A stretch of DNA of 64,000 nucleotides from an uncultured Clostridia bacterium (GTDB lineage: Bacteria > Bacillota > Clostridia > Oscillospirales > CAG-272), in the NCBI GenBank assembly GCA_945929845.1, contig CAMEON010000002.1:443-64442 (forward strand). Direction: 5' to 3'. The number at the start of each line of letters is the position of its first letter. Positions within the stretch are counted from its first letter, which is position 1. Shown here piece after piece: positions 1-64,000 of this stretch. Under the pieces are notes generated by a model, which had not been told where the DNA came from, did not search any database, and worked only from the letters and a program-made list of their open reading frames with translations. A program made the position numbers and the translations under genes.

Positions 1-2
1 AG

Positions 3-2618
3 GGCGACAACATCCTCTCCGACACACCCGTGCAGATCATCACCTTTGACAAAGGTCTTGACGGGCAGAAGTCCCCGCACCGGGTCAATCCCGGGGATGT
101 GTACGGCATGAGGCTGTCTCTGGGTGCCCCCTTTAACGGGATCGGCTACTGTCTGCCCACCTGGAGCACCACCGACAGCGACTGCACCCTGTCCCTGTAC
201 GCCTGGAACGGCACCTTCGACGACACGATAGCCGCTTCCCCCATCGCTACGGAGCGCTTTGAGAATGTTCAGGACTGCCGGAACTACTTCATCCGCTTCG
301 ACGAGCAGCCGGCCGGGGAATACTACTTCTGCATTGAGCAGGTGGAGGGAACCATCGGCACCTGGATGTACCCGGCCACCGTGTCCAACGGCTTTGTGTA
401 TGACAACGGGCTGGAAGCCGAGAAAGACCTTGAGATCACCGTTTGCTTCACCAAAACCCCCAAAGAGCCGTTTGGCAAAGTCATCAGCATCACGGATGTG
501 GACGGGAATCACACTGCCCCGGAAGAGTATGTCATTCCGGACGACAGCCTGATCTACACCCACACCGTCATGCCGGACACCTGGGTGTTCACCGACGGGC
601 TGGGCCGTGTTTCCCTGACCAACGCCGAGGTGGGAGATCCCAGAGAGGATCGCACCCTGGCCCTGTTCTACTGGACATGGCACGGGGATCTGGCCTCCGG
701 CAACGAACCGCTCAATGTGAATGATTTCATCATCCGGTATCCGGAAGCTCAGAATGATTACAATCATCCAGCCTGGCCTACCGGCAGTACCGCCTACTTC
801 TGGGATCAGCCCATCTACGGCTACTACCGCACCACGGATGAGTGGGTGCTCCGCCATCAGGCAGAGCTTCTGGCCAACGCCGGTGTGGATGTGATCTTCA
901 CAGATAACACCAATGGCGCCTTCACCTGGCGTTCCAGTTACCTCAAGCTGTATGATACCTGGGATCAGGCGCAACAGGACGGCGTGAATGTACCCAAGGT
1001 GTCCTACCTCCTTCCCTTTGGCCCCAATGAAGGAAGCCTCCAGCAGATTCAGGACATTTATCTGGACATTTACCGCCCCGGCAGGTACCAGAACCTGTGG
1101 TACTACCTGGACGGAAAGCCCATGCTCATGGGGTACAACAGCAATGTGAACACCTCCCAGGCATTGGGTAAGGAGATCAATAATTTCTTCACTTTCCGGA
1201 ACGGCCAGGCGGTCTACAAGGTTGGAAACACCCAGATCGGACAGTGGGGCTGGCTCTCCACCTACCCGCAGGCCGTGTACTACGGCACGAGAGACCAGCG
1301 GAAGAACGGCATTGTGGAGCAGATGACAGTCGGCGTGTCCGCCAACTTCGACTATGTCCAGCAGATTCTTTCCGCTATGAACGGCGAGAACATCACCGGC
1401 CGCTCCTACACCACCTCCGGCTACCACACCGAGGAGGGTGCCAGCAACTGGGGCTACTTCTTTGCCGAGCAGTTTGAGTATGCCCTGGAAGTGGACCCGC
1501 TGGTGCTGTTCGTCACCGGATGGAACGAGTGGACGGCAGGCCGTCAGGAGCTGTGGGGCGGTGTGACCAACGCCTTTGCCGATGAGTACATCGACGAGTA
1601 CTCCCGTGACCTGGAGCCTACCCGGGGTGCCCTGAAAGATCACTACTACTACCAGTTCGTCAACTTCGTCCGCCAGTACAAGGGTGCCCGACCCATCCCC
1701 ACGCCCTCCCTGTCCAAGGTCATAGACATCAACGCAGGGGTTGAACAGTGGGCAAATGTGGAGCCCTACTACGCCGCCTACATCGGCAACACCGGCGACC
1801 GGGATGCGGAGGGGTACGGTTCCCTGCACTACACCGACACCTCCGGACGCAACGATCTGATCGGCGCCCAGGTAGCCCGGGACGAGGACAATGTATACTT
1901 CCTCTGCGAGTGTCAGGAGAATATCTCCCCGTACACCGACCCGCTGTGGATGGTGCTGTACATTGACTCCGACCAGAACAACCAGGGATGGGAATCCTTC
2001 GACTATGTCATCAACAAGACGGCTCCCACCGCCACCACCGCTACCCTGGAGCGCTTCACCGGGAACGGATATGAGACGGTAAAGGTGGCGGATGTGTCCT
2101 ACACCGTGGACGGGCGGTACATGCAGATCGCTGTGCCGAAGTCGGCTCTGGGGCTGTCCGGATACGATTTCACCATCAACTTCTCCTGGACGGACAATGT
2201 GCATGACGAGGCGGATGCCGGCGTTGTGGGTCAGGATGGCCGTGCGGTGTACAGCACCTTCTCCGGCGACATTCTGGACTTCTACACCTCCGGTGATGTG
2301 GCTCCCGGCGGACGGTTCAAGTTCTCCTACACCAGCACCAACGAGAATGCCGGAAATTCCGGGACAGACACCCCCGCCGAGGAGACCACTGCTCCGGAAC
2401 CTGTGACCGATGCCGACACCACCAACCCGGAGACCACGGTGGACACCCCTGCTCCGGCCGATGAGACCACCCAGCCTGCCGAGGAGACCACAAAAGCGGC
2501 GGACAAAACCGCCGGCGGCTGTACCTCCTCCCTGACCGCTCTCCCCGCGCTGGCCTGTCTGGCACTTCTTCCGGTGGCTGTGAAGCGGAAGAAGAAACAG
2601 CAGAATCATTCACTCTAA
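3..2618 (+). CDS. Secreted glycoside-hydrolase-like protein, 5' end probably outside the window; T/P/E-rich linker and C-terminal hydrophobic anchor with basic tail
   Basis: The frame stays open from the GTG at 30 to the window edge. The core FTDNTNGAF...FVTGWNEWTAGRQ is shared with the paralog at 17.1-19.5 kb (GH99/WbsX-like by motif memory only). Linker TPAEETTAPEPVTDADTTNPETT; tail GGCTSSLTALPALACLALLPVAVKRKKK. Confidence 0.55.
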   Translation, partial: GDNILSDTPVQIITFDKGLDGQKSPHRVNPGDVYGMRLSLGAPFNGIGYCLPTWSTTDSDCTLSLYAWNGTFDDTIAASPIATERFENVQDCRNYFIRFDEQPAGEYYFCIEQVEGTIGTWMYPATVSNGFVYDNGLEAEKDLEITVCFTKTPKEPFGKVISITDVDGNHTAPEEYVIPDDSLIYTHTVMPDTWVFTDGLGRVSLTNAEVGDPREDRTLALFYWTWHGDLASGNEPLNVNDFIIRYPEAQNDYNHPAWPTGSTAYFWDQPIYGYYRTTDEWVLRHQAELLANAGVDVIFTDNTNGAFTWRSSYLKLYDTWDQAQQDGVNVPKVSYLLPFGPNEGSLQQIQDIYLDIYRPGRYQNLWYYLDGKPMLMGYNSNVNTSQALGKEINNFFTFRNGQAVYKVGNTQIGQWGWLSTYPQAVYYGTRDQRKNGIVEQMTVGVSANFDYVQQILSAMNGENITGRSYTTSGYHTEEGASNWGYFFAEQFEYALEVDPLVLFVTGWNEWTAGRQELWGGVTNAFADEYIDEYSRDLEPTRGALKDHYYYQFVNFVRQYKGARPIPTPSLSKVIDINAGVEQWANVEPYYAAYIGNTGDRDAEGYGSLHYTDTSGRNDLIGAQVARDEDNVYFLCECQENISPYTDPLWMVLYIDSDQNNQGWESFDYVINKTAPTATTATLERFTGNGYETVKVADVSYTVDGRYMQIAVPKSALGLSGYDFTINFSWTDNVHDEADAGVVGQDGRAVYSTFSGDILDFYTSGDVAPGGRFKFSYTSTNENAGNSGTDTPAEETTAPEPVTDADTTNPETTVDTPAPADETTQPAEETTKAADKTAGGCTSSLTALPALACLALLPVAVKRKKKQQNHSL

Positions 2619-2761
2619 TCTTATAGGAAGATTCACAGAGGGGTTGTTTCTATCGGATGTAGCCCCTCTTTGGAATCGTGGCGTGCTTACGGGTATGCCC
2701 GCATTGTCCCGGCTTCAGAAGCCATTGCAAATCAGTACAAAATATAGTATAGGAAAACAGC

Positions 2762-4798
2762 ATGAACATGAAAAGGAAAATCACACCATTCGTCAGTCTG
2801 CTTCTGGCACTTCAACTGTCCATCTCCGTATTGGTCTTCTCCGGTTGCACACCGTCGCAGAATAATAGTACGGAAACAAGCCCGACAACGCAGTTCGAAA
2901 ATGAAAGCGACACATCCGCCCCCGAGACCCAGCCAGACACCTTACCGCAAACAGATGCAGACACCGAAAAGGAAACCGAAAGCGAACCGCAGACTGAACC
3001 GGAGACCGAGGTGCAGACTGAGGCGGACACCCAACCGGAGGATGAGATCGTGGAAAGGAACATCGAGGAGCGTTACTTCATATTCCGCATATGGAATTTC
3101 AACGAGCGAGGGCTGAATACTTTCAAGTCCATCGTGGACACAGCCCAGCAGGCGGGGTTCACTGCAATCAAAATCCATATTCCGTGGGATCGTGTGGAGA
3201 AGACCGACGGCGTGTATGAGTATACGGCCTTTGACGATATGGTGGATTATGTCGTAGCCGAAAAAGGCATGAAGGTTGCCATCTCCCTGGATATGTCCCG
3301 GCGGGCCGGTGACTCTCTCATCCCGGAAGAGGATATTCAGCGGGATCGGGAGGGCAATCTCTGCGTCGGCGGCGCATACTATGCCCGCACAGCCTTCTCC
3401 TTCTGCTCTGAGTATGCGGTAGCCAAGGCCACGGCCTTCTACACCGATGCGGTCAAGCATTTTGACAGCCTGTACGGAGAGGAGATCCTCTTCTATCTTC
3501 CGGCCTTTTCCCAGTACTGTGAGACGGAGTACTGGTGCGCCGGTGAGTATGATTACTCGGAAAAGGCCGTCACCGCTTTCCGTTCCTGGCTGGCACAGTC
3601 GTACAGTACCATAGAGGACTTCAACCGGGCCACCGGCAGATCCTACGCCTCCTTTGATGAGATCATTCCGCCCTCCTGCACTGCCAGCGACAGTCTGGGG
3701 GTGCTGTGGTATCAGTTCCGCCATCAGAAGCTCAAGGCCATGATCGACACGCTGGCCACGGCGCAGAAGGAAGCCTGCCCCAATACCAAGATCACCATCC
3801 AGTTGGGATGCGTCTTTGACTCTGTCGCAGCCACCCGTTGTACCTTGGGCTTCGTTGACCTGTGCGAGCGTGTAGATGTGCTGTGGCTGGATGATGGGCC
3901 GGCTTACGACCACGCCTGGTCCATGGACTATGTCCGCAGTATGCTCCCTGCCCATATTGCCCTGGCGCAGGAGATCGACGGCCCTCTCCAGGCAAATGCC
4001 AGCGTGGAAAACTACCTGGATCAGGGTCTGACCGCCTTTGAACGGGAAGCCACCTATGTGAGTATCGCCAACTGGGACATCAATGACTACTACTATCGCT
4101 ATGAGGATACCTGGAAGCAGATCGCTTCCACCTGGTTGTGTCAGGATCCCCCTGCCGTGCTGAAGGTCACCCAGGATTCTCCGGTTCTGGAGGTATCCCT
4201 GTATGATATGTTCCGCATGAAGAGCCCCGATGGGTTCATCAGTAAGTACCACAGCCTGGCCCAGGATGGGCAGTCCGTCCGCATCAAGGTCATTGACGAT
4301 CTGACCGGGCGCACGGCGGACAGTACTTCCCTCTCTTACACATTCCCAAGCGGTTTTTCTGCCGAGCAAGGTACCAACGGCTGGTATTACATGAACCATC
4401 GGCGGGGCAAGTTCACGGAAATGACCTACGATGCAGAAAAACGCTGGTGGCAGGGAGCGGCGGCCTTCAACCTGATCATGGCCGACGGAACTGTTCACCC
4501 CGATACATACGATACGGCACTGGTATTTGAGGTGCCCGCAGACGGTACTGTCCAGTACTATTTCTTGCTGTCATTGATCTCTGACCAGAGTGATGGGGTG
4601 CGGGTCGCTGTGATGCGCAACGACGAGCGCATCTACCCGGCGGATTCCTCCTTTGCATCCGTAGCCCCTGCGTCCACGCTGGAGGAGACATTGACCATTA
4701 CAGTACAGAAGGGTGACCGGATCGCTCTGATCGTGAACCAAGGCTCAACCCATGCGAATGATTCCTCAAAGCTTTCTGTTTTCGTAGACTATCAGTAA
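2762..4798 (+). CDS. Lipoprotein, GH42/GH35-like TIM-barrel glycoside hydrolase candidate
   Basis: Lipobox signal MNMKRKITPFVSLLLALQLSISVLVFSGC, followed by an acidic T/E/P/Q linker. IKIHIPWDRVEKTDGVYEYTAFDDMVDYVVAEKGMKV resembles the N-terminal strands of GH42-type barrels. Confidence 0.5.
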   Translation: MNMKRKITPFVSLLLALQLSISVLVFSGCTPSQNNSTETSPTTQFENESDTSAPETQPDTLPQTDADTEKETESEPQTEPETEVQTEADTQPEDEIVERNIEERYFIFRIWNFNERGLNTFKSIVDTAQQAGFTAIKIHIPWDRVEKTDGVYEYTAFDDMVDYVVAEKGMKVAISLDMSRRAGDSLIPEEDIQRDREGNLCVGGAYYARTAFSFCSEYAVAKATAFYTDAVKHFDSLYGEEILFYLPAFSQYCETEYWCAGEYDYSEKAVTAFRSWLAQSYSTIEDFNRATGRSYASFDEIIPPSCTASDSLGVLWYQFRHQKLKAMIDTLATAQKEACPNTKITIQLGCVFDSVAATRCTLGFVDLCERVDVLWLDDGPAYDHAWSMDYVRSMLPAHIALAQEIDGPLQANASVENYLDQGLTAFEREATYVSIANWDINDYYYRYEDTWKQIASTWLCQDPPAVLKVTQDSPVLEVSLYDMFRMKSPDGFISKYHSLAQDGQSVRIKVIDDLTGRTADSTSLSYTFPSGFSAEQGTNGWYYMNHRRGKFTEMTYDAEKRWWQGAAAFNLIMADGTVHPDTYDTALVFEVPADGTVQYYFLLSLISDQSDGVRVAVMRNDERIYPADSSFASVAPASTLEETLTITVQKGDRIALIVNQGSTHANDSSKLSVFVDYQ

Positions 4799-4900
4799 GG
4801 CACAAGTCAGCCGGGGAAAGGAGTTGCCTCCGTACTGCTGCGTCACGCATCTGTACGCTTGGGGCATCTCCCTTCCCCGGCTTTCTATTTGCTTTGCTTT

Positions 4901-6823
4901 TTACAAGGGCTTCAAATATCCTCTGAAGGTCAGATAGGACAGGATCCCCTCGATGTTCACGGCACTTTCCCACGGGCGATACCGGCACCCCACCGGCACT
5001 CCCTCGCTGTAATACTCCGGCCAGGAAAGGCACTCGTCCATCGCATCCAGGCACAGGTCATAGTAGGTGTCGGCCAGCTCGCTCCTAATGCTGACCAGAT
5101 TATACAGGGTCAGGCCGTAGTCATACCCCACAATGCGCCCGGTGCGTTTCTCTATGGCACCTTCCAGGATGGTCTTCTCGGTCAGGGCGGCATCCGTCAG
5201 GTTGACATTCGTGTAGTTGGACATCAGGGTGACGGTAGGCAGGGCGTACCGTCTGACCTCCGGCACCCGCTCCATCCCCTTGGCCATGCAGTTGGGGCAC
5301 AGGAAGTTCCCGCTCTTGGTTCTGCGGAGGTGGTCAAAAGCATGGCATTCCGGATTTCTCCCCATGCCGTCGCATATGCCATAGGTGAAGCGCACGGACG
5401 CATAGGGGCGGTAGGCCGGATTGTTGGCATACAGCACGCCGCCTTCCATGAAATTCCCGGCAAAGCGGGCACGGGCCAGGGCGGCGTTCTCCCGTATTTC
5501 ACCCAGAAGATCCTCCGGGAGGAAGGCGACCTGATCCTGAAAGGCGATCAGCGCCTCGCAGGCGGCGGCGAACAGCATGGTTCCCTCCGCCGAGCCGTCC
5601 AGCAGACAGGAGCGAGGAAGGATCCCCCCGGCGATGTAGGTCTCATCCCCGTTGAAGGGTACCATCCCCTCATGGAAATGGGAGACGAGGCAGTGATACG
5701 CCCACAGGAGCATGGGATATGCCTCCGGTAGGATGGTGGTGTCTCCTGTCCTGTCCACATAGCAGCGTGCCAGCAGGATCAGGTAAGCCGTCATCTCCAC
5801 CTCATCGTTTTCCGCCGGGTGGAATATGTGTGGCACGCCGCACCCCTGGGCGTTCCTGACCTTCCCCTCCCGGGTGTAGGTGTCCATGAAGAAGCGCAGG
5901 ACTTTCTTTGCCTCCTCATGCAGACCCAGGGCAAGCATTCCCCGGGCGACCCCGTACTGATCCCGGACATAGCCCAGTCTGTAGCAGGATCCGGCCAGCA
6001 CGCCGCCTGCCCTTTCCTGTTGGGCGGTCAGGTTCCACACGGTGCCCAGAATGGCCTGCCGCACCTCCTCATATCGGGGCGTGTCGGCGGACAGGCGGCG
6101 CAGAATACCGCACGCATCCAGCACCCCCTGTGCATGGCGGTATGCGCTCTGCCGCATGTCCGCCTCCGACAGGTTCAGCACCCGGTCGGTATTCCGACAG
6201 ATCTCCTCATAATCCCGGCCGCTGACGAAGCAGATGTGGCTCTCCCCCGGGGAGAATGTGGCGCAGAGGCTCTTTTTGTCTTTTTCTTTGTCTTTGTCTT
6301 TTTCTTTGTCTTTATCTTTGTCGTCCCCCAGGCTGACTGTCACTGCCCCGAAGAACAGGAGGACATAGAACTGCTCAAAGCCCAGGGGCAGGCGGTTGTA
6401 CAGGTAGTTCCCGGCATAGGTCTCTATCATGACCGCCGCCTGGGCTGTGGGGTACAGCTCCGGCATCAGAATGGGCGGGTGGCACCCGGCACTCAACTGG
6501 GCTCCGATGGTGAAATCCATCCTGACCGTCTCCCTGACGCACACGCTCCGCACAAGGCAGGCACTCTCCGGAAGGGCGTAATCCACCACCTTTCCCACAG
6601 GGAGCTGTCCCAGCGGCTCCCCCCGCCGGAACAGCTCTGTCTCCCACACCGGCGCATCCCCCAGGCAATGGGAATCCATCGGCTGATCCACGCCACGGCA
6701 CACGGCGGAAAGGATGGGCGGAGACGAGTAGGGTGAGCCGAACAGGCTTTCTATATCCGCCTTCTTCATGTAGGCACAGATGGTGCCGTTCCCTACACAG
6801 TGAATGGCTTCTGTCTGTTTCAT
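4901..6823 (-). CDS. GH15-like (alpha/alpha)6-barrel protein (glucoamylase/glucodextranase-related) with a K/D/E low-complexity insert
   Basis: GYVRDQYGVARGMLALGLHEEAKKVLRFF and C-terminal RPWESAVNIEG are GH15-like. I place the start at the ATG at 6823 (MKQTEAIHC) because GGGGGAGG lies 7 nt upstream and the longer ORF (to 6949) would overlap trxB. Insert DDKDKDKEKDKDKEKDKK. Confidence 0.55.
   Translation of the reverse strand: MKQTEAIHCVGNGTICAYMKKADIESLFGSPYSSPPILSAVCRGVDQPMDSHCLGDAPVWETELFRRGEPLGQLPVGKVVDYALPESACLVRSVCVRETVRMDFTIGAQLSAGCHPPILMPELYPTAQAAVMIETYAGNYLYNRLPLGFEQFYVLLFFGAVTVSLGDDKDKDKEKDKDKEKDKKSLCATFSPGESHICFVSGRDYEEICRNTDRVLNLSEADMRQSAYRHAQGVLDACGILRRLSADTPRYEEVRQAILGTVWNLTAQQERAGGVLAGSCYRLGYVRDQYGVARGMLALGLHEEAKKVLRFFMDTYTREGKVRNAQGCGVPHIFHPAENDEVEMTAYLILLARCYVDRTGDTTILPEAYPMLLWAYHCLVSHFHEGMVPFNGDETYIAGGILPRSCLLDGSAEGTMLFAAACEALIAFQDQVAFLPEDLLGEIRENAALARARFAGNFMEGGVLYANNPAYRPYASVRFTYGICDGMGRNPECHAFDHLRRTKSGNFLCPNCMAKGMERVPEVRRYALPTVTLMSNYTNVNLTDAALTEKTILEGAIEKRTGRIVGYDYGLTLYNLVSIRSELADTYYDLCLDAMDECLSWPEYYSEGVPVGCRYRPWESAVNIEGILSYLTFRGYLKPL
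6271..6326 (-). repeat. Coding A/T-rich imperfect microsatellite (CTTTKT-like) encoding DDKDKDKEKDKDKEKDKK
   Basis: ctttttgtctttttctttgtctttgtctttttctttgtctttatctttgtcgtc inside an otherwise GC-rich gene. Confidence 0.9.
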
Positions 6824-6846
6824 GCTGGATGCCTCCCCCGTTATTG

Positions 6847-7773
6847 TCAGGACTGCCCCTTCTGATCCAGGTAGTCGCAGGCGGCCAGAGCGGCCACGGC
6901 ACCGTCTGCGGCGGCGGTAGTGACCTGACGGATGCGTTTCCTCCGGCAATCCCCGGCCACGAAGACACCGGGCACCGATGTGGTGCAGGACTCGTCAGCC
7001 TCCGCATAGCCCCACTGATCCAAAGTCAGGATGTTGGCAAAGGCAGTGTTCTGCGGCACAAGGCCAACAGCTACGAACAGGCCGTCCACCGACAGGTCTG
7101 TCGTGACCCCATCCGATACCCTGCGTATGCGGATACCGGTCAGCGCATCCTCGCCAAAGAGTGCATCCACCACATGGCCTGTGATGACCTCCACATTCTC
7201 CCGCTGGGACAGTTGCTCCTGTAGCTTCTGTTCCCCGGTCAAAAAGTCCAGATTCTGCACCACCGTGACCCGGGCGGCGGTGTCCGCCAGCAGGAGAGCC
7301 TCCTGGAGGGCGGAATTGCCGCCGCCCACCACCGCCACCGGTCGGTCGGCGTAAAAGGCTCCATCGCAGACGGCGCAGAAGGAGATACCGTTGCCGATCA
7401 GATCCTCCTCCCGGTCAAGGCCCAGCCGTCTGTGCCGGGCACCGGTGGCCACAATGACGGCCCTGGCAGTATACACCTGTCCGTCTGCCGTCACGGTGAA
7501 GCCCCCATCCGGCTCCTTCCCTGCCTCCACGGCTGTCACCTCGGCGGATTCCACATCCGCTCCCTGGGCCAGCACCTGATCCACCAGCTTCTCGGCAAAC
7601 TCATTGCCGGATACGGCGGCAAAGCCCGGAATATTCTCCACCTTGGGGGAGAAGGTGATCTGCCCTCCGAAGGTTTCTTTCTCAAGGATCAGCACAGTCT
7701 TGTTGGCGCGCCGGGCGTACAGAGCCGCTGTCAGGCCTGCCGGGCCGCCGCCTATGATCATGATGTCGTACAT
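6847..7773 (-). CDS. trxB: Thioredoxin-reductase-like flavoprotein (low-Mr TrxR family) lacking the NADPH HRRxxxR motif
   Basis: MYDIMIIGGGPAGLTAALYA (FAD GxGxxG), redox CAVCDG, second GGGNSALQEA Rossmann motif, C-terminal GVFVAGDC. The position of HRRxxxR reads VQNLDFLTGEQ. Start at 7773 with GGAAAGGAAG upstream. Confidence 0.8.
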   Translation of the reverse strand: MYDIMIIGGGPAGLTAALYARRANKTVLILEKETFGGQITFSPKVENIPGFAAVSGNEFAEKLVDQVLAQGADVESAEVTAVEAGKEPDGGFTVTADGQVYTARAVIVATGARHRRLGLDREEDLIGNGISFCAVCDGAFYADRPVAVVGGGNSALQEALLLADTAARVTVVQNLDFLTGEQKLQEQLSQRENVEVITGHVVDALFGEDALTGIRIRRVSDGVTTDLSVDGLFVAVGLVPQNTAFANILTLDQWGYAEADESCTTSVPGVFVAGDCRRKRIRQVTTAAADGAVAALAACDYLDQKGQS

Positions 7774-7848
7774 GGTCAGCTTCCTTTCCCCGGGTCTTCC
7801 CCGGATATACATATGCGGGGGACTTTCCATGAGAAAGCCCCCCTTCGC

Positions 7849-10263
7849 TTATGAAAGCGTAGCAAGGAATCGCTTGATCTCCGGCAGACCGACATACTTC
7901 TCGGTCTCTCCGTTCTTCTCTATGACCAGCGTTGGTGCCTGACGGACGCCGTAGCTCTTCGCCAGATCCATATGCTCATTGGCATACACCTTTTCATACC
8001 CGAAGCCCATCTTATCCATGGCGGATGCGGCGATCTTGCAGTTGGGGCAGGTGGGCGTGGCGAACAGGTATACCACGGCATCCTTCCCTGTCTGAGTAGC
8101 CGCCTCCGCTACCGACTCCATCTGCTCCCGGGCAGAGCAGGGACAGGTGTCAACAAACTCGGGAAGCGGGCCTTTATGGGTCAGCACGGAACGGGCGGTG
8201 TCGTAGGTCTTTCTGTCCTTGAACTCCTGGGCCTTGCCGTCGTTCCAGTTCTGCACCGTGCGGTAGTACCCGGTGATGCGGCTGTACACCTCTGCCGGCT
8301 CTCCGCAGTGAGGGCAGGTGTGCTGTTCCCCGGGCAGATACCCGTGGGTACGGCATACCGAGTAGGTGGGAGACAGGGTGTAGTAGGGCAGGCGGTAATT
8401 CTCTGCGATCTTGCGCACCAGGTTGGCCGCGGCCTTCCAGTCGGGCAGCTTCTCCCCTAAGAAGGCATGGAACACGGTACCGGAGGTGTACAGGGTCTGA
8501 AGCTCGTCCTGCACATCCAGGGCGGTGAAAATATCATCGGTGTACCCCACAGGCAGGTGGGAGGAGTTGGTGTAGTAGGGCGTATCGCTCGCAGTCTTTG
8601 CGGCAGTGATGATGTCGGGATACTGTTCCTTGTCGTGCCGGGCCAGGCGGTAGGCGGTGGACTCGGCGGGGGTGGCCTCCAGGTTGTACAGGTCGCCGTA
8701 CATCTCCTGGTAGTCGCTGAGACGCTCACGCATGTGGTCCAGCACCTGCTTGGTGAACTCCTGGCACTTGGGGCTGGTCATGTCAGCCCGGATCCACTTG
8801 GCGTTCAGGCCCGCCTCGTTCATGCCCACAAGGCCGATGGTGGAGAAGTGGTTGTTGAAGGTGCCCAGATACCGCTTGGTGTAGGGGTACAGGCCATTCT
8901 CCAGCAGTTCGGTGATGACATTCCGCTTGACCTTCAGGGAACGGGCGGCGATGTCCATCATGTGATCCAGCCGCTTGTAGAAGTCCGCCTCATCGGTGGC
9001 CAGGTAGGCGATCCGAGGCATATTGATGGTGACCACGCCCACGGAACCGGTGCTCTCGCCGCTTCCGAAGAAGCCACCGGACTTCTTGCGCAGTTCCCGC
9101 AGATCCAGGCGCAGGCGGCAGCACATGGAGCGCACATCGCTGGGTTCCATATCGCTGTTGATATAGTTGGAAAAGTAGGGAGTGCCGTACTTGGAGGTCA
9201 TCTCAAACAGGAGCCGGTTATTCTCGGTGTCAGACCAGTCGAAGCTTCTGGTGATGGAGTAGGTGGGGATGGGGTACTGGAAGCCACGGCCGTTGGCATC
9301 TCCGTCGATCATGGTCTCGATGAAGGCCTTGTTGATGATGTCCATTTCCCGCTGGCAATCCTTGTACTTGAAGTCCATCTCCTTACCGCCCACAATGCAG
9401 TTCTGCTCTGCCAGGTCAGCCGGTACCACCCAGTCCAGGGTGATGTTGGAGAAGGGAGCCTGGGTGCCCCACCGGGAAGGAGTATTGACGCCGTAAATGA
9501 AGGACTCGATGCACTTCTTGACCTGGTCGTAGTTCAGATTGTCCGTCCGGACGAAGGGAGCCAGGTAGGTATCGAAGGAGGAGAACGCCTGGGCACCGGC
9601 CCACTCGTTCTGCATGATGCCCAGGAAGTTCACCATCTGGTTGCACAGGGTGGCCAGGTGCTTGGCCGGGGCGGAGGTGATCTTTCCGGTCACACCGCCA
9701 AGCCCCTCCTGGATCAACTGCTTGAGAGACCAGCCGGCGCAGTAGCCGGTGAGCATGGACAGGTCGTGAATGTGGATGGCGGCGCTGCGGTGAGCGTCGG
9801 CGATCTCCTGATCGTACACCTCAGACAGCCAGTAGTTGGCGGTGATGGCACCGGAGTTGGACAGGATCAGGCCGCCCACCGAGTAGGTGACCGTGGAGTT
9901 CTCCTTGACTCGCCAGTCGTTGACCTTCAGGTAATTGTCCACGATCTTCTTGTAGTCCAGAAGGGTGGTGCTGGCATTGCGCACCCGCTCCCTCTGCTTA
10001 CGGTAGAGGATGTAGGCTTTGGCCACATCGTCATACCCGGCTTTGATCAGGACGGACTCCACGCTGTCCTGGATATCCTCCACGGTGATCCTCCCGTCCT
10101 TGATCTTGGGCTGAAACTCCGCCGTGACCTTCAGAGCCAGGAAATCCAGCGTGTCCTGATTATAGTTCAACTCGCAGGCATCAAAAGCCTTTTTGATGGC
10201 ATTTTCAATCTTTTGCAGATTGAAGTCAACCACTTTTCCGTCGCGCTTTACCACAGTGTACAT
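7849..10263 (-). CDS. nrdD: Anaerobic (class III) ribonucleoside-triphosphate reductase with a fused C-terminal thioredoxin-fold domain
   Basis: N-terminal ATP-cone (MYTVVKRDGKVVDFNLQKIENAIKKAF), finger-loop SMCCRLRLD, Zn site CPHCG, glycyl-radical motif SRITGYYR. An extra ~80 aa follow, with VVYLFATPTCPNCKIAASAM...APTLVIEKNGE (CxxC Trx fold). Confidence 0.9.
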   Translation of the reverse strand: MYTVVKRDGKVVDFNLQKIENAIKKAFDACELNYNQDTLDFLALKVTAEFQPKIKDGRITVEDIQDSVESVLIKAGYDDVAKAYILYRKQRERVRNASTTLLDYKKIVDNYLKVNDWRVKENSTVTYSVGGLILSNSGAITANYWLSEVYDQEIADAHRSAAIHIHDLSMLTGYCAGWSLKQLIQEGLGGVTGKITSAPAKHLATLCNQMVNFLGIMQNEWAGAQAFSSFDTYLAPFVRTDNLNYDQVKKCIESFIYGVNTPSRWGTQAPFSNITLDWVVPADLAEQNCIVGGKEMDFKYKDCQREMDIINKAFIETMIDGDANGRGFQYPIPTYSITRSFDWSDTENNRLLFEMTSKYGTPYFSNYINSDMEPSDVRSMCCRLRLDLRELRKKSGGFFGSGESTGSVGVVTINMPRIAYLATDEADFYKRLDHMMDIAARSLKVKRNVITELLENGLYPYTKRYLGTFNNHFSTIGLVGMNEAGLNAKWIRADMTSPKCQEFTKQVLDHMRERLSDYQEMYGDLYNLEATPAESTAYRLARHDKEQYPDIITAAKTASDTPYYTNSSHLPVGYTDDIFTALDVQDELQTLYTSGTVFHAFLGEKLPDWKAAANLVRKIAENYRLPYYTLSPTYSVCRTHGYLPGEQHTCPHCGEPAEVYSRITGYYRTVQNWNDGKAQEFKDRKTYDTARSVLTHKGPLPEFVDTCPCSAREQMESVAEAATQTGKDAVVYLFATPTCPNCKIAASAMDKMGFGYEKVYANEHMDLAKSYGVRQAPTLVIEKNGETEKYVGLPEIKRFLATLS

Positions 10264-10345
10264 AAGTCCTACTCCTTCTTGTTTTGTCTTTTCTATGTTT
10301 CATTCCGTCCGCTTCGTGGGGACGGCGAGCGTATCGTGCTCCCAT

Positions 10346-10374
10346 AGTGTATCATATTCCGATCCGTTTGTCAA
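10346..10374 (-). promoter_or_regulatory. Putative nrdD promoter TTGACA-17-TACACT
   Basis: The minus strand reads TTGACAAACGGATCGGAATATGATACACT. TG lies one nt before the -10. Just downstream of NrdR box 1. Confidence 0.5.
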
Positions 10375-10382
10375 TACCCTGT

Positions 10383-10459
10383 TCACAATATTTTGTGTTA
10401 TTTTTTGCTTTTGACCCAACATATTGTGTCCCATACCCTGCGGTGCCCGGATATTGTGT
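10383..10459 (-). promoter_or_regulatory. Three NrdR-box-like sites phased at 30-31 bp upstream of nrdD
   Basis: TCACAATATTTTGTGT (10383-10398) and ACCCAACATATTGTGT (10414-10429) each match acaCwAtATaTwGtgt at about 14/16. TGCCCGGATATTGTGT (10444-10459) has a good right half only. Confidence 0.65.
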
Positions 10460-10473
10460 GCCCTGCCCGGATC

Positions 10474-11175
10474 TCACACGCCCCGCAGACTGACTGTCAG
10501 TCCGCCCGCTTCAGCCGCAGTCCTCAGGCTCTCCAGTGCCTCCCTTGGCAGGGGCCGGAGGCCGGGGCGCAGAAGATGCCCGCTGTCCTCAAAGTTCTGG
10601 AGGAAGTACCGGGGGGCACCGGATATCCAGGCGGCGATGGCGGATATGTCCTCCGGGGTATGGTAGTCATTCAGCACGGTGGTGCGGAATTCATAGTCCA
10701 CATGACCCTCCAGCAGGTAGGCCACGCTCTGCTTGATGGGCATCAGTTCCAGGTTTGGCACCCCTGCCGTCATGGCGTACTTCGCCGGGCTGTTCTTGAT
10801 GTCCATAGCCACATAGTCCACAAGCCCCTCCTCCACCAATGCCCGCAGGCGATCCGGGAAGGTACCGTTGGTATCCAGCTTCACCGGGTAGCCCAGTGAC
10901 CGGACGGATCGGAGAAAAGCCGGAAGCTCTTTCTGAAGCAGAGGCTCGCCGCCGGTGATGCACACCCCGTCCAGAAGGCCCTGTCGCTTTTTCAGGAAGG
11001 TCAGCACCTCCCCATCCCGGATCAGGCTGTTCTCCTCTACCTGCGCCAGCTCCGTGACAAGGCCGGCGTTGTGGCAGAAGGGACAGCGCAGATTACAACC
11101 ACCGGTGAACAGCGTACAGGCCACCTTGCCGGGGTAGTCCAACAGGGTCATTTTCTGAAATCCGTAAAATATCAT
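10474..11175 (-). CDS. nrdG: Anaerobic ribonucleotide reductase activating protein (radical SAM)
   Basis: GFQKMTLLDYPGKVACTLFTGGCNLRCPFCHN radical-SAM CxxxCxxC cluster motif, ~230 aa, adjacent to nrdD on the same strand. Confidence 0.85.
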   Translation of the reverse strand: MIFYGFQKMTLLDYPGKVACTLFTGGCNLRCPFCHNAGLVTELAQVEENSLIRDGEVLTFLKKRQGLLDGVCITGGEPLLQKELPAFLRSVRSLGYPVKLDTNGTFPDRLRALVEEGLVDYVAMDIKNSPAKYAMTAGVPNLELMPIKQSVAYLLEGHVDYEFRTTVLNDYHTPEDISAIAAWISGAPRYFLQNFEDSGHLLRPGLRPLPREALESLRTAAEAGGLTVSLRGV

Positions 11176-11277
11176 ACGGGTACCGCCTCTCCTGATTTTC
11201 CGTTACGGTTCATCCGATCCGCAAAAGGGTACGCCGGGGCTTCCTGATACGGTAGCCGAACCGCTACGCATACCGGA

Positions 11278-11311
11278 CAGAAAGCTCCGGCGGTTGGTGA
11301 ATCCGCCGGAG
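11278..11311 (-). terminator. Hairpin after the cytidylate-kinase-like gene
   Basis: CTCCGGCGG-9 nt-CCGCCGGAG followed on the minus strand by CTTTCTGT (weak T-tract). Confidence 0.4.
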
Positions 11312-11342
11312 AGTCCCCTGCACCTCATGTCTCCGACGCCCG

Positions 11343-11924
11343 TCAGAGAAGCTCCACATGGGCATACCGAACCGGGTCGGTCTGGTAATCCGTAAAGGCC
11401 GACCAGATCTGATCCACCATTTCCTCCGGCGTGCGGCTGGTAGAATCAAGAACCAGGTTGTAATTATTGTAATCATAGTAATCCATGCCGTACAGCTCAA
11501 GGAAGCGCTTCTGCTCCACCTGGCTCCGCTGGATCAGCATGTCCCTGGCTTCCTCCACCGATGCGTAGGACTCCACCTCGCCTCTCGGGGCGGCCATGAC
11601 CCGCTCGGCGGCTACGGTGGGGTCCACCGTCAGGAAGATCTTGAAGGTATTCTCGGCAAAGTGCCATGCCATACGGGAATCAAAGATGATCCGGTCGTCC
11701 TTGCGCTCCCTTGAAATGCGTGTGGTGGTGGCATCAATGACATCGTCCAGCGTATGATCGATCTTCATGAGCCGATTCAGCTCCAGGGTGGAGATCCCCT
11801 TCTCCCGGGCGACCTCTCTCTGAATGGCTCCGGTAGAAAAGATCTCGTAGCCGTATCGGTCATGGATCAGGTGACAGACGGTGGATTTTCCGCTTCCCAG
11901 CTTGCCTGTGATGGATATGTGCAT
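11343..11924 (-). CDS. Cytidylate-kinase-like P-loop NMP kinase family protein
   Basis: Walker A MHISITGKLGSGKSTV. Overall pattern matches the Cytidylate_kin2-type (archaeal-like CMP kinase) family. Confidence 0.6.
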   Translation of the reverse strand: MHISITGKLGSGKSTVCHLIHDRYGYEIFSTGAIQREVAREKGISTLELNRLMKIDHTLDDVIDATTTRISRERKDDRIIFDSRMAWHFAENTFKIFLTVDPTVAAERVMAAPRGEVESYASVEEARDMLIQRSQVEQKRFLELYGMDYYDYNNYNLVLDSTSRTPEEMVDQIWSAFTDYQTDPVRYAHVELL

Positions 11925-12011
11925 GGCTATTCTCCTTCGTTTACTTTCGGTCGTGTCTTTGGGTTTTCTTTTTGTGCCTTATGTCGGTGTCGCAATGTGT
12001 GCGTGCAAAGG

Positions 12012-12755
12012 TCACGCCAATTCAATGGTGATCTTCCCGATCCGCTTCTTCATCTTGTGCAGGTCAAGCAGCATTTTGAAGGCATCCGAGAAGACATGCA
12101 CCTTGGACTCCCGGTGGTTGATGATCCTGACCGGAATTTCCTTGATGGTCATGCCCAGCTTCTTGGCCCACAGAATGGCCTCGAAGTCAAAGGCAAAGCC
12201 GTTGACCTCGCAACGGGAGAAGATCTTCTGCGCCGCTTCCTTGGTGAAAGCCTTACAGCCGCACTGGGAATCGGACAATTTGAAGCCGCCCACGAAGCAC
12301 AGCACCTTGATATACACCTTGGAGGCCAGGCGGCGGATGAAGGTGTACCCCTCGTAGCCGTCCTTGGACAGGTTTCGGGAGCCGATGATGATGTCCGCCC
12401 CGTGGCCGGAGTCACTGCGGCTGGCCTCCTCTAAGAAGGCGTTGTAAACCTGCTTGATGACATCGGTACCGTACGCCAGATCCGCATCGGTGAACATGAT
12501 AAAGTCCCCCTCTGCGGCCAGCATGGCGGTGCGGACGGCACAGCCCTTCCCCCGGTTGTCCGGGTAACCCACCACACGGACATGGGGCAGGTGCAGTGCC
12601 TCCACGGTCTTGTCACAGCCATCCTTGCTTCCGTCGTTGGAAAACAGAATTTCGTAATCCTCAAAATTCTTTTCCATGTAGTCCGACAGGGTGCGGGCGG
12701 TATCGGCGATGATGCTGTTCTCGTTATACATGGGAATGCAAAGTGAAAATTTCAT
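12012..12755 (-). CDS. Family 2 glycosyltransferase (dolichyl/polyprenyl-phosphate hexosyltransferase-like)
   Basis: MKFSLCIPMYNE...ILFSNDGSKDG...FTDADL (GT2 DxD region). Start taken at the ATG at 12755; the ORF-track start at 12785 would overlap the upstream gene. Confidence 0.75.
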   Translation of the reverse strand: MKFSLCIPMYNENSIIADTARTLSDYMEKNFEDYEILFSNDGSKDGCDKTVEALHLPHVRVVGYPDNRGKGCAVRTAMLAAEGDFIMFTDADLAYGTDVIKQVYNAFLEEASRSDSGHGADIIIGSRNLSKDGYEGYTFIRRLASKVYIKVLCFVGGFKLSDSQCGCKAFTKEAAQKIFSRCEVNGFAFDFEAILWAKKLGMTIKEIPVRIINHRESKVHVFSDAFKMLLDLHKMKKRIGKITIELA

Positions 12756-12781
12756 ATGCTTACGCTCTTTTCCTTTCCGGA

Positions 12782-13678
12782 TCACTCACGATCCTTCCTT
12801 CTGTAGATGAAGAAGTCAAAACAAGCTTCGCTCTCCAGCACATCCAGCCCCTTGAGCCTCTCCTTCCCCTCCTGGCTTGTCCGCCAGTAGTATGGGGTCA
12901 TGGCGAACAGAGCCTGCACATCCGCTTCCCCGCACACCCGCAGGGGGAAGGTCACATGCCGGGTGTCCACAAGCACCAGGGAATGGGTATCATCCGGGAG
13001 ATCCCGGCGGGGCTGGTTGATGTAGGGGTCGTCGTACAGGATCCGCTTCAGCCCCATCAGGTGTCCGGCTCCTGCGCCTGCCACGATCAGGAAGCCTCCC
13101 GGCTTCAGCACCCGGGCAAACTCCGCCGGCGCACAGGGGGCAAACAGGCTTGTGACACAGTCTGCCGATCCATCCTGCACGGGCAGATCGAACACGCTGG
13201 CCACGGCGAACACGGTGCGGCTGCCGGGATCCCTTTGCCGGTTTCTGCGTGCGGTGCGAGTCGCCGCATCGGCGGCGTACTTGGAAAGATCCACCCCCAG
13301 CACGGCGTACCCCTCCCCGGCCAACCGATTGGAGTAGTACCCTTCCCCGCATCCGGCATCCAAGACAGCACCCCCTGCCGGGATCAGCTCCCTGACGATG
13401 CCGCAGAGGGCATCGGCGGCGGGCTGGTAATACCCCCGTTCCAGGAAGGCCGAGCGACTGCGCACGGCCTCCTTGGCATCTCCGCCGCCGGGATGGCGGG
13501 GAGAGAGGGAGACATACCCGCCCCCTCCGCCGTCGAAACAGTGTCTACGGGCACCGGTACAGACAAGGGAGCGTCCGTCCCCGGAGATCTGCATCCCCGC
13601 CCCGCACACAGGGCAGGCCAGCATATGCCGCACAATATGGGGGTCAAGCGTACCGTTCAGATCCGGCATATGTTCCAT
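12782..13678 (-). CDS. rlmA: RlmA-like 23S rRNA (guanine-N1)-methyltransferase (Zn-ribbon plus class I SAM MTase)
   Basis: N-terminal CPVCGAGM...CTGARRHCFD...GYVSL zinc ribbon, SAM motif LDAGCGEGYYS. Confidence 0.6.
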   Translation of the reverse strand: MEHMPDLNGTLDPHIVRHMLACPVCGAGMQISGDGRSLVCTGARRHCFDGGGGGYVSLSPRHPGGGDAKEAVRSRSAFLERGYYQPAADALCGIVRELIPAGGAVLDAGCGEGYYSNRLAGEGYAVLGVDLSKYAADAATRTARRNRQRDPGSRTVFAVASVFDLPVQDGSADCVTSLFAPCAPAEFARVLKPGGFLIVAGAGAGHLMGLKRILYDDPYINQPRRDLPDDTHSLVLVDTRHVTFPLRVCGEADVQALFAMTPYYWRTSQEGKERLKGLDVLESEACFDFFIYRRKDRE

Positions 13679-13713
13679 GTCCTCCGGAATGATGTTGTGG
13701 TTCCATGTGCTGT

Positions 13714-13742
13714 ATTATACACCATCTTTCTCATAAATGCAA
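13714..13742 (-). promoter_or_regulatory. Sigma-A promoter TTGCAT-17-TATAAT for the rlmA-like/GT2 genes
   Basis: The minus strand reads TTGCATTTATGAGAAAGATGGTGTATAAT. Confidence 0.6.
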
Positions 13743-13779
13743 GATGTAATTCCGAAATGTTTTGAAAGTTCGGAGAGCA

Positions 13780-13815
13780 GGGAGATACGCCGGGGAATAC
13801 GCCGGGAGATACGCC
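13780..13815 (+). repeat. 12-bp tandem triplication GGGRRATACGCC inside the degenerate left arm of MITE-like copy A
   Basis: gggagatacgcc / ggggaatacgcc / gggagatacgcc read directly. The unit corresponds to GGGAGAACGCC of the canonical left arm. Confidence 0.85.
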
Positions 13816-14071
13816 GGGAAAACTTTCTGAAGAAAGTTTCCCCGAACCCCTTCAAAGACTTTCAAAACATGTATTGTATACTGTTCGGAGCATTATTCTG
13901 TCATATTATTGTTGTCGCTTTTCCGGGGAGCCAGCGTTACTGTCGCCCAAAACAGCAGAAACGCCTTCGCGGGGGCCCCTCGCCCCGCTCTACGGCGGAA
14001 AAGGAAGCGTACGGCGGGGGGGAGGTGAACTGTAGCAAAGTTTCCCGAACCCCTTCAAAGATTTTCACAAC
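13816..14071 (+). repeat. MITE-like element copy A (left terminus degenerate, right terminus AGGTGAACTGTAgC at 14023-14036) plus a 35-bp partial second left arm
   Basis: Aligns by eye with copies at 23.7, 45.1 and 61.0 kb from the hairpin (13816-13843) through ...gccccgctctacggcggaaaagg... to the terminus. 14037-14071 repeats the hairpin 3' arm and the CCCTTCAAAGAxTTTCA box. Confidence 0.7.
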
Positions 14072-14087
14072 AGATGTTCATTGGTCA

Positions 14088-14116
14088 TTGACAATTTCAC
14101 CTGCCTATGTTATAAT
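14088..14116 (+). promoter_or_regulatory. Consensus sigma-A promoter TTGACA-17-TATAAT for the DUF4965 gene
   Basis: ttgacaatttcacctgcctatgttataat read directly. Confidence 0.7.
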
Positions 14117-14152
14117 GGCCTTGCCATATTTTAGCGAAAGGATACATAACAT

Positions 14153-16051
14153 ATGAAGCTCCGTGCTCCTGCCTACCCCCTGATCAATGTGGATCCTTAC
14201 TTTTCTGTTTGGTCCATGGCTGACTGCCTCCATGACGATACGGTCAAACACTGGACGGGCAGCCCTAACACCCTCATAGGCATTGCCGCTGTGGACGGTG
14301 AGGAAAAGCTGTTCATGGGCGTGTGTGACAGTCGTCCCAAGATGAAGCAGATCTCTGTGGAGGTGAGCGCCCTCTCCACAACCTATGCTTTCACGGATGA
14401 CAAAATTGTACTGACCGTCCGCTTTTCCACCCCGTTGCTTCCCGACGATCTCGCCCTCATGACCCGTCCTGTGGGCTACATGGCTCTCTCCTATACCTCC
14501 GTGGACGGAGAGGAACACGAGGTTTCCGCCACGGTTCTCTGCTCTGAGGAATTTGTCATGGACAAGCGTGGGGACGACACCACGGTGCGGGAGGTGCTTT
14601 CCGTTGCCGGTATGCCCACGGTAAAGATGGGGAAGGCCAATCAGATGCCGCTGAACCGTTCCGGTGATGACCTCCGCATCGAGTGGGGCTACCTGTACCT
14701 GACTGCGCCGGGCGGTGAAGTCTCCCACTTTATCTGTGAGGAGGACAAGATGGGGTACATCATGGGTACCGTTCCCGTAAAAGCGGAGGGTACATCCCTT
14801 ATCCTCCTTGCCTATGACGATTGCCGTGCCAGTATTCAGTACTTCGGCCAGGCACTGGCCTCCGTCTGGAACCGGGACGGAACCACCATGGAGGAAGCTA
14901 TTGAAGCCGCCGCCAAGGAGTATCCCGCCCTGGTTTCCCGCATGGATGCTTTTTCGGACAGGCTGTATATGGATGCTGTCAAGGCAGGCGGTGAGGAGTA
15001 TGCCGAGCTTCTCATCCTCGCCTACCGGCAGGTCATCTCTGCCCACAAGTGCGTGCTGGACAACGAGGGGCAGGTTCTGTTCATTTCCAAGGAGTGTTTC
15101 TCCAACGGATGCGCCGCCACCGTGGATGTGTCCTACCCGTCCATTCCCCTATTCCTGCTCTATAATCCGGAGCTTGTCAAAGGCATGATGCGTCCCATTT
15201 TCAGGCTTGCCGAGCGTGAAGCGTGGCCCTTTGACTTTGCGCCCCATGATTGCGGGCAGTACCCCCTTGTGAACGGGGAGGTCTACGGAGAAGGCTCGGA
15301 TGATTCCCACATGCCCGTGGAGGAATGTGGCAACATGCTGATCATGGTGGCCGCCACCGCCATTGCGGAGAAGGACATTTCCTTCGCCGATGCCCACTGG
15401 AGCATCCTGTCCGGCTGGGTGAAATACCTGCTTGCCTACGGTGAGGATCCGGCGAATCAGCTCTGTACCGATGATTTTGCCGGCCATCTGGCTCACAACT
15501 GCAACCTGTCCATCAAGGCCATCATGGGCGTGGCCAGCTATGGGATCCTGCACCGTCTGAAGGGCAATAGGGAGGAATACAACCACTATATGGCCGAAGC
15601 ACGCCGTATGGCAGAGCTTTGGGAAAAGCGGGCCGCCAACGGGGACGGCTCCTTCCGCCTCGCCTTTGACCGTCCCGGCACCTTCTCCATGAAGTATAAT
15701 GCCGTCTGGGACAAGCTCTTCGGCACATCCGTCTTTTCCGCCGCCGTGCTGGAAAGTGAGGCACAGACCTGTTTTGCCCACTTCAGCCCCTACGGGTTGC
15801 CTCTGGACTGCCGTGCCATGTATACCAAGTCCGACTGGTTGGTCTGGACAGCCACCCTGCTCCGGAATGAGGAAGACTTCAGGCGATTCATCCATCCGCT
15901 TTGGACTGCCTACCATTTCACCCGGCATCGTGTGCCCATGACGGACTGGTATGACACCATCACTGCCGACCACATCTACTTCCAGAACCGGACGGTTCTG
16001 GGCGGACTGTTCATCAAGCTGTTGGAGTGGTCAGGCAAGATGAGAACCTGA
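14153..16051 (+). CDS. Glutaminase-A-like DUF5127/DUF4965 (alpha/alpha)6-barrel protein (likely a glycoside hydrolase)
   Basis: MKLRAPAYPLINVDPYFSVWSMADCL...HWTGSPNTLIGIAAVDG is the typical N-terminus of this family. No signal peptide. Consensus promoter 37 bp upstream. Confidence 0.65.
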   Translation: MKLRAPAYPLINVDPYFSVWSMADCLHDDTVKHWTGSPNTLIGIAAVDGEEKLFMGVCDSRPKMKQISVEVSALSTTYAFTDDKIVLTVRFSTPLLPDDLALMTRPVGYMALSYTSVDGEEHEVSATVLCSEEFVMDKRGDDTTVREVLSVAGMPTVKMGKANQMPLNRSGDDLRIEWGYLYLTAPGGEVSHFICEEDKMGYIMGTVPVKAEGTSLILLAYDDCRASIQYFGQALASVWNRDGTTMEEAIEAAAKEYPALVSRMDAFSDRLYMDAVKAGGEEYAELLILAYRQVISAHKCVLDNEGQVLFISKECFSNGCAATVDVSYPSIPLFLLYNPELVKGMMRPIFRLAEREAWPFDFAPHDCGQYPLVNGEVYGEGSDDSHMPVEECGNMLIMVAATAIAEKDISFADAHWSILSGWVKYLLAYGEDPANQLCTDDFAGHLAHNCNLSIKAIMGVASYGILHRLKGNREEYNHYMAEARRMAELWEKRAANGDGSFRLAFDRPGTFSMKYNAVWDKLFGTSVFSAAVLESEAQTCFAHFSPYGLPLDCRAMYTKSDWLVWTATLLRNEEDFRRFIHPLWTAYHFTRHRVPMTDWYDTITADHIYFQNRTVLGGLFIKLLEWSGKMRT

Positions 16052-16141
16052 ACAGAAAATTCGCCGTGACAGGGCGTTCCGGTTGGAACCGACTCTGACC
16101 TTTGGAAGAGTCGCTGTCAGAAAGGAATGGTCATACAATCT

Positions 16142-17071
16142 ATGACATTGCAACAGCTTCATTACGCCATCACCATCGCTGAGGTAGGATCGCTGAACAA
16201 AGCCGCCGAGATCCTGTATATCGCCCAGCCGTCCCTGACCAGCTCTATGAAGGAGCTGGAAAAGGAACTGGGTATCAGCATATTCTACCGGAGCGGCCGG
16301 GGCGTTTCTTTGACCAACGATGGCGCCGAATTCCTGCTTTACGCAAGACAGCTCTACCATCAGTACGAGGTGCTGGTGGAGAAGTACGGCAACCAGAATT
16401 ACAAGAAGAAGTTCGGCGTGTCCACCCAGCATTACTCCTTTGCTATCAAGGCTTTCGTGGAGCTTGTCAAGAGATTTGACACCTCTCAGTACGAGTTCGC
16501 CATCCGTGAGACCAAGACAAAGGATGTGATCCAGGATGTGAGCAGTATGAGGAGCGAGATCGGCATTCTGTATCTCAACGATTTCAACCGGGCCACGCTG
16601 ACCAAGATATTCAACAGCAACAATCTGGAGTTCCACCATCTGATCTCCTGCCGTGCCTATGTGTACCTGTGGGCCGGCCACCCCCTGGCCAAGAACAGCT
16701 CCATCAGCTTTGCGGAGCTGAAGGACTACCCCTGCCTCTCCTTTGAGCAGGGGGATACCGGCTCCTTCTACTTTGCCGAGGAGATACTGAGCACCAGTGA
16801 GTACGCCCGCACCATCAAGGCCTGTGACCGTGCCACCATGCTGAACCTGATGATCGGTCTGAACGGGTACACCCTGTGCTCCGGCATCATCTGCGAGGAG
16901 CTGAACGGCAACGATTACCTTGCCATTCCCTTCCGCCCGGACACCGAAGACAGGAACACCGTCATGGAAGTCGGATACATCGTCAAGAAGAATACGGTGC
17001 TCAGCAATACAGGAAGCCTTTACATCGAGGAAATCCGGAAATACCTGACCGCAGAGCAGGATGAATCGTAA
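16142..17071 (+). CDS. LysR-family transcriptional regulator
   Basis: MTLQQLHYAITIAEVGSLNKAAEILYIAQPSLTSSMKELEKELG HTH plus a ~200-aa substrate-binding domain. The ATG at 16142 is preferred over 16127 on RBS spacing. Confidence 0.85.
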   Translation: MTLQQLHYAITIAEVGSLNKAAEILYIAQPSLTSSMKELEKELGISIFYRSGRGVSLTNDGAEFLLYARQLYHQYEVLVEKYGNQNYKKKFGVSTQHYSFAIKAFVELVKRFDTSQYEFAIRETKTKDVIQDVSSMRSEIGILYLNDFNRATLTKIFNSNNLEFHHLISCRAYVYLWAGHPLAKNSSISFAELKDYPCLSFEQGDTGSFYFAEEILSTSEYARTIKACDRATMLNLMIGLNGYTLCSGIICEELNGNDYLAIPFRPDTEDRNTVMEVGYIVKKNTVLSNTGSLYIEEIRKYLTAEQDES

Positions 17072-17151
17072 ATGTGAAATTCGTGGTTTCTCCGGAAGAT
17101 TCCGGATTCTGTGCAAGGAGGTTCACACGCTTGAGCCGTGTGCTCTGTACT

Positions 17152-19542
17152 ATGTTGAAAAGACTTTTCTGCGGCATTCTGGCCGCCCTGATCCTCTCCT
17201 CCGCGATATCCTCACTGGCCGCCTGCACAGGTGGAGGAGATACCGGAACCGACACGCCGTCTCTCCCTGCACCGGTTTCTGAAACAGGCCCTGCCCCTGT
17301 GGAATCAGCCCCCGACAGCACGGAGGAGGCGACCGAGGATATGACCGCATCCTCGGAAACGGAAGGGGAAGATTCCACCCCCGAGACAGAGCCTCCGGTT
17401 CAGATCCAGGTGCCCGCCTATGAGGACATCGGCTTGGCGGAATACCTGTCCGGCCAAGATGATCGTCTGGAGCTGGTCTACGATTTCACAGACCCCAGCG
17501 CATCCCTGTCGGACTTGCGGCTGGACAACACCCTCCGGTTCACCTCCAACGGCACCCTGACGAAGGACGACTTCGGCATCACCGTCCAGAGGGACGCATG
17601 GAACGCCCTGGGATTCACCCAGGTTCTGACAGAGCCGTATACAGCAGAGGCCACCCTGTACAATCACGGTACCTCCGACAGTGCCACCAGCTCAGTCATG
17701 TGCGGGGTACGGGTCAAGTCGCCGGAGCATCTTTTCATCGACAGCGGCCTGTGGGTCACTGTGAACAACGGGAACGCCTACCTGGTGGTTCATCAGGTGC
17801 TGACCGTGTCCCTTGGCACCGGGCTGCCCTTTAACGCCGGAGACGGGGTCGTGGTTGGCTTTGAGGATTCCGGCTCCGAGATACAGATCACGGTAGGCGG
17901 TCAGCCGCTGGCCACTGTGACCGTGGATGAGGATGCAGATACCTTCACTGTCCTGGCCTCTGACGGGGCAGAGCTGGGGTCCGGCAGTCTGGATCGTATT
18001 GCCCACGGGACGACCCTGGGCTATGTCCGCACCATGCAGCACTTTGCCCACGCTTCGGTGTCGTCTCTGCGTCTGACCACCGGCTCGGTGCGTTCCTATA
18101 CACCGGCTGACACAGTCACAGAGCTACGGAACGGCCTTTCCTACTTCCTGTCGGAAAAGGTTCAGTATACCTGTGCGTCCCCCATCACGCTCCTGGAGGG
18201 GGCGGTGCTCCTGGATGCTTCCGCCGTAGCCAAGCTTCTTGGCTTCTCATACAATGAGACCGACGCCGCCGTGACCCTCACCAGAGATACAGCCACCCTG
18301 ACCTTTCCGGTCAACCAGGCTACCGTCACGCTGAATGGCACAGCCCATGCCTTCCCCACCGTCATCCGCCGGGACGAAGCTGTGCTGATCGCCGCAGACT
18401 ACATCGCCCGCTGGATGGGCTACTCCGTCCGGTATGTCGGAGATGCCGTCTACATAGCCGGTGATGATTCCATACTTACAGAGGAGAAGATAAAGGAAAT
18501 GGACAACCGTTATCAGCTTTATCAGGATGTCGTATACAACTACGACGATGTGGAGGCCGACCAGACCGGCGTTGGCCTGTATGACCCCACCCCGTATGAG
18601 GATCGCCTGGTAGGTATCGCCTACACCACCTGGCATTCCCCCACCTTTACTTCCTGGGGATCCGGTACCTGGGATCTCCCCTTGCAGGGGCCGTACTCCT
18701 CAGATGACCGGGAGGTCATCTATAACCACGGCATTCTCCTCCGGGATGCCGGGATCGACTTTGTGTTCGTGGACTGGTCCAACAATACCTGCTATGACCC
18801 GGCCACCATGCGGGAACAGCGGGCTGACTTCCGCATGATCGAGGAAGCCACCGATGTGCTCTTTGAGGTGTGGTCGCAGATCGAGGGCGCACCCAAGATC
18901 TGCATCTTCGCCGGCCCGGGCCATTCAGGGCCGGAAAATGTGGCCAACGGCAACCACCAGCGGAAGGTGGATCAGATCTGGACTGACTATGTGGAGAAGT
19001 ACCCGGATCTTTACTTCCGGTACGAGGGCAAGCCCTTGCTTATGTGCTACGGTGCCACCCCCAACCTGTATGGCTCCCGTCCCTCATGGAACGACGACCG
19101 CTTCACCGTCCGCTGGATGACAGGCTATGTGGGTCAGCAGGGTTCCCTGTTCAATGCCAAGACTTTGAAGTCACACGGCTTCTGGAGCTGGGAGGAGCGG
19201 GGTGCCCAGACCTTCACTGTCACGAAGGATAAACGGGTGGAGTGCATCACCTGTACGGCGGCCAGCCGTGCCCAGGGCCAGGAGGGGGAAGCCGGGTATA
19301 TTCCCGCCTTTGGTCGTGACAACGGTATGACACTGAAGAAGCAATTCCAACGGGCCAACGATCTGGGAGCCGGGATGGTGATCCTTGTCTCCTGGAACGA
19401 GTGGACCACCGGGGAACAGCCTTCGGCGGAGGTCTCCAAGGATCTGGAGCCGTCACAGATACACGGGACATTCTACTATGACCTGCTGTGCCAGCAGATC
19501 AAGAAATTCAAGGGGATGCTTGCTACTTCCGCAGAGGAATGA
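17152..19542 (+). CDS. Lipoprotein with a copper-amine-oxidase-N-like (stalk) domain and a GH99/WbsX-like 'WNEW' catalytic-type domain; paralog of the first gene
   Basis: MLKRLFCGILAALILSSAISSLAAC lipobox. VLLDASAVAKLLGFSY...VTLNGTAHAFPTVIRRDEAVLIAADYIARWMG matches the Cu_amine_oxidN1-like fold. C-terminal GIDFVFVDWSNN...LVSWNEWTTGEQ. Alternative TTG start at 17131, 9 nt after GGAGG. Confidence 0.55.
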   Translation: MLKRLFCGILAALILSSAISSLAACTGGGDTGTDTPSLPAPVSETGPAPVESAPDSTEEATEDMTASSETEGEDSTPETEPPVQIQVPAYEDIGLAEYLSGQDDRLELVYDFTDPSASLSDLRLDNTLRFTSNGTLTKDDFGITVQRDAWNALGFTQVLTEPYTAEATLYNHGTSDSATSSVMCGVRVKSPEHLFIDSGLWVTVNNGNAYLVVHQVLTVSLGTGLPFNAGDGVVVGFEDSGSEIQITVGGQPLATVTVDEDADTFTVLASDGAELGSGSLDRIAHGTTLGYVRTMQHFAHASVSSLRLTTGSVRSYTPADTVTELRNGLSYFLSEKVQYTCASPITLLEGAVLLDASAVAKLLGFSYNETDAAVTLTRDTATLTFPVNQATVTLNGTAHAFPTVIRRDEAVLIAADYIARWMGYSVRYVGDAVYIAGDDSILTEEKIKEMDNRYQLYQDVVYNYDDVEADQTGVGLYDPTPYEDRLVGIAYTTWHSPTFTSWGSGTWDLPLQGPYSSDDREVIYNHGILLRDAGIDFVFVDWSNNTCYDPATMREQRADFRMIEEATDVLFEVWSQIEGAPKICIFAGPGHSGPENVANGNHQRKVDQIWTDYVEKYPDLYFRYEGKPLLMCYGATPNLYGSRPSWNDDRFTVRWMTGYVGQQGSLFNAKTLKSHGFWSWEERGAQTFTVTKDKRVECITCTAASRAQGQEGEAGYIPAFGRDNGMTLKKQFQRANDLGAGMVILVSWNEWTTGEQPSAEVSKDLEPSQIHGTFYYDLLCQQIKKFKGMLATSAEE

Positions 19543-19627
19543 GTACTGGCACCTATACGGTATGCCGGGGTCTATTGGCTCCGGTATACCGACTGTTGTA
19601 TGAGAATCATGTGGAAACACCTTTCCG

Positions 19628-19671
19628 CAGAGCAGGAAGCACCACGAGCCATGCTTCCTGCTCTGATTTTT
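19628..19671 (+). terminator. Intrinsic terminator after the 17.1-19.5 kb lipoprotein gene
   Basis: 14-bp stem CAGAGCAGGAAGCA/TGCTTCCTGCTCTG, 10-nt loop, then ATTTTT. Confidence 0.8.
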
Positions 19672-19798
19672 GACATACCCTCCGCCATGGATCGGCGAAG
19701 AATAAAATTTTTCGCAAAAAATTTCAAAAGTATTGGAATTTCCGCACCCGTTTCCGTATAGATGGGTGAAGGCCCTTCAGAGAGGAGAAAGTATCAGA

Positions 19799-20341
19799 AT
19801 GGAAGATAACGAGATACTCGATCTGTTTTTCAGCCGTGATGAGAAAGCCATCCGTGAGTCCGAGATCAAGTACGGTTCCTTCTGCATGAGCATCGCCCGG
19901 GGCATCCTGGGTTCAGATGCGGAGGCGGAGGAATGTGTCAACGATACCTGGCTCAAGGCATGGAACTCCATCCCACCGCAGAACCCACCGAATTTCCGGA
20001 TGTGGCTCGGAAAAGTCATACGCAACCTGGCACTGGACAGGTACCGGTATCACCGAGCTGCGAAACGGAACCGGGACTTTGCAGTGTCGCTTGAGGAACT
20101 GGCTGACTGCATCCCCATACAGGAGGAGGATGCGGGGAATCTGACAGAACTGCTCAATCAATTCCTGCACGGGTTGAAGCTACGGGATCAACAGCTGTTC
20201 GTAGGCCGATACTGGTATAACTACTCATTGGAAAAGCTGTCCAATGGGTATGGTATGCCCGTCAGCACGGTCAGCCACCGTCTCAGCCGCACCCGGGACA
20301 AGCTGAAACAATTTCTTGAAAAGGAGGGGTACTCATTATGA
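19799..20341 (+). CDS. ECF-type sigma-70 family RNA polymerase sigma factor
   Basis: ~180 aa with region 2 (CVNDTWLKAWNSI) and region 4 (YSLEKLSNGYGMPVSTVSHRLSRTRDKLKQFL). GAGGAG lies 11 nt before the ATG at 19799. Confidence 0.85.
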   Translation: MEDNEILDLFFSRDEKAIRESEIKYGSFCMSIARGILGSDAEAEECVNDTWLKAWNSIPPQNPPNFRMWLGKVIRNLALDRYRYHRAAKRNRDFAVSLEELADCIPIQEEDAGNLTELLNQFLHGLKLRDQQLFVGRYWYNYSLEKLSNGYGMPVSTVSHRLSRTRDKLKQFLEKEGYSL

Positions 20342-21600
20342 AAGGTATGACCGTTATGAAGCAGTTGAACGGGATCGATGATATACTGATCCAGAATGCC
20401 TACTTACCGGACACCGTCCCGGACGGGAAATGGGTCAAGGCTCCCCGGCGGGAGCGGGTAGCGGCGGTCATGTCATCCGGCTGGATGGTGGCTTGTATCT
20501 GCGCCGTGGTCAGCATCGGCGTATATGTCAGTGTCCTTGGCTGGAATCTGGGATGGTTCAGCCCCGCCGGCGCACCGCCGGAAACAGAGCCGGGGATCAT
20601 CTATGAGTCAAATACGGAGGAAGCCATCACGGAGGCTGTCACGGAAGCGGCCAATTACTCCACCGGGTTGTCCTACATCAAGGTGGATGGCGGGTTTTCC
20701 GTCAATGGCATGGGCAGTTGTACGGATCGTGATGTGATCATTCCCTCGGAATACCTGGGAGACCCGGTGATCGCCGTGGCGGAAATGGCATTCTATCAGA
20801 ATCAGAACATCCGCTCGGTGGTTCTGCCAGACAGCGTCACAGACATCGGCGAACATGCCTTCGATTCCTGTCAGAATCTGAGTTCCGTCCGCCTGCCGGA
20901 GAACCATAACACAATAATCAGAGCCGGTGCTTTCAAATCCTGCGTCTCTCTCACAGAGATTTACCTACAGGACGGCACAGACCTGGAGTGGGGTGCCTTT
21001 GAAGGGGCTACTTCCCTTTCGTCTGTCCGGTTGCCCAGCGACTTGACGAGCATTGCCGGGCGTCTTTTCCAGGACTGCACCTCCTTGGCTTCCATTGAAC
21101 TTCCGGACACGCTGGAATCCATCGGTAGGGAAGCCTTTCAAAAGTGCACCGCACTGAAAGAGATACAGTTTCCGGAATCGCTTCGCTCCATCAGCGACTA
21201 CGCCTTTGAGCAGTGCGGGTTGGATCTGGAAGCCGTCCGCATTCCGGATAGTGTTGAGTATATCGGTGAGGTGGTTTTTCAAGCGATTGGTGCAATTCCC
21301 GGATTGACTTTCTATCCGGACGGCACCATCCTCGAAGAGAATGGAGAGCCGATGAAGACCTATGAGTGCTATGTGGACAACTGCCTGATCTATCTCTACA
21401 CCACCAATCCCTCCTACACAGTACGGGAGGGTACCCGCCTGATCGCAAGTGGTGCGTTGGATCTTTACTCGTATATAGGCATACGGGAAATGGACATTTA
21501 CCTGCCGGATTCACTGGAATACCTGTGTGAGAATTGGATCTGCTCCACCTACCGGATCCACGGTGAGTATACCCACATCCCCGTGACAAGTGCCTCGTAA
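20338..21600 (+). CDS. Single-pass membrane protein with an extracellular BspA-type leucine-rich-repeat domain; candidate anti-sigma factor
   Basis: Its ATG overlaps the sigma gene stop (ATGA at 20338-20341). N-terminal GIDDILIQNAY, one TM (WMVACICAVVSIGVYVSVLGW), then LRR_5-like repeats (IPDSVxxIGxxAFxxCxxLxSVxLP). Confidence 0.6.
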   Translation: MKGMTVMKQLNGIDDILIQNAYLPDTVPDGKWVKAPRRERVAAVMSSGWMVACICAVVSIGVYVSVLGWNLGWFSPAGAPPETEPGIIYESNTEEAITEAVTEAANYSTGLSYIKVDGGFSVNGMGSCTDRDVIIPSEYLGDPVIAVAEMAFYQNQNIRSVVLPDSVTDIGEHAFDSCQNLSSVRLPENHNTIIRAGAFKSCVSLTEIYLQDGTDLEWGAFEGATSLSSVRLPSDLTSIAGRLFQDCTSLASIELPDTLESIGREAFQKCTALKEIQFPESLRSISDYAFEQCGLDLEAVRIPDSVEYIGEVVFQAIGAIPGLTFYPDGTILEENGEPMKTYECYVDNCLIYLYTTNPSYTVREGTRLIASGALDLYSYIGIREMDIYLPDSLEYLCENWICSTYRIHGEYTHIPVTSAS

Positions 21601-21635
21601 AGCACAAACAATCTGTTGTTGAAAGGAATCCATAA

Positions 21636-23585
21636 ATGAAGAATAAAACATTTCTCGCCGCCCTCATCCTGATCACAGCTTTTCTGACAGGCATGACGGT
21701 TTCCTGCGGTGTCCCCAGATCCTCCGGGCAACAACCCGCCGACAGCCAACCACCTCTGGAAACAGTTGATACAGACAACATACAGGAAGAAACCGTACCG
21801 GAAACTGATGCGCGTACAGACCCCCCCTGCGCACACGGACACACTTTTGATACTGAAATCAGCCGGGTGTTCAATCCTACCTGCTTCCGGGACGGGGCTG
21901 CGATCTATAAGTGTTCCGTATGCCACACGCAAAAGGAATTAGTCATTCCGGCACTGACTCATGAATTTCAGGACGGATACTGCATTCATTGCGGCTTGAA
22001 CCAAGGTGCGGAGACCCGCTTCACTTACCGATACAACCAAAGCACCAATTCGTATATCCTGGACTTGCCTAAAGAAGACGCACCGGGGGAGCCATGGGAT
22101 ACAAAGGAAACCATCATTCTGCCTACGGTTGGGCAGGATGAAGACCATGGCGTTCGGCCTGTGACCGGGTTTATCCGTCTGTTTGCCAACAACACGACCA
22201 TTCAGAAAGTGATCATTCCGGAAGGCTACACCACAATCGGGAAGAATGCTTTTTCCGGTAATTGCACGCTCGATCTGTCGTCCATTCAGTTTCCCTCCAC
22301 TCTGAATACAATCTGTGACTACGCCTTCTGTGAAAGGAAGGATATGACGGAGATCACGATACCGGACACGATAACCACCATCGGAGATCATACATTTAGC
22401 GGTTGTACCAATCTCTCAAAAATCACCTTCCCTGACGGTTTGACCGATATCGGGGAGTATGCGTTCACTGACTGTACCTCTCTCACAGAAATCATTCTTC
22501 CGGATTCCCTGGCCCACATCCGTTCCGGTGCATTCTCCCGTACAGGGCTTACCTCCATAGAGATCCCAGCGGGAGTGCACAGTCTCAATTCCTCCCTGTT
22601 TTGGGGATGTAACCAATTGACATCCGTCAAAATACCGGACACCGTGACATTCATCGGCCAGTACTGTTTTACCGGAACCAACATTCCCGAGTTGACCCTT
22701 CCTTCCAGTCTGACCCGTATGGCTGCCCATGCGATTGTTTCATGTAATGTACGGAAGATCGTATTCAAGGACGGCTTGACTAAACTTGACGATTCCATCC
22801 ATGATTGTCCCGAGCTTGAAACCGTCGTCCTTCCGCAAACGCTTACAACCATGAGTGCGGGGGAATTCAGTGGATGCCCGAATCTGAAGAGTATCAACTT
22901 CCCTGCTTCCTTCCAAAGGGTTCCTGAAACGTTACTCACGGGCTGTACAAAATTAACCGAGATCCTGGTCGATCCGGACAATCCGTGTCTGGAGAACAGG
23001 GACGGTCTGATCATCTGGACGGAGAAACACCGGCTCATGTGTATCACCGCCCGTGAGGAACTGATCATCCCGGACGATGGCAGTGTCACGGAGATCGCCA
23101 CAGATGCCTGCCGGAACAGCAATCTTGTACGGGTGGTCATCCCCGGAACTGTAGATAAAATTTACTATAATGCTTTCTATAACTGCCGTGCTCTGGAATC
23201 CGTGGAGATCGGTGAGGGTGTCCGCTTCTTTGGTAACTATTCCTTTGCAAATTGTACTTCACTGACTTCATTCACTTTCCCCAAGTCTGCCACCTCTGTG
23301 GGGGCGTTTGTACTCGGGTATTGCACAGCGTTGCAGGAAGTCACCATCCCCCGGCGATTCAACAGGATCCCGAGATATGACAATTTTGAATCTCACAGTG
23401 CGCTTTTCTGCGGCTGTACCTCCCTGCAGTCTGTGTACTATGACGGAACCGTGCACGATTGGATCATACGGGTAAAGCCGAACATCCTGGAATGCGGAGT
23501 CCAGGCCGGGGATTATATCGTGTACTGCACAGACGGTGAGTACGATTACCACCACACCCAGGAATGGCTGGATGAGCATACATGA
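21636..23585 (+). CDS. Lipoprotein with a Cys-rich module and more than 10 BspA-type leucine-rich repeats
   Basis: MKNKTFLAALILITAFLTGMTVSCG lipobox. CAHGH...CSVCH...CIHCG zinc-ribbon-like region. Repeated IPxxVTxIGxxAFxxCTxLTxI units. Confidence 0.7.
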   Translation: MKNKTFLAALILITAFLTGMTVSCGVPRSSGQQPADSQPPLETVDTDNIQEETVPETDARTDPPCAHGHTFDTEISRVFNPTCFRDGAAIYKCSVCHTQKELVIPALTHEFQDGYCIHCGLNQGAETRFTYRYNQSTNSYILDLPKEDAPGEPWDTKETIILPTVGQDEDHGVRPVTGFIRLFANNTTIQKVIIPEGYTTIGKNAFSGNCTLDLSSIQFPSTLNTICDYAFCERKDMTEITIPDTITTIGDHTFSGCTNLSKITFPDGLTDIGEYAFTDCTSLTEIILPDSLAHIRSGAFSRTGLTSIEIPAGVHSLNSSLFWGCNQLTSVKIPDTVTFIGQYCFTGTNIPELTLPSSLTRMAAHAIVSCNVRKIVFKDGLTKLDDSIHDCPELETVVLPQTLTTMSAGEFSGCPNLKSINFPASFQRVPETLLTGCTKLTEILVDPDNPCLENRDGLIIWTEKHRLMCITAREELIIPDDGSVTEIATDACRNSNLVRVVIPGTVDKIYYNAFYNCRALESVEIGEGVRFFGNYSFANCTSLTSFTFPKSATSVGAFVLGYCTALQEVTIPRRFNRIPRYDNFESHSALFCGCTSLQSVYYDGTVHDWIIRVKPNILECGVQAGDYIVYCTDGEYDYHHTQEWLDEHT

Positions 23586-23616
23586 ATCCGTGACTGTTCC
23601 TTTTGGGGATGCGCCG

Positions 23617-23647
23617 GGGCCTTCTTTCGGGAAGGCCCTGACTTTTT
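23617..23647 (+). terminator. Intrinsic terminator after the LRR lipoprotein gene
   Basis: GGGCCTTC-tttcgg-GAAGGCCC then TGACTTTTT. Confidence 0.65.
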
Positions 23648-23687
23648 CATCATTTGTTGAATCGTTGTTCCATAAATTTACTCCGGC

Positions 23688-23934
23688 GTTACAGTTCACC
23701 TCCCCCCACAGTACGCTCTCTTTTCTGCCGTAGAGCGGGGCGAGGGGCCCCCGCGATGGCGTTTCTGCTGTTTTGGACGACAGTAACGCTGGCTCCCCGG
23801 AAAAGTGATAATAAAAATATGACAGAATAATACTCCGAACAGTACACAATACATGTTTTGAAAGTTCTTGGGGGTCTGGGCCCTTCTTTCAAGAAGGGCC
23901 CAGGCGTTCCCCCGTCCCCCGCCTGAACTGTAAC
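23688..23934 (-). mobile_element. MITE-like element, full-length copy B (247 bp, inverted orientation)
   Basis: Termini gttacagttcacc... and ...cctgaactgtaac (11-bp TIR GTTACAGTTCA). Internal hairpin gggcccttctttcaagaagggccc at 23878-23901. No ORF. Intergenic. Confidence 0.6.
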
Positions 23935-23974
23935 ACTTCGATAAATATTATTTGCCCATACCCCCGTCTTGATA

Positions 23975-24003
23975 TTGACGAGCGGCGCATTTTGTGGTAA
24001 AAT
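23975..24003 (+). promoter_or_regulatory. Sigma-A promoter TTGACG-17-TAAAAT for acn-icd
   Basis: ttgacgagcggcgcattttgtggtaaaat, with TG at -15/-14. Confidence 0.65.
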
Positions 24004-24040
24004 ATTGCCGATTCATAGAAACTTGGAGGTATTGAGATTC

Positions 24041-26314
24041 ATGAATGCAATCACACTGACAAACAGTGGTGTCCTGCTGACAGACGGTGTTCCGAAGCAG
24101 GTGGAGTCGCTCCCGGAGGAGGCCAGGAAAGAGGCGATCCGGGATGGCCGCAGCAAGACCATGGCCAGCCGTATCCTCTCTGCCCACAATGTGTCCGGCG
24201 ACCCGGAGCATCTGCGGATCCGCTTTGATGCGCTGACATCCCACGACATCACCTATGTGGGCATCATCCAGACCGCCCGGGCCAGCGGCCTGAAGTCCTT
24301 CCCCGTCCCCTACGCCATGACCAACTGCCACAACAGTCTGTGCGCCGTGGGCGGTACCATTAACGAGGACGACCATGTGTTCGGCCTCTCGGCGGCGAAA
24401 AAGTACGGCGGCATCTATGTCCCCGCCAATCAGTCCGTCATCCACTCCTTCGCCCGGGAAGAGCTGGCCGGATGCGGCCGGATGATCCTCGGCTCCGACT
24501 CCCACACCCGGTACGGTGCGCTGGGCACCATGGGTATCGGCGAGGGCGGCCCGGAACTGGTCAAACAGCTTCTGAAGAATACATATGACATAGACGCCCC
24601 GGGCGTGGTGCTGGTCTGGCTGACCGGAAAGCCCCGGCGGGGCATCGGCCCCCACGATGTGGCACTGGCCCTGGTGGGTGCCACCTTCGCCTCCGGCTTT
24701 GTCAAGAACAAGGTGCTGGAGTTTGCCGGGCCCGGTGTCGCCTCCCTGCCCATTGACTTCCGCAATGGCGTGGATGTGATGACCACCGAGACCACCTGCC
24801 TGTCCTCCATCTGGGTGACAGATCAGGTGACACAGCACCACTATGAGGTTCATGGCCGTCCCCAGGACTACAAGCCCCTTTCCCCGGAGGACGGAGCCTA
24901 CTATGATGCCATGATCCACATCGACCTGGATGCCATGGAGTCCATGATCGCCCTGCCCTTCCACCCCTCCCATGTGTACACCATTCACGAATTTCTGGCC
25001 AACGCCAAAGAGATCCTCTCCGAGGTGGACAAGGAAGCCGCCGACAAGTTCAGGAAGGCCTCCCTGCATCTGGCAGACAAGGTACTGCCGGATGGCCGTG
25101 TGATGGCGGATCAGGGGATCATCGCCGGATGCGCCGGCGGTATGTTCGACTCCATCGATGAAGCCAATGCCATCCTGCACGGTGGCTCCACCGGCAACGG
25201 CTACTTCTCCCTTTCCGTTTACCCCACCTCGGTGCCGGTGTCCCTGGAGCTGACCCGGATCGGGGTGAGTGCTGACCTGCTCTCCGCCGGAGCCGTCATC
25301 AAGCCCTCCTTCTGCGGCCCATGCTTCGGTGCCGGGGATGTGCCGGCCAACAACGGCCTGTCCCTGCGGCACACCACCCGCAACTTCCCCAACCGGGAGG
25401 GCTCCAAGCCGGGTGAAGGCCAGCTGGCCGGGGTTGCCCTGATGGATGCCCGTTCCATTGCCGCTACGGCACGCAACGGTGGCATCATCACCGCCGCCAC
25501 GGATGTGGACTACACCTACACCCCCCATGCCTATCACTACGACCGTTCCGTGTACGAAAAGCGTGTCTACTTCGGCTACGGAAAGGCCGACCCCTCCGTC
25601 CAGCTGATCCTGGGGCCAAACATCACCGACTGGCCCCGGCAGTACCCTCTGGCTGACAATCTGCTTCTGGAGCTGGCCGCTGTCATTCATGACCCGGTGA
25701 CCACCACCGATGAGCTGATCCCCTCCGGCGAGACTTCATCCTACCGTTCCAACCCCCTGCGCCTGGCTGAGTTTGCCCTGTCCCGCCGGGTGCCCGGCTA
25801 TGTGGGACACGCCAAGGATGTGGCCGCCCAGGAGAGCCAGCGGCGGGACGGTGTGCTGTCCAATCACCTGCGGGCGGTACTGGATGCCGTAGGATCAGCG
25901 GAGGAGCTGGCTCCTGTGACCCAGTTCGGATCCTGCGTGTTTGCCAACAAGCCCGGCGATGGCTCTGCCCGGGAGCAGGCCGCCTCCTGCCAGAAGGTGC
26001 TGGGCGGCTTCGGCAACATCTGCTATGAGTACCCCACCAAGCGGTACCGCTCCAACTGCATCAACTGGGGTATTTTGCCCTTCACCCTGCCGGCCGGCAC
26101 GGAGTTCCCCTTTGAGGAAGGGGACTGCGTGTTCGTTCCTGACATCCGGATGGCCGTGTCCCAGAGCGTGGAGACCATTCAGGCCACGGTGATCCGCCAG
26201 GACGGAACCACCGCTCCCCTGACTCTGTGCCTGTCCGGACTGACCCCGGACGAGCGGGAGATCATCCTGGACGGTTGCCTGATGAACTACTATGCGGCTC
26301 ATGCCGATGTATGA
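24041..26314 (+). CDS. acn: Aconitate hydratase family protein (putative clostridial/Aquifex type)
   Basis: GSDSHTRYG and CGPCFG cluster-ligand regions, C-terminal swivel domain GDGSAREQAA...NWGILPF. Directly upstream of icd. GGAGG lies 11 nt before the ATG at 24041. Confidence 0.75.
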   Translation: MNAITLTNSGVLLTDGVPKQVESLPEEARKEAIRDGRSKTMASRILSAHNVSGDPEHLRIRFDALTSHDITYVGIIQTARASGLKSFPVPYAMTNCHNSLCAVGGTINEDDHVFGLSAAKKYGGIYVPANQSVIHSFAREELAGCGRMILGSDSHTRYGALGTMGIGEGGPELVKQLLKNTYDIDAPGVVLVWLTGKPRRGIGPHDVALALVGATFASGFVKNKVLEFAGPGVASLPIDFRNGVDVMTTETTCLSSIWVTDQVTQHHYEVHGRPQDYKPLSPEDGAYYDAMIHIDLDAMESMIALPFHPSHVYTIHEFLANAKEILSEVDKEAADKFRKASLHLADKVLPDGRVMADQGIIAGCAGGMFDSIDEANAILHGGSTGNGYFSLSVYPTSVPVSLELTRIGVSADLLSAGAVIKPSFCGPCFGAGDVPANNGLSLRHTTRNFPNREGSKPGEGQLAGVALMDARSIAATARNGGIITAATDVDYTYTPHAYHYDRSVYEKRVYFGYGKADPSVQLILGPNITDWPRQYPLADNLLLELAAVIHDPVTTTDELIPSGETSSYRSNPLRLAEFALSRRVPGYVGHAKDVAAQESQRRDGVLSNHLRAVLDAVGSAEELAPVTQFGSCVFANKPGDGSAREQAASCQKVLGGFGNICYEYPTKRYRSNCINWGILPFTLPAGTEFPFEEGDCVFVPDIRMAVSQSVETIQATVIRQDGTTAPLTLCLSGLTPDEREIILDGCLMNYYAAHADV

Positions 26315-26339
26315 GTCACCGGAGGAAAGGACGGTTACA

Positions 26340-27599
26340 ATGAGTATGAACACGGAAAAGATACAGATGAAAACACCTCTTGTGGAGATGGATGGGGACG
26401 AGATGACCCGCATCCTCTGGCAGATGATCAAGGACGAGCTGATCCTCCCCTTCGTGGAGCTGAAGACGCTGTACTTTGATCTGGGTCTGCCGGAGCGGGA
26501 GCGAACCAAGGACGCCGTCACCGTAGAGGCCGCCGAAGCCGCCCGAGAGCTGGGCGTGGCGGTCAAGTGTGCCACCATCACCCCCAACCGCCAGCGGGTG
26601 GAGGAGTACAAGCTGTCCGAGATGTGGAAGTCCCCCAACGGCACCATTCGGGCCATCATGGACGGCACGGTGTTCCGTGCCCCCATCCTGGCGGATATGG
26701 AGATGTTCCGGCCGCTGGTGCGGGGGTGGAAAAAGCCCATCACCATCGCCCGTCATGCTTACGGCGATATTTACAAAGCCACCGAGTACCGGGTGCCGGA
26801 GGCGGGGCGTGCCGAACTGGTCTTCACCAATACCGACGGGCAGGAGACCTACCGCCAGACGGTGTATGACTTCGAGTGCCCCGGCGTGCTTCAGGGCTCC
26901 TATAACAAGGACAGCTCCATCCGCTCCTTCGCCCACGCCTGCTTCCGTTATGCCCTGGATGTCCGGCAGGATCTGTGGTTCTCCACCAAGGACACCATCT
27001 CCAAGCAGTACGACCAGACCTTCAAGCTGATCTTCCAGGAGATCTACGATACCGAGTACAAGGCGGACTTTGAGCGTCTGGGTCTGCGGTACTTCTATAC
27101 CCTGATCGACGATGCGGTCGCCCGTGTCATCCGCAGTGAGGGCGGATTCGTGTGGGCACTCAAGAACTATGACGGCGATGTCATGTCGGACATGGTGTCC
27201 ACCGCCTTCGGTTCCCTGGCCATGATGACCTCCGTCCTGGTGTCCCCGGACGGGAAGTATGAGTACGAGGCCGCTCACGGCACCGTCACCCAGCACTACT
27301 ACCGCTACCTGAAGGGGGCTGAGACCTCCACCAACCCCATGGCCACCATCTTTGCCTGGAGCGGTGCTTTGCGGAAGCGGGGTGAGCTGGATGGCACGCC
27401 CGCCCTGTGCGACTTTGCCGACAAGCTGGAAGCCGCCAGCCTGAAGACCATCACCGACGGGATCATGACCAAGGATCTGATTGGCCTGCTCTCCGAGGAC
27501 TACCTGAAGAAGGTGCAGGCAGAGGGCCGCACCGTGGAGCCTGTCACCTCGGCGGTCTTCCTCTCCATGATCCGCCGCCGCCTGGAGGCGTCTCTCTAA
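26340..27599 (+). CDS. icd: NADP-dependent isocitrate dehydrogenase, eukaryote-like (type II homodimeric) form
   Basis: KIQMKTPLVEMDGDEMTRILWQMIKDELILPF...ITPN...NYDGDVMSD...HGTVTQHY are hallmark motifs of IDH1/2-like enzymes (~415 aa). Confidence 0.9.
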   Translation: MSMNTEKIQMKTPLVEMDGDEMTRILWQMIKDELILPFVELKTLYFDLGLPERERTKDAVTVEAAEAARELGVAVKCATITPNRQRVEEYKLSEMWKSPNGTIRAIMDGTVFRAPILADMEMFRPLVRGWKKPITIARHAYGDIYKATEYRVPEAGRAELVFTNTDGQETYRQTVYDFECPGVLQGSYNKDSSIRSFAHACFRYALDVRQDLWFSTKDTISKQYDQTFKLIFQEIYDTEYKADFERLGLRYFYTLIDDAVARVIRSEGGFVWALKNYDGDVMSDMVSTAFGSLAMMTSVLVSPDGKYEYEAAHGTVTQHYYRYLKGAETSTNPMATIFAWSGALRKRGELDGTPALCDFADKLEAASLKTITDGIMTKDLIGLLSEDYLKKVQAEGRTVEPVTSAVFLSMIRRRLEASL

Positions 27600-27619
27600 G
27601 ATATACTCCAGTTTACCCG

Positions 27620-27657
27620 AAGGGTACTTCCCTGCCGAAGTACCCTTTTTCTTGTTT
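27620..27657 (+). terminator. Intrinsic terminator after icd
   Basis: AAGGGTACTTC-cctgcc-GAAGTACCCTT followed by TTTCTTGTTT. Confidence 0.8.
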
Positions 27658-27813
27658 GGAAAATACATGGAACTTTTCCCGGCGGGCGTTGTTGCTTTTC
27701 TCCCTTTTCGACAAATTACCAAAAATTTAGGGGTACCCAAACCGGGCCTTTTCGATTATAATAGGAATACGAAATCCATCTTCATGGGATGGAATCCGGA
27801 AAGGAAATCTGTT

Positions 27814-28581
27814 ATGGAACTGATCGTTATCAATCAGAGCAAACTGAAGATCATGCTGACGCTGCCGGATATGCAACGATATGAACTGGCCCCCGGACAC
27901 CTGGATTGTGCCGATGCGCAGACCCGCCGCTCTTTCCGCCGCATTTTTGACGATGCCCGCATGCAGACCGGCTTTGACACCGCCGGGGAACGCCTGCTGG
28001 TTCAGCTTTACACCTCCCGCACCGGCGGCTGTGAGATCTTTGTCACCAAGCTGGGTCTGAGGGAAGACGAGGAGGAATCCCTGACCCTGACCGAACCGGA
28101 GCAGGCACTGCTACGCCGTGTCTTCTCCGCTGAAGTCCCGATAGAGGAGGCGGATGCGGCACTGTTGCCGGAGCCTGATCCATCAGCGGGCGGTACATAT
28201 GCCGGGAAAGCCTGTGCGGGAAGGAAAAGAGCCGGTCAGAAAAGCCGTGAGCAGGCGGTACGCTCTGTCCCCACACGGGGCTGTGCCATCCTCTTTTCCA
28301 GCCTGTCCTCCCTGCTGTCTGCCTGCCGTCGGCTGACGGAACTGCCGTATGCCGACAGCAGCAGTGCCTACATACTGGACGACACACGGGAGCTTCCGGA
28401 CAGCTACTGCCTCATGCTCCGGGTGCCGGACACGGCCTTCTTCCGCTTGCCTGTTGCCTACGGCTTCCTGTCGGAGTACGGGACGGAGGCCGATGCGACC
28501 CTGATGGACAGCTACCTCGGGGAACATGGCCGGGTGCTCTGCGCCGGGAATGCAGTGGAGAAGCTGGGCGCACTGGCGTAG
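27814..28581 (+). CDS. mecA: MecA-like adaptor protein
   Basis: MELIVINQSKLKIMLTLPDMQRYEL... N-terminal domain pattern and C-terminal ...FLSEYG..., ~255 aa. Start at 27814 after GGAAAGGAAA. Confidence 0.55.
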   Translation: MELIVINQSKLKIMLTLPDMQRYELAPGHLDCADAQTRRSFRRIFDDARMQTGFDTAGERLLVQLYTSRTGGCEIFVTKLGLREDEEESLTLTEPEQALLRRVFSAEVPIEEADAALLPEPDPSAGGTYAGKACAGRKRAGQKSREQAVRSVPTRGCAILFSSLSSLLSACRRLTELPYADSSSAYILDDTRELPDSYCLMLRVPDTAFFRLPVAYGFLSEYGTEADATLMDSYLGEHGRVLCAGNAVEKLGALA

Positions 28582-28618
28582 ACCGTAGACCGTAGACCGT
28601 AGGCCGTAGATCGTAGAT
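28577..28618. repeat. 7-bp tandem repeat (CGTAGRY) x6 beginning in the mecA-like stop codon
   Basis: cgtagac x3, cgtaggc, cgtagat x2 read directly. TAG recurs every 7 nt, so all three frames are covered. Confidence 0.95.
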
Positions 28619-28831
28619 CTGCGGCTTTCCACCGGGATAGCAGGACATTATTTTGTAAATTCTTCAAATCTCCGTGAAGGATTCATGTGCGGTTCACAAA
28701 AATGCTGTATGATATAGGGCAGTTCGGGTCATGATACCTGTCCTTTGCCTGTCGGCGGTGGCTGACCGCTTCCCCACCGCCGACTGTCATACGGTTCATG
28801 TGAGAATGAATCCACTGTGCGGAGGCTACCT

Positions 28832-31800
28832 GTGCTTCAACTGAAAAATATTACCAAGGTTTACGAAGTCGGCGATGCAAAGGTGCAGGCCCTGAAGGGC
28901 GTCACCATTGATTTCCGGGAAAACGAATTCGTCTCCATCCTTGGCCCCTCCGGGTGCGGGAAAACCACCCTGCTCAATATCATTGGCGGTCTTGACCGGT
29001 ATACCGACGGCGACCTGGTGATCAACGGAAAGACCACCCGGGACTACAGGGACGGCGACTGGGACACCTACCGGAATCACAGCATCGGCTTTGTCTTCCA
29101 AAGCTACAACCTGATCCCCCATCAGACCGTGCTGGCCAATGTGGAGCTGGCTCTGACCCTGTCCGGCGTGTCCAAGGCGGAACGCCGCCGCCGGGCACTG
29201 GAAGCCCTGGATAAGGTGGGGCTGGGCGATCAGATCAAAAAGAAGCCCAACCAGATGTCCGGCGGACAAATGCAACGGGTGGCCATCGCCCGGGCCATTG
29301 TCAACGACCCGGATATCCTGCTGGCGGACGAGCCGACCGGTGCGCTGGACACCCAGACCAGCATACAGATCATGGAGCTGCTCAAGGAGATCGCCCGGGA
29401 TAAGCTGGTCATCATGGTGACGCACAACCCCCAACTGGCAGAACAGTACTCCACCCGCATCGTCCGCCTGCTGGACGGGAAGATCATCGATGACTCGGCA
29501 CCCTTCTCCGCCGCCGAGGAGGGGAAGGATGTGATCCGGCAGATCAGCGTCAAAAAGGGAAAGCATACCTCCATGTCCCTGCGGACGGCCTTCTCCCTGT
29601 CTCTGAACAACCTGATGACAAAGAAGGGGCGCACCTTCATGACGGTGTTTGCCGGCAGTATCGGCATCATCGGCATTGCCCTGATACTCTCCCTGTCAAA
29701 CGGCATCAACTCCTACATAGACACCGTGCAGAAGGACACCCTGTCCTCCTATCCCATTCAACTCAAGCACCAGGCGATGGATATGGCCAGCATGATGGCC
29801 AACATGATGAGTGAGAAGAGTGAGGGGGTGGACTATGCGTCCAGGGATCCCAACAAGGTGTACTCCAGCAACATCATGGCAGACATGATGAACACCATGA
29901 GTCAGGGCATCGCTGTCAATAATCTGCAGGCCTTCAAGGCGTATCTGGAGAGCGACGACATCTTCTCCGACACCTCCATTGTCAGTGCCGTGCAGTACAC
30001 CTATGATATGAACATGCAGATCTACAAGGCGGATACGGAGGACGGCATCCTGAAGGTCAATCCCAGCCAGGTGCTGGAGCTGATGATGGCCGCTATGGGC
30101 TTTTCCTCCTCCTCCGACAGCACCATGGATTCCATCAGCGATATGTATGGGCTGAATGTGTGGTCTGAACTGCTGGACAATCAGGAGCTGCTGGAATCCC
30201 AGTATGAGCTGTTGGATCCGGACACCATGCACTGGCCCTCTGCCTACAATGAGATCATCATTGTGGTGAACAAGCACAATGAACTCAGCGATATTTCCCT
30301 GTACGCCCTGGGCTTGCGGGATGCGTCCGAGCTTTCCGCCATGATGGAGGCCATGAGCAAGGGAGAAGCCTACGAGGTGGAAGCTTCCTCATATACCTAT
30401 GAGGATCTGATGAACCTTTCCTACAGCGTGGTGCTCTCCGCCGACCTGTACGAGAAGGATGCCCAGAGCGGCACCTACACGGATCGGTCGGGGGACAGCG
30501 AGTATCTCAAACAGCTGATCGCCGACGGCATCCAGCTGAAGGTGGTGGGTCTTGTGCGAGCCAGGGATGGGGCTGTGTCCACCTCCATTGACGGGACGGT
30601 GGGGTACACCAAGGCACTGACTGAATTTGTGGCTCTGGCTACCGACCGCACCGATGTGGTCAAGGAGCAGAAAGCCAATCCGGATGTCAATGTGCTGACC
30701 GGGCAGACCTTTGATGTCGGTCAGTTTGACAACCTGACGGACGCAGAGAAGGCAGAAATCATGCGGGCATATGCGGCCACTGCCATGAGTGACAGCGATA
30801 AATCCAAGGCCGCTGTGACCCTACTTTCCTCCATGTCCACCGAGGAGCGGGAGGCACTGCTGTCCAACCTCTCCGCGGAGGAAAAGGCCGCCCTGCTTCC
30901 GGAGGATTACAGTCAGAAAGAGGATGTGTGGTTGCGGAACTACATTGTGCTCAACCTGAGAAGTTATGAGGAGGTGTACCATTCCGTCCTCATGGAGTTT
31001 CTGGATATGTCCCTGGCGCAAGCCGATGAGGAGACCCGGAAACAGATAGAGGCTTACCTTTCCACCATGACAGAGGAGCAGATCATCACCATGATCCTGC
31101 AACGCATGGGAAGCACACCAGAGGAGCAGGAGCAGGCTCTGCGGCAGACTGTTGACTTTCTCCCAAGGGAGAAGCTGTTGGACTACGCCAGCCGGATCGG
31201 TCAGGCCGAGGTGCTGGCCAAGCTGGAGAACATGGAAGGCTCCCTGACCCAGATGGCACTGATCTTTGACCGCATCCTGGCCGGTATGTCCGACGGGCAG
31301 GCGGCTGGGATGTACGATACTTACAGGAAGGACATGGTGTCCGCCCTGTCCTACGACGAGGTCATGCTGGCACTGGGCTGTGTGGATCTGGACAACCCCT
31401 CCGGCATTCAACTGTACGCCGCCAGCTTTGAGGCCAAGGACACCATCCAGTCCGCCATTGAGGCCTACAACCAGAAGGCCTCCGATGAGGGTCGGAAGGG
31501 GGATGTGATCACCTACACCGACCTGGTGGGCACCATGATGTCCTTCTTCACAGATATCATCAATGCCGTCTCCTATGTGCTGATCGCCTTCGTGAGCATC
31601 TCCCTGGTGGTGTCCTCCATCATGATCGGCATCATCACCTACATCTCGGTGCTGGAGCGCACCAAGGAGATCGGTATTCTCCGTGCCATGGGTGCTTCCA
31701 AGCGGGACATCACCCGTGTCTTCAATGCAGAGACCATGCTCATTGGTGTGACGGCCGGGCTTTTCGGCATCGGTGTGACCGTCATCCTCTGCTTCCCCAT

Positions 31801-31972
31801 CAATATGATCATCCGGGCACTGACCGGTATTCCTATCCTGACGGCGGCTCTTCCCATGGTCGGCGGCGTGATCCTGGTGCTCATCAGCGTCATTCTGACT
31901 ACGGTGGCCGGTCTGATCCCCTCCTTCAGTGCCGCCAAGAAAGACCCTGTGGTCGCTCTGCGGACAGAGTAA
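28832..31972 (+). CDS. Fused ABC ATPase / FtsX-type permease (MacB-like architecture) with a ~620-aa extracytoplasmic domain
   Basis: LQLKNITKVYEVGDAKVQAL...GPSGCGKTTLLN (Walker A), LSGGQMQRVAIARA, ILLADEPTGALD. One TM, a long soluble region, then the FtsX domain (ERTKEIGILRAMGASKRDI... 3 TM). GTG at 28832, 6 nt after GGAGG. Confidence 0.8.
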   Translation: MLQLKNITKVYEVGDAKVQALKGVTIDFRENEFVSILGPSGCGKTTLLNIIGGLDRYTDGDLVINGKTTRDYRDGDWDTYRNHSIGFVFQSYNLIPHQTVLANVELALTLSGVSKAERRRRALEALDKVGLGDQIKKKPNQMSGGQMQRVAIARAIVNDPDILLADEPTGALDTQTSIQIMELLKEIARDKLVIMVTHNPQLAEQYSTRIVRLLDGKIIDDSAPFSAAEEGKDVIRQISVKKGKHTSMSLRTAFSLSLNNLMTKKGRTFMTVFAGSIGIIGIALILSLSNGINSYIDTVQKDTLSSYPIQLKHQAMDMASMMANMMSEKSEGVDYASRDPNKVYSSNIMADMMNTMSQGIAVNNLQAFKAYLESDDIFSDTSIVSAVQYTYDMNMQIYKADTEDGILKVNPSQVLELMMAAMGFSSSSDSTMDSISDMYGLNVWSELLDNQELLESQYELLDPDTMHWPSAYNEIIIVVNKHNELSDISLYALGLRDASELSAMMEAMSKGEAYEVEASSYTYEDLMNLSYSVVLSADLYEKDAQSGTYTDRSGDSEYLKQLIADGIQLKVVGLVRARDGAVSTSIDGTVGYTKALTEFVALATDRTDVVKEQKANPDVNVLTGQTFDVGQFDNLTDAEKAEIMRAYAATAMSDSDKSKAAVTLLSSMSTEEREALLSNLSAEEKAALLPEDYSQKEDVWLRNYIVLNLRSYEEVYHSVLMEFLDMSLAQADEETRKQIEAYLSTMTEEQIITMILQRMGSTPEEQEQALRQTVDFLPREKLLDYASRIGQAEVLAKLENMEGSLTQMALIFDRILAGMSDGQAAGMYDTYRKDMVSALSYDEVMLALGCVDLDNPSGIQLYAASFEAKDTIQSAIEAYNQKASDEGRKGDVITYTDLVGTMMSFFTDIINAVSYVLIAFVSISLVVSSIMIGIITYISVLERTKEIGILRAMGASKRDITRVFNAETMLIGVTAGLFGIGVTVILCFPINMIIRALTGIPILTAALPMVGGVILVLISVILTTVAGLIPSFSAAKKDPVVALRTE

Positions 31973-32165
31973 ACGACAAAATAGTGATTTCCCTGACGAC
32001 AGCCGGGCTGGCTCCTTTGTGAGTCGGCCCGGTTTTCCTGCTTGCCGTAGGTCACAGTGCCGGCTCCGGAATCATATCCCCTCCCTTTTCCGCATACCTT
32101 GTACAAAGCCCCGGACAGGTCATTGTCTGTCGGGCGGTCAGTGTGTCAGAGAGGGAGCATGATCC

Positions 32166-33884
32166 ATGTCTATCAAAGATCCGGAGCGGCAAAGGACAGC
32201 ATCACCGGCAGGGCGGTTTGCCAAAAATGCCTTATGGCTCATTGCGGTCAACCTGTTCATGCGAACGGTGGGAGTTTCCTTCAACATATACCTGGCCGGG
32301 CGGGCCGGGAGCGAGGTCATGGGACTGCACTCCCTTTTGACGGGGGTGTACGGGCTGGCCATGACGGTGGGATGCGGCGGGATCCATTTGGGAACCACCC
32401 GACTGATCGCCGAGGCGCTGGGTAAGTACGCCGCCGACACCCCGGAGGGAGCGGCGAGGCAGGAGGCCGCCATCCGGAGCTGTCTGAAAAAATGCCTGCT
32501 GTATGCGGCTCTGTGCGGCACCGGAGCGGGCATCCTTCTCTTTCTCGGTGCCCCGTGGGTGGGGCGGGTGTGGTTGGGAGACCCACGAACCGTCATTTCC
32601 CTGCGCATCCTGGCTATTACCCTGCTTCCCATTGCGCTGTCCAACTGTTTATCCGGGTACTTCACCGGGATGCGGCGGGTGGGCATGAGCTCCACCGCCG
32701 GGGTGCTGTCCCAGTTCGTCCGCCTGCTGTTCTGCGTTGTCCTCATTGAGCAGGCTCTGCCGGACGGCATTCAGTCCACCTGTCAGGCACTGGTACTGGG
32801 TGGTGCCCTGTCCGAGGGGGTGGGACTGGCTCTTTCCTTCGGGGCTTTCTGCATGGATCGTCACCTGCACAGGAACAGAGACCGTCAGTCCCCGGCGGAA
32901 GGCCGTTCTGCTTCCGATACAGGTGCGACGAACGGCCTGCCCTCCTCCCGTTCCCTGACCGGACATCTTTTGCACATCACGGTGCCTGTCACGCTGGCGG
33001 CCTGTCTGCGCTCCGGTCTTGTCACCCTGGAGCATGCGCTGATCCCCCGGGGCCTGGCCTCCAGCGGGGCCTCCTGGGCGGCGGCCCTATCCTCCTATGG
33101 CGTCCTGCACGGGGTGGTGCTCCCGGTGGTTCTCTTCCCCTCTGCCTTCATCTCCTCCTTCTCCGGTCTGCTGGTACCGGAGGTGGCGGAATGCCGGGCC
33201 GCCGGGAACAGGATTCGCATTGCCCGTATCGCCCGGCGTGTGGTTGGCCCGGCACTGGTCTTTTCTTTCGGCGCGGCCGGGATGATGGCCTGTTTTGCCG
33301 GGGAGCTGGGGGAGCTGGTCTGCGCTAGTCAGGAGGCCGGGGCATACATCCGGGCACTGGCACCCCTGATCCCCATCATGTATGTAGACAGCTCGGTGGA
33401 TGGCATACTCAAAGGGATGGGGGAGCAGGTCTACTCCATGACGGTCAATATCATTGATGCGCTGGTGTCCGTGATTCTGGTCTGGCTTCTCCTGCCCCGT
33501 ATGGGCCTTGACGGCTTCATCCTGACCATCTATGTCACGGAGACCCTCAACACCACCCTGTCCCTTTGCCGGATGCTCCGCATCAGCAAGATGCCGGTGT
33601 CCCTGTGGCGCATGGTGTTCGGCCCTCTGCTCTGCGTGGTCCTGGCCACTTGGGCGGTCAAGGGACTCTTCACCCTGATCCCCGGGCTGGATGGACTGCC
33701 CGGACTGATCCTTCACCTGTCCGCCGGTGCGTTCCTGTACCTTATCCTCCTGATCCCCACCCGGGTGCTGGGAAAGCAGGAAGCAGACGACCTGCGCCGC
33801 CTGCTCCTGCCCCGTCATGATCCGGCTCCTGCCCCGGCAGGATGCGGTGCTTCGCTGAATCAACAGAAAAAGGAGAATCCGTAG
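32166..33884 (+). CDS. MOP-superfamily flippase (SpoVB / polysaccharide biosynthesis protein-like)
   Basis: ~14 predicted TM segments. The N-terminus FAKNALWLIAVNLFMRTVGVSFNIYLAGRAGSEVMGLHSLL resembles SpoVB/MurJ-type proteins. Confidence 0.6.
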   Translation: MSIKDPERQRTASPAGRFAKNALWLIAVNLFMRTVGVSFNIYLAGRAGSEVMGLHSLLTGVYGLAMTVGCGGIHLGTTRLIAEALGKYAADTPEGAARQEAAIRSCLKKCLLYAALCGTGAGILLFLGAPWVGRVWLGDPRTVISLRILAITLLPIALSNCLSGYFTGMRRVGMSSTAGVLSQFVRLLFCVVLIEQALPDGIQSTCQALVLGGALSEGVGLALSFGAFCMDRHLHRNRDRQSPAEGRSASDTGATNGLPSSRSLTGHLLHITVPVTLAACLRSGLVTLEHALIPRGLASSGASWAAALSSYGVLHGVVLPVVLFPSAFISSFSGLLVPEVAECRAAGNRIRIARIARRVVGPALVFSFGAAGMMACFAGELGELVCASQEAGAYIRALAPLIPIMYVDSSVDGILKGMGEQVYSMTVNIIDALVSVILVWLLLPRMGLDGFILTIYVTETLNTTLSLCRMLRISKMPVSLWRMVFGPLLCVVLATWAVKGLFTLIPGLDGLPGLILHLSAGAFLYLILLIPTRVLGKQEADDLRRLLLPRHDPAPAPAGCGASLNQQKKENP

Positions 33885-33900
33885 AGGGATCCTCCTTTTT
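33867..33900. terminator. Bidirectional terminator between convergent genes
   Basis: AAAAAGGAGAATCC-gtagag-GGATCCTCCTTTTT: an A-tract and a T-tract flank a 14-bp stem with one mismatch. Confidence 0.7.
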
Positions 33901-33908
33901 CGTATTTT

Positions 33909-34712
33909 TTATGTTCCGTGTTTCTTATGCAGGCTGTTGACAAGGAGCAGACCCACGAGGTAGGTGACCACTGATACCACCACATCCCCGATCAGATCCA
34001 CTGCCACCTGAAGGCCGTTGTCCGGTGCTCCGACCCAGGCGATCAGGGTCATCTGATAGATCAAGTGGCTGGCCAAGCGGGTGAGCAGAACCATCAGAGC
34101 CATATCAAACAGGGATCGTTGCACCGGGTTTCGGAAATTGAACAGCTTTCCCAGCGGCAAAGGGTCGGAGGGTGTCAGCACCTCCCCATTCAGGACTGCC
34201 TGGGCATGGGCACTCTCCTGCTTCTTCCGCCACCAGCCCATATGGAGGCAGGCAATCGCCACCATGATCCAGTACGGTATCAATTCTACCAGAAGGCTGG
34301 GCAGGAGCAGCAGGACATCATCCAACAGGACAGAACCGGAAGGCAATGCCCCGTCTGTGATACAGTTGGCCACATAGTTACATACATACTTGGCCAGTGT
34401 GAACAAGGTGAAAGCAATGACCACAGATTTTCCGTACCGGAAGCGTCCCCGCCACAGGGCGTACACCGTCACCGGATAACAGATGACCAGGACGGCCAGT
34501 TCCAGAATGTCCAGAAGAATGCCCAGCAGGTTCAGCCACCAGGCACCCTGATACAGCACATTTGAAGCAAGGTTGACATACAAGGGAGCCAGAACGGCGC
34601 AGTACAGCACCAGAAAGGCAACATTCAGAAGACACACCCGCCCGGTGATGCGCCGCAGAGCCAGGCGGGTCAGGCCCTCCTGATTCAGTCTTTCCATATC
34701 GTTCATTTGCAT
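33909..34712 (-). CDS. Polytopic membrane protein of unknown function
   Basis: Six or more hydrophobic segments and no recognised motif. Its start overlaps the stop of the upstream kinase-like gene by 10 nt (operonic). Confidence 0.5.
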   Translation of the reverse strand: MQMNDMERLNQEGLTRLALRRITGRVCLLNVAFLVLYCAVLAPLYVNLASNVLYQGAWWLNLLGILLDILELAVLVICYPVTVYALWRGRFRYGKSVVIAFTLFTLAKYVCNYVANCITDGALPSGSVLLDDVLLLLPSLLVELIPYWIMVAIACLHMGWWRKKQESAHAQAVLNGEVLTPSDPLPLGKLFNFRNPVQRSLFDMALMVLLTRLASHLIYQMTLIAWVGAPDNGLQVAVDLIGDVVVSVVTYLVGLLLVNSLHKKHGT

Positions 34713-35689
34713 TCCTGCCTTTCTTTTTCATATCCGGTGATGAATGTCTCGTATAGCTCCCGGAATGCCGGGGTCTGTCCGCTCCGGCGGTAGGCTTCCA
34801 CCGCCGCCCCCCAGACGGCAGGCGCATGGGCGGTGCATATCTTTACATTCAGCGAGGGATCCGTCAGGCGTCCGATGCGGTCAGCCCAGGCGGGATCGTA
34901 ATGCTGACTGATGCCGCCGCCCAGAAGGACAGTCATGACCGGCAACGGCTCCCGGTCATTGTCCAGCCACCGCCGGGCGGCGGCAATGTACTCGGCGATA
35001 GCCGACGCATTGCGATTTAGGATAGCCTCTGCCACCTCGTCCCCTTCGGTGGCGGCGGAGAAGACCGCAGGGGCCATGGAGGCGATGTAGGGCTTTCCGC
35101 CGTCATAGATGCGGGTGATCCCCTGCTCCACCGGGCAACCCAGCACATCGGCCAGCCGCTCGGTCAGGCGGGTCGCCGGCCCCCGGCGGTCATAGGCTCG
35201 CAGAGCGGCCTCCAGCCCCTGCCGTCCGATGTCGTACCCACTCCCGGCGCTGTCCAGCAGGTAACCCCACCCGCCGATGCGGACAAGCTCTCTGCCCCGG
35301 CGCAGGAAGCAGGCACTGCCTGTCCCGCACACGATGCAGGCACCGTCTCCCTCGGGAAGCTCGGAGGACAGGAGGTTGACCACATCCGACCCGATGTCAA
35401 TGGAGCCGAGAGAGGGACACAGGTGGGAAAGTCGCTGTTTCATGTCCTCCCGATGGTTGAGTGCCCCGGCAATGCCGCCGAACAGGCAACAGTCCCCGGG
35501 GGCTACGCCGGCTCTCTCCACCAGCGTCTCCGCCATGCCAGCCAATCTGCGGCAGGCCACATCCACGCCAATGTCGTTGGGATTGGTGGCTCCGTCCCGC
35601 TCACGGGCAAGCAGGCATCCTCTTCCGTCCAGAAGAACGCCCTCTGTCTTGGTGCCTCCGCCGTCTATACCTATGACATACCGAAACAT
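34703..35689 (-). CDS. BadF/BadG/BcrA/BcrD-type ATPase (N-acetylglucosamine-kinase-like)
   Basis: MFRYVIGIDGGGTKTEGVLLD (ASKHA phosphate-1 motif), later CGTGSACF and GGWGYLLDSAGSGYDIG. Confidence 0.75.
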   Translation of the reverse strand: MFRYVIGIDGGGTKTEGVLLDGRGCLLARERDGATNPNDIGVDVACRRLAGMAETLVERAGVAPGDCCLFGGIAGALNHREDMKQRLSHLCPSLGSIDIGSDVVNLLSSELPEGDGACIVCGTGSACFLRRGRELVRIGGWGYLLDSAGSGYDIGRQGLEAALRAYDRRGPATRLTERLADVLGCPVEQGITRIYDGGKPYIASMAPAVFSAATEGDEVAEAILNRNASAIAEYIAAARRWLDNDREPLPVMTVLLGGGISQHYDPAWADRIGRLTDPSLNVKICTAHAPAVWGAAVEAYRRSGQTPAFRELYETFITGYEKERQECK

Positions 35690-35747
35690 TCTCTTTCCTC
35701 ATTACCTTCCGGTACATACCGGAACCGATTCAGTCCGTGCCTGCTTT

Positions 35748-37406
35748 TCACGATTGTGGATCCCGCTTTTCCTTCCCGTACTCTTCCGCATACCGTCCAT
35801 ACTTGCCATAGCCATACCGGCCATATTTCCCGTATCCATGGTACCGGGAATGGTAGTAACTCCCGCTCTTGATGTTCACATCATTCAGTACGAAGCCACC
35901 GACCGAAGCACCGTAGCCCTCCATGGTATCCACTGCCGAGGCGATCACCCGGCGGTCTGACACGCCAGCCCTGACAACAAAGGCATACCCGGTCACCAGG
36001 CGGCTGATGATACCGGCATCACTGACCTCGCACACCGGAGGAAGGTCGATGAATATGTAATCATACACCGCCTTGTACCGCTCCACGAGCTGATCCATCC
36101 GCTGGGAGGCCAACAGCTCGGCGGGATTGGGCGGGTTCTTCCCACTGGTTATGACATCCAGCTCCCCTCCGCCGCAGTCCAGGTGATTCACCGTCACCTC
36201 CTCCGGCTTGCAAAGGCCAGCCAACAACTCGCTGAGGCCGTTGACCCGAGGGTCTGTACCGAAGATGCGGTGCTGGGCGGGGCAACGCAGGTCAGCATCC
36301 AGGAGGAGTACCCGCTTTCCCATCTGGGCAAAGGCAATGGCTGTGTTGGCTGTTATCAGGGACTTTCCGGCATCTACATAGGCAGAGGTGACGGCATACA
36401 CCGGACAGCTCTCCCCTTTTGTGATATACAGCAGGTTTGTCCGCAACAGCTTGAAGGACTCACTGATGGCAAAGGGGGTCTCCGGGCTAAGCAGGCGGCC
36501 ACTGTAATCCTTTCTGAGCGTGGGCTTCCTTGTCACAGAAGCCCCTTGGTCATTCTGCCGACTGGCAGGGGTCGTGCGGCTTTCTGTGCCGGGCTTGCTT
36601 TTGGCAGACAGACTTGCGCCTTTCCCGTTTCCGTTCCCATACCTGTTCTCCCAGGTGGGTATCTGTCCGATCAGGGGGATGGCGGGGAAATACACCTTCA
36701 GCTCCTCCTCGCCATGCACGGTACAATCGAAATAGGTGAACAGCACCAGCACAAGGTACGAAAGCAGGAATCCAATGGCAAATCCCACGGCCGCATATCC
36801 GGCAATACCCAGCCCCGTACGGGTGGTTGTATCGTCACCGGCTCCATTGAGCACCTTGATTACGCTGGAGCGTGTTTCGGTGTTGCTTTCATTCTCTATG
36901 CCCAGATTGTAATCCAGGACACCGGCCAGGGATTGTTCAATGGAGCGGGCCACATCCATGGCCACCTGTCGCTCCTGATTGGTGATCCGCACGGTCACCA
37001 CCTGATTATTGGTGGTGATCCTTTCGATCATGTCGCCCACATCCCGGCGGGTGTATGTATCGTACGCCGAGGATCCGTTGGCATGAGCGATCTCCTTCAA
37101 TTTGTCCAGGGCCGCATCCAATGCCCTGTCTGACTGGATCACAGCCGGGATTGCCTTGACCAGATTGACCGCATCCCCCGCTTCTCCCACATCTATCTGC
37201 AATCCGTCATCCGTCTGGGAAAAGCCGTTGACAAGGAACTTGATCTCGGTGGTGTACCTGGTGGACATGAAGAGTGCCCGCACACCCCCGCCTATCAACG
37301 CTGCCAACAGTGCCGCCACGAGGATCCACAGCAGGTTGTTCCTGAAAACCTTGAGCAAGTATACCAAATCCACGGCCTGCTGTTTCCCGGTGCTGCTCTT
37401 GTTCAT
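35748..37406 (-). CDS. Fused Wzz-like chain-length modulator / bacterial tyrosine (BY) autokinase with a Tyr-rich tail
   Basis: N-terminal TM plus Wzz-like domain plus second TM. Kinase domain with Walker A SAYVDAGKS and LLLDADLRCP. C-terminal YYHSRYHGYGKYGRYGYGKYGRYAEEYG. AAGGAG lies upstream of the ATG at 37406. Confidence 0.8.
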   Translation of the reverse strand: MNKSSTGKQQAVDLVYLLKVFRNNLLWILVAALLAALIGGGVRALFMSTRYTTEIKFLVNGFSQTDDGLQIDVGEAGDAVNLVKAIPAVIQSDRALDAALDKLKEIAHANGSSAYDTYTRRDVGDMIERITTNNQVVTVRITNQERQVAMDVARSIEQSLAGVLDYNLGIENESNTETRSSVIKVLNGAGDDTTTRTGLGIAGYAAVGFAIGFLLSYLVLVLFTYFDCTVHGEEELKVYFPAIPLIGQIPTWENRYGNGNGKGASLSAKSKPGTESRTTPASRQNDQGASVTRKPTLRKDYSGRLLSPETPFAISESFKLLRTNLLYITKGESCPVYAVTSAYVDAGKSLITANTAIAFAQMGKRVLLLDADLRCPAQHRIFGTDPRVNGLSELLAGLCKPEEVTVNHLDCGGGELDVITSGKNPPNPAELLASQRMDQLVERYKAVYDYIFIDLPPVCEVSDAGIISRLVTGYAFVVRAGVSDRRVIASAVDTMEGYGASVGGFVLNDVNIKSGSYYHSRYHGYGKYGRYGYGKYGRYAEEYGKEKRDPQS

Positions 37407-37614
37407 GATCCATTTTCTCCTTATTTTCCCAACGGCATATCCCCGTGTGACAGTATGCGCAGACAATTACCATCCTATTATACACGCATCCTGTCAGTTT
37501 GTCAAGTATTTTGTAGAATCAGACGCCGCTTTGCGGGGATAGAGGACAGCAAGGCGGCTATGGAATAGCCGTATAATTCCATGTTTCATAAGATTCTTTG
37601 CCCCATCCCCCCGA

Positions 37615-37655
37615 CCCCCTTCCCCGCTGGGGAAGGGGGAGAATCTTTATTTTTT
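37615..37655 (+). terminator. Orphan intrinsic-terminator-like hairpin with no upstream plus-strand gene
   Basis: Perfect 11-bp stem CCCCCTTCCCC/GGGGAAGGGGG (37615-37639), then AGAATCTTTATTTTTT. Confidence 0.45.
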
Positions 37656-37952
37656 CTGCAAGGGGCCTGCGGCCCCTTGCATCCCTGCCTATTTCGCCAG
37701 ACGCCAGCTGTGCTGACCGGATGCAGGATAACGCTGGGCGTATTTGCAGAGGTACCTGGGACGGCAGTCCCCGGCGAAAAAATCCCCATACCCCTTTCCC
37801 TGTCGAGGAAGGGGGTATGGAATAGGGCAAAGCCCGGGTTTTGCCTGGGGCGTAAATCGATATGGGACAGTAAATCACACATATATGTCGTGGTCAAGCA
37901 CCTGAGCTGTTGCCATGAAACCGCACTGAAAAGAAATTTTCGCAGAATATGT

Positions 37953-37981
37953 TTGACATTTTGAAAGAATTATGGTATAAT
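37953..37981 (+). promoter_or_regulatory. Consensus extended -10 promoter TTGACA-17-TATAAT for the ADP-ribosylglycohydrolase gene
   Basis: ttgacattttgaaagaattatggtataat (TGgTATAAT). Confidence 0.7.
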
Positions 37982-38109
37982 ATGTGTAGTAAGTATGAAC
38001 AGGTCATATCCATGGCCGACACACGGAAGGATGTACCTGTACCGCAAGGATGACACTGCTGACCCGGAAAGTGTATTTCATGTACATGAATACGAAACGG
38101 AGGTTTACT

Positions 38110-38934
38110 ATGCTGGGAGCCATACTGGGAGACATCATCGGCTCGATCTACGAGTATCAGCCGATCAAGACCAAGGATTTTGAGCTATTGACAACGGACA
38201 ATCACCCGACAGACGACACCATCATGACGGTAGCCGTGGGTCTTGTCACCGCCTCCCGTGAGCATCACGAGGAGGAAGAGTACAAGCGAAATCTGGTCAA
38301 GTTCATGCGGCTTCTCGGGAAGGAATTTCCGGATGCAGGCTACGGTATGCGCTTTTCCCGTTGGCTGTGCGCCGAGGACTCTGCTTCTTACCACAGCTAT
38401 GGCAACGGCTCAGCTATGCGGGTCTCTCCGGTCGGATGGTTTGCAAGCTCATTGGCGGAAGCCGAGCAGTTGGCGCGATGGAGTGCCGAGGTAACACACG
38501 ATCACCCGGACGGTGTGCGGGGGGCGCAAGCGGTGGCCGCCGCCATCTATATGGCAAGGACAGCCAAGGACATCGGTCGCATCCGGGGCTATATCTCCTC
38601 CTACTATTTCCCACTGGACTTCCGTCTGAATAAGATCCGCCCGTCCTACAGCTATGATGAAACCAGCACGGGGAGTGTGCCCCAGGCCATTGAGTGCTTC
38701 CTGGAGTCCAGCTCCTACGAGGATGCTGTCCGCAATGCAGTCTCCCTTGGCGGCGATGCAGACACCCAGGCGTGTATTGCCGGATCCATTGCCGAGGCAT
38801 ACTATGGCATTCCTGCGCCGTTGCAAAAGGCGGCTATGACTTACATGGATCAGCGCCTGACCCGCCTGTTCCTGGCCTATGCCACAAGATTGTACCAAAG
38901 GGCCAGACAGGCAGCAGGAGCGAAGGAGGGCTGA
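38110..38934 (+). CDS. ADP-ribosylglycohydrolase family protein
   Basis: MLGAILGDIIGSIYE...TDDTIMT...GNGSAMRVSPVG...GGDADTQACIAGSIAEAYYG are family signature stretches. GGAGG lies 6 nt before the ATG at 38110. Confidence 0.85.
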   Translation: MLGAILGDIIGSIYEYQPIKTKDFELLTTDNHPTDDTIMTVAVGLVTASREHHEEEEYKRNLVKFMRLLGKEFPDAGYGMRFSRWLCAEDSASYHSYGNGSAMRVSPVGWFASSLAEAEQLARWSAEVTHDHPDGVRGAQAVAAAIYMARTAKDIGRIRGYISSYYFPLDFRLNKIRPSYSYDETSTGSVPQAIECFLESSSYEDAVRNAVSLGGDADTQACIAGSIAEAYYGIPAPLQKAAMTYMDQRLTRLFLAYATRLYQRARQAAGAKEG

Positions 38935-38977
38935 CCCCTGCGACCAGGGAAGGCAGCTTCCCAGGTAGGTACAGGAA

Positions 38978-39949
38978 TCAGCTTCTCTGTTCATCACCAA
39001 GGCAGTACACAGTGCCGACGGACAGTACATTATTGCCGTAGCCGATATACACCCGTTGCCAGGTCTCCCAGGTGCCCTCATAGCAGATGCGCACCTGCCC
39101 GGTCACGCCATAAAAAGCCATTTCCGCAATCGCCTGCACGGTGAGGGGTACCGTGACGGAGAGGTCATTCCGTGCCGGGGGACAGCAAAGCAGGACGGTG
39201 CAAGCCTTATCATACAGTATGCCCCCCACAGATCGGAAGATAGGGTTGTCTGCCTCCACCGAAAGGTAGGCCAGACGGGGGCAGGCGGCAAAGGCCAGTG
39301 TGCCGATCTTTTCCACGCTGGCGGGAATGTATACCGCCGAGAGCACGCCGCACCCGTAAAAGGCCTTTTCCGCTATGGCGGTGACAGGCCACCCCTCCGG
39401 ACTGACGGCGGGGATGATCAGGCAGGTGTCTGTACAGCTTCCCATGCCGGTCAGTATACAGCTCCCGTCCTCCTGTAGCCGGAAGGAAAGACCCTGGGAA
39501 GCGGGCGGCGCACCCTGCCAGATACCGCCCGGCTGGGTGTCTGTCTCCGTATCTGCGGGTGGCTCCGTGGAAGGCTCCTCGGTGTCGGCAGGCGGATCCG
39601 TCTGCTCCGGAAGGCTTTCAAGAGAGAGCGTTTCCAGAATCTCCAGGGGATCGTCGGAATCGGCACAGGAAATCGCATCGGTGACGGATGGCTCTTTCCG
39701 CCCGGTGTCCTCCTCTCCCGCATCGGCTTCCGGCGTGGTATCCGTGCCCTCGGCGGCCTCTGCGCCTGCGTATGTAACCTCCCCGGTTCCCTCGGCCGAC
39801 CCGGAAGGAGGTACGGACTTGGCGTTTTGTGTGCCTACGCAGATAAGCAGCATCACACTGAGGATCAGGGCGACCACAAAAAGGGCCGCCGCCGTCCGCC
39901 GCAAAATGACAATGTCCCTGTCGATCTTTTTGATGTCCCATTTTTTCAT
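38978..39949 (-). CDS. Membrane-anchored BspA-type LRR surface protein
   Basis: MKKWDIKKIDRDIVILRRTAAALFVVALILSVMLLICVG anchor, acidic T/E/P linker, then GMGSCTDTCLIIPAVSPEGWPVTAIAEKAFYGC... LRR_5 repeats. Start taken at 39949. Confidence 0.65.
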   Translation of the reverse strand: MKKWDIKKIDRDIVILRRTAAALFVVALILSVMLLICVGTQNAKSVPPSGSAEGTGEVTYAGAEAAEGTDTTPEADAGEEDTGRKEPSVTDAISCADSDDPLEILETLSLESLPEQTDPPADTEEPSTEPPADTETDTQPGGIWQGAPPASQGLSFRLQEDGSCILTGMGSCTDTCLIIPAVSPEGWPVTAIAEKAFYGCGVLSAVYIPASVEKIGTLAFAACPRLAYLSVEADNPIFRSVGGILYDKACTVLLCCPPARNDLSVTVPLTVQAIAEMAFYGVTGQVRICYEGTWETWQRVYIGYGNNVLSVGTVYCLGDEQRS

Positions 39950-40236
39950 ATGTATCTGTGTACCGCCCTTCTGCGGACAAGTTGGCTGTCCGCAAAAGGC
40001 AGTATAGCAAAAAAGACTTGCCGGGTCAAGAAAATTCCTTCGACCGTAAAGGAGCCGGCAACTCATATTTTACCACTGTTTTACATTCTTTCTGCTATAG
40101 GGAGAGGCAAAACAGGAGCTTCTGTCATCTCCGGTCGAAGGGTTTTTCACACCGGATACGCATATTTCAGAAAAGGAACCGGGAGTCAGCCCACAGGGTG
40201 CTCCCGGTTCCATGTTTTCGTATTGGATTCTTCAGG

Positions 40237-42081
40237 TTACTTTATACCGCGAAGGGAGACGATGGCATCGATCAGGTCGGAGTAGGCCTTTTCCTCGAAG
40301 GGGGAGGAAATGCCTGCCCGCTCCAGCGTGCCGAGGAAGGTATCACTCTCGCCCACGGTGCAGATGTTCAGGTAAGCGGCTGTGGCTGTCTCATAATTCT
40401 CCAAGGACATGCAGTACAGGTCAATGGAGGGAAGCAGGGACATGGCGTAGCTGATATAGTAGCCCGGGTTGTCAACCACCACATAGTGCCAGTAGGATAC
40501 GGGGTCTGCGTACAGCTCAACGAACAGATCATAAATGCCCAACTCCTTCATGATGTCAGTCATCACGCCGTCCAGATCCCCGGCCTGGTAGTCGTCGTGG
40601 GTGTACGCATACATCTCAAACTCGTTGACAGCCAGGCAATTGCAGATACTGCTCAGGTCAGAGAACAATTTGTAGTACACCAGGAGCTTATAGCTCTCTG
40701 CGGACATATACCCCTTGAGGTTAGCCGTATACAGCCACTCATTCCCCTGGGAATGCACCTCTGCAAGATCCATGGGAATATCCATGGTTCCGGACTGGGA
40801 CATAGCATAGCAGTGGCCAAACTCATGAATGACAGTGTAGGTGCTCTGATAACCCGGGCCGAAGTAGAAGAGCGGGTAGCCCAGCTTATCAAAATATACA
40901 GAGAAGGCACCTTCCCGGCTGATTTCCGCATTGTTGGCCAGAATGAAATGGTTTTCCGTCCACATGGAGTGGTATGCGGCATTCACACCTTCCCCGAGAG
41001 AATTGAGATATTCCTCCACGGACTTCTTTATTGCCGCATTCCCGTCGCCCAATGTGTCCACCACACCGAGGTAGGAAAGGTCGGAGGTCATATAGGTGAT
41101 AAAGGCACGGTAATCCTCCGTCGGCATTTTTTCCATCATGGAGCTGATCTGGTTCCACAGCAGATTCAGTTGGGGCACAATGTACTTCTTGACATACGCC
41201 TTCATCTGCTCCACATCGGCGGGGGTATAGTCCCGGTCGTACCCCAAGCTGTACGCATAGGTCATGTAGTCCTCATATCCGCAAAGGGTGGCTATCTGCT
41301 TGTTGATTTTCACAGCACGCATATAGATCTCTGCGGTTGCGGCCATATAGGTATCATCCTGGGGAAGCTTGTAATACTCCATCTTCAGCTCGTCATAGGA
41401 CACCCGGAGCTGTTTCAGTTCGTCGGTATAAGTCCCGGCCATGGCTACCGCCTGCTTGCGCTCTTCCTCAGTCCATCCCTCGAAGAAAGCATCGGCGTAT
41501 ACGGATGCATCAATGTCATCGTACAGCATGATGAGGTGTTGCAGGACATCGTTGTACATCTGACTGACGGATTCGAAGCAGGCAGACTTGTCCTCATCAC
41601 CTGCATAGACCATGCTGAGGACATTGGCGATCAGGTACTGATCCGTCAGAACAGCAAAATCCTCCTCCTCGACCTCAGAATAGAGGGTCAGGAACTCCTC
41701 CTGCTTTTCCGGGTCATTGTCCGAAAGCAGGGCTGTCAGGGTATCCACCTTCCCATTGAGTGCGGCGTATGCCTCATCGCTATAGGTATACACAATGTCC
41801 GGGTTGCGGCAGATGATGTCATTCGGACCGGCGGTGACAGGCTCCGGGGCGGTGGTATCCGCTTCTGTTTTCTCCTGAACCGTTTGTTCCGGTTCTGTGT
41901 CTGTGGCCTGCTCCGGGGTCTCGGTGGGAGTGGCGCTTCCTTCTGTGTCTGTGGCTACCGTGACTGTGGTATCGTCCTCCGGGCCGCCCTTCTCCTTGCA
42001 AGAGGCAATACAGAAAAGGGATGCCATCAGGATCAGAACCATCATGGTTGCAAGCAAAAGCCGTTGTGCCTTAGTGCTCAT
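40237..42081 (-). CDS. Lipoprotein zinc metallopeptidase, M3 (oligoendopeptidase F-like) candidate
   Basis: MSTKAQRLLLATMMVLILMASLFCIASC lipobox, T/E/P linker, HEFGH zinc motif (YTVIHEFGHCYAM). Confidence 0.55.
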   Translation of the reverse strand: MSTKAQRLLLATMMVLILMASLFCIASCKEKGGPEDDTTVTVATDTEGSATPTETPEQATDTEPEQTVQEKTEADTTAPEPVTAGPNDIICRNPDIVYTYSDEAYAALNGKVDTLTALLSDNDPEKQEEFLTLYSEVEEEDFAVLTDQYLIANVLSMVYAGDEDKSACFESVSQMYNDVLQHLIMLYDDIDASVYADAFFEGWTEEERKQAVAMAGTYTDELKQLRVSYDELKMEYYKLPQDDTYMAATAEIYMRAVKINKQIATLCGYEDYMTYAYSLGYDRDYTPADVEQMKAYVKKYIVPQLNLLWNQISSMMEKMPTEDYRAFITYMTSDLSYLGVVDTLGDGNAAIKKSVEEYLNSLGEGVNAAYHSMWTENHFILANNAEISREGAFSVYFDKLGYPLFYFGPGYQSTYTVIHEFGHCYAMSQSGTMDIPMDLAEVHSQGNEWLYTANLKGYMSAESYKLLVYYKLFSDLSSICNCLAVNEFEMYAYTHDDYQAGDLDGVMTDIMKELGIYDLFVELYADPVSYWHYVVVDNPGYYISYAMSLLPSIDLYCMSLENYETATAAYLNICTVGESDTFLGTLERAGISSPFEEKAYSDLIDAIVSLRGIK

Positions 42082-42183
42082 TGGTCATATATCCTCCTAA
42101 AAAAAACTGTTCTTATTATAACACATATACCCGATGAAGTCAATACAGGCAGGAAATATATTTCTGTTGCGGTTTACCTGTTT

Positions 42184-42205
42184 GTTACAGTTCTCCCGTC
42201 CCCCG
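42184..42205 (-). repeat. Solo terminus-like fragment of the MITE-like family
   Basis: gttacagttctcccgtcccccg: 10/11 match to the TIR followed by a G/C-rich subterminal stretch like the right end of the other copies. No further similarity. Confidence 0.35.
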
Positions 42206-42253
42206 GCTGACATGTAAGCAGAAATGCAACACCCAGGAATCCGAAAAAACACC

Positions 42254-42282
42254 TTGACAAATCGAAAAAAGCGTGGTATAAT
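42254..42282 (+). promoter_or_regulatory. Consensus extended -10 promoter TTGACA-17-TATAAT for tRNA-Leu
   Basis: ttgacaaatcgaaaaaagcgtggtataat, 40 nt upstream of the tRNA 5' end. Confidence 0.75.
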
Positions 42283-42321
42283 GCAGGAAAAGGTTCTGAC
42301 CTGACGGAAAGAACCTTCTTT

Positions 42322-42406
42322 GCGGGTATGGCGGAACTGGCAGACGCCCAAGATTTAGGATCTTGTGCCGCAAGGCGTGCAGGTTCGACTCCTGTTACCC
42401 GCACCA
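42322..42406 (+). tRNA. tRNA-Leu: tRNA-Leu (anticodon TAG), CCA encoded
   Basis: Cloverleaf read by eye: acceptor GCGGGTA/TACCCGC, anticodon stem CAAGA/TCTTG with loop TTTAGGA, long variable arm, T-arm CAGGTTCGACTCCTG, 3' ACCA. Confidence 0.9.
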
Positions 42407-42407
42407 G

Positions 42408-42458
42408 TCGGTAGCACCGACAGCCCATACTGTTGCTGTCCCTGCTACCGGTTTTTTT
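42408..42458 (+). terminator. Intrinsic terminator after tRNA-Leu
   Basis: CGGTAGC...GCTACCG enclosing an inner GACAGC/GCTGTC hairpin, followed by TTTTTTT. Confidence 0.75.
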
Positions 42459-42618
42459 GCCCGTCAAACTGTCAGACCTGCCCGGAAGTCCCGGCGGATG
42501 ATCGAGAAACCATACGCTGTTCCTGTCCGTTTACAGATACCTGCAAGCCGGTATCTGGTATCTGTGACCTGTAAATTGTCTTCATTTTCTTCTTCATAGA
42601 ATCAAGGAGGCTATCACT

Positions 42619-43542
42619 ATGGCAAACGATTGCGTACTTTACAACCCCCTGGCCGGGAACGGTCGGGGAGCGGAGGAGTCCCGCCGCCTGGACACCGTCT
42701 GGCCGGACAAGGAGCTGGACTATGTGGATCTGACCACCATTGAAGATGTCCGAGCCTACCTGGACGCTCTGCCTGCCGGTGTGTCCGTGATCCTGGCCGG
42801 CGGAGACGGCACCGTCAATCGGTTCATCAATGCCCTGGAGGGCAGGGATCCGGGTCGGGATGTCTACTACTTTGCCACGGGAAGCGGCAACGACTTCCTC
42901 CACGACCTGCTGGACGGTGACAAGGAGGGCAACTTCTCTGCCGACAAGCCTCTTCTGCTCAACCCTTACATGAAGGATCTGCCTGTGGTTCATGTCAACG
43001 GCATGACCCGCTACTTCATCAACGGCATCGGGTATGGCATTGACGGGTACTGTTGTGAGGTGGGAGACAAGATCCGGGCCACCTCGGACAAGCCTGTCAA
43101 CTACACCTCCATCGCCATCAAAGGGTTGCTATTCGGATACCACCGCACCACAGCGGAGGTAACAGTGGACGGCAAGACCGAAAGCTATAAGCATGTCTGG
43201 CTGACGCCCACCATGAATGGCCGTTTCTACGGAGGCGGAATGATGTGTGCCCCCGGTCAGGACAGGCTGAATCCGGAACGGCATGTGACGGTCATGGTCA
43301 TGCGTGGCCTGTCCAAACTCAAGACGCTGATGGTATTCCCCTCTATTTTCAAGGGGGAGCATATCAAGCACACCGAAATGGTCAGCATGCACACCGGACA
43401 CCGGGTGACGGTAAAGTTTGACCGTCCCACCGCCTTGCAGATCGACGGGGAGACTGTTCTGGGCGTAACGGAGTATGCGGTGGAGACCGCCGCTGTGCGG
43501 AAGGAACAGCCGGAGAAACAGGAAGCCGGAGTTGTTTCGTAA
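42619..43542 (+). CDS. Diacylglycerol/lipid kinase family protein (YegS/BmrU-like)
   Basis: VILAGGDGTVNRFINAL and GSGNDF motifs of the DAGK catalytic domain. AAGGAGG lies 8 nt upstream. Confidence 0.7.
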   Translation: MANDCVLYNPLAGNGRGAEESRRLDTVWPDKELDYVDLTTIEDVRAYLDALPAGVSVILAGGDGTVNRFINALEGRDPGRDVYYFATGSGNDFLHDLLDGDKEGNFSADKPLLLNPYMKDLPVVHVNGMTRYFINGIGYGIDGYCCEVGDKIRATSDKPVNYTSIAIKGLLFGYHRTTAEVTVDGKTESYKHVWLTPTMNGRFYGGGMMCAPGQDRLNPERHVTVMVMRGLSKLKTLMVFPSIFKGEHIKHTEMVSMHTGHRVTVKFDRPTALQIDGETVLGVTEYAVETAAVRKEQPEKQEAGVVS

Positions 43543-43576
43543 CTGGTACGAAGCAAACATTTTCAAGCATACATGA

Positions 43577-43602
43577 GGGGGTCAGACCTGACCCCCCTTT
43601 TC
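43577..43602 (+). terminator. Terminator for the lipid kinase gene, overlapping the 3' end of the convergent GT4 gene
   Basis: GGGGGTCAG-ac-CTGACCCCC then CTTTTC. Confidence 0.55.
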
Positions 43603-44760
43603 AGGTTCAAAGTAGAAGGCTTCCAGCTCCCGGTACACCGCCTTATCGGTGTAGGCCTGCCCCATGGCAAGGCCCTGCTGTCCCATCCGATTGGCAAGGC
43701 TCGGGTCGCTGAGCACCTCCAGGATCCGATCGGCCAAAGCCGCCTCATCTCCCAGCGGTACCAAAAACCCGTTCTCCCCGTCCCGGATCAGCTCCCGGTG
43801 CCCTCTGTTGCCGGTGGCGACCACCGGGTGCCCGGTGAGCATGGCCTCGATCAGGTTCAGCCCTAGCCCCTCCCGGATGCTGCAGGAAACAGCCAGATCG
43901 GAAGCCTGCTGGTAGTCCTGAAGTCTGGTGGAATAGCCCAGGAACAGGACATGTCCGTCCAGCCCCAGGTCGTGGGACAGTGCCTTGAGCGATGCCTCTT
44001 CCGGGCCGTTTCCGGCCAGTATGAGCAGGCAGTTTGGGCAGGTCGTCAGCACCCGGGGCATGGCACGCAGGAGCATGGCCTGGTTCTTGTTGGGACGCAA
44101 CTCCCCGGTACAAAGGATCACCCGGGCATCCTGCCCCGTGGGAAGGCTCAGGGTTGACCGGAGGCTTTCTTTTTCTGTCAGAGAGACCGGGTGGTAGCGG
44201 TCTGCGCTGACGCCCACCCCATGGATGCGACCCACCGGGCAGGAGAAACGGGTGCGGGCCAGGTCGTAGTCCTCCCGGTTGATGGTCAGGAGCAGATCCG
44301 TGCGGTGGTTGGCGAAGTATTTTTCCAGCGGGTAGTACAGCATCCAGTCCCGCCGGGGGCCGCCCCGGTAGAAGTAGAAGCCGTGGGCGGTGTAGATTAC
44401 CCGGGTACCCGCCCGCCGGGCCTTGCGGGCAGCCATGCGGGTCAGGATCCCGGCCACCGGCGTGTTGCAGTGGATGACAGCGTACTGCCCCTCTTCAATG
44501 ATCCGACAGAGGGCACGGTAGGCGGCCAGGTTTTCCCTGCCCCAGGGCGAGCGGCAGAAGGGGAGGTCAAAAATCCGGTCGGCAAAATCCAGGGTCAACC
44601 CGTTCTTCTCTCCCAGATTGTTCCGCGCCGCCACATGGACCTCATACCCCTGGTCGTGGAGCAGGCGGGCCAGCGGGCGGTGGAACTGGACGATGTGGCT
44701 CTGCACGGTGGCGGTAAGAAGCACCCGATGGCTCTCACCGGGTAAGGTTGAATGGGTCAT
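43582..44760 (-). CDS. GT4-family (GT-B fold) glycosyltransferase
   Basis: C-terminal EGLGLNLIEAMLTGHPVVATGNRGHRELIRDGENGFLV is the EX7E-type GT4 signature. GGAG RBS upstream. Confidence 0.8.
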   Translation of the reverse strand: MTHSTLPGESHRVLLTATVQSHIVQFHRPLARLLHDQGYEVHVAARNNLGEKNGLTLDFADRIFDLPFCRSPWGRENLAAYRALCRIIEEGQYAVIHCNTPVAGILTRMAARKARRAGTRVIYTAHGFYFYRGGPRRDWMLYYPLEKYFANHRTDLLLTINREDYDLARTRFSCPVGRIHGVGVSADRYHPVSLTEKESLRSTLSLPTGQDARVILCTGELRPNKNQAMLLRAMPRVLTTCPNCLLILAGNGPEEASLKALSHDLGLDGHVLFLGYSTRLQDYQQASDLAVSCSIREGLGLNLIEAMLTGHPVVATGNRGHRELIRDGENGFLVPLGDEAALADRILEVLSDPSLANRMGQQGLAMGQAYTDKAVYRELEAFYFEPEKGGQV

Positions 44761-44788
44761 GATCCTGCTCCTTCACAAAAAGCTACAC

Positions 44789-44822
44789 CTGAAAACGGCA
44801 CCTGCCACTTGAACAGGTGCCG
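44789..44822 (-). terminator. Intrinsic terminator after tRNA-Lys
   Basis: The minus strand reads CGGCACCTG-ttcaagtgg-CAGGTGCCG then TTTTCAGG. Confidence 0.65.
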
Positions 44823-44896
44823 ATCATTGTTGCTGTGAATTCAGGCTCCGGCTACGCAATACCTCTTCGGTACGCCGTCGCAGACTGGATTCTATC

Positions 44897-44972
44897 TGGT
44901 GACCCATCGGGGACTCGAACTCCGGACACCATGATTAAAAGTCATGTGCTCTACCTCCTGAGCTAATGGGTC
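44897..44972 (-). tRNA. tRNA-Lys: tRNA-Lys (anticodon TTT), CCA encoded
   Basis: The reverse complement reads GACCCATTAGCTCAGGAGGTAGAGCACATGACTTTTAATCATGGTGTCCGGAGTTCGAGTCCCCGATGGGTCACCA. Anticodon loop CTTTTAA, T-loop GGTTCGAG-type. Confidence 0.9.
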
Positions 44973-44991
44973 ATGCTCATTGCACCTTATT

Positions 44992-45020
44992 ATTATATCA
45001 TGCTTTCCCGGTTTTGTCAA
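44992..45020 (-). promoter_or_regulatory. Consensus promoter TTGACA-17-TATAAT for tRNA-Lys
   Basis: The minus strand reads TTGACAAAACCGGGAAAGCATGATATAAT, about 20 nt upstream of the tRNA 5' end. A-tract-rich upstream region. Confidence 0.75.
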
Positions 45021-45060
45021 GCCGTTTTTTCAGCTTTTTTCATTTTTAGTGCCGGGTAGG

Positions 45061-45309
45061 GTTACAGTTCAGGTAGGGTACGGGAGAACGCCTGGGGGCT
45101 TCTTGGAAGAAGCCCCCAGACCCCCAAGAACTTTCAAAATGTGTATAAGTTCATGTTCGATGCATCGTTTGATAGTATTTTTGTCATCATTGTTCCAGAG
45201 GAGCCAGCGTAACTGTCGCCCAAAATAGCAAAAACGCCTTCGCGGGGACCCCTCGCCCCGCTCTACGGCGGAAAAGGGAGCGTACTGCGGGAGGTAGGTG
45301 AACTGTAAC
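45061..45309 (+). mobile_element. MITE-like element, full-length copy C1 (249 bp)
   Basis: gttacagttcaggtagggtacggg ... gaggtaggtgaactgtaac. Hairpin at 45094-45117. Flanked by CGGGTAGG on both sides. Confidence 0.6.
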
Positions 45310-45318
45310 CGGGTAGGG

Positions 45319-45439
45319 GTTACAGTTCAGCCGGCACCCAAAACAACAGAAACGCCATCGTTAGGCTTTGCTCTTACCCCTCGCCCCGCTCTACGGCGGA
45401 AAAGTGAGCACACTGCGGAAGGAATAGGTGAACTGTAAT
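45319..45439 (+). repeat. MITE-like short derivative C2 (121 bp, internal deletion, both termini kept), head-to-tail with C1
   Basis: gttacagttcagccggc...cccctcgccccgctctacggcggaaaagtgagcacactgcggaaggaataggtgaactgtaat. Confidence 0.65.
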
Positions 45440-45469
45440 GCAGTTCATACTTATAAACCGAGCTTTCAG

Positions 45470-45540
45470 GCAAAAACAAACATCCGGGGGCGGACAGTCT
45501 GAAGTCTCTGCATGAGAGACGACCGACTGTTCACCCCCGG
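45470..45540 (-). terminator. Compound hairpin terminator after pfkA
   Basis: The minus strand has CCGGGGGTGAACAGTC ... GACTGTCCGCCCCCGG with an inner GTCTCT/AGAGAC hairpin, followed by ATGTTTGTTTTTG. Confidence 0.6.
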
Positions 45541-45581
45541 GGGTCATTCAAAGGTTCCTTAAGCCTGCTTGGATGTGACCG

Positions 45582-46694
45582 TCAGATACATATGTCATAG
45601 GACATTTTGTAGAGCTGTTCGATCTTGGCGTGACGATACTCGCAACGAGCCTTCATCTGTGCCACCTGATAGGAAGAGAAGCCGTCCAGATCCCCATCCT
45701 CCAGCTTGTTCTTGTACATCTTATCCAGTGCCAGGGCGAAGTTGATGTCTACGGTGGCGATGCGGTTCTCGTTGACACACATGACCACATTGGAACGACC
45801 CTCCAGCAACATATTCACAGCTTCCACGCCCATTTGGGTGGCGGTCAGCCGGTCACGGAGAGAGGGATCACCGCCCCGTATGATATGTCCGATCTTGTTG
45901 AAGCGGGTATCAATGCCGGTGCGATCCTGGATCTCCCGGGCAAGGCCCTGCCCGTAGGGCTGACCATCTGTGCAAGGAAGCCCCTCCCCGCAGATGGCGA
46001 TCATACCGCGCTTCCCCTGGGCCCGGATGCTGGCGATCTTCTGGATGGCACGCTCCCGGTCAAAGGGAATCTCCGGGATAGCGATGCAGACAGCACCGGT
46101 GGCGATTCCCGCATACAGGGACAGAAGACCGCACCCGTTGCCCATGACCTCGGCAACGATACACCGGGCGTGGGACTCTGCGGTGTCCCGCAGGTCGTCG
46201 ATCATCCGCAGGGCGGTGTTCAAGGCACTGTCAAAGCCGATGGTCAGCTCCGTAGCGGTGATGTCATTGTCAATGGTGCCGGGGATGCCGATGGAAGGGA
46301 TGCCATGGTTGGTCAGATCGGTGGCTCCACGGAAGGTACCGTCACCGCCGATGGCGATGATGGCATCAATCTGATTCTCCTCGCAGACCCGGAGTGCCTT
46401 TTCCATGCCCTCCTTGGTCTTGAACTCCGGACAGCGGCTGGAGTAGAGGATGGTACCACCCCGGGTCACAATGTTGGACACGCTGTGGGTGTCCAGGGGG
46501 CGCAGGTACTTCTGCCGGATGACCTCGGGATCCTTCTCATTCGCCGCCCCGATCAACCCGGCATAACCGCCGAGGATGCCGACGACCTCCATGCCCTGGC
46601 TGATAGCCCGACGGGTGACGGCACGGATGGCCGCATTCATGCCGGGTGCATCGCCACCGGAAGAAAGGATACCGATTTTTCTGAACTTTACCAT
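45582..46694 (-). CDS. pfkA: ATP-dependent 6-phosphofructokinase
   Basis: KIGILSSGGDAPGMNAAIRAV...IGGDGTFRGA...IPGTIDNDI...MGNGCG are PFK family motifs. AGGAGG lies 9 nt upstream. Confidence 0.9.
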   Translation of the reverse strand: MVKFRKIGILSSGGDAPGMNAAIRAVTRRAISQGMEVVGILGGYAGLIGAANEKDPEVIRQKYLRPLDTHSVSNIVTRGGTILYSSRCPEFKTKEGMEKALRVCEENQIDAIIAIGGDGTFRGATDLTNHGIPSIGIPGTIDNDITATELTIGFDSALNTALRMIDDLRDTAESHARCIVAEVMGNGCGLLSLYAGIATGAVCIAIPEIPFDRERAIQKIASIRAQGKRGMIAICGEGLPCTDGQPYGQGLAREIQDRTGIDTRFNKIGHIIRGGDPSLRDRLTATQMGVEAVNMLLEGRSNVVMCVNENRIATVDINFALALDKMYKNKLEDGDLDGFSSYQVAQMKARCEYRHAKIEQLYKMSYDICI

Positions 46695-46756
46695 AAATAT
46701 GAACCTCCTGCCGACAGTGCGGCCTGTAATGAATTTTCGCTTGCTGGTACTGCCCA

Positions 46757-46812
46757 GTCATTGACTGTCATTGACTGTCATTGACTGTCATTGACTGTCA
46801 TTGACTGTCATT
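46757..46812. repeat. 10-bp tandem repeat (GTCATTGACT) x5.6 spanning the cinA stop codon and the region upstream of pfkA
   Basis: Read directly: five perfect units and one partial. Each junction forms TGACnGTCA. Confidence 0.95.
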
Positions 46813-48111
46813 ATCCGGCATGACCTCCCGGATGGCCTCCAGAAAAGCCCGGGAAGCGGCGGCCCGTCGGATATAGTCCCGTGTCTTCCCGGCGGCATAG
46901 GACAGCTTCAGGGTGCGGACACCGTGGTCGGACGCAATGCCCACGAACACGGTGCCCACCGGGTGCTCCGGTGTGCCTCCGCCAGGGCCGGCATAGCCGG
47001 TGGTGGACAGAGCCAGGTCAGTGTGGCAGACTCGACGGACACCCACAGCCATTTCGGCGGCAGTCTCGGCAGACACCTCCGTGTATCGGTCGATGGTGGC
47101 TTGGCTGACGCCCAACTGCTCTACCTTCATCCGGTTGGTGTAGGTGATGCACCCACCGGCAAATACTGCTGACGCACCGGGTACTGAGGTGATGCGCTCG
47201 CCCAGCATCCCGCCGGTGCAGGATTCGGCACAGGCAATCGTCAGCCCCAGCCGGGTCAGGGTCTGTACCAGCGCACTTTCCACATTCTCCACATCTACGC
47301 CGTAAATAAAGGGGCCAACCTCACTGCTCTGCACGGCTTCCACCAACCTGTCGCACAGAGCCGTGGCCTGCGCTTCACTGTCCGCCCGGGCAGTCACCCG
47401 TAGCCTGACCTCCCCCTCCTTGCAGTAGGGAGCCAGCGTCGGATTGGTGGAGGACACCATCAGGTCACAGAGCTTAGCCTCCACATCCGCCTCCCCCATG
47501 CCCATAATATGAATATTCCGGCTGATCAGGACACCGTCCGTGAACTGTGACAGCCAGGGCCTCACCTGCCTGTCAAACAGCGGCTCCAGCTCGGAGGGCG
47601 GGCCGGGTAGCAGGATGGCTGTCCGTTCCCCATCGCTGACGGCCAAGGCCGGGGCCGTGCCGTAGTCGTTGGGGAAGACCACCGCCCCCTGTGGCATCAT
47701 TGCCTGCTTCTCATTGTTACAGGACATACAGCGACCCAGCTTCCCAAAGTAGGACTTGATGCGGGCGAGGGACTCCGCATGGAGCATCATGTCCCGGCCG
47801 AAGAAGGAGGCCACTGTTTCCTTGGTCAGGTCATCATAGGTGGGGCCAAGTCCCCCGGAGAGAATGACCAACTGAGCCGCCGGGCGGCCGTGTCCGGCGT
47901 AGGCTTCCTCCAGTGCCTGGGTCAGGCGGCCGGGATGATCCCCCACCACAGCCTGATGGTATACGCTGATCCCCATCCCCGCCAGGCGGCGGGAGAGGAA
48001 GGCGGCATTGGTGTTGACGATGTCCCCCAGCAACAGCTCCGTGCCGACACAGAGGATCTCCGCTGTGCGGATGGGAGCGGCGGGGGTGGTTTTCGGTTTG
48101 GCGTTTTCCAT
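46798..48111 (-). CDS. cinA: CinA family protein (MoCF-binding domain plus NMN amidohydrolase PncC-like domain)
   Basis: TAEILCVGTELLLGDIVNTNAAFLSRRL... N-terminal domain and C-terminal ESCTGGMLG...GPGGGT motifs. Confidence 0.85.
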   Translation of the reverse strand: MENAKPKTTPAAPIRTAEILCVGTELLLGDIVNTNAAFLSRRLAGMGISVYHQAVVGDHPGRLTQALEEAYAGHGRPAAQLVILSGGLGPTYDDLTKETVASFFGRDMMLHAESLARIKSYFGKLGRCMSCNNEKQAMMPQGAVVFPNDYGTAPALAVSDGERTAILLPGPPSELEPLFDRQVRPWLSQFTDGVLISRNIHIMGMGEADVEAKLCDLMVSSTNPTLAPYCKEGEVRLRVTARADSEAQATALCDRLVEAVQSSEVGPFIYGVDVENVESALVQTLTRLGLTIACAESCTGGMLGERITSVPGASAVFAGGCITYTNRMKVEQLGVSQATIDRYTEVSAETAAEMAVGVRRVCHTDLALSTTGYAGPGGGTPEHPVGTVFVGIASDHGVRTLKLSYAAGKTRDYIRRAAASRAFLEAIREVMPDNDSQ

Positions 48112-48144
48112 AGTACGATCCTGTTTCGTGAAAGTAAGCGATGG

Positions 48145-49041
48145 TCAGCGGGAGGCACCGTCGCCCTTGATGTGTACATCCATCTGGGCGTGGGGAACTT
48201 GGATTCCACCCTCTTCCAAAGCATGGGCGATGCCCTCGGTCAGGTCAAATTTCAGATTCCAGTAGTCACCGTTGGCGCACCAGACACGAACCGTGATCTC
48301 CAGACTGCTGTCGCCCACGGCGGTCATGCGGATGAAGGGAGCCGGTGTTTCCTGCACGCAGTCCTGCCCGGCGATCACCTGCCCGATCAGTTCCTTGACC
48401 TTTTCCGTATCTGCATCCAGCGGCACCCGGAAGCAAAGATCCAGGCGGCGGTTCTTCTCCCGTGAGAAGTTGACGATCACGGAGGAGATCAGGGAGCCGT
48501 TGGGCACCGTCACCTCCCGGTTGTCCGGCGTGACCAGCACGGTGTAGAAGATACCGACATCCTTGACTGTGCCGGACTGATCCATGACCTCAATGAAGTC
48601 CCCCACCTGGAAGGGGCGGAACACGAGCAACATGAGCCCGCCGGCCAGATTGGAAAGTGAACCCTGCAAGGCCAGAGCCAGGGCGGCCCCGCCGGTGGCC
48701 AGCACCGTGATGATGGAGGCGGTCTCCACGCCAAGGATGCCTATAAGGATGATACATAGGATGGCGTAACAACTGACCTTGACAAAGCTGAGCAGGAAGG
48801 AATGGAACATAGGATCCATCCGCTGGGTCAGCTTCCCATTACGCAGGAGGCGCAACAGGCAACGGATCAAGAGGGTACCGATCAGCAGTACCAGCAGGGC
48901 GGCGGCCAACCGCCAGCCGATGCGCACGCATCCGGCTACGAAGGAACTCCAGATACTGGAGAAGGTATTTGATGCTTCAGAAAACATCATACCGGACACG
49001 GGGGATGGGGCGAAGGAACGGAATAGGGGAACAATGGACAT
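48145..49041 (-). CDS. mscS: Small-conductance mechanosensitive channel (MscS family)
   Basis: Three TM segments followed by NLAGGLMLLVFRPFQVGDFIE...GTVKDVGIFYTVLVTPDNREVTVPNG, the MscS pore/beta-domain signature. Confidence 0.85.
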   Translation of the reverse strand: MSIVPLFRSFAPSPVSGMMFSEASNTFSSIWSSFVAGCVRIGWRLAAALLVLLIGTLLIRCLLRLLRNGKLTQRMDPMFHSFLLSFVKVSCYAILCIILIGILGVETASIITVLATGGAALALALQGSLSNLAGGLMLLVFRPFQVGDFIEVMDQSGTVKDVGIFYTVLVTPDNREVTVPNGSLISSVIVNFSREKNRRLDLCFRVPLDADTEKVKELIGQVIAGQDCVQETPAPFIRMTAVGDSSLEITVRVWCANGDYWNLKFDLTEGIAHALEEGGIQVPHAQMDVHIKGDGASR

Positions 49042-49175
49042 TCTGTTTTACCTTTCTTTCTTACAGAGAATTCCTGCATCCCTGCGGGAGGCTCCCCGCA
49101 CGAAAGATGTTACGGAACTCAACGCTACATTATACCACGCCGTGCAGGTTTTGTAAACAAGTTTGGGGAAAAATC

Positions 49176-49204
49176 TTGACATTTTTTCAGCCTGGTTTTA
49201 TAAT
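49176..49204 (+). promoter_or_regulatory. Consensus promoter TTGACA-17-TATAAT for the PflX-like radical SAM gene
   Basis: ttgacattttttcagcctggttttataat read directly. Confidence 0.7.
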
Positions 49205-49240
49205 GAAGCGGTAAATCAAGAGGAAACAGGAGCACCGGCA

Positions 49241-50212
49241 GTGGCATCGGAAAGCATGAGAAAAGAAGAGATCCAAGGGACATCGGCGAGTGTCCGTATG
49301 ACCCCACCGAAAGACAGGCAGGCGGGAAGCGAATGCTGTCAGTGTCCCCGGCGCTGTCATGCCCGGCGGGCACAGGGGCAGGTCGGCTTTTGTGGTATGC
49401 CGGAGACGCTGTATGTGTCCCGCATTGCTCCCCATATGTGGGAGGAACCGCCGATCAGCGGCTCCTGCGGTTCCGGGACAGTGTTCTTCGCCGGTTGCAA
49501 CCTGCGGTGCAGCTTCTGCCAGAACAGGGTCATCAGCCATGAGCGGCGGGGCACAGCCCTCACCGAGGATGACCTGATCCACCGCATCCTGGCTCTGGCT
49601 GACACAGGGGTACACAACATCAATCTGGTCACGCCCACCCACTATACCGATGCCCTGGCTCACCTGCTGGAGAGGGTCAAGCCCCGCCTGCACATCCCGG
49701 TGGTGTGGAACTGCGGCGGCTATGAGTCCCCGGAAGCCCTGGCTCGGCTGGAGGGGTTGGTGGACATTTACCTGCCGGACTTCAAGTATGTGTCACCGGA
49801 GCTGTCCCTGGCTCTGTCCGGGGCATCGGATTACGGAACAGTAGCCACGACAGCGGTGCAGACCATGTACGCCCAGACAGGGCCGGTGCTTTTTGATGAG
49901 GCCGGGATGATGAAGCGGGGCCTGCTGATCCGGCACCTGGTGCTCCCCGGCTACCGGCGGGAGTCCATCGCCGTGCTGGAGCATCTTTCGGCCATCCTGC
50001 CTTTGCCGGAAATCCGGGTCTCCATCATGAGTCAGTATACCCCGGAATTTGCCACGGACTGTCCGCAGAAGAGTCTCCACCGCCGCCTGACAGACTTTGA
50101 GTATCAGTCGGTGCTGGAGGCCGCTGACCGCCTGGGGATCGTCGGCTACCGGCAGGGCCGGGCCTCCGCCACAGGGTGCTACACCCCGGACTTCGGTGAG
50201 GGGAAGCTATAA
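49241..50212 (+). CDS. Radical SAM protein, PflX-like (pyruvate formate-lyase activase-related)
   Basis: CPRRCHARRAQGQVGFCG N-terminal Cys motif and FFAGCNLRCSFCQN radical-SAM cluster. The start is uncertain: GTG at 49241 lies 8 nt after AGGAG, ATG at 49256 is the alternative. The ORF-track TTG at 49163 lies upstream of the promoter. Confidence 0.7.
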   Translation: MASESMRKEEIQGTSASVRMTPPKDRQAGSECCQCPRRCHARRAQGQVGFCGMPETLYVSRIAPHMWEEPPISGSCGSGTVFFAGCNLRCSFCQNRVISHERRGTALTEDDLIHRILALADTGVHNINLVTPTHYTDALAHLLERVKPRLHIPVVWNCGGYESPEALARLEGLVDIYLPDFKYVSPELSLALSGASDYGTVATTAVQTMYAQTGPVLFDEAGMMKRGLLIRHLVLPGYRRESIAVLEHLSAILPLPEIRVSIMSQYTPEFATDCPQKSLHRRLTDFEYQSVLEAADRLGIVGYRQGRASATGCYTPDFGEGKL

Positions 50213-50271
50213 GAGGAGCGACGAAAAAAGGGGGCCGCCCGGAGGCGGCCTTTTCGGATGTGCAGGGACAA

Positions 50272-50730
50272 TCAGCGTACGTCGTTGTCGGTTGAGACGG
50301 GCTTCAAAGTGATGGCACGGACAACATAATAATGGTAATATGTGGTGTCGGCATAGTTGAAGCCGGGAACCGTGTCATAGCTGATTTGCAGTGTCTGTCC
50401 GCTTTTTGTAGTATACTGTTGAATCAGTAAGCCGGAGCCTACATCTTCTCCCTCAAAGCCAATCAAATCCACCACATCTTCAAGGAACATCCCTGTTTCT
50501 ATGGAGTCAACGATGTCATCGGGAATGCGTTCATCGGGAACATGGTGTTCGCAACCGGTCAGAAAGCCGGAAAGCAGGCAAATACACAGGACAAAGGACA
50601 GTAGCATGGTGGTTGGGCGATGAATACTTTTTTCGTTGCGTGATACTTCTTTCTGTCTGTTCAGAGCCCATTTACGATGGGTAATGGCCTTGATAGGAGC
50701 AGTAGACTTTATCTTGTTGTTGGTGTACAT
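50272..50730 (-). CDS. Small membrane-anchored or lipoprotein of unknown function (lower-GC gene)
   Basis: MLLSFVLCICLLSGFLTGC lipobox-like segment preceded by a ~40-aa basic N-terminus. GGAGG lies 8 nt before the ATG at 50730. Visibly more A+T-rich than its neighbours. Confidence 0.45.
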   Translation of the reverse strand: MYTNNKIKSTAPIKAITHRKWALNRQKEVSRNEKSIHRPTTMLLSFVLCICLLSGFLTGCEHHVPDERIPDDIVDSIETGMFLEDVVDLIGFEGEDVGSGLLIQQYTTKSGQTLQISYDTVPGFNYADTTYYHYYVVRAITLKPVSTDNDVR

Positions 50731-50878
50731 GGGACTCACCTCCTGTTATGGTGTTTTTTACAAGTACATGATATCACAAAGTGACGGCTTTTTCAATATA
50801 CGATAGTGATAGTTTACAAAAATGACACAAATTGCACTGTATAAAGAACCCCCCGGACAGGCATCCGGGGGGCTCTCC

Positions 50879-51256
50879 TCAGTAGGCTATGGTGGTCATC
50901 AGGGCGTATTCCGGCTGGGACACATCCAGACGGGAGCACTGTACCACGATGGGCTGGTCGCTCTGCACCAATATGGCGTAGGGCTTGTTCCGGGGGATCT
51001 TCTTCCCCTCATCGTTGACCATCTTGTCCAGGCGGATGTGGTTGGTGCGCTCATTCTCGCACACGGCGTGAAGCCCACGCAAAGGCTCACAGTCCTCAAA
51101 GTAAAGGGTCAGGTCAATGTGGGCGGTCTGACCGGAGAGGTTGAGCACACACACGGCTTCATGGGAGACAAACTCACCCTTGACCGTGTCGCTCATGTAT
51201 CCGTCGGCGATCATCCAGGTATTCTTTCCGATTTCTACTGGCTTGGAGGCAGGCAT
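50879..51256 (-). CDS. Sensory-rhodopsin-transducer (ASRT)-family beta-sandwich protein
   Basis: W.IADGY...SHEAVCVLN...AHIDLTLYF...RTNHIRL...IP...ILVQSDQPIVVQCSRLD...ALMTTIAY follows the pattern I recall for Anabaena ASRT / Thermotoga TM1070. Start at 51256, 6 nt after AAGGAAG. Confidence 0.7.
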   Translation of the reverse strand: MPASKPVEIGKNTWMIADGYMSDTVKGEFVSHEAVCVLNLSGQTAHIDLTLYFEDCEPLRGLHAVCENERTNHIRLDKMVNDEGKKIPRNKPYAILVQSDQPIVVQCSRLDVSQPEYALMTTIAY

Positions 51257-51367
51257 ACGCATCTTCCTTTCATGGTAGGCAATATTTTTCGTGAGAAAGT
51301 ATACCATAAACTGTGGCGCAAGTCAAGTGGATGTGAAAATATTCAGGTGCAGAATTGCATATAAGTC

Positions 51368-51480
51368 GTTACAGTTCACCTACTCCCCCACAATGCGTTC
51401 CCTTTTCCGCCGTAGAGCACGGGCATCGAATGTGAATATAAACCTGTTTGAAAGTTCTTGAGGGGTGTCTGATCTGTAAC
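51368..51480 (-). repeat. MITE-like short derivative E (113 bp, both termini kept, inverted orientation)
   Basis: gttacagttcacctactccccc...ttttccgccgtagagc...gtttgaaagttcttgaggggtgtctgatctgtaac. Confidence 0.65.
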
Positions 51481-51530
51481 CGGACTGCAAAATTTTGGCC
51501 AACATTGCATAAAAAGTTTACAAATTGCTA

Positions 51531-51559
51531 TTGCATTTCGCCCCGTTATCGTGTATAAT
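51531..51559 (+). promoter_or_regulatory. Promoter TTGCAT-17-TATAAT for the solute-binding lipoprotein gene
   Basis: ttgcatttcgccccgttatcgtgtataat. Upstream ATTGCAT / ATTGCTATTGCAT repeats could be operator-like. Confidence 0.6.
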
Positions 51560-51611
51560 TGTGATAATTCACCCTTTGGTGAGTACTTTATTGTCCTAAG
51601 GAGGTCATTGT

Positions 51612-53081
51612 ATGAAGAAGCTGTTGTGCATCCTGCTTGCCGGGTTGATGCTTCTTTCCGTCTGTGCCTGCGGGAACGGCACAGAGAACACACCGACGGA
51701 TACATCTGCCGTCACAAAATCAGAAGAATCGGAACTGGAAACCAGAGAGCCCCTTGACATCCCAGACACCAGGTATGACGGCATGGAGTTGACCTTCCTG
51801 ACCCGGGATGCCGGAGAATGGACCACCGTGGATATTTGTCCGGAAGATGAGAATCATACCGACAATATCAGCCAGGCCGTCTATGAGCGGAACGAGATCA
51901 TTCGTGACAAGTACGGTATCATCATCAAGGAGATCCAGTCCACGGATGTCCCCGGTGCTGTTTCCAAGGAAGTATCCGTCAACAACGGTGATTTCCAGGT
52001 AGCCGTATCCAAGATTGAAGATGCATGCAACATGGTCAACAACCTGTACCTTACCAACCTCAATGCAACCGGCTGTGAGTATCTGGATGTCTCCAAGCCC
52101 TGGTGGGACAGCAAGCTGGCCGACAACATGACCATTGAGGATCGCCTGTACTTCGCCACCGGCGACCTCTTGACCAGCGACAACGACGGTACTTTTGCGA
52201 TCATGTTCAACAAATCTTTGGCCGCAGACTGCAAGTTGCCGGATATGTATGAGCTGGTCAGCAGCGGTAAGTGGACCATGGATGCCATGTACCAGTATGA
52301 ACTGCTGGCCGTGAGCGATAAGGACGGTGACGGCAAGCTCACCTATGACAGCGATGTGTGCGGCTTTGCCTACACCGGCGATACGCCCTACTGCATGCTC
52401 TATGCCGGCGGCGTGACCCTTGTCACCCGGGATGAAGATGGTAGCCTTGTGTACAGTCTGGATGTGGAACGCACATCCAATATATCTGATAAGGTCAAGT
52501 TGATCCTGAGTAAGGATATGACCGTGGACATGAATGCGGCCGGCGGCAACGTGATGGAGGTTGGTCAGAAGTGCTTCGGCGAGAATCACTGCCTCTTCTT
52601 CGGTGAGTGCCTGCAGTGCGTCACCCGTGTCCGTGGGTACGATGTGGATTTCGGTATCCTTCCCTACCCCAAGTACGACGAGGGACAGAAGGAGTATTGC
52701 AGTCTGATGGAGTGGGTCGGCGGCGTGGTATCTATTCCCCGCAGTGTCAGTGAGGATCAGCGGGGGATGATCAGCTCCATGCTGGAGGCCATGGCCTACT
52801 ACTCTGTAGACACCCTGACGGAACAGTACTACGAGATCAACCTGAAGACCAAGCACTCCAAGGATGAGCAGTCCGGCCCCATGATCGACCTGATCCTGGC
52901 AAACCGCATCTACGACCTGGCATATACCTTCAAGTGGGGTAGTGTGGTTAATACTTTGGCCGGAACGATGCTCCCCAGCTCTTCCACCTCTGTGGCTTCT
53001 TCCAGCCAGAGATACCAGAAGTCCCTGGAAAACAATATGAATCAGCTTCTGAAGAAGATCCAGAACAACAAGTATGAGTGA
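51612..53081 (+). CDS. ABC-transporter extracellular solute-binding lipoprotein (large sugar-binding type), no cognate permease or ATPase in the window
   Basis: MKKLLCILLAGLMLLSVCAC lipobox. ~490 aa with a family-1 SBP-like pattern. AAGGAGG RBS, promoter and terminator assigned. Confidence 0.65.
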   Translation: MKKLLCILLAGLMLLSVCACGNGTENTPTDTSAVTKSEESELETREPLDIPDTRYDGMELTFLTRDAGEWTTVDICPEDENHTDNISQAVYERNEIIRDKYGIIIKEIQSTDVPGAVSKEVSVNNGDFQVAVSKIEDACNMVNNLYLTNLNATGCEYLDVSKPWWDSKLADNMTIEDRLYFATGDLLTSDNDGTFAIMFNKSLAADCKLPDMYELVSSGKWTMDAMYQYELLAVSDKDGDGKLTYDSDVCGFAYTGDTPYCMLYAGGVTLVTRDEDGSLVYSLDVERTSNISDKVKLILSKDMTVDMNAAGGNVMEVGQKCFGENHCLFFGECLQCVTRVRGYDVDFGILPYPKYDEGQKEYCSLMEWVGGVVSIPRSVSEDQRGMISSMLEAMAYYSVDTLTEQYYEINLKTKHSKDEQSGPMIDLILANRIYDLAYTFKWGSVVNTLAGTMLPSSSTSVASSSQRYQKSLENNMNQLLKKIQNNKYE

Positions 53082-53110
53082 TATTCACCTCTGACGAAAC
53101 ATACCTATCC

Positions 53111-53145
53111 AGCCCTGCGTGACCTATGCCCGCAGGGCTTTTTCC
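53111..53145 (+). terminator. Intrinsic terminator after the solute-binding protein gene
   Basis: AGCCCTGCG-11 nt-CGCAGGGCT then TTTTT. Confidence 0.8.
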
Positions 53146-53222
53146 GTTGCATTCTGTCCGCAAAAAGAGAAGGCCCCCTCTCAACGAAGGAGCTTTCTCT
53201 TTATTCTGTATTCAGGTCTGCA

Positions 53223-54233
53223 TCACTTGAAGGATTCTTCCACAGCCACAGCCACAGCCACGGTCGCGCCGACCATGGGGTTGTTGCCCATGCCGATCAG
53301 GCCCATCATCTCCACATGTGCGGGGACGGAGGAGGAACCGGCGAACTGTGCATCCGAGTGCATACGGCCCATGGTATCCGTCATGCCATAGCTGGACGGG
53401 CCTGCGGCCATGTTATCCGGGTGCAGGGTACGGCCTGTACCGCCGCCAGAAGCCACGGAGAAGTACTTCACGCCGTTCTCCACGCACCACTTCTTGTAGG
53501 TACCGGCAACCGGGTGCTGGAAGCGGGTGGTGTTGGTGGAGTTCCCGGTGATGGACACGCCCACCTTCTCCAGCTTCATGATAGCCACGCCCTCCGGCAC
53601 ATTGTCAGCACCGTAGCAACGGACTGCGGCCCGGGGACCCTTGGAGTAGGGATGCTCATCCACGATCTGCACGGTCTCCGTGTAGGGATCAAAGACGGTC
53701 TTCACATAGGTAAAGCCGTTGATCCGGGAGATGATCATAGCGGCATCCTTGCCCAGGCCGTTCAGGATGACACGCAAGGGCTTGGTGCGCACCTTATTGG
53801 CATTCAGGGCGATCTTGATGGCGCCTTCCGCAGCGGCGAAGGACTCATGTCCGGCCAGGAAGCAGAAGCACTCTGTCTCATCGGACAGCAGCATCTTGCC
53901 CAGGTTGCCATGACCCAGACCGACCTTGCGGTTCTCAGCCACGGAGCCGGGGATGCAGAAGGACTGCAAGCCGATACCGATGTTGGCGGCGGCAGAGGCG
54001 GCGGTCTTGTCGCCGGTCTGCTCGGCTACCTTGATGGCAATTGCGGCGCCGACAGTGTAAGCCCACTTGGCGTTCTCAAAGCAGATGGGCTGGGTTTCTG
54101 TGACGATGGTGTAGGGATCAATGCCCCGGGCGGCGCAGATGTCCTTGCACGCATCAATGGAGGAGATACCGTATTCCTTCAGTACGCCGAGGATCTTCGC
54201 CTCGCGTCTTTCATATCCTTCAAACTGTGCCAT
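53223..54233 (-). CDS. GGGtGRT family protein (conserved, function unknown)
   Basis: Contains the eponymous SVASGGGTGRTLHPDNMAAGPSSYGMTDTMG. Start at the ATG at 54233 (MAQFEGY), 9 nt after AGGAGG; the ORF-track start at 54254 abuts the upstream stop. Confidence 0.75.
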   Translation of the reverse strand: MAQFEGYERREAKILGVLKEYGISSIDACKDICAARGIDPYTIVTETQPICFENAKWAYTVGAAIAIKVAEQTGDKTAASAAANIGIGLQSFCIPGSVAENRKVGLGHGNLGKMLLSDETECFCFLAGHESFAAAEGAIKIALNANKVRTKPLRVILNGLGKDAAMIISRINGFTYVKTVFDPYTETVQIVDEHPYSKGPRAAVRCYGADNVPEGVAIMKLEKVGVSITGNSTNTTRFQHPVAGTYKKWCVENGVKYFSVASGGGTGRTLHPDNMAAGPSSYGMTDTMGRMHSDAQFAGSSSVPAHVEMMGLIGMGNNPMVGATVAVAVAVEESFK

Positions 54234-54253
54234 TTTGATATTCCTCCTTCTCA

Positions 54254-54982
54254 TTATTCCTTGCGGGGGTCAATGTACTTGACCGCACCGTCCTCGGGAT
54301 TGAAACGGCCGTAATGACCCTTGGCCTTCTCATATGCCTCATTGGGCTCCATGCCCTTCTTGATGAAGTCTGTCATCTTACCCAAGGATACAAATTCGTA
54401 GCCGATCACCTGGTCATCCTCATCCAGAGCCATACGGGTGCAGTAGCCCTCGGTCATCTCCAGGTAGCGGACACCCTTTTCCCGGGTTCCGTACATGGTA
54501 CCGACCATGGAGCGTGCGCCCTTACCCAGATCCTCCATACCGGCACCGATCACCAGACCGCCCTCAGAGAAAGCGGACTGGGTACGGCCGTACACGATCT
54601 GCAGGAACAGCTCCCGCATGGCGGTATTGATGGCATCGCACACAAGGTCTGTATTCAGCGCCTCCAGAATGGTCTTACCCGGCAGGATCTCAGCGGCCAT
54701 AGCGGCGGAGTGGGTCATACCGGAGCATCCGATGGTCTCCACCAGTGCTTCCTCAATGACACCGTTCTTGACATTCAGGGACAGCTTGCAGGCACCCTGC
54801 TGGGGCGCACACCAGCCCACACCGTGGGTGTATCCGGAAATGTCCGTGATCTGCTTTGCCTGGATCCACTGACCCTCTTCGGGCAGGGGAGCCGGGCCAT
54901 GGTTGGGTCCCTGCGCAACAGTACACATATGCTGAACCTCTTGGCTCATGGCGTACTTGCACGAAAAGTTTTCGTTGCTCAT
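54254..54982 (-). CDS. NifU/IscU-N-terminal-like Fe-S scaffold-related protein with an extra C-terminal domain
   Basis: HGVGWCAPQQGACKLSLNVKNGVIEEALVETIGCSGMTHSAAMAAEIL resembles NifU_N with three Cys. 242 aa (longer than IscU). GGAG RBS. Confidence 0.55.
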   Translation of the reverse strand: MSNENFSCKYAMSQEVQHMCTVAQGPNHGPAPLPEEGQWIQAKQITDISGYTHGVGWCAPQQGACKLSLNVKNGVIEEALVETIGCSGMTHSAAMAAEILPGKTILEALNTDLVCDAINTAMRELFLQIVYGRTQSAFSEGGLVIGAGMEDLGKGARSMVGTMYGTREKGVRYLEMTEGYCTRMALDEDDQVIGYEFVSLGKMTDFIKKGMEPNEAYEKAKGHYGRFNPEDGAVKYIDPRKE

Positions 54983-55069
54983 TGTTTTATCTCCTTTTGT
55001 TTTTTTACACTATCACTATCACAGTATGTCGCAAGGATGTATCAGTCAGAAAGACAGGCAGCGGGCGAC

Positions 55070-55705
55070 TCACTCCTCATCAGCATCAGCCAGCGCTTCG
55101 ATCAGGGGTGTGATGGCACCAAGATACGCCTCCCCGATGTAGAAGGCTCCGTCGGCTGTGGGATGTACGCCGTCGGCAGAATAGTAGGCAGGCTCCTCAA
55201 TCATGCCGTCACGGAACACCTCGTCCATGGGCAGGTACGCATCGGCGTACCGATCCGACAGCTTCTTTATGATCGCCTGCTTCCGATCCAGCTCGGCACG
55301 CAGGATGCGCTTATCCTCCCCGTTCTCCAGTAGGAAGGGCTGGATCAGCAGGATCCTCGCCTTTGTCTGTGTCCTGACAGTTTCAAGAACTGTACGCAGA
55401 TTTTCTTCAAATGCCGCATCGGTGGTCTCTATCCCGTGTGAGTAATGGTGCCATACATCGTTGATTCCGATCATAATGGACACAATATCCGGCTGAATGT
55501 CCACAAAGTCAGACTTCAGCCGAGAGACCAGATGCTCTGTCCGGTTACCGCTGATACCCAGATTGATGAAATCAAACTGAATATCCGGAAATGAATCCTG
55601 AAGCATAGCCGAGGCATAATGCGGATACCCTTCCCCCAAATCATGGGGGTTACTTCGGTCTCGCCCGGCATCGGTGACGCTGTCACCCTGGAACAAAATC
55701 TTCAT
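55070..55705 (-). CDS. SGNH/GDSL-family hydrolase
   Basis: MKILFQGDSVTDAGRD (block I GDS), ...GINDVWH..., C-terminal DGVHPT (block V). Confidence 0.8.
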   Translation of the reverse strand: MKILFQGDSVTDAGRDRSNPHDLGEGYPHYASAMLQDSFPDIQFDFINLGISGNRTEHLVSRLKSDFVDIQPDIVSIMIGINDVWHHYSHGIETTDAAFEENLRTVLETVRTQTKARILLIQPFLLENGEDKRILRAELDRKQAIIKKLSDRYADAYLPMDEVFRDGMIEEPAYYSADGVHPTADGAFYIGEAYLGAITPLIEALADADEE

Positions 55706-55751
55706 TTCGTTTTGTACCTTCCCGTTCTCTGTGTAGCAGTTGATGGTTGGT

Positions 55752-56351
55752 TCAGTCTACGATCTCACCGTACACCACGCCGAAGGCGCAGGCGGCATTG
55801 CATTCATCGGTATCAATGTGCATAGCCAGCGCATACTTGGGGCTGACACGGCACACCACATCGTCGTAAATGGTGGTGCGCTCGGACTGGATCCGCACCT
55901 TGACGATCTGTCCGTTCTCCACGCCGAAGTCGGCGGCTTCCTGGGGGTTGAAGTGGATATGACGCTTGGCGATGATCACGCCCTCGTTGATCTCCAGCTC
56001 ACCGGCCGGGCCTACCAGCTTCAGGCCGGGGGTACCTGCCACATCTCCGCTCTCACGGACGGGCACATCCTTCAGCCCCAGTGCTCTGGCATCAGTGAAG
56101 GAAAGCTCCACCTGATTGGCCGGACGGGTAGGGCCAAGGACGCTGACCATCATCTCTCCCTTGGGGCCGACCAGCTTGATCTTGTCGTTGGCCGTGGCAA
56201 ACTGACCGGGTTGGCTCAGTATTTTCTTCACCACCAGGGTGGCGTCCGGGCCATACAGGACCTTGACCGCCTCATCGGTCAGGTGAATGTGCCGTGCGGA
56301 AGTCTCAACAAGGATTTTTTTACTGTTACTGTAACTGTAACTGTTCTCCAT
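55752..56351 (-). CDS. pduL: Phosphate propanoyl/acetyl-transferase PduL
   Basis: ETSARHIHLTDEAVKVLYG...LSQPGQFA...VSVLGPTRPANQVELSFTDARALG...AKRHIHFNPQEA...AMHIDTDECNA, the duplicated PduL motif pattern. Confidence 0.85.
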   Translation of the reverse strand: MENSYSYSNSKKILVETSARHIHLTDEAVKVLYGPDATLVVKKILSQPGQFATANDKIKLVGPKGEMMVSVLGPTRPANQVELSFTDARALGLKDVPVRESGDVAGTPGLKLVGPAGELEINEGVIIAKRHIHFNPQEAADFGVENGQIVKVRIQSERTTIYDDVVCRVSPKYALAMHIDTDECNAACAFGVVYGEIVD

Positions 56352-56577
56352 ACAAACATTCCTCTCTTTGAATTGGCTTTGTAAGTGGTACGACAGGATG
56401 CTTCATAAATCGCATACATTGTTATTATAACATAAAACACCTGCGTTGTAAAGGCTTATTCTCAAATTATTTTCACTTTCCTGCATAGGTTTTTCCCCCT
56501 CCGGACATACTGTTTTCGGATATTTTCACCACAGGGCGGGATCCCTGGGGTTTGGGAACAGGAGGCACAGTTGCACC

Positions 56578-57375
56578 ATGCGCACAGAGCAGACGGACAA
56601 CAGCAAGACAAGGTCAGGAGCCGGAGGAAGATCTGATACCTCCTCCGGAGAGAAGGATAAAGACCGGAATCGGGAGCGGGAGGACGGGAAGGAAAGCCGG
56701 AACCGGCAGGCGGCAGATGAGCTGGAGAACATAGCCAAATCCGCCTCCGTGGTCGCCGCCAATGAGCGGGAATCCATCTACTGTCTGTCCATCATCGGTC
56801 AGATCGAGGGGCACTACCTGCTTCCGGAGGGACAGAAGGCCACCAAATATGAGCAGTTGATCCCGCTCCTTGTGTCAGTGGAGGAGGACGACAGCATGGA
56901 TGGCCTTCTGGTCGTCCTGAACACCATGGGTGGCGATGTGGAGGCGGGGCTTGCTCTGGCGGAGCTGATCGCCTCCATGAAAAAACCCACCGTGACCCTG
57001 GTGCTGGGGGGCGGCCACTCCATCGGCGTTCCACTGGCGGTGGCAGGCAAGCGTTCCTTCATCGTACCCAGCGCCACCATGACCATCCACCCGGTGCGCA
57101 TCAGCGGCACGGTCATCGGGGCACCCCAGACCTTCCGGTACTTTCAGGATATGCAGGCCCGCATCCTGCATTTCATCTGCGCCCACAGCCGGATCAGTGA
57201 GGAGGTGTTGCGGGACATGCTGATGCGGCCGGATCAGATCGCCAACGATGTAGGCACTGTATTGGAGGGCAAAGAGGCTGTGCAGGCCGGACTGATCGGG
57301 CAGATCGGCGGATTGGATGCGGCGTTGGATGCCCTGCGGGAGATGATACGGAGCAACCGGGAAGCAAGAAAATAA
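56578..57375 (+). CDS. ClpP-fold TepA-like (translocation-enhancing protein) serine protease family protein
   Basis: Charged N-terminus, then IYCLSIIGQIEGH...LLVVLNTMGGDVEAGLALAELIASMKKPTVTLVLGGGHSIGVPLAVAG, typical of the TepA/ClpP-like family. Confidence 0.7.
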   Translation: MRTEQTDNSKTRSGAGGRSDTSSGEKDKDRNREREDGKESRNRQAADELENIAKSASVVAANERESIYCLSIIGQIEGHYLLPEGQKATKYEQLIPLLVSVEEDDSMDGLLVVLNTMGGDVEAGLALAELIASMKKPTVTLVLGGGHSIGVPLAVAGKRSFIVPSATMTIHPVRISGTVIGAPQTFRYFQDMQARILHFICAHSRISEEVLRDMLMRPDQIANDVGTVLEGKEAVQAGLIGQIGGLDAALDALREMIRSNREARK

Positions 57376-57434
57376 GGAATACGCTTGAGGAACTTCCTTA
57401 AAGAAGTTCCCCACCGTATTCCTCGTTCGTAAAA

Positions 57435-58604
57435 TCATACTTCGTCCGCCCGGTACATCCAGATGGGCAGGGGGAGCCACAGCCGCAGGGTGGGCGGTAG
57501 CTGGCGGCGAGCCGGGCACACAGGGGCAAACAGGACGCTCATGGCCTCCTCATGGGACAGCTCCAGATCCGGCACTTTGGTCGGGTCGGAATCCTCCGTC
57601 ACGGGGACGCCATCCTTGACTGTCATGCGGAACCGCTCATCCCCGGCAAATCCGTGGATCAGCAGATCAAAGGAGCCATCCGGGAGCGGGTCGAAGGTTG
57701 CCTTGAGTCTGAAGAAAGCCTCTGTCACCAGGCGGAAGTTCAGCACGGTATAGCTCATGGAGCACCCCACCTGTACACCCTCCGCCACCGGGGAAAGGGC
57801 ATCCACATACGCCGCCTGATGGGCAGGCAGGCGCACACGCATACTGTCAGCCGTTAGGGCATCGTGGAGATCCGCCAGGAATGTCATGAAGTCCTCCGGG
57901 CGGTGCACCTTGATCTCGGAGACCAGGCCGTCCGGCTCCACGATGGCGTAGCCTGCCAGCGTGTCTCCCTCACAACCGGCCCACAGTGTGGCCTGCCAGT
58001 TGGTCATGATGTCATAGAAGTCTGTAGCGGGGCGAAGCGGCACATAGGGGCCGGTGGCGGACAGTGCCATGATCCGGTCAAGGCACGAGGCATCCCCCGG
58101 TTCCACCCGGGAGAGGGCGAAGCGTGTCCCCCTCTCTGCGCCGTAGGTGTGCCGGAGGTTGTCGGAATTGAGGACAAAGGTGTAGCAGAGGCCCGCCTTC
58201 TCATAGGAGAAGTACCGGTACCGCTGACGGCGGCCGCCCAGGGTGGACAGGGCAATGCCGTCCTTCACCATGTCCGAGAGGGCCAGGTGCATACAGTCTT
58301 TCATGTAGCCCCTGCCCCGGGCCTCGCTGGCCACGGCCACATTGCCGATCCCCCGGCAGGGTAGCGTGATACCGCACACACTGATCTTATGGGAGAAGGC
58401 CCCTACAGCGGCCACGCATCGGCCATCCTCCGTCACCACATAGTTCTCGCACTGGGGGGAACGGCCGGGTCGGTACAATTTGGGAAGCAGGGTGCGGAAG
58501 TCCCGTCCGGTTCCTGTGAAGCCGAACACATCATTGATCAGTGCCATGAACTCCTCATAAGGGACTGCTGTCCCCACAGAGCAGGAAACCTTCATACCCT
58601 GCAT
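57435..58604 (-). CDS. GNAT N-acetyltransferase, Eis-like three-domain type
   Basis: GIGNVAVASEARGRGYMKDCM acetyl-CoA motif, ~390 aa with a C-terminal SCP2-like part. The ATG at 58595 is an alternative start. Confidence 0.65.
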   Translation of the reverse strand: MQGMKVSCSVGTAVPYEEFMALINDVFGFTGTGRDFRTLLPKLYRPGRSPQCENYVVTEDGRCVAAVGAFSHKISVCGITLPCRGIGNVAVASEARGRGYMKDCMHLALSDMVKDGIALSTLGGRRQRYRYFSYEKAGLCYTFVLNSDNLRHTYGAERGTRFALSRVEPGDASCLDRIMALSATGPYVPLRPATDFYDIMTNWQATLWAGCEGDTLAGYAIVEPDGLVSEIKVHRPEDFMTFLADLHDALTADSMRVRLPAHQAAYVDALSPVAEGVQVGCSMSYTVLNFRLVTEAFFRLKATFDPLPDGSFDLLIHGFAGDERFRMTVKDGVPVTEDSDPTKVPDLELSHEEAMSVLFAPVCPARRQLPPTLRLWLPLPIWMYRADEV

Positions 58605-58620
58605 TCCCCTTCCTGTTTGA

Positions 58621-60045
58621 TTACTTGTTTTTCAGGTACTCGTCAATGGCACGGGCGGCGGTCTTGCCTGCGCCCATAGCCAGGATGACAGTGGCGGCAC
58701 CGGTCACGGCATCGCCGCCGGCATACACGCCCTCCCGGGAGGTAAGACCGGTCTTCTCCTCCACGATGATGCCGCCGTGGCTGTTGACATCCAGACCCTT
58801 GGTGGTGGATTTGATCAGGGGGTTGGGAGAGGTACCGATGGACATGATCACGCAGTCCACATCCAGTTCAAACTCGGAACCGGGCACCTCCACCGGACGG
58901 CGGCGACCCTTGGCATCCGGCTCGCCCAGCTCCATGCGGATGCAACGGATGCCCCGGACAAAGCCGTTCTTGGGATCCCTGCGGTCATCCGGGTTGTTGT
59001 AGCCCAGGATCTCCACCGGGTTGTTGAGCAGGCGGAACTGAATGCCTTCCTCCATGGCGTGCTCCACCTCTTCCCGACGGGCAGGCAGTTCTTCCATGGA
59101 GCGGCGGTAGATGATGGAGACCTCATCGGCACCCAGACGCAGGGCTGTACGGGCGGCGTCCATAGCCACATTGCCGCCGCCGACCACAGCCACCTTACGG
59201 GCCTCCATGACCGGGGTAGCAGAGCCTTCCCGGTAGGCCTTCATCAGGTTGTTCCGGGTCAGGAACTCGTTGGCGGAGTACACACCCTTGAGGGATTCAC
59301 CGGGGATGCCCATGAACCGGGGCAGACCGGCACCGGAGCCGATGAACACAGCCTCGTAGCCGTCCTCGAACAGCTCGTCCACGGTGATGGTCTTGCCGAT
59401 GACCACATTGGTCATCATCTCCACACCCATAGCCTTCAGGGTGTCCACTTCCTTCTGCACGATGGCCTTGGGCAGACGGAACTCCGGAATACCGTACATC
59501 AACACACCGCCGGCCACATGCAGAGCCTCAAACACCGTCACGGCGTACCCTTCTTTGGCCAGGTCTCCGGCGCAGGTCAGGCCGGAGGGGCCGGAACCGA
59601 CGATAGCCACCTTATGGCCGTTGGGAGCAGGGACAGTCGGCTTTTCTGTGGCATATGTATTGTGCCAGTCAGCCACGAATCGCTCCAGCCGTCCGATGCC
59701 TACCGGCTCGCCCTTGATGCCCCGGACGCACTTGGACTCGCACTGCGTTTCCTGGGGACACACACGGCCGCAGACAGCGGGCAGAGAGGAGGACTGATGG
59801 ATGACCTGGTAGGCACCCTCAAAGTCGCCCTCAGCCACCTTGGAAATGAACTCGGGAATGTGGATGTTCACCGGACAACCGCTCACGCAGGCAGGATTCT
59901 TACAGTTAAGACAGCGGGCAGCCTCGTCCAGGGCAGTGGCCTCATCGTACCCCAGAGCCACCTCGTTAAAGTTATGGGCCCGGACAGCCGGATCCTGGGT
60001 GGGCATGGGGTTCTTCTTCAGCGACATATTCTTCTTGACCGGCAT
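58621..60045 (-). CDS. nfnB: NfnB / GltD-like NADPH-dependent flavoprotein with two [4Fe-4S] clusters
   Basis: EAARCLNCKNPACVSGCPVNIHIP...AVCGRVCPQETQCE...VAIVGSGPSGLTCA...VAVVGGGNVAMD. The start lies 1 nt after the nfnA stop. Confidence 0.8.
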   Translation of the reverse strand: MPVKKNMSLKKNPMPTQDPAVRAHNFNEVALGYDEATALDEAARCLNCKNPACVSGCPVNIHIPEFISKVAEGDFEGAYQVIHQSSSLPAVCGRVCPQETQCESKCVRGIKGEPVGIGRLERFVADWHNTYATEKPTVPAPNGHKVAIVGSGPSGLTCAGDLAKEGYAVTVFEALHVAGGVLMYGIPEFRLPKAIVQKEVDTLKAMGVEMMTNVVIGKTITVDELFEDGYEAVFIGSGAGLPRFMGIPGESLKGVYSANEFLTRNNLMKAYREGSATPVMEARKVAVVGGGNVAMDAARTALRLGADEVSIIYRRSMEELPARREEVEHAMEEGIQFRLLNNPVEILGYNNPDDRRDPKNGFVRGIRCIRMELGEPDAKGRRRPVEVPGSEFELDVDCVIMSIGTSPNPLIKSTTKGLDVNSHGGIIVEEKTGLTSREGVYAGGDAVTGAATVILAMGAGKTAARAIDEYLKNK

Positions 60046-60046
60046 C

Positions 60047-60889
60047 TCACTTTACCTCCTTCTTGTACAGGTTGCACTCCGCTTCTCTGGCGTGCTGCTC
60101 GAAGTCCCGGTACATGGTGCTACGGGACATAGCCTCATCAAAGTCCACCTCAAAGCCGTCAAAGTCCGGGCCGTCCACGCAGGCGAACATGGTCTTCCCG
60201 CCCACGGTCAGCCGGCAACCGCCACACATACCGGTACCGTCGATCATAATGGGGTTCATGGAGACGACCGTCTTGATCCCGTAGGGCTTGGTGGTAGCGA
60301 CGACGAACTTCATCATGATCAGCGGGCCGATGGTGATGACCTCGTCATAGGTCTCCCCGGCCTCGATAGCCTCCTTCAGGGGCACAGTGACAACGCCCTG
60401 CCGCCCATAGGAACCGTCATCGGTCATGATGGTCAGCTTATCCGAGCAGGCGCGGAACTCATCCTCCAGGATCAGCAGATCCTTGGAGCGGAATCCGACG
60501 ATGGTATGCACTTCACAGCCCAGCTCATGGAGACGCTGTGCCACAGGCAGGGCGATGGCGCAACCCACGCCGCCGCCGACCACGCAGACCTTGCGCAGGC
60601 CTTCGGTCTCCGTAGGCTTTCCGAGAGGCCCGACGAAGTCCTGAATGGACTCGCCCTCCTCCTTGCGGCCCAGTGCGTCAGTGGTGGCACCCACCATCTG
60701 GAAGATGATCTTGACGGTGCCGGCCTCTGGGTCGGTTCCGGCAACGGTCAGGGGGATCCGCTCCCCTTCCTCGTCCACGCGCAGGATGATGAACTGACCG
60801 GCCAGTGCCTTCCTGGCAACCAGCGGGGCCTCAATGTCCATCATGACCACCGTTGGGTTGAGAACTTTCTTGTGAACAATTCGGTACAT
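60047..60889 (-). CDS. nfnA: NfnA-type FAD/[2Fe-2S] ferredoxin-NADP reductase-like subunit (dihydroorotate dehydrogenase electron-transfer-subunit fold)
   Basis: MYRIVHKKVLNPTVVMMDIEAPLVARKALAGQFIILRVDEEGERIPLT...VVGGGVGCA...GTGMCGGCRL...CVDGP. Confidence 0.8.
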   Translation of the reverse strand: MYRIVHKKVLNPTVVMMDIEAPLVARKALAGQFIILRVDEEGERIPLTVAGTDPEAGTVKIIFQMVGATTDALGRKEEGESIQDFVGPLGKPTETEGLRKVCVVGGGVGCAIALPVAQRLHELGCEVHTIVGFRSKDLLILEDEFRACSDKLTIMTDDGSYGRQGVVTVPLKEAIEAGETYDEVITIGPLIMMKFVVATTKPYGIKTVVSMNPIMIDGTGMCGGCRLTVGGKTMFACVDGPDFDGFEVDFDEAMSRSTMYRDFEQHAREAECNLYKKEVK

Positions 60890-60937
60890 GATGTTGATTC
60901 CTTTCTCTGATCTTTATGGAGTTATTCAACACCCTAT

Positions 60938-60966
60938 ATAATAGCATAAGTTCAATAAAAAATCAA
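60938..60966 (-). promoter_or_regulatory. Putative promoter TTGATT-17-TATTAT for nfnAB
   Basis: The minus strand reads TTGATTTTTTATTGAACTTATGCTATTAT, about 50 nt upstream of the nfnA ATG. Confidence 0.45.
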
Positions 60967-61006
60967 GAGTTTGCAGAAATTTTGACAAACTTCTGCGCAG
61001 GAAATA

Positions 61007-61254
61007 GTTACAGTTCAGGTAGGGTACGGGGGAACGCCTGGGGGCTTCTTGAAAGAAGCCCCCAGACCCCCAAGAACTTTCAAAACAGGTATTGTGAATG
61101 ATTCGGAGCGTTATTCTGTCATATATTTGCTGTCGTTTTCCCGGAGGAGCCAGCGTTACTGATACCCGAAATAGCAAAAACGCCTTCGCGGGGACCCCTC
61201 GCCCCGCTCTACGGTGGAAAAGGGAGCGAACTGCGGGGGCAGGTGAACCGTAAC
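61007..61254 (+). mobile_element. MITE-like element, full-length copy D (248 bp)
   Basis: gttacagttcaggtagggtacggggg ... ggcaggtgaaccgtaac. Hairpin at 61040-61063. Flanks AGGAAATA / AGGAAGTA. Confidence 0.6.
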
Positions 61255-61263
61255 AGGAAGTAG

Positions 61264-61291
61264 GTTACAGTTCAGGTGGGGGACAGGGGAT
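61264..61291 (+). repeat. Solo left terminus of the MITE-like family directly after copy D
   Basis: gttacagttcaggtgggggacaggggat matches the first ~28 nt of the left arm (compare gttacagttcaggcgggggacggggga in copy B). Confidence 0.55.
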
Positions 61292-61326
61292 GCGGCAGCA
61301 TGAATGGCGTGAAGCCCGGTTCTCCC

Positions 61327-62679
61327 TTACCGGTTGGCCAGCCGTTCCATCCAGCCGACCGTATACTCCGAGCCGGTGGCCACCAGATTATTGAGGAACA
61401 GCACGGTGTCCACACCCTGCTCCTCGACAAAGGTTTGGATGTTCCCCCGCCAGAAGCGGTAGTCCACCGCATACACATACTCGTAGGAGTCAGCCAGCAT
61501 GGGAATGAAGGCATTGCCGTAGGATTCCTTCATAATAAGGATAGATGATCCGTCATGCAGCTCCTCATTATGGGTCATATAGTAGGGATAGTCTCCGTTG
61601 ACAAAACAGCGGTACCGTTGGGAACTGCCAAACAGGGTCTCCGCATCCGGATCCACCAGCGGGCACTCCAGCACCTCCCCCTCCACGGTGGTGATGGTCA
61701 CATGATCCACCACCCGGGATGCGTAAGCAACGATGGTATCCGGGTTGCGGTACATGGCTTCACTGCGGGTATGCGTGTACAGAGAACCACGGAACTCGTG
61801 GATCTCGTACATATCATACTCCTCCAGGGCGGGGTACGGACGCCCCACCGTATCCAGCAGGACACGGCTGGCATAGTAAGCCCCCTTGGCCGTCCAGTGG
61901 TGATCGGTACGGAAGTATATGTACTCGTCATAATGCGCCCGCATGGTGTCGCAGATGTTCACTGTGATCGGAGGGCTGGTAATTCCCGCCTGCTGTCCGT
62001 AGGACTCAATGGCCCGGTACATGAAGTCGATGGCTTCCTCTCCATCGGAAACGCCGATCTTCTCCTGCACATCCTCCGTCAGTCCGAAGCAGTAGGACAG
62101 CGGCACCACCATGACATAGACCTGTGCCTTCCCATCCAGACGCTGGGCTGTGGTGGTGACCAGGCGGGCATACCGCAGGGACATATCCCGGCTGAAGCTG
62201 TACAGCTCATATCCCCGGTCTCCCACCACATAGTACTGATCCATGATCTCACCCACATCGCCATCGGGCAACTTGACCGTCTCTGTCTCTGTATCCGTGC
62301 TACCATGTTCACTTCCCGGCTCCTCCGGCGGGTCGGTTTCCCACACAAAGGTCTCCCCGGTGTCGATGACCTCCCCCACCTGATTGCCACTGCTGATGCT
62401 CTCGCCGCCGATGCCGTACAGGCTGCGTACAAGGTCATTCATCCGGAGCAGCTTTTCCCGTGCCGGGAAGGTATCGGAATACCACAGGCTGATCTGCTCG
62501 GTGTACTCACCGGACAGGAAGGAGGCAAGGGTAAAGTCAGGGAACTCTGTCAGGGTGCGCTTCTCCTCCTCGGATTCCGTAGGTCGCAAGGGCAGGATGA
62601 ATCCCCATACGCAGACGGCCACAAGCACGGCGGAAAACAGGATGACCTTCACCCAGGAAAAGAATTTCTGTGATTTCAT
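61327..62679 (-). CDS. DHHW family protein (AlgX/AlgJ-like SGNH-related partner of MBOAT O-acyltransferases)
   Basis: N-terminal TM, the YFRTDHHWTAKGAYYAS motif, located immediately downstream of the MBOAT gene. Confidence 0.8.
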   Translation of the reverse strand: MKSQKFFSWVKVILFSAVLVAVCVWGFILPLRPTESEEEKRTLTEFPDFTLASFLSGEYTEQISLWYSDTFPAREKLLRMNDLVRSLYGIGGESISSGNQVGEVIDTGETFVWETDPPEEPGSEHGSTDTETETVKLPDGDVGEIMDQYYVVGDRGYELYSFSRDMSLRYARLVTTTAQRLDGKAQVYVMVVPLSYCFGLTEDVQEKIGVSDGEEAIDFMYRAIESYGQQAGITSPPITVNICDTMRAHYDEYIYFRTDHHWTAKGAYYASRVLLDTVGRPYPALEEYDMYEIHEFRGSLYTHTRSEAMYRNPDTIVAYASRVVDHVTITTVEGEVLECPLVDPDAETLFGSSQRYRCFVNGDYPYYMTHNEELHDGSSILIMKESYGNAFIPMLADSYEYVYAVDYRFWRGNIQTFVEEQGVDTVLFLNNLVATGSEYTVGWMERLANR

Positions 62680-62694
62680 AGTCAGTCCTCCTTG

Positions 62695-63999
62695 TCAGAA
62701 GCGGAAGTACAGGAAGGGATTGTAGCTGTTTCCCACCAGTGCCAGCAGGGACAGCCCCACAAGCCCCACCGGGACGATCGCCGTCAGCGCATCATACACG
62801 CCCACAGCCGCACAGGAAAACGTACCGCTCTTCTCTTCCCTGCGGCGGGCAAAGAATTTTCCGATGGCCGGGCACAGGGGCGTACAGGCCAGGACGGATA
62901 CGGCCAGCAGGAAGATGTTGTTCAGGAACACCGTCCGGGCGGTCATGTCCAGGAAAGCATTGCCATTGAGGGTGAAAATACCCCGGCAGGCAGTGAACAG
63001 CATGGAAAGGTCCGTGTAGTAGAAGATCATCCAGCCAAAGCAGACCGCCACCAGCGTGCAGGCCGTCCGAAGGGCACGGAGGACACCGTGGGGTTGTTTC
63101 TTCAGCCGGAGCACATACTTCTCGAAGACCAGCAGGACGAAGTAGTACAGCCCCCACAGGACAAAATTCCAGCTTGCCCCGTGCCACAGCCCGGTCAGGA
63201 ACCAGACCACCAGCATATTGAAGATATGCCGCAGGGGGCGCACACGGTTGCCGCCCAGCGGTATGTACACATAGTCACGGAAGAAGGAGGACAGGGAGAT
63301 GTGCCACCGCCGCCAGAAATCCGTCACAGAGTCAGCCACATACGGGTAATTGAAATTCTCCCGGTAGTGGAAGCCCACCATCAGCCCCATGCCGATGGCC
63401 ATATCCGAGTAAGCGGAGAAGTCCAGGTAGATCTCCAGCATGTAGCACACCGCCGCCAACAGGATAGCCGCCCCGGAGGTTCCTGCCAGGGCGGCGCTCT
63501 CCGTGGGGATCAGGTCAGCCACCATGGCGGCACAGCCGTTGGCCAGCAGGGCTTTCTTGGCAAGTCCCACCGAAAAACGGGTCACGCCACGGCTGACATC
63601 CGACAGGGTACAGCGGCGGTTCAGGATCTCCTCATGGACATCGCTGTACCGGATGATGGGCCCGGCGATGCACTGGTGGAACAGGGCGGCGTACAAAAGG
63701 AGCAGGGCGTAATTTTTCTGCGCCGGCACCTCTCTCCGGTAGACATCCACCACATAGGAGATGAGCTGGAAGGTGTAAAAGGAAATTCCGATGGGCAGGG
63801 TGATCTGCGGGATGACCTCCGGGAAGCCCACCAGCGACCGGATATTCTCCAGGAGGAAGCCCGTATACTTGAACACAGCCAAAAGACCCAGGCTGATGAC
63901 CAGCGTCAGCACCAGCCACAGGCGGCGGTGCCGTTCTGTCCGTCCGATCATCCGTGCGCCGATGTAGCAGACCAGCGTCATACCCATCAGCAACAGCAC
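62695..63999 (-). CDS. MBOAT-family membrane O-acyltransferase (AlgI/DltB-like), 5' end outside the window
   Basis: FWRRWHISLSSFFRDYVYIPLGGNRV with the conserved His, multiple TM segments. The frame stays open to the window edge. Confidence 0.85.
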   Translation of the reverse strand: MLLLMGMTLVCYIGARMIGRTERHRRLWLVLTLVISLGLLAVFKYTGFLLENIRSLVGFPEVIPQITLPIGISFYTFQLISYVVDVYRREVPAQKNYALLLLYAALFHQCIAGPIIRYSDVHEEILNRRCTLSDVSRGVTRFSVGLAKKALLANGCAAMVADLIPTESAALAGTSGAAILLAAVCYMLEIYLDFSAYSDMAIGMGLMVGFHYRENFNYPYVADSVTDFWRRWHISLSSFFRDYVYIPLGGNRVRPLRHIFNMLVVWFLTGLWHGASWNFVLWGLYYFVLLVFEKYVLRLKKQPHGVLRALRTACTLVAVCFGWMIFYYTDLSMLFTACRGIFTLNGNAFLDMTARTVFLNNIFLLAVSVLACTPLCPAIGKFFARRREEKSGTFSCAAVGVYDALTAIVPVGLVGLSLLALVGNSYNPFLYFRF

Positions 64000-64000
64000 C

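What the first reader, a model, noticed from the sequence alone, without database searches (positions are those of the whole stretch)
6847..7773. TrxB-like gene downstream of nrdD lacks the NADPH-binding HRRxxxR motif (possible ferredoxin- or NADH-linked reductase)
SEEN: FAD motif, redox-active CAVC and the second GGGNSA Rossmann motif are present. Where NADPH-dependent low-Mr TrxRs have HRRxxxR (the 2'-phosphate binding arginines), this protein reads VTVVQNLDFLTGEQ (nt ~7228-7270). The gene starts 75 nt after the nrdD stop on the same strand. ESTABLISHED: clostridial TrxR-like flavoproteins lacking this motif include ferredoxin-dependent flavin thioredoxin reductases and NADH-dependent variants. 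INFERENCE: nrdD(-Trx)-trxB may form a self-contained electron chain from ferredoxin or NADH through the flavoprotein and the fused redoxin to the class III RNR.
Basis: partly seen in the sequence, partly recalled or inferred. Interest (0 to 1): 0.6.

Follow-up and report, generated by a model that had tools for sequence, protein, structure and literature searches.

The report
NADH-type thioredoxin reductase beside fused anaerobic RNR
A gut Clostridia bacterium encodes its only thioredoxin reductase directly after its only ribonucleotide reductase, which carries a fused thioredoxin-like domain; the reductase has swapped the NADPH-phosphate arginines for a conserved Gln-Asn-Leu motif, so DNA-precursor synthesis is probably driven by NADH rather than formate, NADPH or ferredoxin.

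Summary
The gene lies on the minus strand (6847-7773), 75 nt after nrdD. It keeps GGGPAG, CAVC and GGGNSA, and reads VTVVQNLDFLTGE where E. coli TrxB has VHLIHRRDGFRAE.

This is a conserved alternative motif, Q[N/D]LxxLT, not decay. It is invariant among close homologues. It also occurs in the solved Thermosipho africanus enzyme (7JYP) and in the Thermotoga maritima enzyme, which a paper I read reports as NADH-preferring. The motif arose several times independently: a tree holding all such enzymes as one clade was rejected (AU p=0.0002).

The protein is not a clostridial ferredoxin-dependent reductase (FFTR) and not TRi-like. Its pyrophosphate loop is intact, and it matches FFTR structures far more weakly than ordinary thioredoxin reductases.

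In 33 of 43 related genera that carry the fused NrdD, this reductase gene follows directly. In this genome it is the only thioredoxin reductase found, NrdD is the only ribonucleotide reductase found, and no true pyruvate formate-lyase was detected.

Best reading: NADH → flavoprotein → tethered CPNC redoxin (and free thioredoxin) → thiol-type NrdD. The electron donor is inferred, not shown.

This scan has flagged the same arrangement in other genomes. I rate it a new variant of a known kind, of moderate interest.

The parts
6847..7773 (-). trxB-like gene, 308 aa: a low-Mr thioredoxin-reductase-fold flavoprotein of the 'Q-type'
   Evidence: ORF and translation. Pfam Pyr_redox_2 at 3.7e-47. TIGR01292 at 315.8 bits, below its cut-off. 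AF2 model pLDDT 84, with best folds in the PDB all TrxRs.
7735..7752 (-). FAD-binding GGGPAG (aa 8-13)
7366..7377 (-). Redox-active CAVC (aa 133-136)
   Evidence: The cysteine pair is kept in all nrdD-linked homologues.
7309..7326 (-). Pyrophosphate-binding loop GGGNSA (aa 150-155) of the second Rossmann fold
   Evidence: Invariant in alignment A1. It is degenerate in TRi (GEGxxA, read) and reported degenerate or absent in FFTR/CpFTR.
7228..7269 (-). VTVVQNLDFLTGEQ (aa 169-182). Q173-N174-L175...T179 replaces H-R-R...R of NADPH enzymes. Q173 sits at the C-terminal end of strand beta2.
   Evidence: Alignments. Strand E168-173 in the model. Invariance of the motif.
7774..7848 (-). 75-nt nrdD-trxB spacer. 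It holds a 12-bp GC-rich hairpin without a U-tract, then an AGGAAG ribosome-binding site.
   Evidence: Fold of -39.4 kcal/mol, z = -3.64. No terminator-like site on the minus strand.
7849..10263 (-). nrdD, 804 aa: ATP-cone, class III RNR body, and a C-terminal thioredoxin-fold domain
   Evidence: Pfam ATP-cone, NRDD and Thioredoxin. NF006126 at 1136 bits.
7852..8097 (-). Fused redoxin domain (aa 723-804), with TPTCPNC (Cys739/Cys742) and cis-Pro APTL
   Evidence: Pfam Thioredoxin/Glutaredoxin hits. C17, P18, C20 and P55 invariant in 29 relatives. 31% identity to the C-terminal unit of the T. maritima Grx-like protein, pairwise E 3e-10.
9115..9126 (-). Finger-loop motif MCCR (aa 380-383), the double-cysteine type
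   Evidence: Meaning of MCCR versus MGCR taken from PMC9669993.
8677..8679 (-). Glu529 of NrdD, aligned with T. maritima NrdD Glu495 (NIEQVPAE versus NLEATPAE)
10338..10473 (-). nrdG-nrdD spacer: NrdR-box-like repeats about 31 nt apart, followed by a TTGACA-17-TACACT promoter-like site
   Evidence: Read by eye against the NrdR consensus and not tested statistically.
10474..11175 (-). nrdG, the class III RNR activase (radical SAM)
   Evidence: TIGR02495 NrdG2 at 210.6 bits, above its 131 cut-off.

Best explanation
The gene encodes a low-molecular-weight thioredoxin reductase of a distinct 'Q-type'. Its FAD site, CxxC pair and dinucleotide pyrophosphate loop are intact. The 2'-phosphate clamp HRRxxxR has been replaced by a conserved Q-(N/D)-L-x-x-L-T.

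Proposed chain (inferred, not shown): NADH, probably preferred over NADPH, reduces the FAD. The FAD reduces the CAVC pair. CAVC reduces the CPNC redoxin domain tethered to the C-terminus of NrdD, and also the cell's single free thioredoxin. The tethered redoxin then re-reduces the active-site cysteine pair of a thiol-type (MCCR + Glu) class III ribonucleotide reductase.

The two genes probably form one NrdR-controlled unit. Because this is the only TrxR and NrdD the only RNR found in the genome, the enzyme would be both the housekeeping reductase and the obligatory electron supplier for dNTP synthesis.
For: Sequence anatomy:
- All catalytic motifs are present, only the arginines are gone, and there is no shift in the alignment.
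- Q173 lies at the end of beta2, the classic NAD/NADP discriminator position.
- The motif is under constraint: Q173/N174/L175/T179/G180/E181 and G150-A155 are invariant.

Link to enzymes described elsewhere:
- The best PDB match, 7JYP (T. africanus TrxR, E 4e-70), reads MVQNLPYLTAAK.
- In a genome whose single contig is 1,860,725 bp (the length I remember for T. maritima MSB8), the TrxR reads ITMIQLLETLTAA. It follows a 221-aa Grx-like gene with TPTCPYC, and is 41% identical to P0001.
- Valette et al. 2017 state that the T. maritima enzyme lacks HRR and prefers NADH over NADPH.
- E. coli AhpF, an NADH enzyme by established knowledge, has the Arg-free VTLLEFAPEMKAD at the same columns.

Repeated origin:
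- Q-type enzymes form at least 4-5 separately supported clades nested among HRR types.
- Holding them as one clade is rejected, delta lnL 188, p-AU 0.0002. Repeated arrival at one motif argues for a defined function rather than loss.

Coupling to NrdD:
- 33 of 43 genera with the fused NrdD have this gene directly downstream on the same strand, and 37 of 43 within 2.2 kb.
- 60 of 80 species-genome loci with the motif have the fused NrdD upstream.
- Nothing else downstream is conserved.
- NrdD has MCCR and the Glu equivalent to Tm E495.
- No class I/II RNR domain and no PFL equivalog were found in the 93%-complete genome.
- It is the only TrxR, and there is one free Trx.

Predicted binding of the reductase to the fused domain: ipSAE 0.53 against a best control of 0.00. 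The tool calls this 'weak support'. The runs agree in at least 94% of contacts and the partner pLDDT is at least 82. TrxR-Trx complexes are solved, so the pass may come from memory of those.
Against: - No enzymology exists for any nrdD-linked Q-type enzyme, so NADH preference is an analogy to Thermotoga.
- The Thermotogae Q-types are not the sister group of the clostridial ones, so the shared motif is convergent and its function could differ.
- Gln is not the acidic residue typical of strict NAD enzymes, so dual specificity or residual NADPH use is possible.
- The Yang & Ma 2010 paper itself could not be read.
- Five genera keep HRRDxFRGE in the same nrdD-linked position, so the chain does not require the Q-type.
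- NrdD keeps the Met of MCCR, which by Burnim et al. leaves formate use open.
- A strong hairpin sits in the spacer.
Confidence: 0.5

Rival explanations
1. Ferredoxin- or flavodoxin-dependent flavin thioredoxin reductase, functionally like an FFTR. Low-potential electrons from PFOR/ferredoxin would reach NrdD through the flavoprotein, with no pyridine nucleotide involved.
For: - The arginines of the NADPH site are absent.
- Clostridia do have TrxR-like enzymes that use ferredoxin.
- A small side branch inside the clostridial Q clade has also lost the GGG loop (GDANTA...TLFDKFF), showing drift away from nucleotide binding in this lineage.
Against: - GGGNSA is invariant, whereas FFTRs and TRi are described as lacking or degrading this loop.
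- FFTR structures 6GNA/6GNC/6GND match at only 1e-30 to 1e-33, and TRi 5NII at 2e-29, against 4e-70 for 7JYP.
- The protein nests among NADPH-type TrxRs in trees.
- There is no cyanobacterial-type aromatic C-terminal tail; the sequence ends DYLDQKGQS.
- No ferredoxin gene is conserved nearby.
Confidence: 0.1
2. Still an NADPH enzyme, or one with no real preference. The 2'-phosphate would be accommodated by other residues, and the motif change would be neutral or would tune affinity only.
For: - Gln is uncharged and would not repel a phosphate.
- The T. maritima enzyme is reported to use both nucleotides.
- Sister nrdD-linked enzymes with HRR do the same job in five genera.
- An NfnB/GltA-type gene in the window suggests the cell can make NADPH.
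Against: - All four basic residues are lost together.
- The replacement is invariant and was reached independently several times, which is not what neutral drift gives.
- No compensating Arg or Lys lies between aa 165 and 190 apart from R167 and R190 at the edges.
Confidence: 0.2
3. An ordinary housekeeping thioredoxin reductase whose position after nrdD reflects co-regulation only. The fused redoxin would be reduced by something else, or NrdD would run on formate.
For: - It is the only TrxR in the genome and a free Trx exists.
- NrdD keeps the Met of the formate-type chemistry.
- Thirteen Q-type loci in other phyla have no nrdD nearby.
Against: - The adjacency is kept across dozens of genera while the downstream genes change.
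- TrxBs not next to nrdD in the same family are of a different, HRR lineage.
- No PFL equivalog was found to make formate.
- The fused domain has the TPTCPxC signature of the Thermotoga TrxR partner.
Confidence: 0.15

Closest known systems
Thermotoga maritima thioredoxin reductase with its glutaredoxin-like protein (Yang & Ma 2010), and the Thermosipho africanus TrxR structure 7JYP
   Same: - Low-Mr TrxR fold, intact GGGxSA loop, and Q-x-L-x-x-L-T in place of HRRxxxR.
- 41% identity to the Thermotoga enzyme.
- The partner redoxin carries TPTCPxC.
- The organism also has a double-Cys + Glu NrdD that needs a protein reductant.
   Different: - Here the redoxin is a single Trx-fold unit fused to NrdD rather than a free 221-aa two-unit protein.
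- The reductase gene follows nrdD rather than the redoxin gene.
- The clostridial and Thermotogae Q-types are separate clades.
- The nucleotide preference is untested here.
Thioredoxin-dependent class III RNR ('NrdD2': Neisseria bacilliformis, T. maritima; Wei et al. 2014)
   Same: Double-cysteine finger loop, an active-site Glu, and a thiol protein rather than formate as reductant.
   Different: - The redoxin is covalently fused, and the reductase is in the same operon and Arg-less.
- Met is retained (MCCR, not SCCR).
- Wei 2014 itself could not be read.
Canonical NADPH-thioredoxin reductase (E. coli TrxB; TIGR01292)
   Same: Fold, FAD motif, CxxC and GGGxxA, at 37% identity.
   Different: HRRxxxR is absent, and the score is below the equivalog cut-off.
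[quoted passage not shown]
   Same: TrxR fold without the 2'-phosphate arginines, found in anaerobes.
   Different: Those enzymes have a degenerate pyrophosphate loop and form separate families. The matches here are weak.
AhpF C-terminal reductase module (E. coli)
   Same: An Arg-free motif at the same columns (E-F-A-P-E-M-K versus Q-N-L-D-F-L-T), and GGGNS in the loop. It uses NADH (established knowledge).
   Different: AhpF has Glu rather than Gln, an N-terminal double-redoxin domain, and a peroxiredoxin as its target.

Membership tests
NADPH-dependent low-Mr thioredoxin reductase (NTR, TIGR01292) | FAD GxGxxG, a redox-active CxxC in the nucleotide domain, and a GGGxxA pyrophosphate loop | tested here: met
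   GGGPAG, CAVC and GGGNSA
NADPH-dependent low-Mr thioredoxin reductase (NTR, TIGR01292) | HRRxxxR 2'-phosphate clamp | tested here: not met
   QNLDFLT at the aligned columns, with no shift
NADPH-dependent low-Mr thioredoxin reductase (NTR, TIGR01292) | Score above the curated equivalog cut-off | tested here: not met
   315.8 bits against 343.45
Clostridial FFTR | Loss of both GxGxxA and HRRxxxR (as used by Anjou et al. 2024) | tested here: not met
   GGGNSA is present and invariant
Clostridial FFTR | Clusters with FFTR sequences | tested here: not met
   6GNA/6GNC/6GND at E 1e-30 to 1e-33, against 1e-60 to 1e-70 for NTR-like structures. The protein nests among HRR types.
Clostridial FFTR | Flavin reduced by ferredoxin and not by NAD(P)H | not testable with these tools
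   Needs enzymology
Desulfovibrio-type TRi | T-Q/N-G-K motif and a GEGxxAxN loop | tested here: not met
   Motifs taken. 5NII matches at 2e-29. A true TRi-like gene exists in a relative (L057) and looks different.
Thermotoga-type NADH-preferring TrxR ('Q-type') | Gln at the end of beta2, no Arg cluster, Q-x-L-x-x-L-T, and an intact GGGxSA loop | tested here: met
Thermotoga-type NADH-preferring TrxR ('Q-type') | Partner is a Grx/PDO-like redoxin with TPTCPxC | tested here: met
   The fused domain against the T. maritima 221-aa protein: 31% identity, E 3e-10
Thermotoga-type NADH-preferring TrxR ('Q-type') | Common descent with the Thermotogae enzymes | tested here: not met
   Separate clades, and a single clade is rejected at p-AU 0.0002. 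It works like one, but is not a member by descent.
Thermotoga-type NADH-preferring TrxR ('Q-type') | Preference for NADH over NADPH | not testable with these tools
   Known only from the literature statement on the T. maritima enzyme
Thiol-dependent class III RNR (NrdD2) | Second cysteine in the finger loop (xCCR) | tested here: met
   MCCR at aa 380-383
Thiol-dependent class III RNR (NrdD2) | Active-site glutamate | tested here: met
   Glu529 aligns with T. maritima Glu495. That residue 495 is the defining Glu is from my memory of Wei 2014.
Thiol-dependent class III RNR (NrdD2) | Turnover with a thioredoxin system and without formate | not testable with these tools
   Needs an anaerobic enzyme assay

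The most novel reading that the evidence does not exclude
The replacement of HRRxxxR by Q-(N/D/L)-L-x-x-L-T, reached independently in Clostridia, Thermotogae (twice) and Mollicutes-like lineages, may mark a discrete NADH-specific class of thioredoxin reductase. In hundreds of gut Clostridia species this enzyme, together with a redoxin tethered to NrdD, would make the sole ribonucleotide reductase formate-independent. It would also tie dNTP synthesis directly to the NADH/NAD+ ratio.
Probability: 0.4. Interest if true: 0.6.

Novelty: new variant of a known kind. Interest (0 to 1): 0.5.

Why it matters
Class III ribonucleotide reductases are usually taught as formate-dependent. Thiol-dependent ones are known from only a few enzymes, and their physiological reductase is poorly defined.

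Here the whole chain is written in one operon: a flavoprotein, a tethered redoxin and the RNR. It occurs in a large group of uncultured gut Clostridia, where it appears to be the only route to DNA precursors.

A simple sequence rule also follows. An intact GGGxxA loop plus Q-x-L-x-x-L-T would predict NADH use. A degenerate loop would predict ferredoxin or another donor. That rule would improve annotation of the many 'FAD-dependent oxidoreductase' entries in anaerobes, and it offers a natural, repeated experiment in cofactor-specificity switching. It also bears on how drugs that target thioredoxin reductase might affect gut commensals.

Tried and rejected
- **RNA evidence for co-transcription.** Contigs from four pig-gut or 'whole organism' RNA libraries were laid on 6700-10400. 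They cover parts of nrdD and parts of the trxB-like gene, but none bridges 7692-7815. Contigs cannot show a transcript in any case, so nothing can be concluded.
- **Rfam.** No RNA family was found in 4000-13000.
- **Papers that could not be read.** Wei 2014 (PMC4246965), Yang & Ma 2010 (PMC2820846) and Susanti 2017 (PMC5579543) are not held. A search for '7JYP' found no relevant paper.
- **AU test under the mixture model.** It did not finish in three attempts, so the LG+G4 run was used instead.
- **Shifted-motif idea.** The 'HRR' at aa 114-116 was considered and rejected, because it aligns with E. coli ASARY upstream of the CxxC.
- **An FFTR-like branch inside the Q clade.** P0158 (GDANTA/TLFDKFF) is not FFTR-like by PDB matches.
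- **Distant Q-type representatives.** P0186, P0204 and P0152 were looked up for nrdD neighbours. None was found, and two lie on phage-like contigs.
- **A conserved third gene downstream of trxB.** None was found.
- **Structure model.** It gave the fold only.

Full report
**What is there.**
- On the minus strand the window carries nrdG (10474-11175), a 210-nt spacer, nrdD (7849-10263), a 75-nt spacer, and a 308-aa flavoprotein gene (6847-7773).
- Pfam and NCBIfam call the first nrdG (NrdG2). They call the second a class III RNR with an ATP-cone and an extra C-terminal thioredoxin-fold domain. They call the third a thioredoxin-reductase-like protein that scores just under the TIGR01292 cut-off, 315.8 against 343.45 bits.
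It did not state that the genes lie on the minus strand.

**The motif.**
- I aligned the protein with E. coli TrxB taken from NC_000913.3. VHLIHRRDGFRAEKIL lines up, without gaps, with VTVVQNLDFLTGEQKL. So the His and the three Arg residues are replaced by Gln, Asn, Leu and Thr.
- An 'HRR' at residues 114-116 is not a displaced copy. It aligns with E. coli ASARY before the CxxC.
- In the AlphaFold model (pLDDT 84), Gln173 ends strand beta2 of the second Rossmann unit. That is the usual NAD/NADP discriminator position.
- In 24 homologues of 67-87% identity, Q173, N174, L175, T179, G180 and E181 and the whole GGGNSA loop are invariant. This is a conserved alternative site, not a decayed one.

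**Which known kind does it resemble?**
- The best PDB match is 7JYP (E 4e-70), the Thermosipho africanus thioredoxin reductase. It reads MVQNLPYLTAAK at the same place.
- Ordinary NADPH enzymes follow closely. Clostridial FFTRs (6GNA/6GNC/6GND, E 1e-30 to 1e-33), Desulfovibrio TRi (5NII, 2e-29) and the cyanobacterial enzymes are much weaker matches.
- The literature describes FFTRs as lacking both GxGxxA and HRRxxxR, and describes TRi as having a degenerate GEGxxA loop. A TRi-like gene in a related genome shows that pattern.
- The present protein keeps the loop, so I reject membership of FFTR and of TRi.
- I sampled 70 thioredoxin reductases of the class Thermotogae: 37 have HRR and 33 have Q-x-L-x-x-L-T.
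- One of these genomes has a single contig of 1,860,725 bp, which I remember as the length of T. maritima MSB8. There, a 221-aa two-unit glutaredoxin-like gene (TPTCPYC) is followed 7 nt later by a reductase reading ITMIQLLETLTAA, 41% identical to the window's protein.
- Valette et al. 2017 state that the T. maritima enzyme lacks HRR and prefers NADH over NADPH. I could not read the original paper.
- E. coli AhpF, an NADH enzyme by established knowledge, has the Arg-free VTLLEFAPEMKAD at the same columns.

**Evolution.**
- Among the 150 best cluster representatives out of 1.8 billion proteins, 29 of the 138 near-full-length ones carry the Q-type motif.
- In a FastTree of these plus the family's genes, the clostridial Q-types form one clade (62 leaves, 58 of them Q-type, support 0.992). 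It nests among HRR-type enzymes, including HRR-type enzymes that also sit next to nrdD in sister genera.
- With the motif columns removed and Thermotogae and other phyla added, Q-types fall into several separately supported clades: one in Clostridia, two in Thermotogae and one Mollicutes-like, plus a lone Vagococcus row in the smaller IQ-TREE set.
- Holding them together costs 188 log-likelihood units (p-AU 0.0002, LG+G4). One caveat is that I had seen an earlier tree before naming the group.
- The same replacement has therefore been reached repeatedly, which argues that it encodes a particular property.

**Coupling to NrdD.**
- In 61 genomes, one per genus, of the window's family, 43 have an NrdD covering residues 1 to about 800, that is, with the fused domain.
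- In 33 of these the reductase gene is directly downstream on the same strand: 27 Q-type, 5 HRR-type and 1 not read. In 4 more it lies within 2.2 kb.
- Thioredoxin reductase genes elsewhere in these genomes are nearly all HRR-type lineages; the exceptions read include a second Q-type copy (L061) and two degenerate ones (L057, TRi-like; L068).
They are mostly Oscillospiraceae, Acutalibacteraceae, Ruminococcaceae, Lachnospiraceae and Faecalibacterium, plus Erysipelotrichaceae, Acholeplasmataceae, Mycoplasmatota, Kosmotogaceae and others.
- Of the 80 loci returned, 60 have the NrdD fusion upstream and 7 are cut by contig ends. The remaining 13 have none; nine of these are distant (36-45% identical, mostly other phyla) and four are Clostridia MAGs 56-61% identical (L089, L094, L104, L133).
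- Nothing downstream of the reductase is conserved.
- The fused domain keeps L-F-x-T-x-T-C-P-x-C and the cis-Pro. The linker varies in length and often, but not always, carries Cys pairs.
- NrdD has the MCCR finger loop, and a Glu aligned with T. maritima Glu495. According to Burnim et al. this leaves both thiol and formate chemistry possible.
- In this 93%-complete genome I found no class I/II RNR domain and no PFL equivalog. There is one free thioredoxin and no second thioredoxin reductase.
- A complex prediction of the reductase with the fused domain gave ipSAE 0.53 against 0.00 for the controls, which the tool calls weak support. Contacts agree at 94% or more and the partner pLDDT is at least 82. 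Solved TrxR-Trx complexes may explain the pass.

**Regulation.**
- NrdR-box-like repeats about 31 nt apart and a good promoter-like site lie between nrdG and nrdD.
- The nrdD-trxB spacer has a strong hairpin without a U-tract and no terminator-like site.
- RNA-library contigs did not bridge the junction.

**Verdict.**
- The electron-chain idea is well supported by conservation.
- Of the two donors proposed, NADH is favoured and ferredoxin is unlikely. The donor remains an inference until it is assayed.
- This scan has reported the same fused NrdD plus Arg-less reductase in other genomes.

Noticed in passing
window 10338-10473 (-): Two to three NrdR-box-like 16-mers (ACACAATATGTTGGGT, ACACAAAATATTGTGA, with starts 31 nt apart) lie just upstream of a TTGACA-17-TACACT promoter-like site. 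They sit between nrdG and nrdD, so nrdD and trxB may be a separate NrdR-controlled unit.
   Followed up: partly
window 7800-7845 (-): A 12-bp GC-rich hairpin lies directly after the nrdD stop codon, with no U-tract (95-nt fold -39.4 kcal/mol, z -3.64). Relatives have spacers of only 9-40 nt, so this is specific to this genome. It could be an RNA-stability or partial-termination element.
   Followed up: partly
window 7852-8200 (-), NrdD aa ~690-722: The linker between the glycyl-radical domain and the redoxin carries a CPC pair. In relatives the linker varies in length and often holds CxC, CC or CCC, but not always. It might act as a shuttle cysteine pair, like the C-terminal tails of class I/II RNRs.
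   Followed up: partly
window 4901-6823 (-): A 640-aa gene starts 23 nt after the trxB stop and has no Pfam hit at E<=0.001. It contains a K/D/E repeat run. It is not conserved downstream of trxB in relatives.
   Followed up: partly
window 58621-60045 (-): A GltA/NfnB-type 'NADPH-dependent glutamate synthase' homologue (TIGR01316, 573 bits, above its cut-off). It is a possible NADH/ferredoxin:NADP oxidoreductase subunit, which bears on which reduced nucleotides the cell has.
   Followed up: no
L071:964-1878 and L073:4018-4962: Distant Q-type TrxR-like genes lie on metagenomic contigs packed with small unannotated ORFs. Neighbours include DUF5662, an RF-1/PCRF gene and NADAR. These look like phage genomes carrying a thioredoxin reductase.
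   Followed up: no
L057 (G017:C24:91018-91863): A relative in the same family carries a second, TRi-like reductase. Its best PDB match is Desulfovibrio 5NII, its loop reads GAGQYA, and it has no HRR.
   Followed up: partly
G000 whole genome: No class I/II RNR large-subunit domain and no PFL equivalog were found in the 93%-complete assembly. Two other glycyl-radical enzymes are present (C21, 851-aa frame; C12, 746-aa frame).
   Followed up: partly
L265:1299-2924: The genome with a 1,860,725-bp contig (probably T. maritima MSB8) has the Grx-like gene (221 aa, TPTCPYC) and the Q-type reductase 7 nt apart. This is the free-standing counterpart of the fused system seen here.
   Followed up: yes

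What the first reader, a model, noticed from the sequence alone, without database searches (positions are those of the whole stretch)
44992..45071. Left terminus of every intact element copy lies exactly 40 bp (once 50 bp) from the -35 box of an outward-reading promoter
SEEN: for copy C1 the left end is at 45061 and the tRNA-Lys -35 TTGACA occupies 45015-45020 on the minus strand (gap 40 nt). For copy D the left end is at 61007 and the putative nfnA -35 TTGATT occupies 60961-60966 (gap 40 nt). For copy B (inverted) the left end is at 23934 and the acn -35 TTGACG starts at 23975 (gap 40 nt). For short copy E (inverted) the left end is at 51480 and the -35 TTGCAT starts at 51531 (gap 50 nt, one helical turn more). 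In all four the promoter reads away from the element, and the 40-nt spacers share no sequence similarity with each other, so they are not part of the repeat. INFERENCE: either insertion is targeted to a fixed distance upstream of promoters (a bent or UP-element-like DNA, or an RNAP- or factor-bound target), or the element is retained there because it modulates or insulates the adjacent promoter. CAVEAT: the -35/-10 calls are mine and were made by eye, and the nfnA promoter is the weakest.
Basis: partly seen in the sequence, partly recalled or inferred. Interest (0 to 1): 0.75.

Follow-up and report, generated by a model that had tools for sequence, protein, structure and literature searches.

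The report
Mobile repeat that targets promoter upstream regions
A ~250-bp non-coding mobile repeat in an uncultured gut Clostridia bacterium inserts, to the base pair, 40-41 bp upstream of the -35 box of housekeeping promoters; this resembles the known TnGBS/ISLre2 promoter-targeting transposons, but the distance is different and has not been described.

Summary
The repeat is a ~248-bp element resembling a MITE (a small transposon without its own transposase gene). It has 11-bp terminal inverted repeats (GTTACAGTTCA...TGAACTGTAAC), 8- or 9-bp target duplications and no coding capacity.

I collected 20 independent outer element ends from the window and from related strains and metagenome contigs. 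In 14 of them the best sigma-A promoter in the flank has its -35 hexamer 40 nt (12 cases) or 41 nt (2 cases) from the element end and reads away from it. All 14 promoters have a 17-nt spacer and a TG-extended -10. Chance is excluded (binomial P about 1e-17 to 1e-42).

- Either terminus can face the promoter (7 left-type, 7 right-type).
- The 50-nt case is probably incidental, because that copy's other end lies 41 nt from a second promoter.
- The 41-nt class has a 9-bp duplication, so the promoter-side cut is constant, 32 nt from the -35.

Closely related strains differ in presence, orientation and copy number at the same promoter. Sister species keep the nfnA promoter without the element. This points to targeted insertion, not retention by selection.

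The closest known systems are TnGBS/ISLre2/ISKra4 Mutator-like transposons, which insert 15-17 bp upstream of the -35. This is a new variant of that kind. The transposase was not found.

The parts
45061..45309 (+). Copy C1, full-length element (249 bp). Its left end lies 40 nt from the tRNA-Lys -35.
   Evidence: Repeat families D1-D4; terminal repeat hits; alignment A3.
45053..45060 (.). Target-site duplication CGGGTAGG of C1, promoter-side copy. The other copy is at 45310-45317.
   Evidence: Read directly. The sequence is identical on both sides of C1.
45021..45060 (.). 40-nt spacer between the tRNA-Lys -35 and the C1 end. It is A/T-tract rich, like an UP element, and is not part of the repeat.
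44992..45020 (-). tRNA-Lys promoter TTGACA-17-TATAAT (12 of 12 consensus matches, TG-extended -10).
   Evidence: tRNA-Lys lies at 44897-44972 on the minus strand.
45319..45439 (+). Copy C2, an internally deleted short copy. It is separated from C1 by 9 nt (the 8-bp duplication plus 1 nt).
   Evidence: Strain L064 has a single copy here instead of C1 plus C2.
23688..23934 (-). Copy B, full length and inverted. Its left end at 23934 lies 40 nt from the acn -35. Its right end abuts a terminator and has no promoter.
23975..24003 (+). acn promoter TTGACG-17-TAAAAT (TG-extended).
61007..61254 (+). Copy D, full length. Its left end lies 40 nt from the nfnA -35. Duplication AGGAAATA / AGGAAGTA. It is present or absent among strains.
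   Evidence: Alignment A2: L078 and L082 lack D; L083 has a perfect duplication TATTTCCT.
61264..61290 (+). D2, a 27-nt remnant of an older copy's left end, 9 nt beyond D.
60938..60966 (-). nfnA promoter TTGATT-17-TATTAT.
   Evidence: A promoter is conserved at the corresponding position in element-free sister species L089 and L094.
51368..51480 (-). Copy E, a short (113-bp) copy between divergent promoters. Its right end at 51368 is 41 nt from one -35. Its left end at 51480 is 50 nt from the other.
51298..51326 (-). Promoter TTGACT-17-TATACT, 41 nt from E's right end.
51531..51559 (+). Promoter TTGCAT-17-TATAAT, 50 nt from E's left end.
42184..42218 (+). 35-nt internally deleted mini copy between divergent promoters. 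Its left edge is 40 nt from the -35 of the 614-aa gene promoter. Its right edge is degenerate and lies 35 nt from the tRNA-Leu -35.
   Evidence: Other strains carry full copies here.
42115..42143 (-). Promoter TTGACT-17-TATAAT of the 614-aa gene.
42254..42282 (+). tRNA-Leu promoter TTGACA-17-TATAAT. It is an insertion hot spot: L065 has a right end 40 nt away, and L064 has a left end 41 nt away with a 9-bp duplication AAGCAGACC.
13779..14036 (+). Copy A, with a degenerate left end (GGGAGATACGCC repeated three times). Its right end at 14036 is followed by fragment A2 (14037-14072). This is a rearranged site, 51 nt from the -35 at 14088.
45092..45119 (+). Conserved GC-rich hairpin inside the element, shown here for C1.
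   Evidence: RNAalifold on A3: 5 base pairs show compensatory double changes.

Best explanation
The repeat is a non-autonomous DNA transposon resembling a MITE. It is about 248 bp long, has 11-bp perfect terminal inverted repeats GTTACAGTTCA, makes 8- or 9-bp target duplications and has no gene.

A transposase encoded elsewhere, which I did not find, moves it. That transposase does not choose targets by the local sequence. It uses a fixed ruler from a sigma-A promoter. The promoter-side edge of the duplicated target lies 32 nt upstream of the -35 hexamer. The element end therefore lands 40 nt (8-bp duplication) or 41 nt (9-bp duplication) from the -35. If the transcription start is 7 nt downstream of the -10, the cut site is centred near -71/-72.

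Because the two terminal repeats are identical, the element can go in either way round. Insertion there leaves the core promoter and the UP-element region intact. The site is therefore a safe haven, can be hit repeatedly (tandem arrays, replacement in the other orientation), and is rarely purged.

The step I consider most likely but could not test is how the ruler is set. By analogy with the model proposed for TnGBS/ISLre2/ISKra4 transposases, I favour contact between the transposase-DNA complex and promoter-bound RNA polymerase holoenzyme, or the upstream DNA it bends.
For: Shown:
- Transposon hallmarks. Terminal repeats occur 15 times in the window against 0.6 expected. Duplications are CGGGTAGG (C1), TATTTCCT (D in L083), CCGCCTTC (L074), 7 of 8 in L091 and the 9-bp AAGCAGACC (L064). 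No open frame is shared between copies.
- Fixed distance. 14 of 20 independent outer ends have their best sigma-A site at 40 nt (12) or 41 nt (2), reading away from the element. P is about 3e-17 to 2e-42.
- Unrelated flanks. The 40-nt spacers share no sequence. All 14 promoters have a 17-nt spacer and TG at -15/-14.
- Either end can be proximal, 7 against 7.
- Recent, repeated use of the same spot. At the tRNA-Leu promoter, three strains carry a 35-nt mini copy, a full copy with its left end at 41 nt, and a full copy in the opposite orientation with its right end at 40 nt. D is present or absent among strains with identical nfnA protein. The tRNA-Lys locus holds C1+C2 in some strains and one copy in another. 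Tandem copies share the target duplication.
- The promoter predates the element. Sister species L089 and L094 have no element in 17-21 kb but keep an nfnA promoter at the same place.
- Occupancy. 8-9 of the 21 strongest promoter-like sites in the window carry an element end.

Precedent (PMC3942029): TnGBS/ISLre2 and ISKra4-group elements insert at a fixed distance upstream of sigma-A promoters. They make 8-9-bp repeats and have a terminal C. They insert in both orientations when their inverted repeats are symmetric.
Against: - No transposase with these terminal repeats was found in any fetched sequence, so the mobilising enzyme and its family are unknown.
- The distance (40-41 nt) differs from the 15-17 nt of the known promoter-targeting families, and the inverted repeat (11 bp) is shorter than their 18-39 bp.
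- All promoters are predictions; none is experimentally mapped.
- All have 17-nt spacers, so I cannot tell whether the ruler starts at the -35, the -10 or the transcription start.
- Six of the 20 ends do not fit. Three have no promoter. They are the far ends of B, of C2 (the far end of the C1/C2 array) and of the L091 copy. The near ends of B and of the array do fit, but the L091 copy's other end is at 51 nt. The other three sit at 50-51 nt, and two of those are visibly rearranged.
- Several flanks come from short metagenome contigs that may be chimeric inside the repeat, although the end-to-flank junctions themselves should be genuine.
- A true genome-wide census was not possible.
Confidence: 0.8

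Rival explanations
1. Targeting is real, but the promoter DNA is read directly. The transposase or an accessory protein would recognise the -35 / extended -10 sequence, or the intrinsic curvature of the A-tract-rich upstream region. RNA polymerase would play no part.
For: All 14 targets share strong sequence features: TTGAC-like -35, TG-extended -10, C just before the -35 in 12 of 14, and A-richness 14-19 nt upstream of the -35. Proteins that bind a site and direct insertion about 25-60 bp away are known (own knowledge: Tn7 TnsD at attTn7; CRISPR-associated transposons).
Against: The -35 and -10 hexamers vary as real promoters do (TTGACA, TTGATT, TTTACA, TTGCTT, TATACA; TATAAT, TAGAAT, TATGAT, TAAAAT). 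That is what the sigma factor tolerates, and it would demand a sigma-like reader. Nothing is conserved at or next to the insertion point. No accessory gene is known.
Confidence: 0.25
2. Insertion is not targeted. Copies are kept at this distance by selection because the element insulates or modulates the neighbouring promoter.
For: The element carries a conserved, covarying hairpin and sits next to many strong promoters, 8-9 of 21 in the window.
Against: - Selection against disrupting a promoter would give a lower bound on distance, not a one-bp peak at 40-41 nt.
- Either end can face the promoter, and the ends share only the 11-bp terminal repeat.
- The hairpin is near one end only and has no following T-run. 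No strong internal promoter was found.
- Very closely related strains differ by fresh insertions at exactly the same position and in both orientations.
Confidence: 0.05
3. Artefact: promoters picked by eye, or a chance coincidence in a small sample.
For: The original calls were made by eye on four copies. One -35 (TTGCAT) fails the consensus scanner.
Against: Objective scans reproduce the calls. Ten further independent junctions from other strains and contigs give 40 or 41 nt. P is at most 3e-17.
Confidence: 0.01
4. The promoter travels with the element: a longer mobile unit would carry its own outward promoter.
For: A promoter always accompanies an end.
Against: - The 40-nt spacers and the promoters differ completely between sites.
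- Target duplications directly abut GTTAC...GTAAC.
- The nfnA promoter exists in element-free sister species.
- The tRNA promoters are the genes' own.
Confidence: 0.01

Closest known systems
TnGBS conjugative elements and ISLre2-family insertion sequences (prokaryotic Mutator-like transposases, family p-MULT 3; PMC3942029 and Brochet 2009 / Guerillot 2013 as cited there)
   Same: They insert at a fixed distance upstream of the -35 of sigma-A promoters, into intergenic 'safe' sites. Direct repeats are 8-9 bp. The inverted repeat ends in C. One member with perfectly symmetric repeats (ISLbu1) inserts in both orientations. They occur in Firmicutes, including Clostridia.
   Different: Their distance is 15-17 bp (peak 16), against 40-41 nt here. 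Most insert in one orientation, with the right repeat next to the promoter. Their inverted repeats are 18-39 bp, against 11 bp here. They are autonomous elements of 1.4-52 kb, whereas this is a 248-bp element with no gene. No Mutator-like transposase has been linked to this element. That study scanned only the first 30 bp from the element ends, so a 40-bp class would have been missed.
ISKra4 group (p-MULT 4; PMC3942029)
   Same: It targets the region upstream of promoters. Promoters are found on both sides, and the inverted repeats are nearly perfectly complementary. That matches the symmetric repeats and orientation-independent insertion seen here.
   Different: The distance is again about 16 bp. 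The elements are autonomous. The published inverted-repeat sequences I could read (for example ISAcce1 and ISAcas3) do not resemble GTTACAGTTCA.
Eukaryotic elements tethered to the transcription machinery: yeast Ty3 at Pol III start sites (cited in PMC3942029); Dictyostelium TRE5-A about 48 bp upstream of tRNA genes (own knowledge)
   Same: The insertion position is set by a transcription initiation complex rather than by the local sequence. Two of the targets here are tRNA gene promoters.
   Different: Those are retroelements acting through eukaryotic Pol III factors. This is a bacterial DNA transposon at sigma-A promoters of both protein and tRNA genes.
Tn7 at attTn7 (TnsD) and CRISPR-associated transposons (own knowledge)
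   Same: Insertion occurs at a fixed distance of tens of bp from a recognised site, with one-bp precision and repeated use of one site.
   Different: They make 5-bp duplications, have multi-site ends (TGT...ACA) and dedicated targeting proteins or guide RNAs, and use one or few sites per genome. Here there are 8-9-bp duplications, simple 11-bp ends and many promoters.
Classical bacterial MITEs and intergenic repeats (Correia/NEMIS, RUP, BOX, ERIC, REP/BIME; own knowledge)
   Same: They are short, non-coding, multi-copy, intergenic and often near promoters. They have terminal inverted repeats and internal secondary structure.
   Different: To my knowledge none of these has a one-bp-precise position relative to the -35. 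Their target preferences are short sequences (for example TA) or other repeats.

Membership tests
MITE (non-autonomous terminal-inverted-repeat transposon) | Short (under about 500 bp), multi-copy, terminal inverted repeats | tested here: met
   Full copies are 247-250 bp. Deleted derivatives are 121, 113 and 35 bp. The 11-bp perfect repeats GTTACAGTTCA/TGAACTGTAAC occur 15 times in the window against 0.6 expected.
MITE (non-autonomous terminal-inverted-repeat transposon) | Target-site duplication and presence/absence polymorphism | tested here: met
   8-bp duplications in C1, D, L074 and L091; 9-bp in L064. D is present or absent, the tRNA-Lys locus holds one or two copies, and three states occur at tRNA-Leu. 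A completely clean empty site was not recovered: L078 and L082 still hold a 27-nt remnant.
MITE (non-autonomous terminal-inverted-repeat transposon) | No coding capacity | tested here: met
   Six-frame translations are interrupted and not conserved between copies. A protein search with the longest frame found only 3 spurious hits.
MITE (non-autonomous terminal-inverted-repeat transposon) | A cognate autonomous element with the same terminal repeats | tested here: inconclusive
   No pair of these repeats enclosing a transposase of their own was found in the fetched loci. The only such pair, in L077, is a MITE with a nested IS1182-family element that has different repeats of its own. Plasmid and phage collections gave no match.
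Promoter-targeting Mutator-like elements (TnGBS/ISLre2, ISKra4) | Insertion at a fixed distance upstream of sigma-A promoters | tested here: met
   14 of 20 ends lie at 40-41 nt from a -35 that reads away from the element.
Promoter-targeting Mutator-like elements (TnGBS/ISLre2, ISKra4) | That distance is 15-17 bp from the -35 | tested here: not met
   The distance is 40 nt (12 cases) or 41 nt (2 cases). No promoter-like site lies at 15-17 nt in these flanks. The published value is from PMC3942029.
Promoter-targeting Mutator-like elements (TnGBS/ISLre2, ISKra4) | Direct repeats of 8 or 9 bp | tested here: met
   Both 8-bp and 9-bp duplications were observed.
Promoter-targeting Mutator-like elements (TnGBS/ISLre2, ISKra4) | Inverted repeats of 18-39 bp with a conserved terminal cytosine | tested here: inconclusive
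   The terminal C is present (...GTAAC-3'). The perfect repeat is only 11 bp, or 13 of 15. There is a weak resemblance (CCCTAC...AACTnTAnAC) to the ISLre2 repeats listed in the paper's supplement. This is not convincing.
Promoter-targeting Mutator-like elements (TnGBS/ISLre2, ISKra4) | Both orientations when the two repeats are symmetric | tested here: met
   7 left-type and 7 right-type ends are proximal.
Promoter-targeting Mutator-like elements (TnGBS/ISLre2, ISKra4) | Mobilised by a Mutator-like DDE transposase carrying the promoter-targeting signature motif | not testable with these tools
   No transposase is linked to the element.
IS1182 family (as possible parent) | The element's ends match the ends of the IS that encodes the transposase | tested here: not met
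   The 526-aa IS1182-family transposase (NF033551) lies in an IS with its own repeats, GGAGCCGTAAAAAAAGTC. That IS is nested at the MITE hairpin in two diverged MITE copies, L077 and L088. The two sets of repeats are unrelated.
Known structured RNA families (Rfam) | Match to a curated covariance model | tested here: not met
   Only the two tRNAs reach the gathering score in the window.

The most novel reading that the evidence does not exclude
The element is moved by a transposase that is not a close relative of the TnGBS/ISLre2/ISKra4 enzymes. Alternatively, it is a relative whose complex has a very different geometry. Either way it would dock on the far upstream face of promoter-bound RNA polymerase, with the cut site centred near -71/-72. 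That is the zone where upstream DNA wraps and class I activators sit. This would be a second, independently positioned promoter ruler in bacteria. It would also be a natural one-bp-precise marker of active sigma-A promoters that has colonised roughly 40% of the strong promoters in this stretch of genome.
Probability: 0.35. Interest if true: 0.8.

Novelty: new variant of a known kind. Interest (0 to 1): 0.62.

Why it matters
Target choice by transposons in bacteria is usually governed by short sequences, DNA structure or replication. Tethering to the transcription machinery is known for only two related transposase lineages, at about 16 bp from the -35.

A second, sharply defined distance of 40-41 bp, with the promoter-side cut fixed and the duplication either 8 or 9 bp, is a concrete geometric constraint. 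Any model of how a transposase complex docks on a promoter complex has to satisfy it, and it can be tested with a simple mini-element assay.

There are also practical uses:
- The ends of this element mark sigma-A promoters in an uncultured gut Clostridia bacterium with one-bp precision.
- The element is a source of strain-level polymorphism and of assembly breaks: many contigs end inside it.
- A promoter-proximal but promoter-sparing integration system could be useful for safe-site insertion in Firmicutes.

Tried and rejected
- **Reference-genome scan with an 18-nt left-end pattern.** The pattern was too short. It did show the same 13-nt terminus on unrelated short palindromic elements in Lachnospiraceae MAGs, whose promoter distances are mixed.
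- **Metagenome scan with a 22-base internal pattern.** It returned only 4 loci, but all were informative. A viral-contig scan found nothing.
- **Fishing for more copies with a translated frame of the element.** This gave only 3 hits. One produced a useful 19-kb locus (L091). Another (L095) is a chimeric contig joined to what looks like pig SINE DNA and was discarded.
- **Two exact-protein look-ups failed.** The cause was start-codon or strain differences.
- **Literature search for the terminal-repeat string.** It returned only unrelated primer sequences.
- **IS1182-family element in L077 as the parent.** Rejected. It has its own unrelated inverted repeats and is nested inside two different MITE copies.
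- **'One helical turn more' reading of the 50-51-nt cases.** Rejected as unsupported. E's other end is 41 nt from a second promoter. Copy A and the L091 copy have fragments of older copies between the end and the promoter.
- **'Left terminus' specificity.** Rejected (7 against 7).
- **The extra nucleotide between tandem copies.** I first took it for a 9-bp duplication or an untemplated base. The better explanation is an older copy with a 9-bp duplication (41-nt class) and a newer one with 8 bp (40-nt class). The 9-bp duplication of the 41-nt copy in L064 supports this.
- **Candidate longer elements in L058 and L003.** No transposase was present.
- **Plasmid and phage collections.** No match.
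Full report
**What is in the window.** The finding concerns a repeat of about 248 bp with perfect 11-bp terminal inverted repeats, GTTACAGTTCA...TGAACTGTAAC. Matches to this 11-mer with at most one mismatch occur 15 times in the window, against 0.6 expected.

The copies are:
- Full copies: C1 (45061-45309), D (61007-61254) and B (23688-23934, inverted).
- Shortened copies: C2 (45319-45439), E (51368-51480, inverted) and a 35-nt mini copy (42184-42218).
- Remnant D2 (61264-61290).
- A rearranged copy A (about 13779-14036), followed by a fragment.

The copies are 80-95% alike. An alignment of eight full copies shows the terminal repeats, several conserved blocks and a GC-rich hairpin 30-60 nt from one end. 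Five base pairs of that hairpin carry compensatory double changes.

No reading frame is conserved between copies. No Rfam family matches. Duplications of the target directly abut the ends: CGGGTAGG around C1 and AGGAAATA/AGGAAGTA around D, which is a perfect TATTTCCT in strain L083. These are the hallmarks of a non-autonomous DNA transposon (a MITE).

The consensus promoter scanner independently lists three of the four promoters:
- tRNA-Lys: TTGACA-17-TATAAT, 12 of 12 matches.
- acn: TTGACG-17-TAAAAT.
- nfnA: TTGATT-17-TATTAT.

E's TTGCAT -35 fails the scanner's threshold. With a scoring matrix I wrote myself it is still the best site in that flank. The spacers share no sequence.

**Extending the sample.** The rest of the genome could not be reached directly. 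My first collection scan used too short a pattern and was wasted. The metagenome scan gave only four loci. I therefore used exact-protein look-ups of window genes and of their close homologues. These fetched the same region from other strains, and from sister species.

These strains differ at the element sites, and several contigs join an element end to a different flank. I listed every terminal-repeat match with its outward flank and removed duplicates. I then scored all offsets with a sigma-A matrix, allowing spacers of 16-18 nt.

Of 20 independent outer ends:
- 12 have their best promoter at 40 nt.
- 2 have it at 41 nt.
- 3 have it at 50-51 nt.
- 3 have no promoter. These are the far ends of B, C2 and the L091 copy.

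- the promoter of the 614-aa gene at window 42143;
- the tRNA-Leu promoter in L065 and L064;
- a Na+/H+ exchanger promoter (L072);
- four promoters in contigs L075-L077;
- one promoter beyond the right edge of the window (L079);
- one promoter in a pig-gut contig (L087);
- the promoter at 51326, which lies 41 nt from E's other end.

The window contains only 21 sites that score this well on both strands, a density of 1.6e-4 per position and strand. The binomial tail for 14 of 20 is about 2e-42 with that density. It is 3e-17 under the very generous null that the best site falls uniformly over 96 offsets.

**Corrections to the description.**
- *Which end faces the promoter.* It is left-type in 7 cases and right-type in 7. 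'Left terminus' is an accident of the four copies in this window.
- *The 50-nt case.* E lies between two divergent promoters, and its right end is 41 nt from the stronger one. The 50 nt on the other side is most simply whatever was left over.
- *The two 51-nt cases.* Copy A and the L091 copy have fragments of older copies between the end and the promoter. I therefore do not accept the 'one helical turn more' reading.
- *The 41-nt class.* The L064 copy at tRNA-Leu, 41 nt from the -35, has a 9-bp duplication, AAGCAGACC. The 40-nt copies have 8-bp duplications. The invariant is therefore the promoter-side edge of the duplicated target, 32 nt from the -35. This also explains why tandem copies are 9 nt apart, 8 plus 1: an older 41-nt copy with a newer 40-nt copy next to it.

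**What the targets have in common.** Aligned on the -35, all 14 flanks have:
- a 17-nt spacer;
- TG at -15/-14 (an extended -10);
- a recognisable -35.

In addition, 12 of 14 have C just before the -35, and the region 14-19 nt upstream of the -35 is A-rich, like an UP element. Nothing is conserved at or next to the insertion point.

Two targets are tRNA gene promoters and the rest are protein gene promoters. If transcription starts 7 nt after the -10, the duplicated target covers about -75 to -68.

**Targeted insertion or retention?** Five observations favour targeting.
- The peak is one bp wide. Purifying selection against promoter damage would set a minimum distance, not a peak.
- Either end can be proximal, and the ends share only the 11-bp repeat. 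A position-dependent regulatory function would have to reside in the transposase binding site itself.
- Strains whose flanking proteins are identical differ at the same spot. The tRNA-Leu promoter carries a 35-nt mini copy in the window. In L064 it carries a full copy with its left end at 41 nt. In L065 it carries a full copy in the opposite orientation with its right end at 40 nt. D is present in some strains and absent in others. The tRNA-Lys locus has one or two copies.
- New copies have landed in the same 8-bp target next to older ones.
- Sister species with 87-89% identical nfnA have no element in 17-21 kb. Two of the three (L089, L094) keep a recognisable nfnA promoter at the same place, so the promoter came first.

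The element has no strong internal promoter, and its hairpin is not followed by a T-run. There is thus no positive evidence for an insulator or activator role.

**How it most likely works.** The steps shown are transposition with 8-9-bp staggered cuts, orientation-independent insertion, and a ruler of 32 nt from the -35 to the nearer cut.

The inferred step is the nature of the ruler. I favour contact between the transposase-DNA complex and promoter-bound RNA polymerase holoenzyme, or the upstream DNA it bends. My reasons are that the hexamers vary exactly as functional promoters do, and that this is the model proposed for the only known bacterial precedent. Direct reading of promoter DNA by the transposase or a helper protein remains a serious rival (about 0.25). 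The two can be separated only by experiment.

**Comparison with what is known.** Guerillot et al. 2014 (PMC3942029) showed the following for TnGBS conjugative elements, the ISLre2 family and the ISKra4 group, all of which have Mutator-like DDE transposases:
- They insert 15-17 bp upstream of the -35 of sigma-A promoters.
- They generate 8-9-bp repeats.
- Their inverted repeats end in C.
- They insert in both orientations when the two repeats are symmetric.
- The authors proposed an interaction with the RNA polymerase initiation complex.

The present element shares the principle, the repeat length, the terminal C and the orientation rule. It differs in three ways: the distance (40-41 nt), the much shorter inverted repeat (11 bp against 18-39 bp), and being a gene-less 248-bp element.

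That study counted promoters only within 30 bp of the element ends, so a 40-bp class could not have been seen. I found no paper describing such a class. The library does not cover all journals, so this is absence of evidence only.

Membership in the Mutator-like group cannot be claimed, because no transposase was found and one defining feature, the 15-17-bp distance, is not met. 'Works like' is well supported.

**Host and distribution.** The window comes from an uncultured gut bacterium annotated only as Eubacteriales/Clostridia (MAGs and pig- and other gut metagenomes). It has about 55-60% G+C.

The element is dense: five loci in 64 kb, occupying 8-9 of the 21 strongest promoter-like sites. 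Many metagenome contigs end inside it. It was absent from the three sister-species loci examined, and from the plasmid, phage and viral collections.

**Limits.**
- The promoters are predictions.
- The sample is 20 ends, not a genome-wide census.
- Several flanks come from short contigs that may be chimeric inside the repeat, although the end-to-flank junctions themselves should be genuine.
- All targets have 17-nt spacers, so the origin of the ruler (-35, -10 or start site) is undetermined.
- The transposase is unknown.

**Verdict.** The second, retention for a regulatory role, is not. The phenomenon is a new variant of a known kind, promoter-upstream targeting by bacterial DNA transposons, with a distinct and precisely defined geometry.

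Noticed in passing
L077:1040-2945 and L088:140-2040: An IS1182-family insertion sequence sits exactly where the MITE's covarying hairpin normally lies, in two clearly diverged MITE copies. It encodes a 526-aa transposase (NCBIfam NF033551) and has its own inverted repeats, GGAGCCGTAAAAAAAGTC. The two transposases are 99% identical. The hairpin may be this IS's preferred target. Homologues of the transposase are very abundant in gut metagenomes, mostly on contigs of about 2 kb.
   Followed up: partly
L091:13624-13870: Two left halves of the element, without terminal repeats and each including the hairpin, lie head to head between two convergent genes, with no promoter nearby. This may be a decayed pair, or hairpins co-opted as a bidirectional terminator.
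   Followed up: no
L021:918-970; L027:6204; L032:3808-3898; L034:162; L040:6309; L051:5583; L059:5510: The same 13-nt terminus GTTACAGTTCAGG flanks unrelated short GC-rich palindromic elements (about 50-100 bp) in Lachnospiraceae / 'Oribacterium' / Clostridia MAGs. Distances to the nearest outward promoter are mixed (38, 40 and 30 nt, or none). Some lie only 15-35 nt upstream of a start codon. The transposase that recognises this terminus may therefore be widespread in gut Clostridia.
   Followed up: partly
window 45310-45318, 61255-61263; L074:1138-1146: Tandem copies are always separated by 9 nt: the 8-bp duplication of the newer copy plus one extra base next to the older copy. This fits an older insertion with a 9-bp duplication (41-nt class) followed by a newer one with 8 bp (40-nt class). 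It is unexplained why all three arrays have this order.
   Followed up: partly
L092:9879-9925 and L093:29-75: In the strain represented by GCA_964322745.1, the flank between copy D and the nfnA -35 carries a 5-nt micro-duplication, so the distance there is 45 nt. Small indels after insertion blur the 40-nt rule.
   Followed up: yes
L072:1692-1830; L087:1-154; L066:11506-11578: Some contigs join a known element copy to a different flank than in the window. This is either recombination between copies or an assembly chimera inside the repeat. Two of the three new flanks again show a promoter at exactly 40 nt. In L087 one copy is flanked on both sides by outward promoters at 40 nt, as is the composite element in L077.
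   Followed up: partly
L095:600-925: This contig joins two MITE copies to sequence that looks like a pig SINE (PRE-1-like). It is an assembly chimera between bacterial and host DNA and was excluded from the statistics.
   Followed up: yes
window 13779-13817; L088 about 2045-2070; L064 about 14655-14690: Short tandem repeats lie inside or next to degenerate copies: GGGAGATACGCC three times in copy A, TACGGTC three times in L088, and GGTTTAGC repeats in L064. They look like slippage products in decaying element ends.
   Followed up: no
window 49129-49204: Two strong divergent promoters (TTTACA-17-TATAAT on the minus strand, TTGACA-17-TATAAT on the plus strand) have -35 boxes only about 19 nt apart. 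They have no element. A 40-nt-upstream insertion at either would destroy the other. Other strong promoters with free upstream DNA (for example 37505, 37953 and 56452) are also unoccupied, so occupancy is far from saturated.
   Followed up: partly
window 11202-11212 and 47541-47551: Two one-mismatch matches to the terminal repeat lie in or next to coding sequence, with no element-like interior. I treated them as chance matches.
   Followed up: yes

What the first reader, a model, noticed from the sequence alone, without database searches (positions are those of the whole stretch)
45061..45309. Unannotated ~248-bp MITE-like element family with GTTACAGTTCA terminal inverted repeats
SEEN: three full-length copies (23688-23934 inverted, 45061-45309, 61007-61254; 247-249 bp) align by eye over their whole length. 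They start GTTACAGTTCAGG and end AGGTGAAC(T/C)GTAAC, giving an 11-bp TIR. Two short derivatives (45319-45439, 51368-51480), a left-degenerate copy (13816-14036) and solo termini (42184, 61264) also occur. All are intergenic, none carries a credible ORF, and no transposase gene is in the window. INFERENCE: this is a non-autonomous transposable element (MITE) or a structured repeat with a cellular function. Eight occurrences in 64 kb is a high density. I do not recognise the TIR or the conserved core (...CGCGGGGACCCCTCGCCCCGCTCTACGGCGGAAAAGGGAGCG...) as any named element or RNA family.
Basis: partly seen in the sequence, partly recalled or inferred. Interest (0 to 1): 0.7.

Follow-up and report, generated by a model that had tools for sequence, protein, structure and literature searches.

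The report
New MITE family in gut Clostridia
The repeats are real: a previously unnamed family of ~250-bp non-coding mobile elements (MITEs) sits between the genes of an uncultured gut Clostridia bacterium, differs in presence between strains and marks rearrangement breakpoints, which is ordinary transposon biology.

Summary
The window holds three full copies (247-249 bp), one left-degenerate copy, two internally deleted copies (121 and 113 bp), a 36-bp mini copy and a solo left end. All are intergenic and non-coding, with 11-bp inverted ends GTTACAGTTCA.

It is a MITE family. Four copies have perfect 8-9-bp target-site duplications. Relatives show empty sites or different occupants at the same sites. 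Deletion derivatives all keep the termini. A second, unrelated organism carries the family. No Rfam, phage or plasmid match was found.

A 2134-bp element with the same perfect termini does encode a transposase of the IS1182 family. That IS is nested inside a MITE, not its parent: it has its own inverted repeats, and relatives end at those repeats with no MITE around them.

The only candidate parent is a 113-nt contig end in a sister strain. There the same terminus closes an ORF with weak IS66-family C-terminal similarity, which fits the 8-bp duplications. The parent is therefore not established.

Two extra features stand out. New copies land head-to-tail 8-9 bp from resident left ends. An internal perfect palindrome varies only by fully compensated changes.

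Verdict: new member of a known kind, modest interest.

The parts
45061..45309 (+). Full-length copy, 249 bp: palindrome allele a, A-type centre
   Evidence: nhmmer E=5.9e-87
45053..45060 (.). Left copy of the 8-bp target-site duplication CGGGTAGG; the right copy is at 45310-45317
   Evidence: 8/8 identical
45319..45439 (+). 121-bp internal-deletion derivative (left TIR joined to model position ~153). It is the resident copy beside which 45061-45309 inserted, with a 9-bp spacer
61007..61254 (+). Full-length copy, 248 bp: palindrome allele b, B-type centre. Flanked by AGGAAATA / AGGAAGTA (7/8)
61264..61290 (+). Solo left end, 9 bp downstream of the preceding copy, arranged head-to-tail
23688..23934 (-). 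Full-length copy, 247 bp: palindrome allele c. An empty site exists in sister strain L115
13772..14036 (+). Copy whose left TIR is replaced by the 12-nt tandem GATACGCCGGG(A/G) x3. L114 has the intact TIR at the same site
14037..14073 (+). Fragment of an older copy (3' arm of the palindrome plus the CAAAGA(C/T)TTTCA box) into which the 13772-14036 copy appears to have inserted
   Evidence: (repeat D7, 84%)
51368..51480 (-). 113-bp derivative lacking the palindrome and part of the centre; present in all sister strains examined
42184..42219 (.). 36-bp mini element (both ends, interior deleted). A rearrangement breakpoint: three or four different neighbours in different strains
45092..45119 (.). 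Perfect palindrome module (13-bp arms). Equivalent modules lie at 61038-61065, 23876-23903 and 13815-13844
45240..45282 (+). Right core TCGCGGGGACCCCTCGCCCCGCTCTACGGCGGAAAAGGGAGCG, the most conserved internal segment (96% against 71-88% for the rest of the interior)

Best explanation
[quoted passage not shown] They are moved in trans by a DDE transposase that binds the 11-bp termini GTTACAGTTCA / TGAACTGTAAC and makes an 8-bp (sometimes 9-bp) staggered cut in the target.

Shown here: the termini, the target duplications, the insertion polymorphism, the retention of termini in every deletion derivative, and presence in two unrelated genomes.

Inferred: the transposase belongs to an IS66-family element not captured here. 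This rests on one contig end where the same right-type terminus closes an ORF with weak IS66 C-terminal similarity, and on the 8-bp duplication.

Also inferred: new copies insert preferentially right beside a resident left end, in the same orientation (end-targeting). Once in place, copies act as substrates for homologous recombination, giving deletions between neighbouring copies, gene conversion of modules and an inversion of about 4.3 kb.
For: TIRs: 15 hits against 0.58 expected; left TIR 100% and right TIR 95.5% conserved across 8 copies.

TSDs: CGGGTAGG 8/8 (window 45061), GAAGGCGG 8/8 (L107), GGTCTGCTT 9/9 (L097 14346), AGGAA[A/G]TA 7/8 (window 61007). ATCATATC 8/8 flanks L131 copy 2.

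Empty or filled sites:
- L115 has a single ACATCGTT where the window has copy 23688-23934 between ACTCCGGC and ACTTCGAT.
- The window and L097 lack the two tandem copies that L131 has between the ADP-ribosyl-glycohydrolase and Wzz genes.
- L110 lacks the 248-bp copy at the DHHW site.
- L097 has a full copy where the window has a 36-bp mini.

Deletion derivatives of 35, 36, ~75, 113, 121 and 185 bp all keep both termini.

Contigs from ERZ780157 share no other nucleotide similarity with the window yet carry the family.

There is no coding capacity and no Rfam hit.

Parent lead: L098 19090-19202 reads GTTACAGTTCACCTCCTGCCCC and continues into an ORF whose stop codon TAA lies inside the TIR. Its last 36 aa hit only PF13817 DDE_Tnp_IS66_C (E=0.0053) and NF033517 transpos_IS66 at profile positions 363-386 of 387 (E=0.075). 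IS66-family elements make 8-bp duplications (PMC3281130 table 2; PMC11946415).

End-targeting: all four adjacent pairs are right end, 8-9 bp, left end, and the neighbours differ in sequence or length.

Recombination: chimeric single copies with two different crossover points at the PFK site; a different palindrome allele at the same site in L111 versus the window; inversion of window 37902-42221 in L098, L129 and L130, bounded by elements.
Against: No autonomous element with these termini and an intact matching transposase was recovered. The IS66 hits are below both curated cut-offs and rest on 36 residues from one contig end. No protein in the 5.8-billion-sequence index shared three 5-residue words with that peptide. 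The TIR (11 bp, GTTACAG...) does not match the usual IS66 description of 20-30 bp starting GTAAGCG (PMC11946415). Several copies have no recognisable duplication (45319, 51368, L108, the L109 shell). The L110 'empty' state is better explained by recombination between 14-nt direct repeats than by an ancestral empty site. The duplication at 23688 is only 5/8. No transposition event has been observed, so current activity is not shown.
Confidence: 0.82

Rival explanations
1. The MITE is an internal-deletion derivative of the IS1182-family insertion sequence seen in L109, and that IS1182 transposase mobilises it through the outer GTTACAGTTCA ends.
For: L109 845-2978 is a 2134-bp element with perfect outer TIRs. 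It contains a 526-aa IS1182-family transposase (NF033551, 277.7 bits, cut-off 270). Three related IS copies from three samples all touch MITE sequence.
Against: The 1.9-kb insert has its own 17-18-bp inverted repeats (GGAGCCGTAAAAAAAGTC / GACTTTTTTACGGCTCC) and its own promoter. Relatives with a 78%-identical transposase (10 contigs) end at homologous repeats, have unrelated flanks, and carry no MITE sequence and no GTTACAGTTCA. The outer and inner repeats are unrelated in sequence. An experimentally captured IS1182 member made a 4-bp duplication, not 8 bp (PMC3281130 table 2).
Confidence: 0.06
2. The repeats are primarily a functional structured element: a small RNA, a transcription or translation regulator, or a REP-like protein-binding palindrome kept by the host. 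Any mobility is secondary.
For: Both strands fold better than shuffles (z=-2.9 and -3.7). The palindrome keeps pairing through 8 double-sided changes. A 43-nt right core is 96% conserved.
Against: No Rfam match at E<=1. No promoter or terminator pattern inside the element. Orientation relative to neighbouring genes is inconsistent. Much of the fold energy comes from the TIR pairing and the palindrome. The stem has no G-U pair in 74 paired cells, as expected for a DNA palindrome. Copies lacking the palindrome or the core persist. Presence or absence varies between strains with near-identical flanks.
Confidence: 0.07
3. The family is a dead fossil. It transposed long ago, and all present variation comes from recombination, deletion and gene conversion, with no active transposase in these genomes.
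For: Copies are 74-86% identical to each other. Many lack a duplication. Several polymorphisms are best explained by recombination. No intact parent was found.
Against: Four perfect 8-9-bp duplications remain. These include private insertions in single lineages (L097 14346, L131 copy 2) next to diverged residents, which argues for comparatively recent events.
Confidence: 0.25

Closest known systems
Bacterial MITEs in general (example: MITEAba12 of Acinetobacter, PMC6382973)
   Same: Small, non-coding and TIR-bounded, flanked by target-site duplications, multicopy, intergenic, presumed to be mobilised in trans by a co-resident IS, and able to drive rearrangements.
   Different: The TIR and internal sequence match nothing searched (Rfam, phages, plasmids, IMG/VR). 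The element is not AT-rich (about 55% G+C). It carries a perfect palindrome module with exchangeable alleles and a highly conserved 43-nt right core. The parent IS is not identified, whereas MITEAba12 has ISAba12.
IS66 family insertion sequences
   Same: 8-bp target duplication. A terminus beginning GT.A. In L098, an ORF with weak IS66 C-terminal similarity ends inside the same right-type TIR.
   Different: IS66 inverted repeats are described as 20-30 bp starting GTAAGCG (PMC11946415). Here there are only 11 bp of inverted identity, starting GTTACAG. No full IS66-type transposase gene (tnpC, with or without the accessory genes tnpA and tnpB) was recovered.
IS30 IR-targeting (PMC9333248)
   Same: New insertions land directly beside a resident element's end with strict orientation specificity. 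This gives right-end/left-end junctions separated by a spacer of duplication length.
   Different: The IS30 spacer is 2 bp and the mechanism (copy-out-paste-in through IR-IR junctions) is established experimentally. Here the spacer is 8-9 bp, the pattern rests on four junctions, and the transposase family is different and unproven.
IS1182 family insertion sequences
   Same: An IS1182-family element lies inside a MITE copy, so that the composite mimics an autonomous element with the MITE's termini.
   Different: Its own termini (GG[A/G]GC[C/T]GTAAAAAAAGTC) are unrelated to the MITE TIR. Relatives occur without any MITE around them.

Membership tests
MITE (non-autonomous TIR transposon) | Small (about 50-600 bp) and without coding capacity | tested here: met
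   Sizes range from 35 to 291 bp. No conserved ORF: translations are interrupted and differ between copies.
MITE (non-autonomous TIR transposon) | Terminal inverted repeats | tested here: met
   11-bp GTTACAGTTCA / TGAACTGTAAC; 15 hits against 0.58 expected; 95-100% conserved.
MITE (non-autonomous TIR transposon) | Target-site duplication of fixed length | tested here: met
   Perfect 8-bp duplications three times and 9-bp once, plus one 7/8. Older or rearranged copies have lost it.
MITE (non-autonomous TIR transposon) | Multiple dispersed copies with insertion polymorphism (filled versus empty sites) | tested here: met
   9 pieces in 64 kb. Empty sites in L115, and in the window and L097 relative to L131. 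A second host organism carries the family.
MITE (non-autonomous TIR transposon) | Co-resident autonomous IS with matching TIRs and duplication length | tested here: inconclusive
   Only a 113-nt IS end in L098 shares the TIR plus about 22 nt.
IS66 family (as parent) | 8-bp direct target repeats | tested here: met
   family value taken from PMC3281130 and PMC11946415.
IS66 family (as parent) | 20-30-bp terminal inverted repeats starting GTAAGCG | tested here: not met
   The TIR is 11 bp and starts GTTACAG, 4 of 7 identical to GTAAGCG.
IS66 family (as parent) | Transposase with IS66 DDE and C-terminal domains next to the terminus | tested here: inconclusive
   PF13817 E=0.0053 (17.4 bits, cut-off 30). 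NF033517 E=0.075 at the extreme C-terminus of the profile. Only 36 aa are available.
IS1182 family (as parent) | MITE termini homologous to the IS termini | tested here: not met
   IS ends are GG[A/G]GC[C/T]GTAAAAAAAGTC, against GTTACAGTTCA for the MITE. Relatives carry no MITE sequence.
Any Rfam RNA family | Covariance-model match | tested here: not met
   No match at gathering thresholds or at E<=1 on 44980-45580.
Named element in ISfinder / TnCentral | Sequence match to a catalogued IS or MITE | not testable with these tools
   Those databases are not available here. A full-text search for the TIR found only unrelated primer sequences.

The most novel reading that the evidence does not exclude
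The family may be more than a passive MITE in three linked ways. (i) Its transposase practises strict end-targeting: new copies land 8-9 bp upstream of a resident left end in the same orientation, building head-to-tail arrays. (ii) Its internal perfect palindrome is a DNA-level module that changes only by fully compensated, allele-like replacement. (iii) That palindrome is the specific landing site, or is replaced by, an IS1182-family element. Together these would make the MITE a nested platform that recruits other mobile DNA and concentrates rearrangement breakpoints next to tRNA genes, a CRISPR array and surface-protein genes.
Probability: 0.3. Interest if true: 0.5.

Novelty: new member of a known kind. 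Interest (0 to 1): 0.35.

Why it matters
About one element piece per 7 kb in this window would mean hundreds per genome if the window is typical (extrapolation, not measured). In practice the family breaks short-read assemblies of this gut lineage: many contigs end inside a copy. It also marks where strains differ by deletion, inversion and gene-block gain. Annotating it would improve MAG assembly and strain comparison. It would also give a handle for finding the responsible transposase. The end-targeted insertion pattern and the palindrome that an IS1182 element replaces are small mechanistic puzzles that could be tested. None of this changes the general picture of bacterial MITEs.

Tried and rejected
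1. The single genome-collection scan was wasted. L037 and L038 were checked and are coding sequence.
2. The metagenome scan with the left end gave only 3 contigs, all from ERZ780157. These still supplied a second host and the IS1182 composite.
3. Phage, plasmid and IMG/VR searches with the element, the left end, the right end and the core found nothing.
4. A full-text search for the TIR found only unrelated primers. A search for MITE literature in these taxa was uninformative.
5. 'L109 is the autonomous parent' was considered and rejected.
6. Attempts to extend the IS66-like end all failed:
- The peptide was too short for the homologue search.
- The same peptide padded with four arbitrary glycines found nothing.
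- tblastn against plasmids found nothing.
- Other contigs at that junction showed a CRISPR array instead.
7. The palindrome as an independent dispersed REP-like unit was rejected. Outside MITE copies the window has only one weak match, at 57393.
8. The palindrome as a relic of IS1182 termini: similarity is limited to a G-rich start, so this is not supported.
9. MITE right part as decayed transposase coding sequence: no open frame and only about 20-30 nt shared with the L098 IS end.

Full report
OBSERVATION. The three full copies read and align as described. They lie at 45061-45309(+), 61007-61254(+) and 23688-23934(-), are 247-249 bp long, and are 82-84% identical to each other. The 11-mer GTTACAGTTCA with at most 1 mismatch occurs 15 times against 0.58 expected.

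Three refinements apply. The left-degenerate copy spans 13772-14036; its left TIR has been replaced by a 12-nt tandem repeat, and strain L114 keeps the intact TIR at the same site. The '42184' terminus is a 36-bp mini element with both ends. The 61264 terminus is a solo left end.

All pieces are intergenic. No transposase domain was found in the window ORFs tested, nor among the pre-annotated genes of overlapping loci. The window is 57.4% G+C. It comes from an uncultured 'Eubacteriales bacterium' MAG from gut metagenomes.

ANATOMY. From left to right the canonical element has these parts (conservation):
- Left TIR, 100% conserved.
- A G-rich subterminal stretch with short direct repeats (GGTAGGG, GTACGGGG), 81%.
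- A perfect palindrome with 12-13-bp arms, 71%.
- A conserved box CAAGAACTTTCAAAA, 89%.
- An AT-rich centre that comes in two types, A and B, 81%.
- A right core TCGCGGGG(A/G)CCCCTCGCCCCGCTCTACGG..GAAAAG..AGCG, 96%.
- Right TIR, 95.5%.

Beyond the 11 bp the two ends are not inverted copies of each other. GGTAGG reads in the same direction at both ends.

Modules reassort between copies. Palindrome alleles a, b, c and d combine with centre types A and B in different ways. At one orthologous site the window and L111 carry different palindrome alleles while the right half is identical. This indicates gene conversion.

IT IS MOBILE DNA. Target-site duplications are perfect at four copies:
- CGGGTAGG at window 45061.
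- GAAGGCGG at L107.
- GGTCTGCTT (9 bp) at L097 14346.
- ATCATATC at L131 copy 2.
A fifth, at window 61007, is 7/8.

Occupancy differs between relatives:
- L115 has a single ACATCGTT where the window has copy 23688-23934 between diverged 8-mers.
- The window and L097 have no element between the ADP-ribosyl-glycohydrolase and Wzz genes. L131, about 91% identical overall, has there a solo end plus two different full copies.
- L097 has a full copy where the window has the 36-bp mini.
- L110 lacks the copy at the DHHW site. That state is better explained by recombination between the 14-nt GTTACAGTTCAGGT repeats, because it carries the left-flank variant of the duplication and lacks the extra G.

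Internal-deletion derivatives of 35, 36, ~75, 113, 121 and 185 bp all keep both termini. This is what is expected if only the ends are needed for movement.

Contigs from sample ERZ780157 share nothing else with the window at nucleotide level but carry the family. These properties match the working definition of bacterial MITEs (PMC6382973, introduction).

NOT AN RNA FAMILY. Rfam gives only two tRNAs at gathering thresholds, and nothing at E<=1 on the densest region. The simple promoter and terminator scan finds nothing inside the element.

Both strands fold better than shuffles, but that is driven by TIR pairing and the palindrome. Across six palindrome alleles, 8 of 13 pairs change on both sides and 94.9% of cells pair. 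No shuffle of 500 reaches the observed pairing or covariation score, and slid controls are far lower. Not one paired cell is G-U. That points to a DNA-level palindrome, maintained or regenerated as an inverted duplication, rather than an RNA stem. Hairpin-less copies look like deletions within the palindrome; L107 keeps only the 3' arm.

THE TRAP: A LONGER ELEMENT WITH THE SAME ENDS. L109 holds a 2134-bp element with perfect outer TIRs and a 526-aa IS1182-family transposase. It is not the parent.

The 1.9-kb insert has its own 17-18-bp inverted repeats and its own promoter just upstream of the start codon. Ten contigs with a 78%-identical transposase end at homologous repeats. Their flanks are unrelated, and they carry no MITE sequence and no GTTACAGTTCA. 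The IS is therefore nested in a MITE.

Curiously, it occupies exactly the position of the palindrome, which is then absent. In three related IS copies from three samples the transposase-upstream end abuts the same MITE position, while the other flank varies. I could not decide between three readings: palindrome-targeted insertion, one old insertion followed by end-adjacent rearrangements, or assembly chimeras.

CANDIDATE PARENT. In L098 the contig ends 113 nt into a sequence that begins with a right-type terminus (GTTACAGTTCACCTCCTGCCCC). On the other strand it is an open frame ending ...GESWLGDGAGGEL, with the stop codon TAA inside the TIR.

The only family hits for these 36 residues are PF13817 (IS66 C-terminal element, E=0.0053) and NF033517 (IS66 transposase, profile positions 363-386 of 387, E=0.075). 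Both are below the curated cut-offs. IS66-family elements make 8-bp duplications (PMC3281130 table 2; PMC11946415), which fits. However, their inverted repeats are described as 20-30 bp starting GTAAGCG, which does not fit.

I rate 'IS66-family parent' at roughly 0.5-0.6. Every attempt to extend the fragment failed.

AFTERLIFE OF COPIES. At the PFK/tRNA-Lys site the window, L098 and L105 have the 121-bp copy plus the full copy. Five other strains have one chimeric copy with two different crossover points, which indicates deletion by recombination between direct repeats. L131 has only a ~75-bp mini there. In L099 and L105 the flanks diverge at, or within 17 nt of, the left terminus.

L098, L129 and L130 carry window 37902-42221 inverted. 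A 291-bp MITE variant sits at one junction and the mini at the other. Beyond the mini lie, in different strains, tRNA-Leu (window), the IS66-like end (L098) or a type I-E CRISPR array (L129, L130). In L098 the 8-mer AACAGCAG sits next to right-type ends at both junctions, in inverted orientation.

END-TARGETING. Every adjacent pair is head-to-tail: right end, then 8-9 bp, then left end. The spacer equals the newcomer's duplication plus 0-1 nt. The pairs are:
- 45061 followed by 45319.
- 61007 followed by the solo end at 61264.
- L131 copy 2 followed by copy 1.
- L131 copy 1 followed by a solo end.
The neighbours differ in length or subfamily, so these are not tandem duplications. The closest precedent is IS30 IR-targeting, which also shows strict orientation specificity (PMC9333248). 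With four junctions this is a lead, not a demonstration.

VERDICT. The finding is real and correctly interpreted. It is a new, unnamed MITE family, and so a new member of a known kind. It has good evidence of past mobility and of ongoing recombination, and an unproven IS66-like parent. Interest is modest.

Noticed in passing
L109 1036-2940; L118; L132 184-2082: An IS1182-family IS (526-aa transposase, own TIR GG[A/G]GCCGTAAAAAAAGTC) sits exactly where the MITE palindrome normally is. The palindrome is then absent. One IS end abuts the same MITE position in three samples, while the other flank varies.
   Followed up: partly
L098 19090-19202: The contig ends inside a putative IS whose right terminus equals the MITE right-type TIR. 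Its ORF (weak IS66 C-terminal similarity) has its stop codon inside the TIR.
   Followed up: partly
window 37902-42221 (versus L098 14768-19086, L129, L130): A block of about 4.3 kb (614-aa protein, LRR protein, ADP-ribosylglycohydrolase) is inverted in some strains. MITE pieces lie at both junctions.
   Followed up: partly
L129 about 4070-7800; L130 1-1000: A type I-E CRISPR-Cas locus whose array (repeat CTTTTCCCCGCACACGCGGGGGTGATCC) ends about 100 bp from the mini element. This neighbourhood is absent from the window.
   Followed up: no
window about 19560-23660: A strain-specific block encoding an ECF-type sigma factor and two BspA-type LRR proteins. It is absent in L114 and L115 and borders the MITE copy at 23688-23934.
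   Followed up: partly
window 46747-46826: A tandem array of the 10-mer GTCATTGACT, 6-8 units, in the 103-bp gap between the CinA-like gene and the phosphofructokinase start. Function unknown.
   Followed up: no
window 13783-13826 (versus L115 about 9650-9690): The 12-nt tandem GATACGCCGGG(A/G) that replaces the left TIR has 3 units in the window and 2 in L115, so copy number varies.
   Followed up: no
L098 14560-14640 (also L129 12174-12464 and L130): A 291-bp MITE variant carries an extra perfect palindrome (GGAAGTTTGCC-TAAC-GGCAAACTTCC) inserted inside the usual palindrome module.
   Followed up: no
window 37560-37790 versus L131 13330-13500: A hairpin-rich segment of about 260 bp upstream of the Wzz gene is in opposite orientation in the window and L097 compared with L131.
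   Followed up: no
L108 11817-13415: A large serine recombinase (Resolvase, Recombinase, Zn-ribbon and DUF4368 domains) lies on the contig of the second host organism. This suggests an integrative element near its MITE copy.
   Followed up: no
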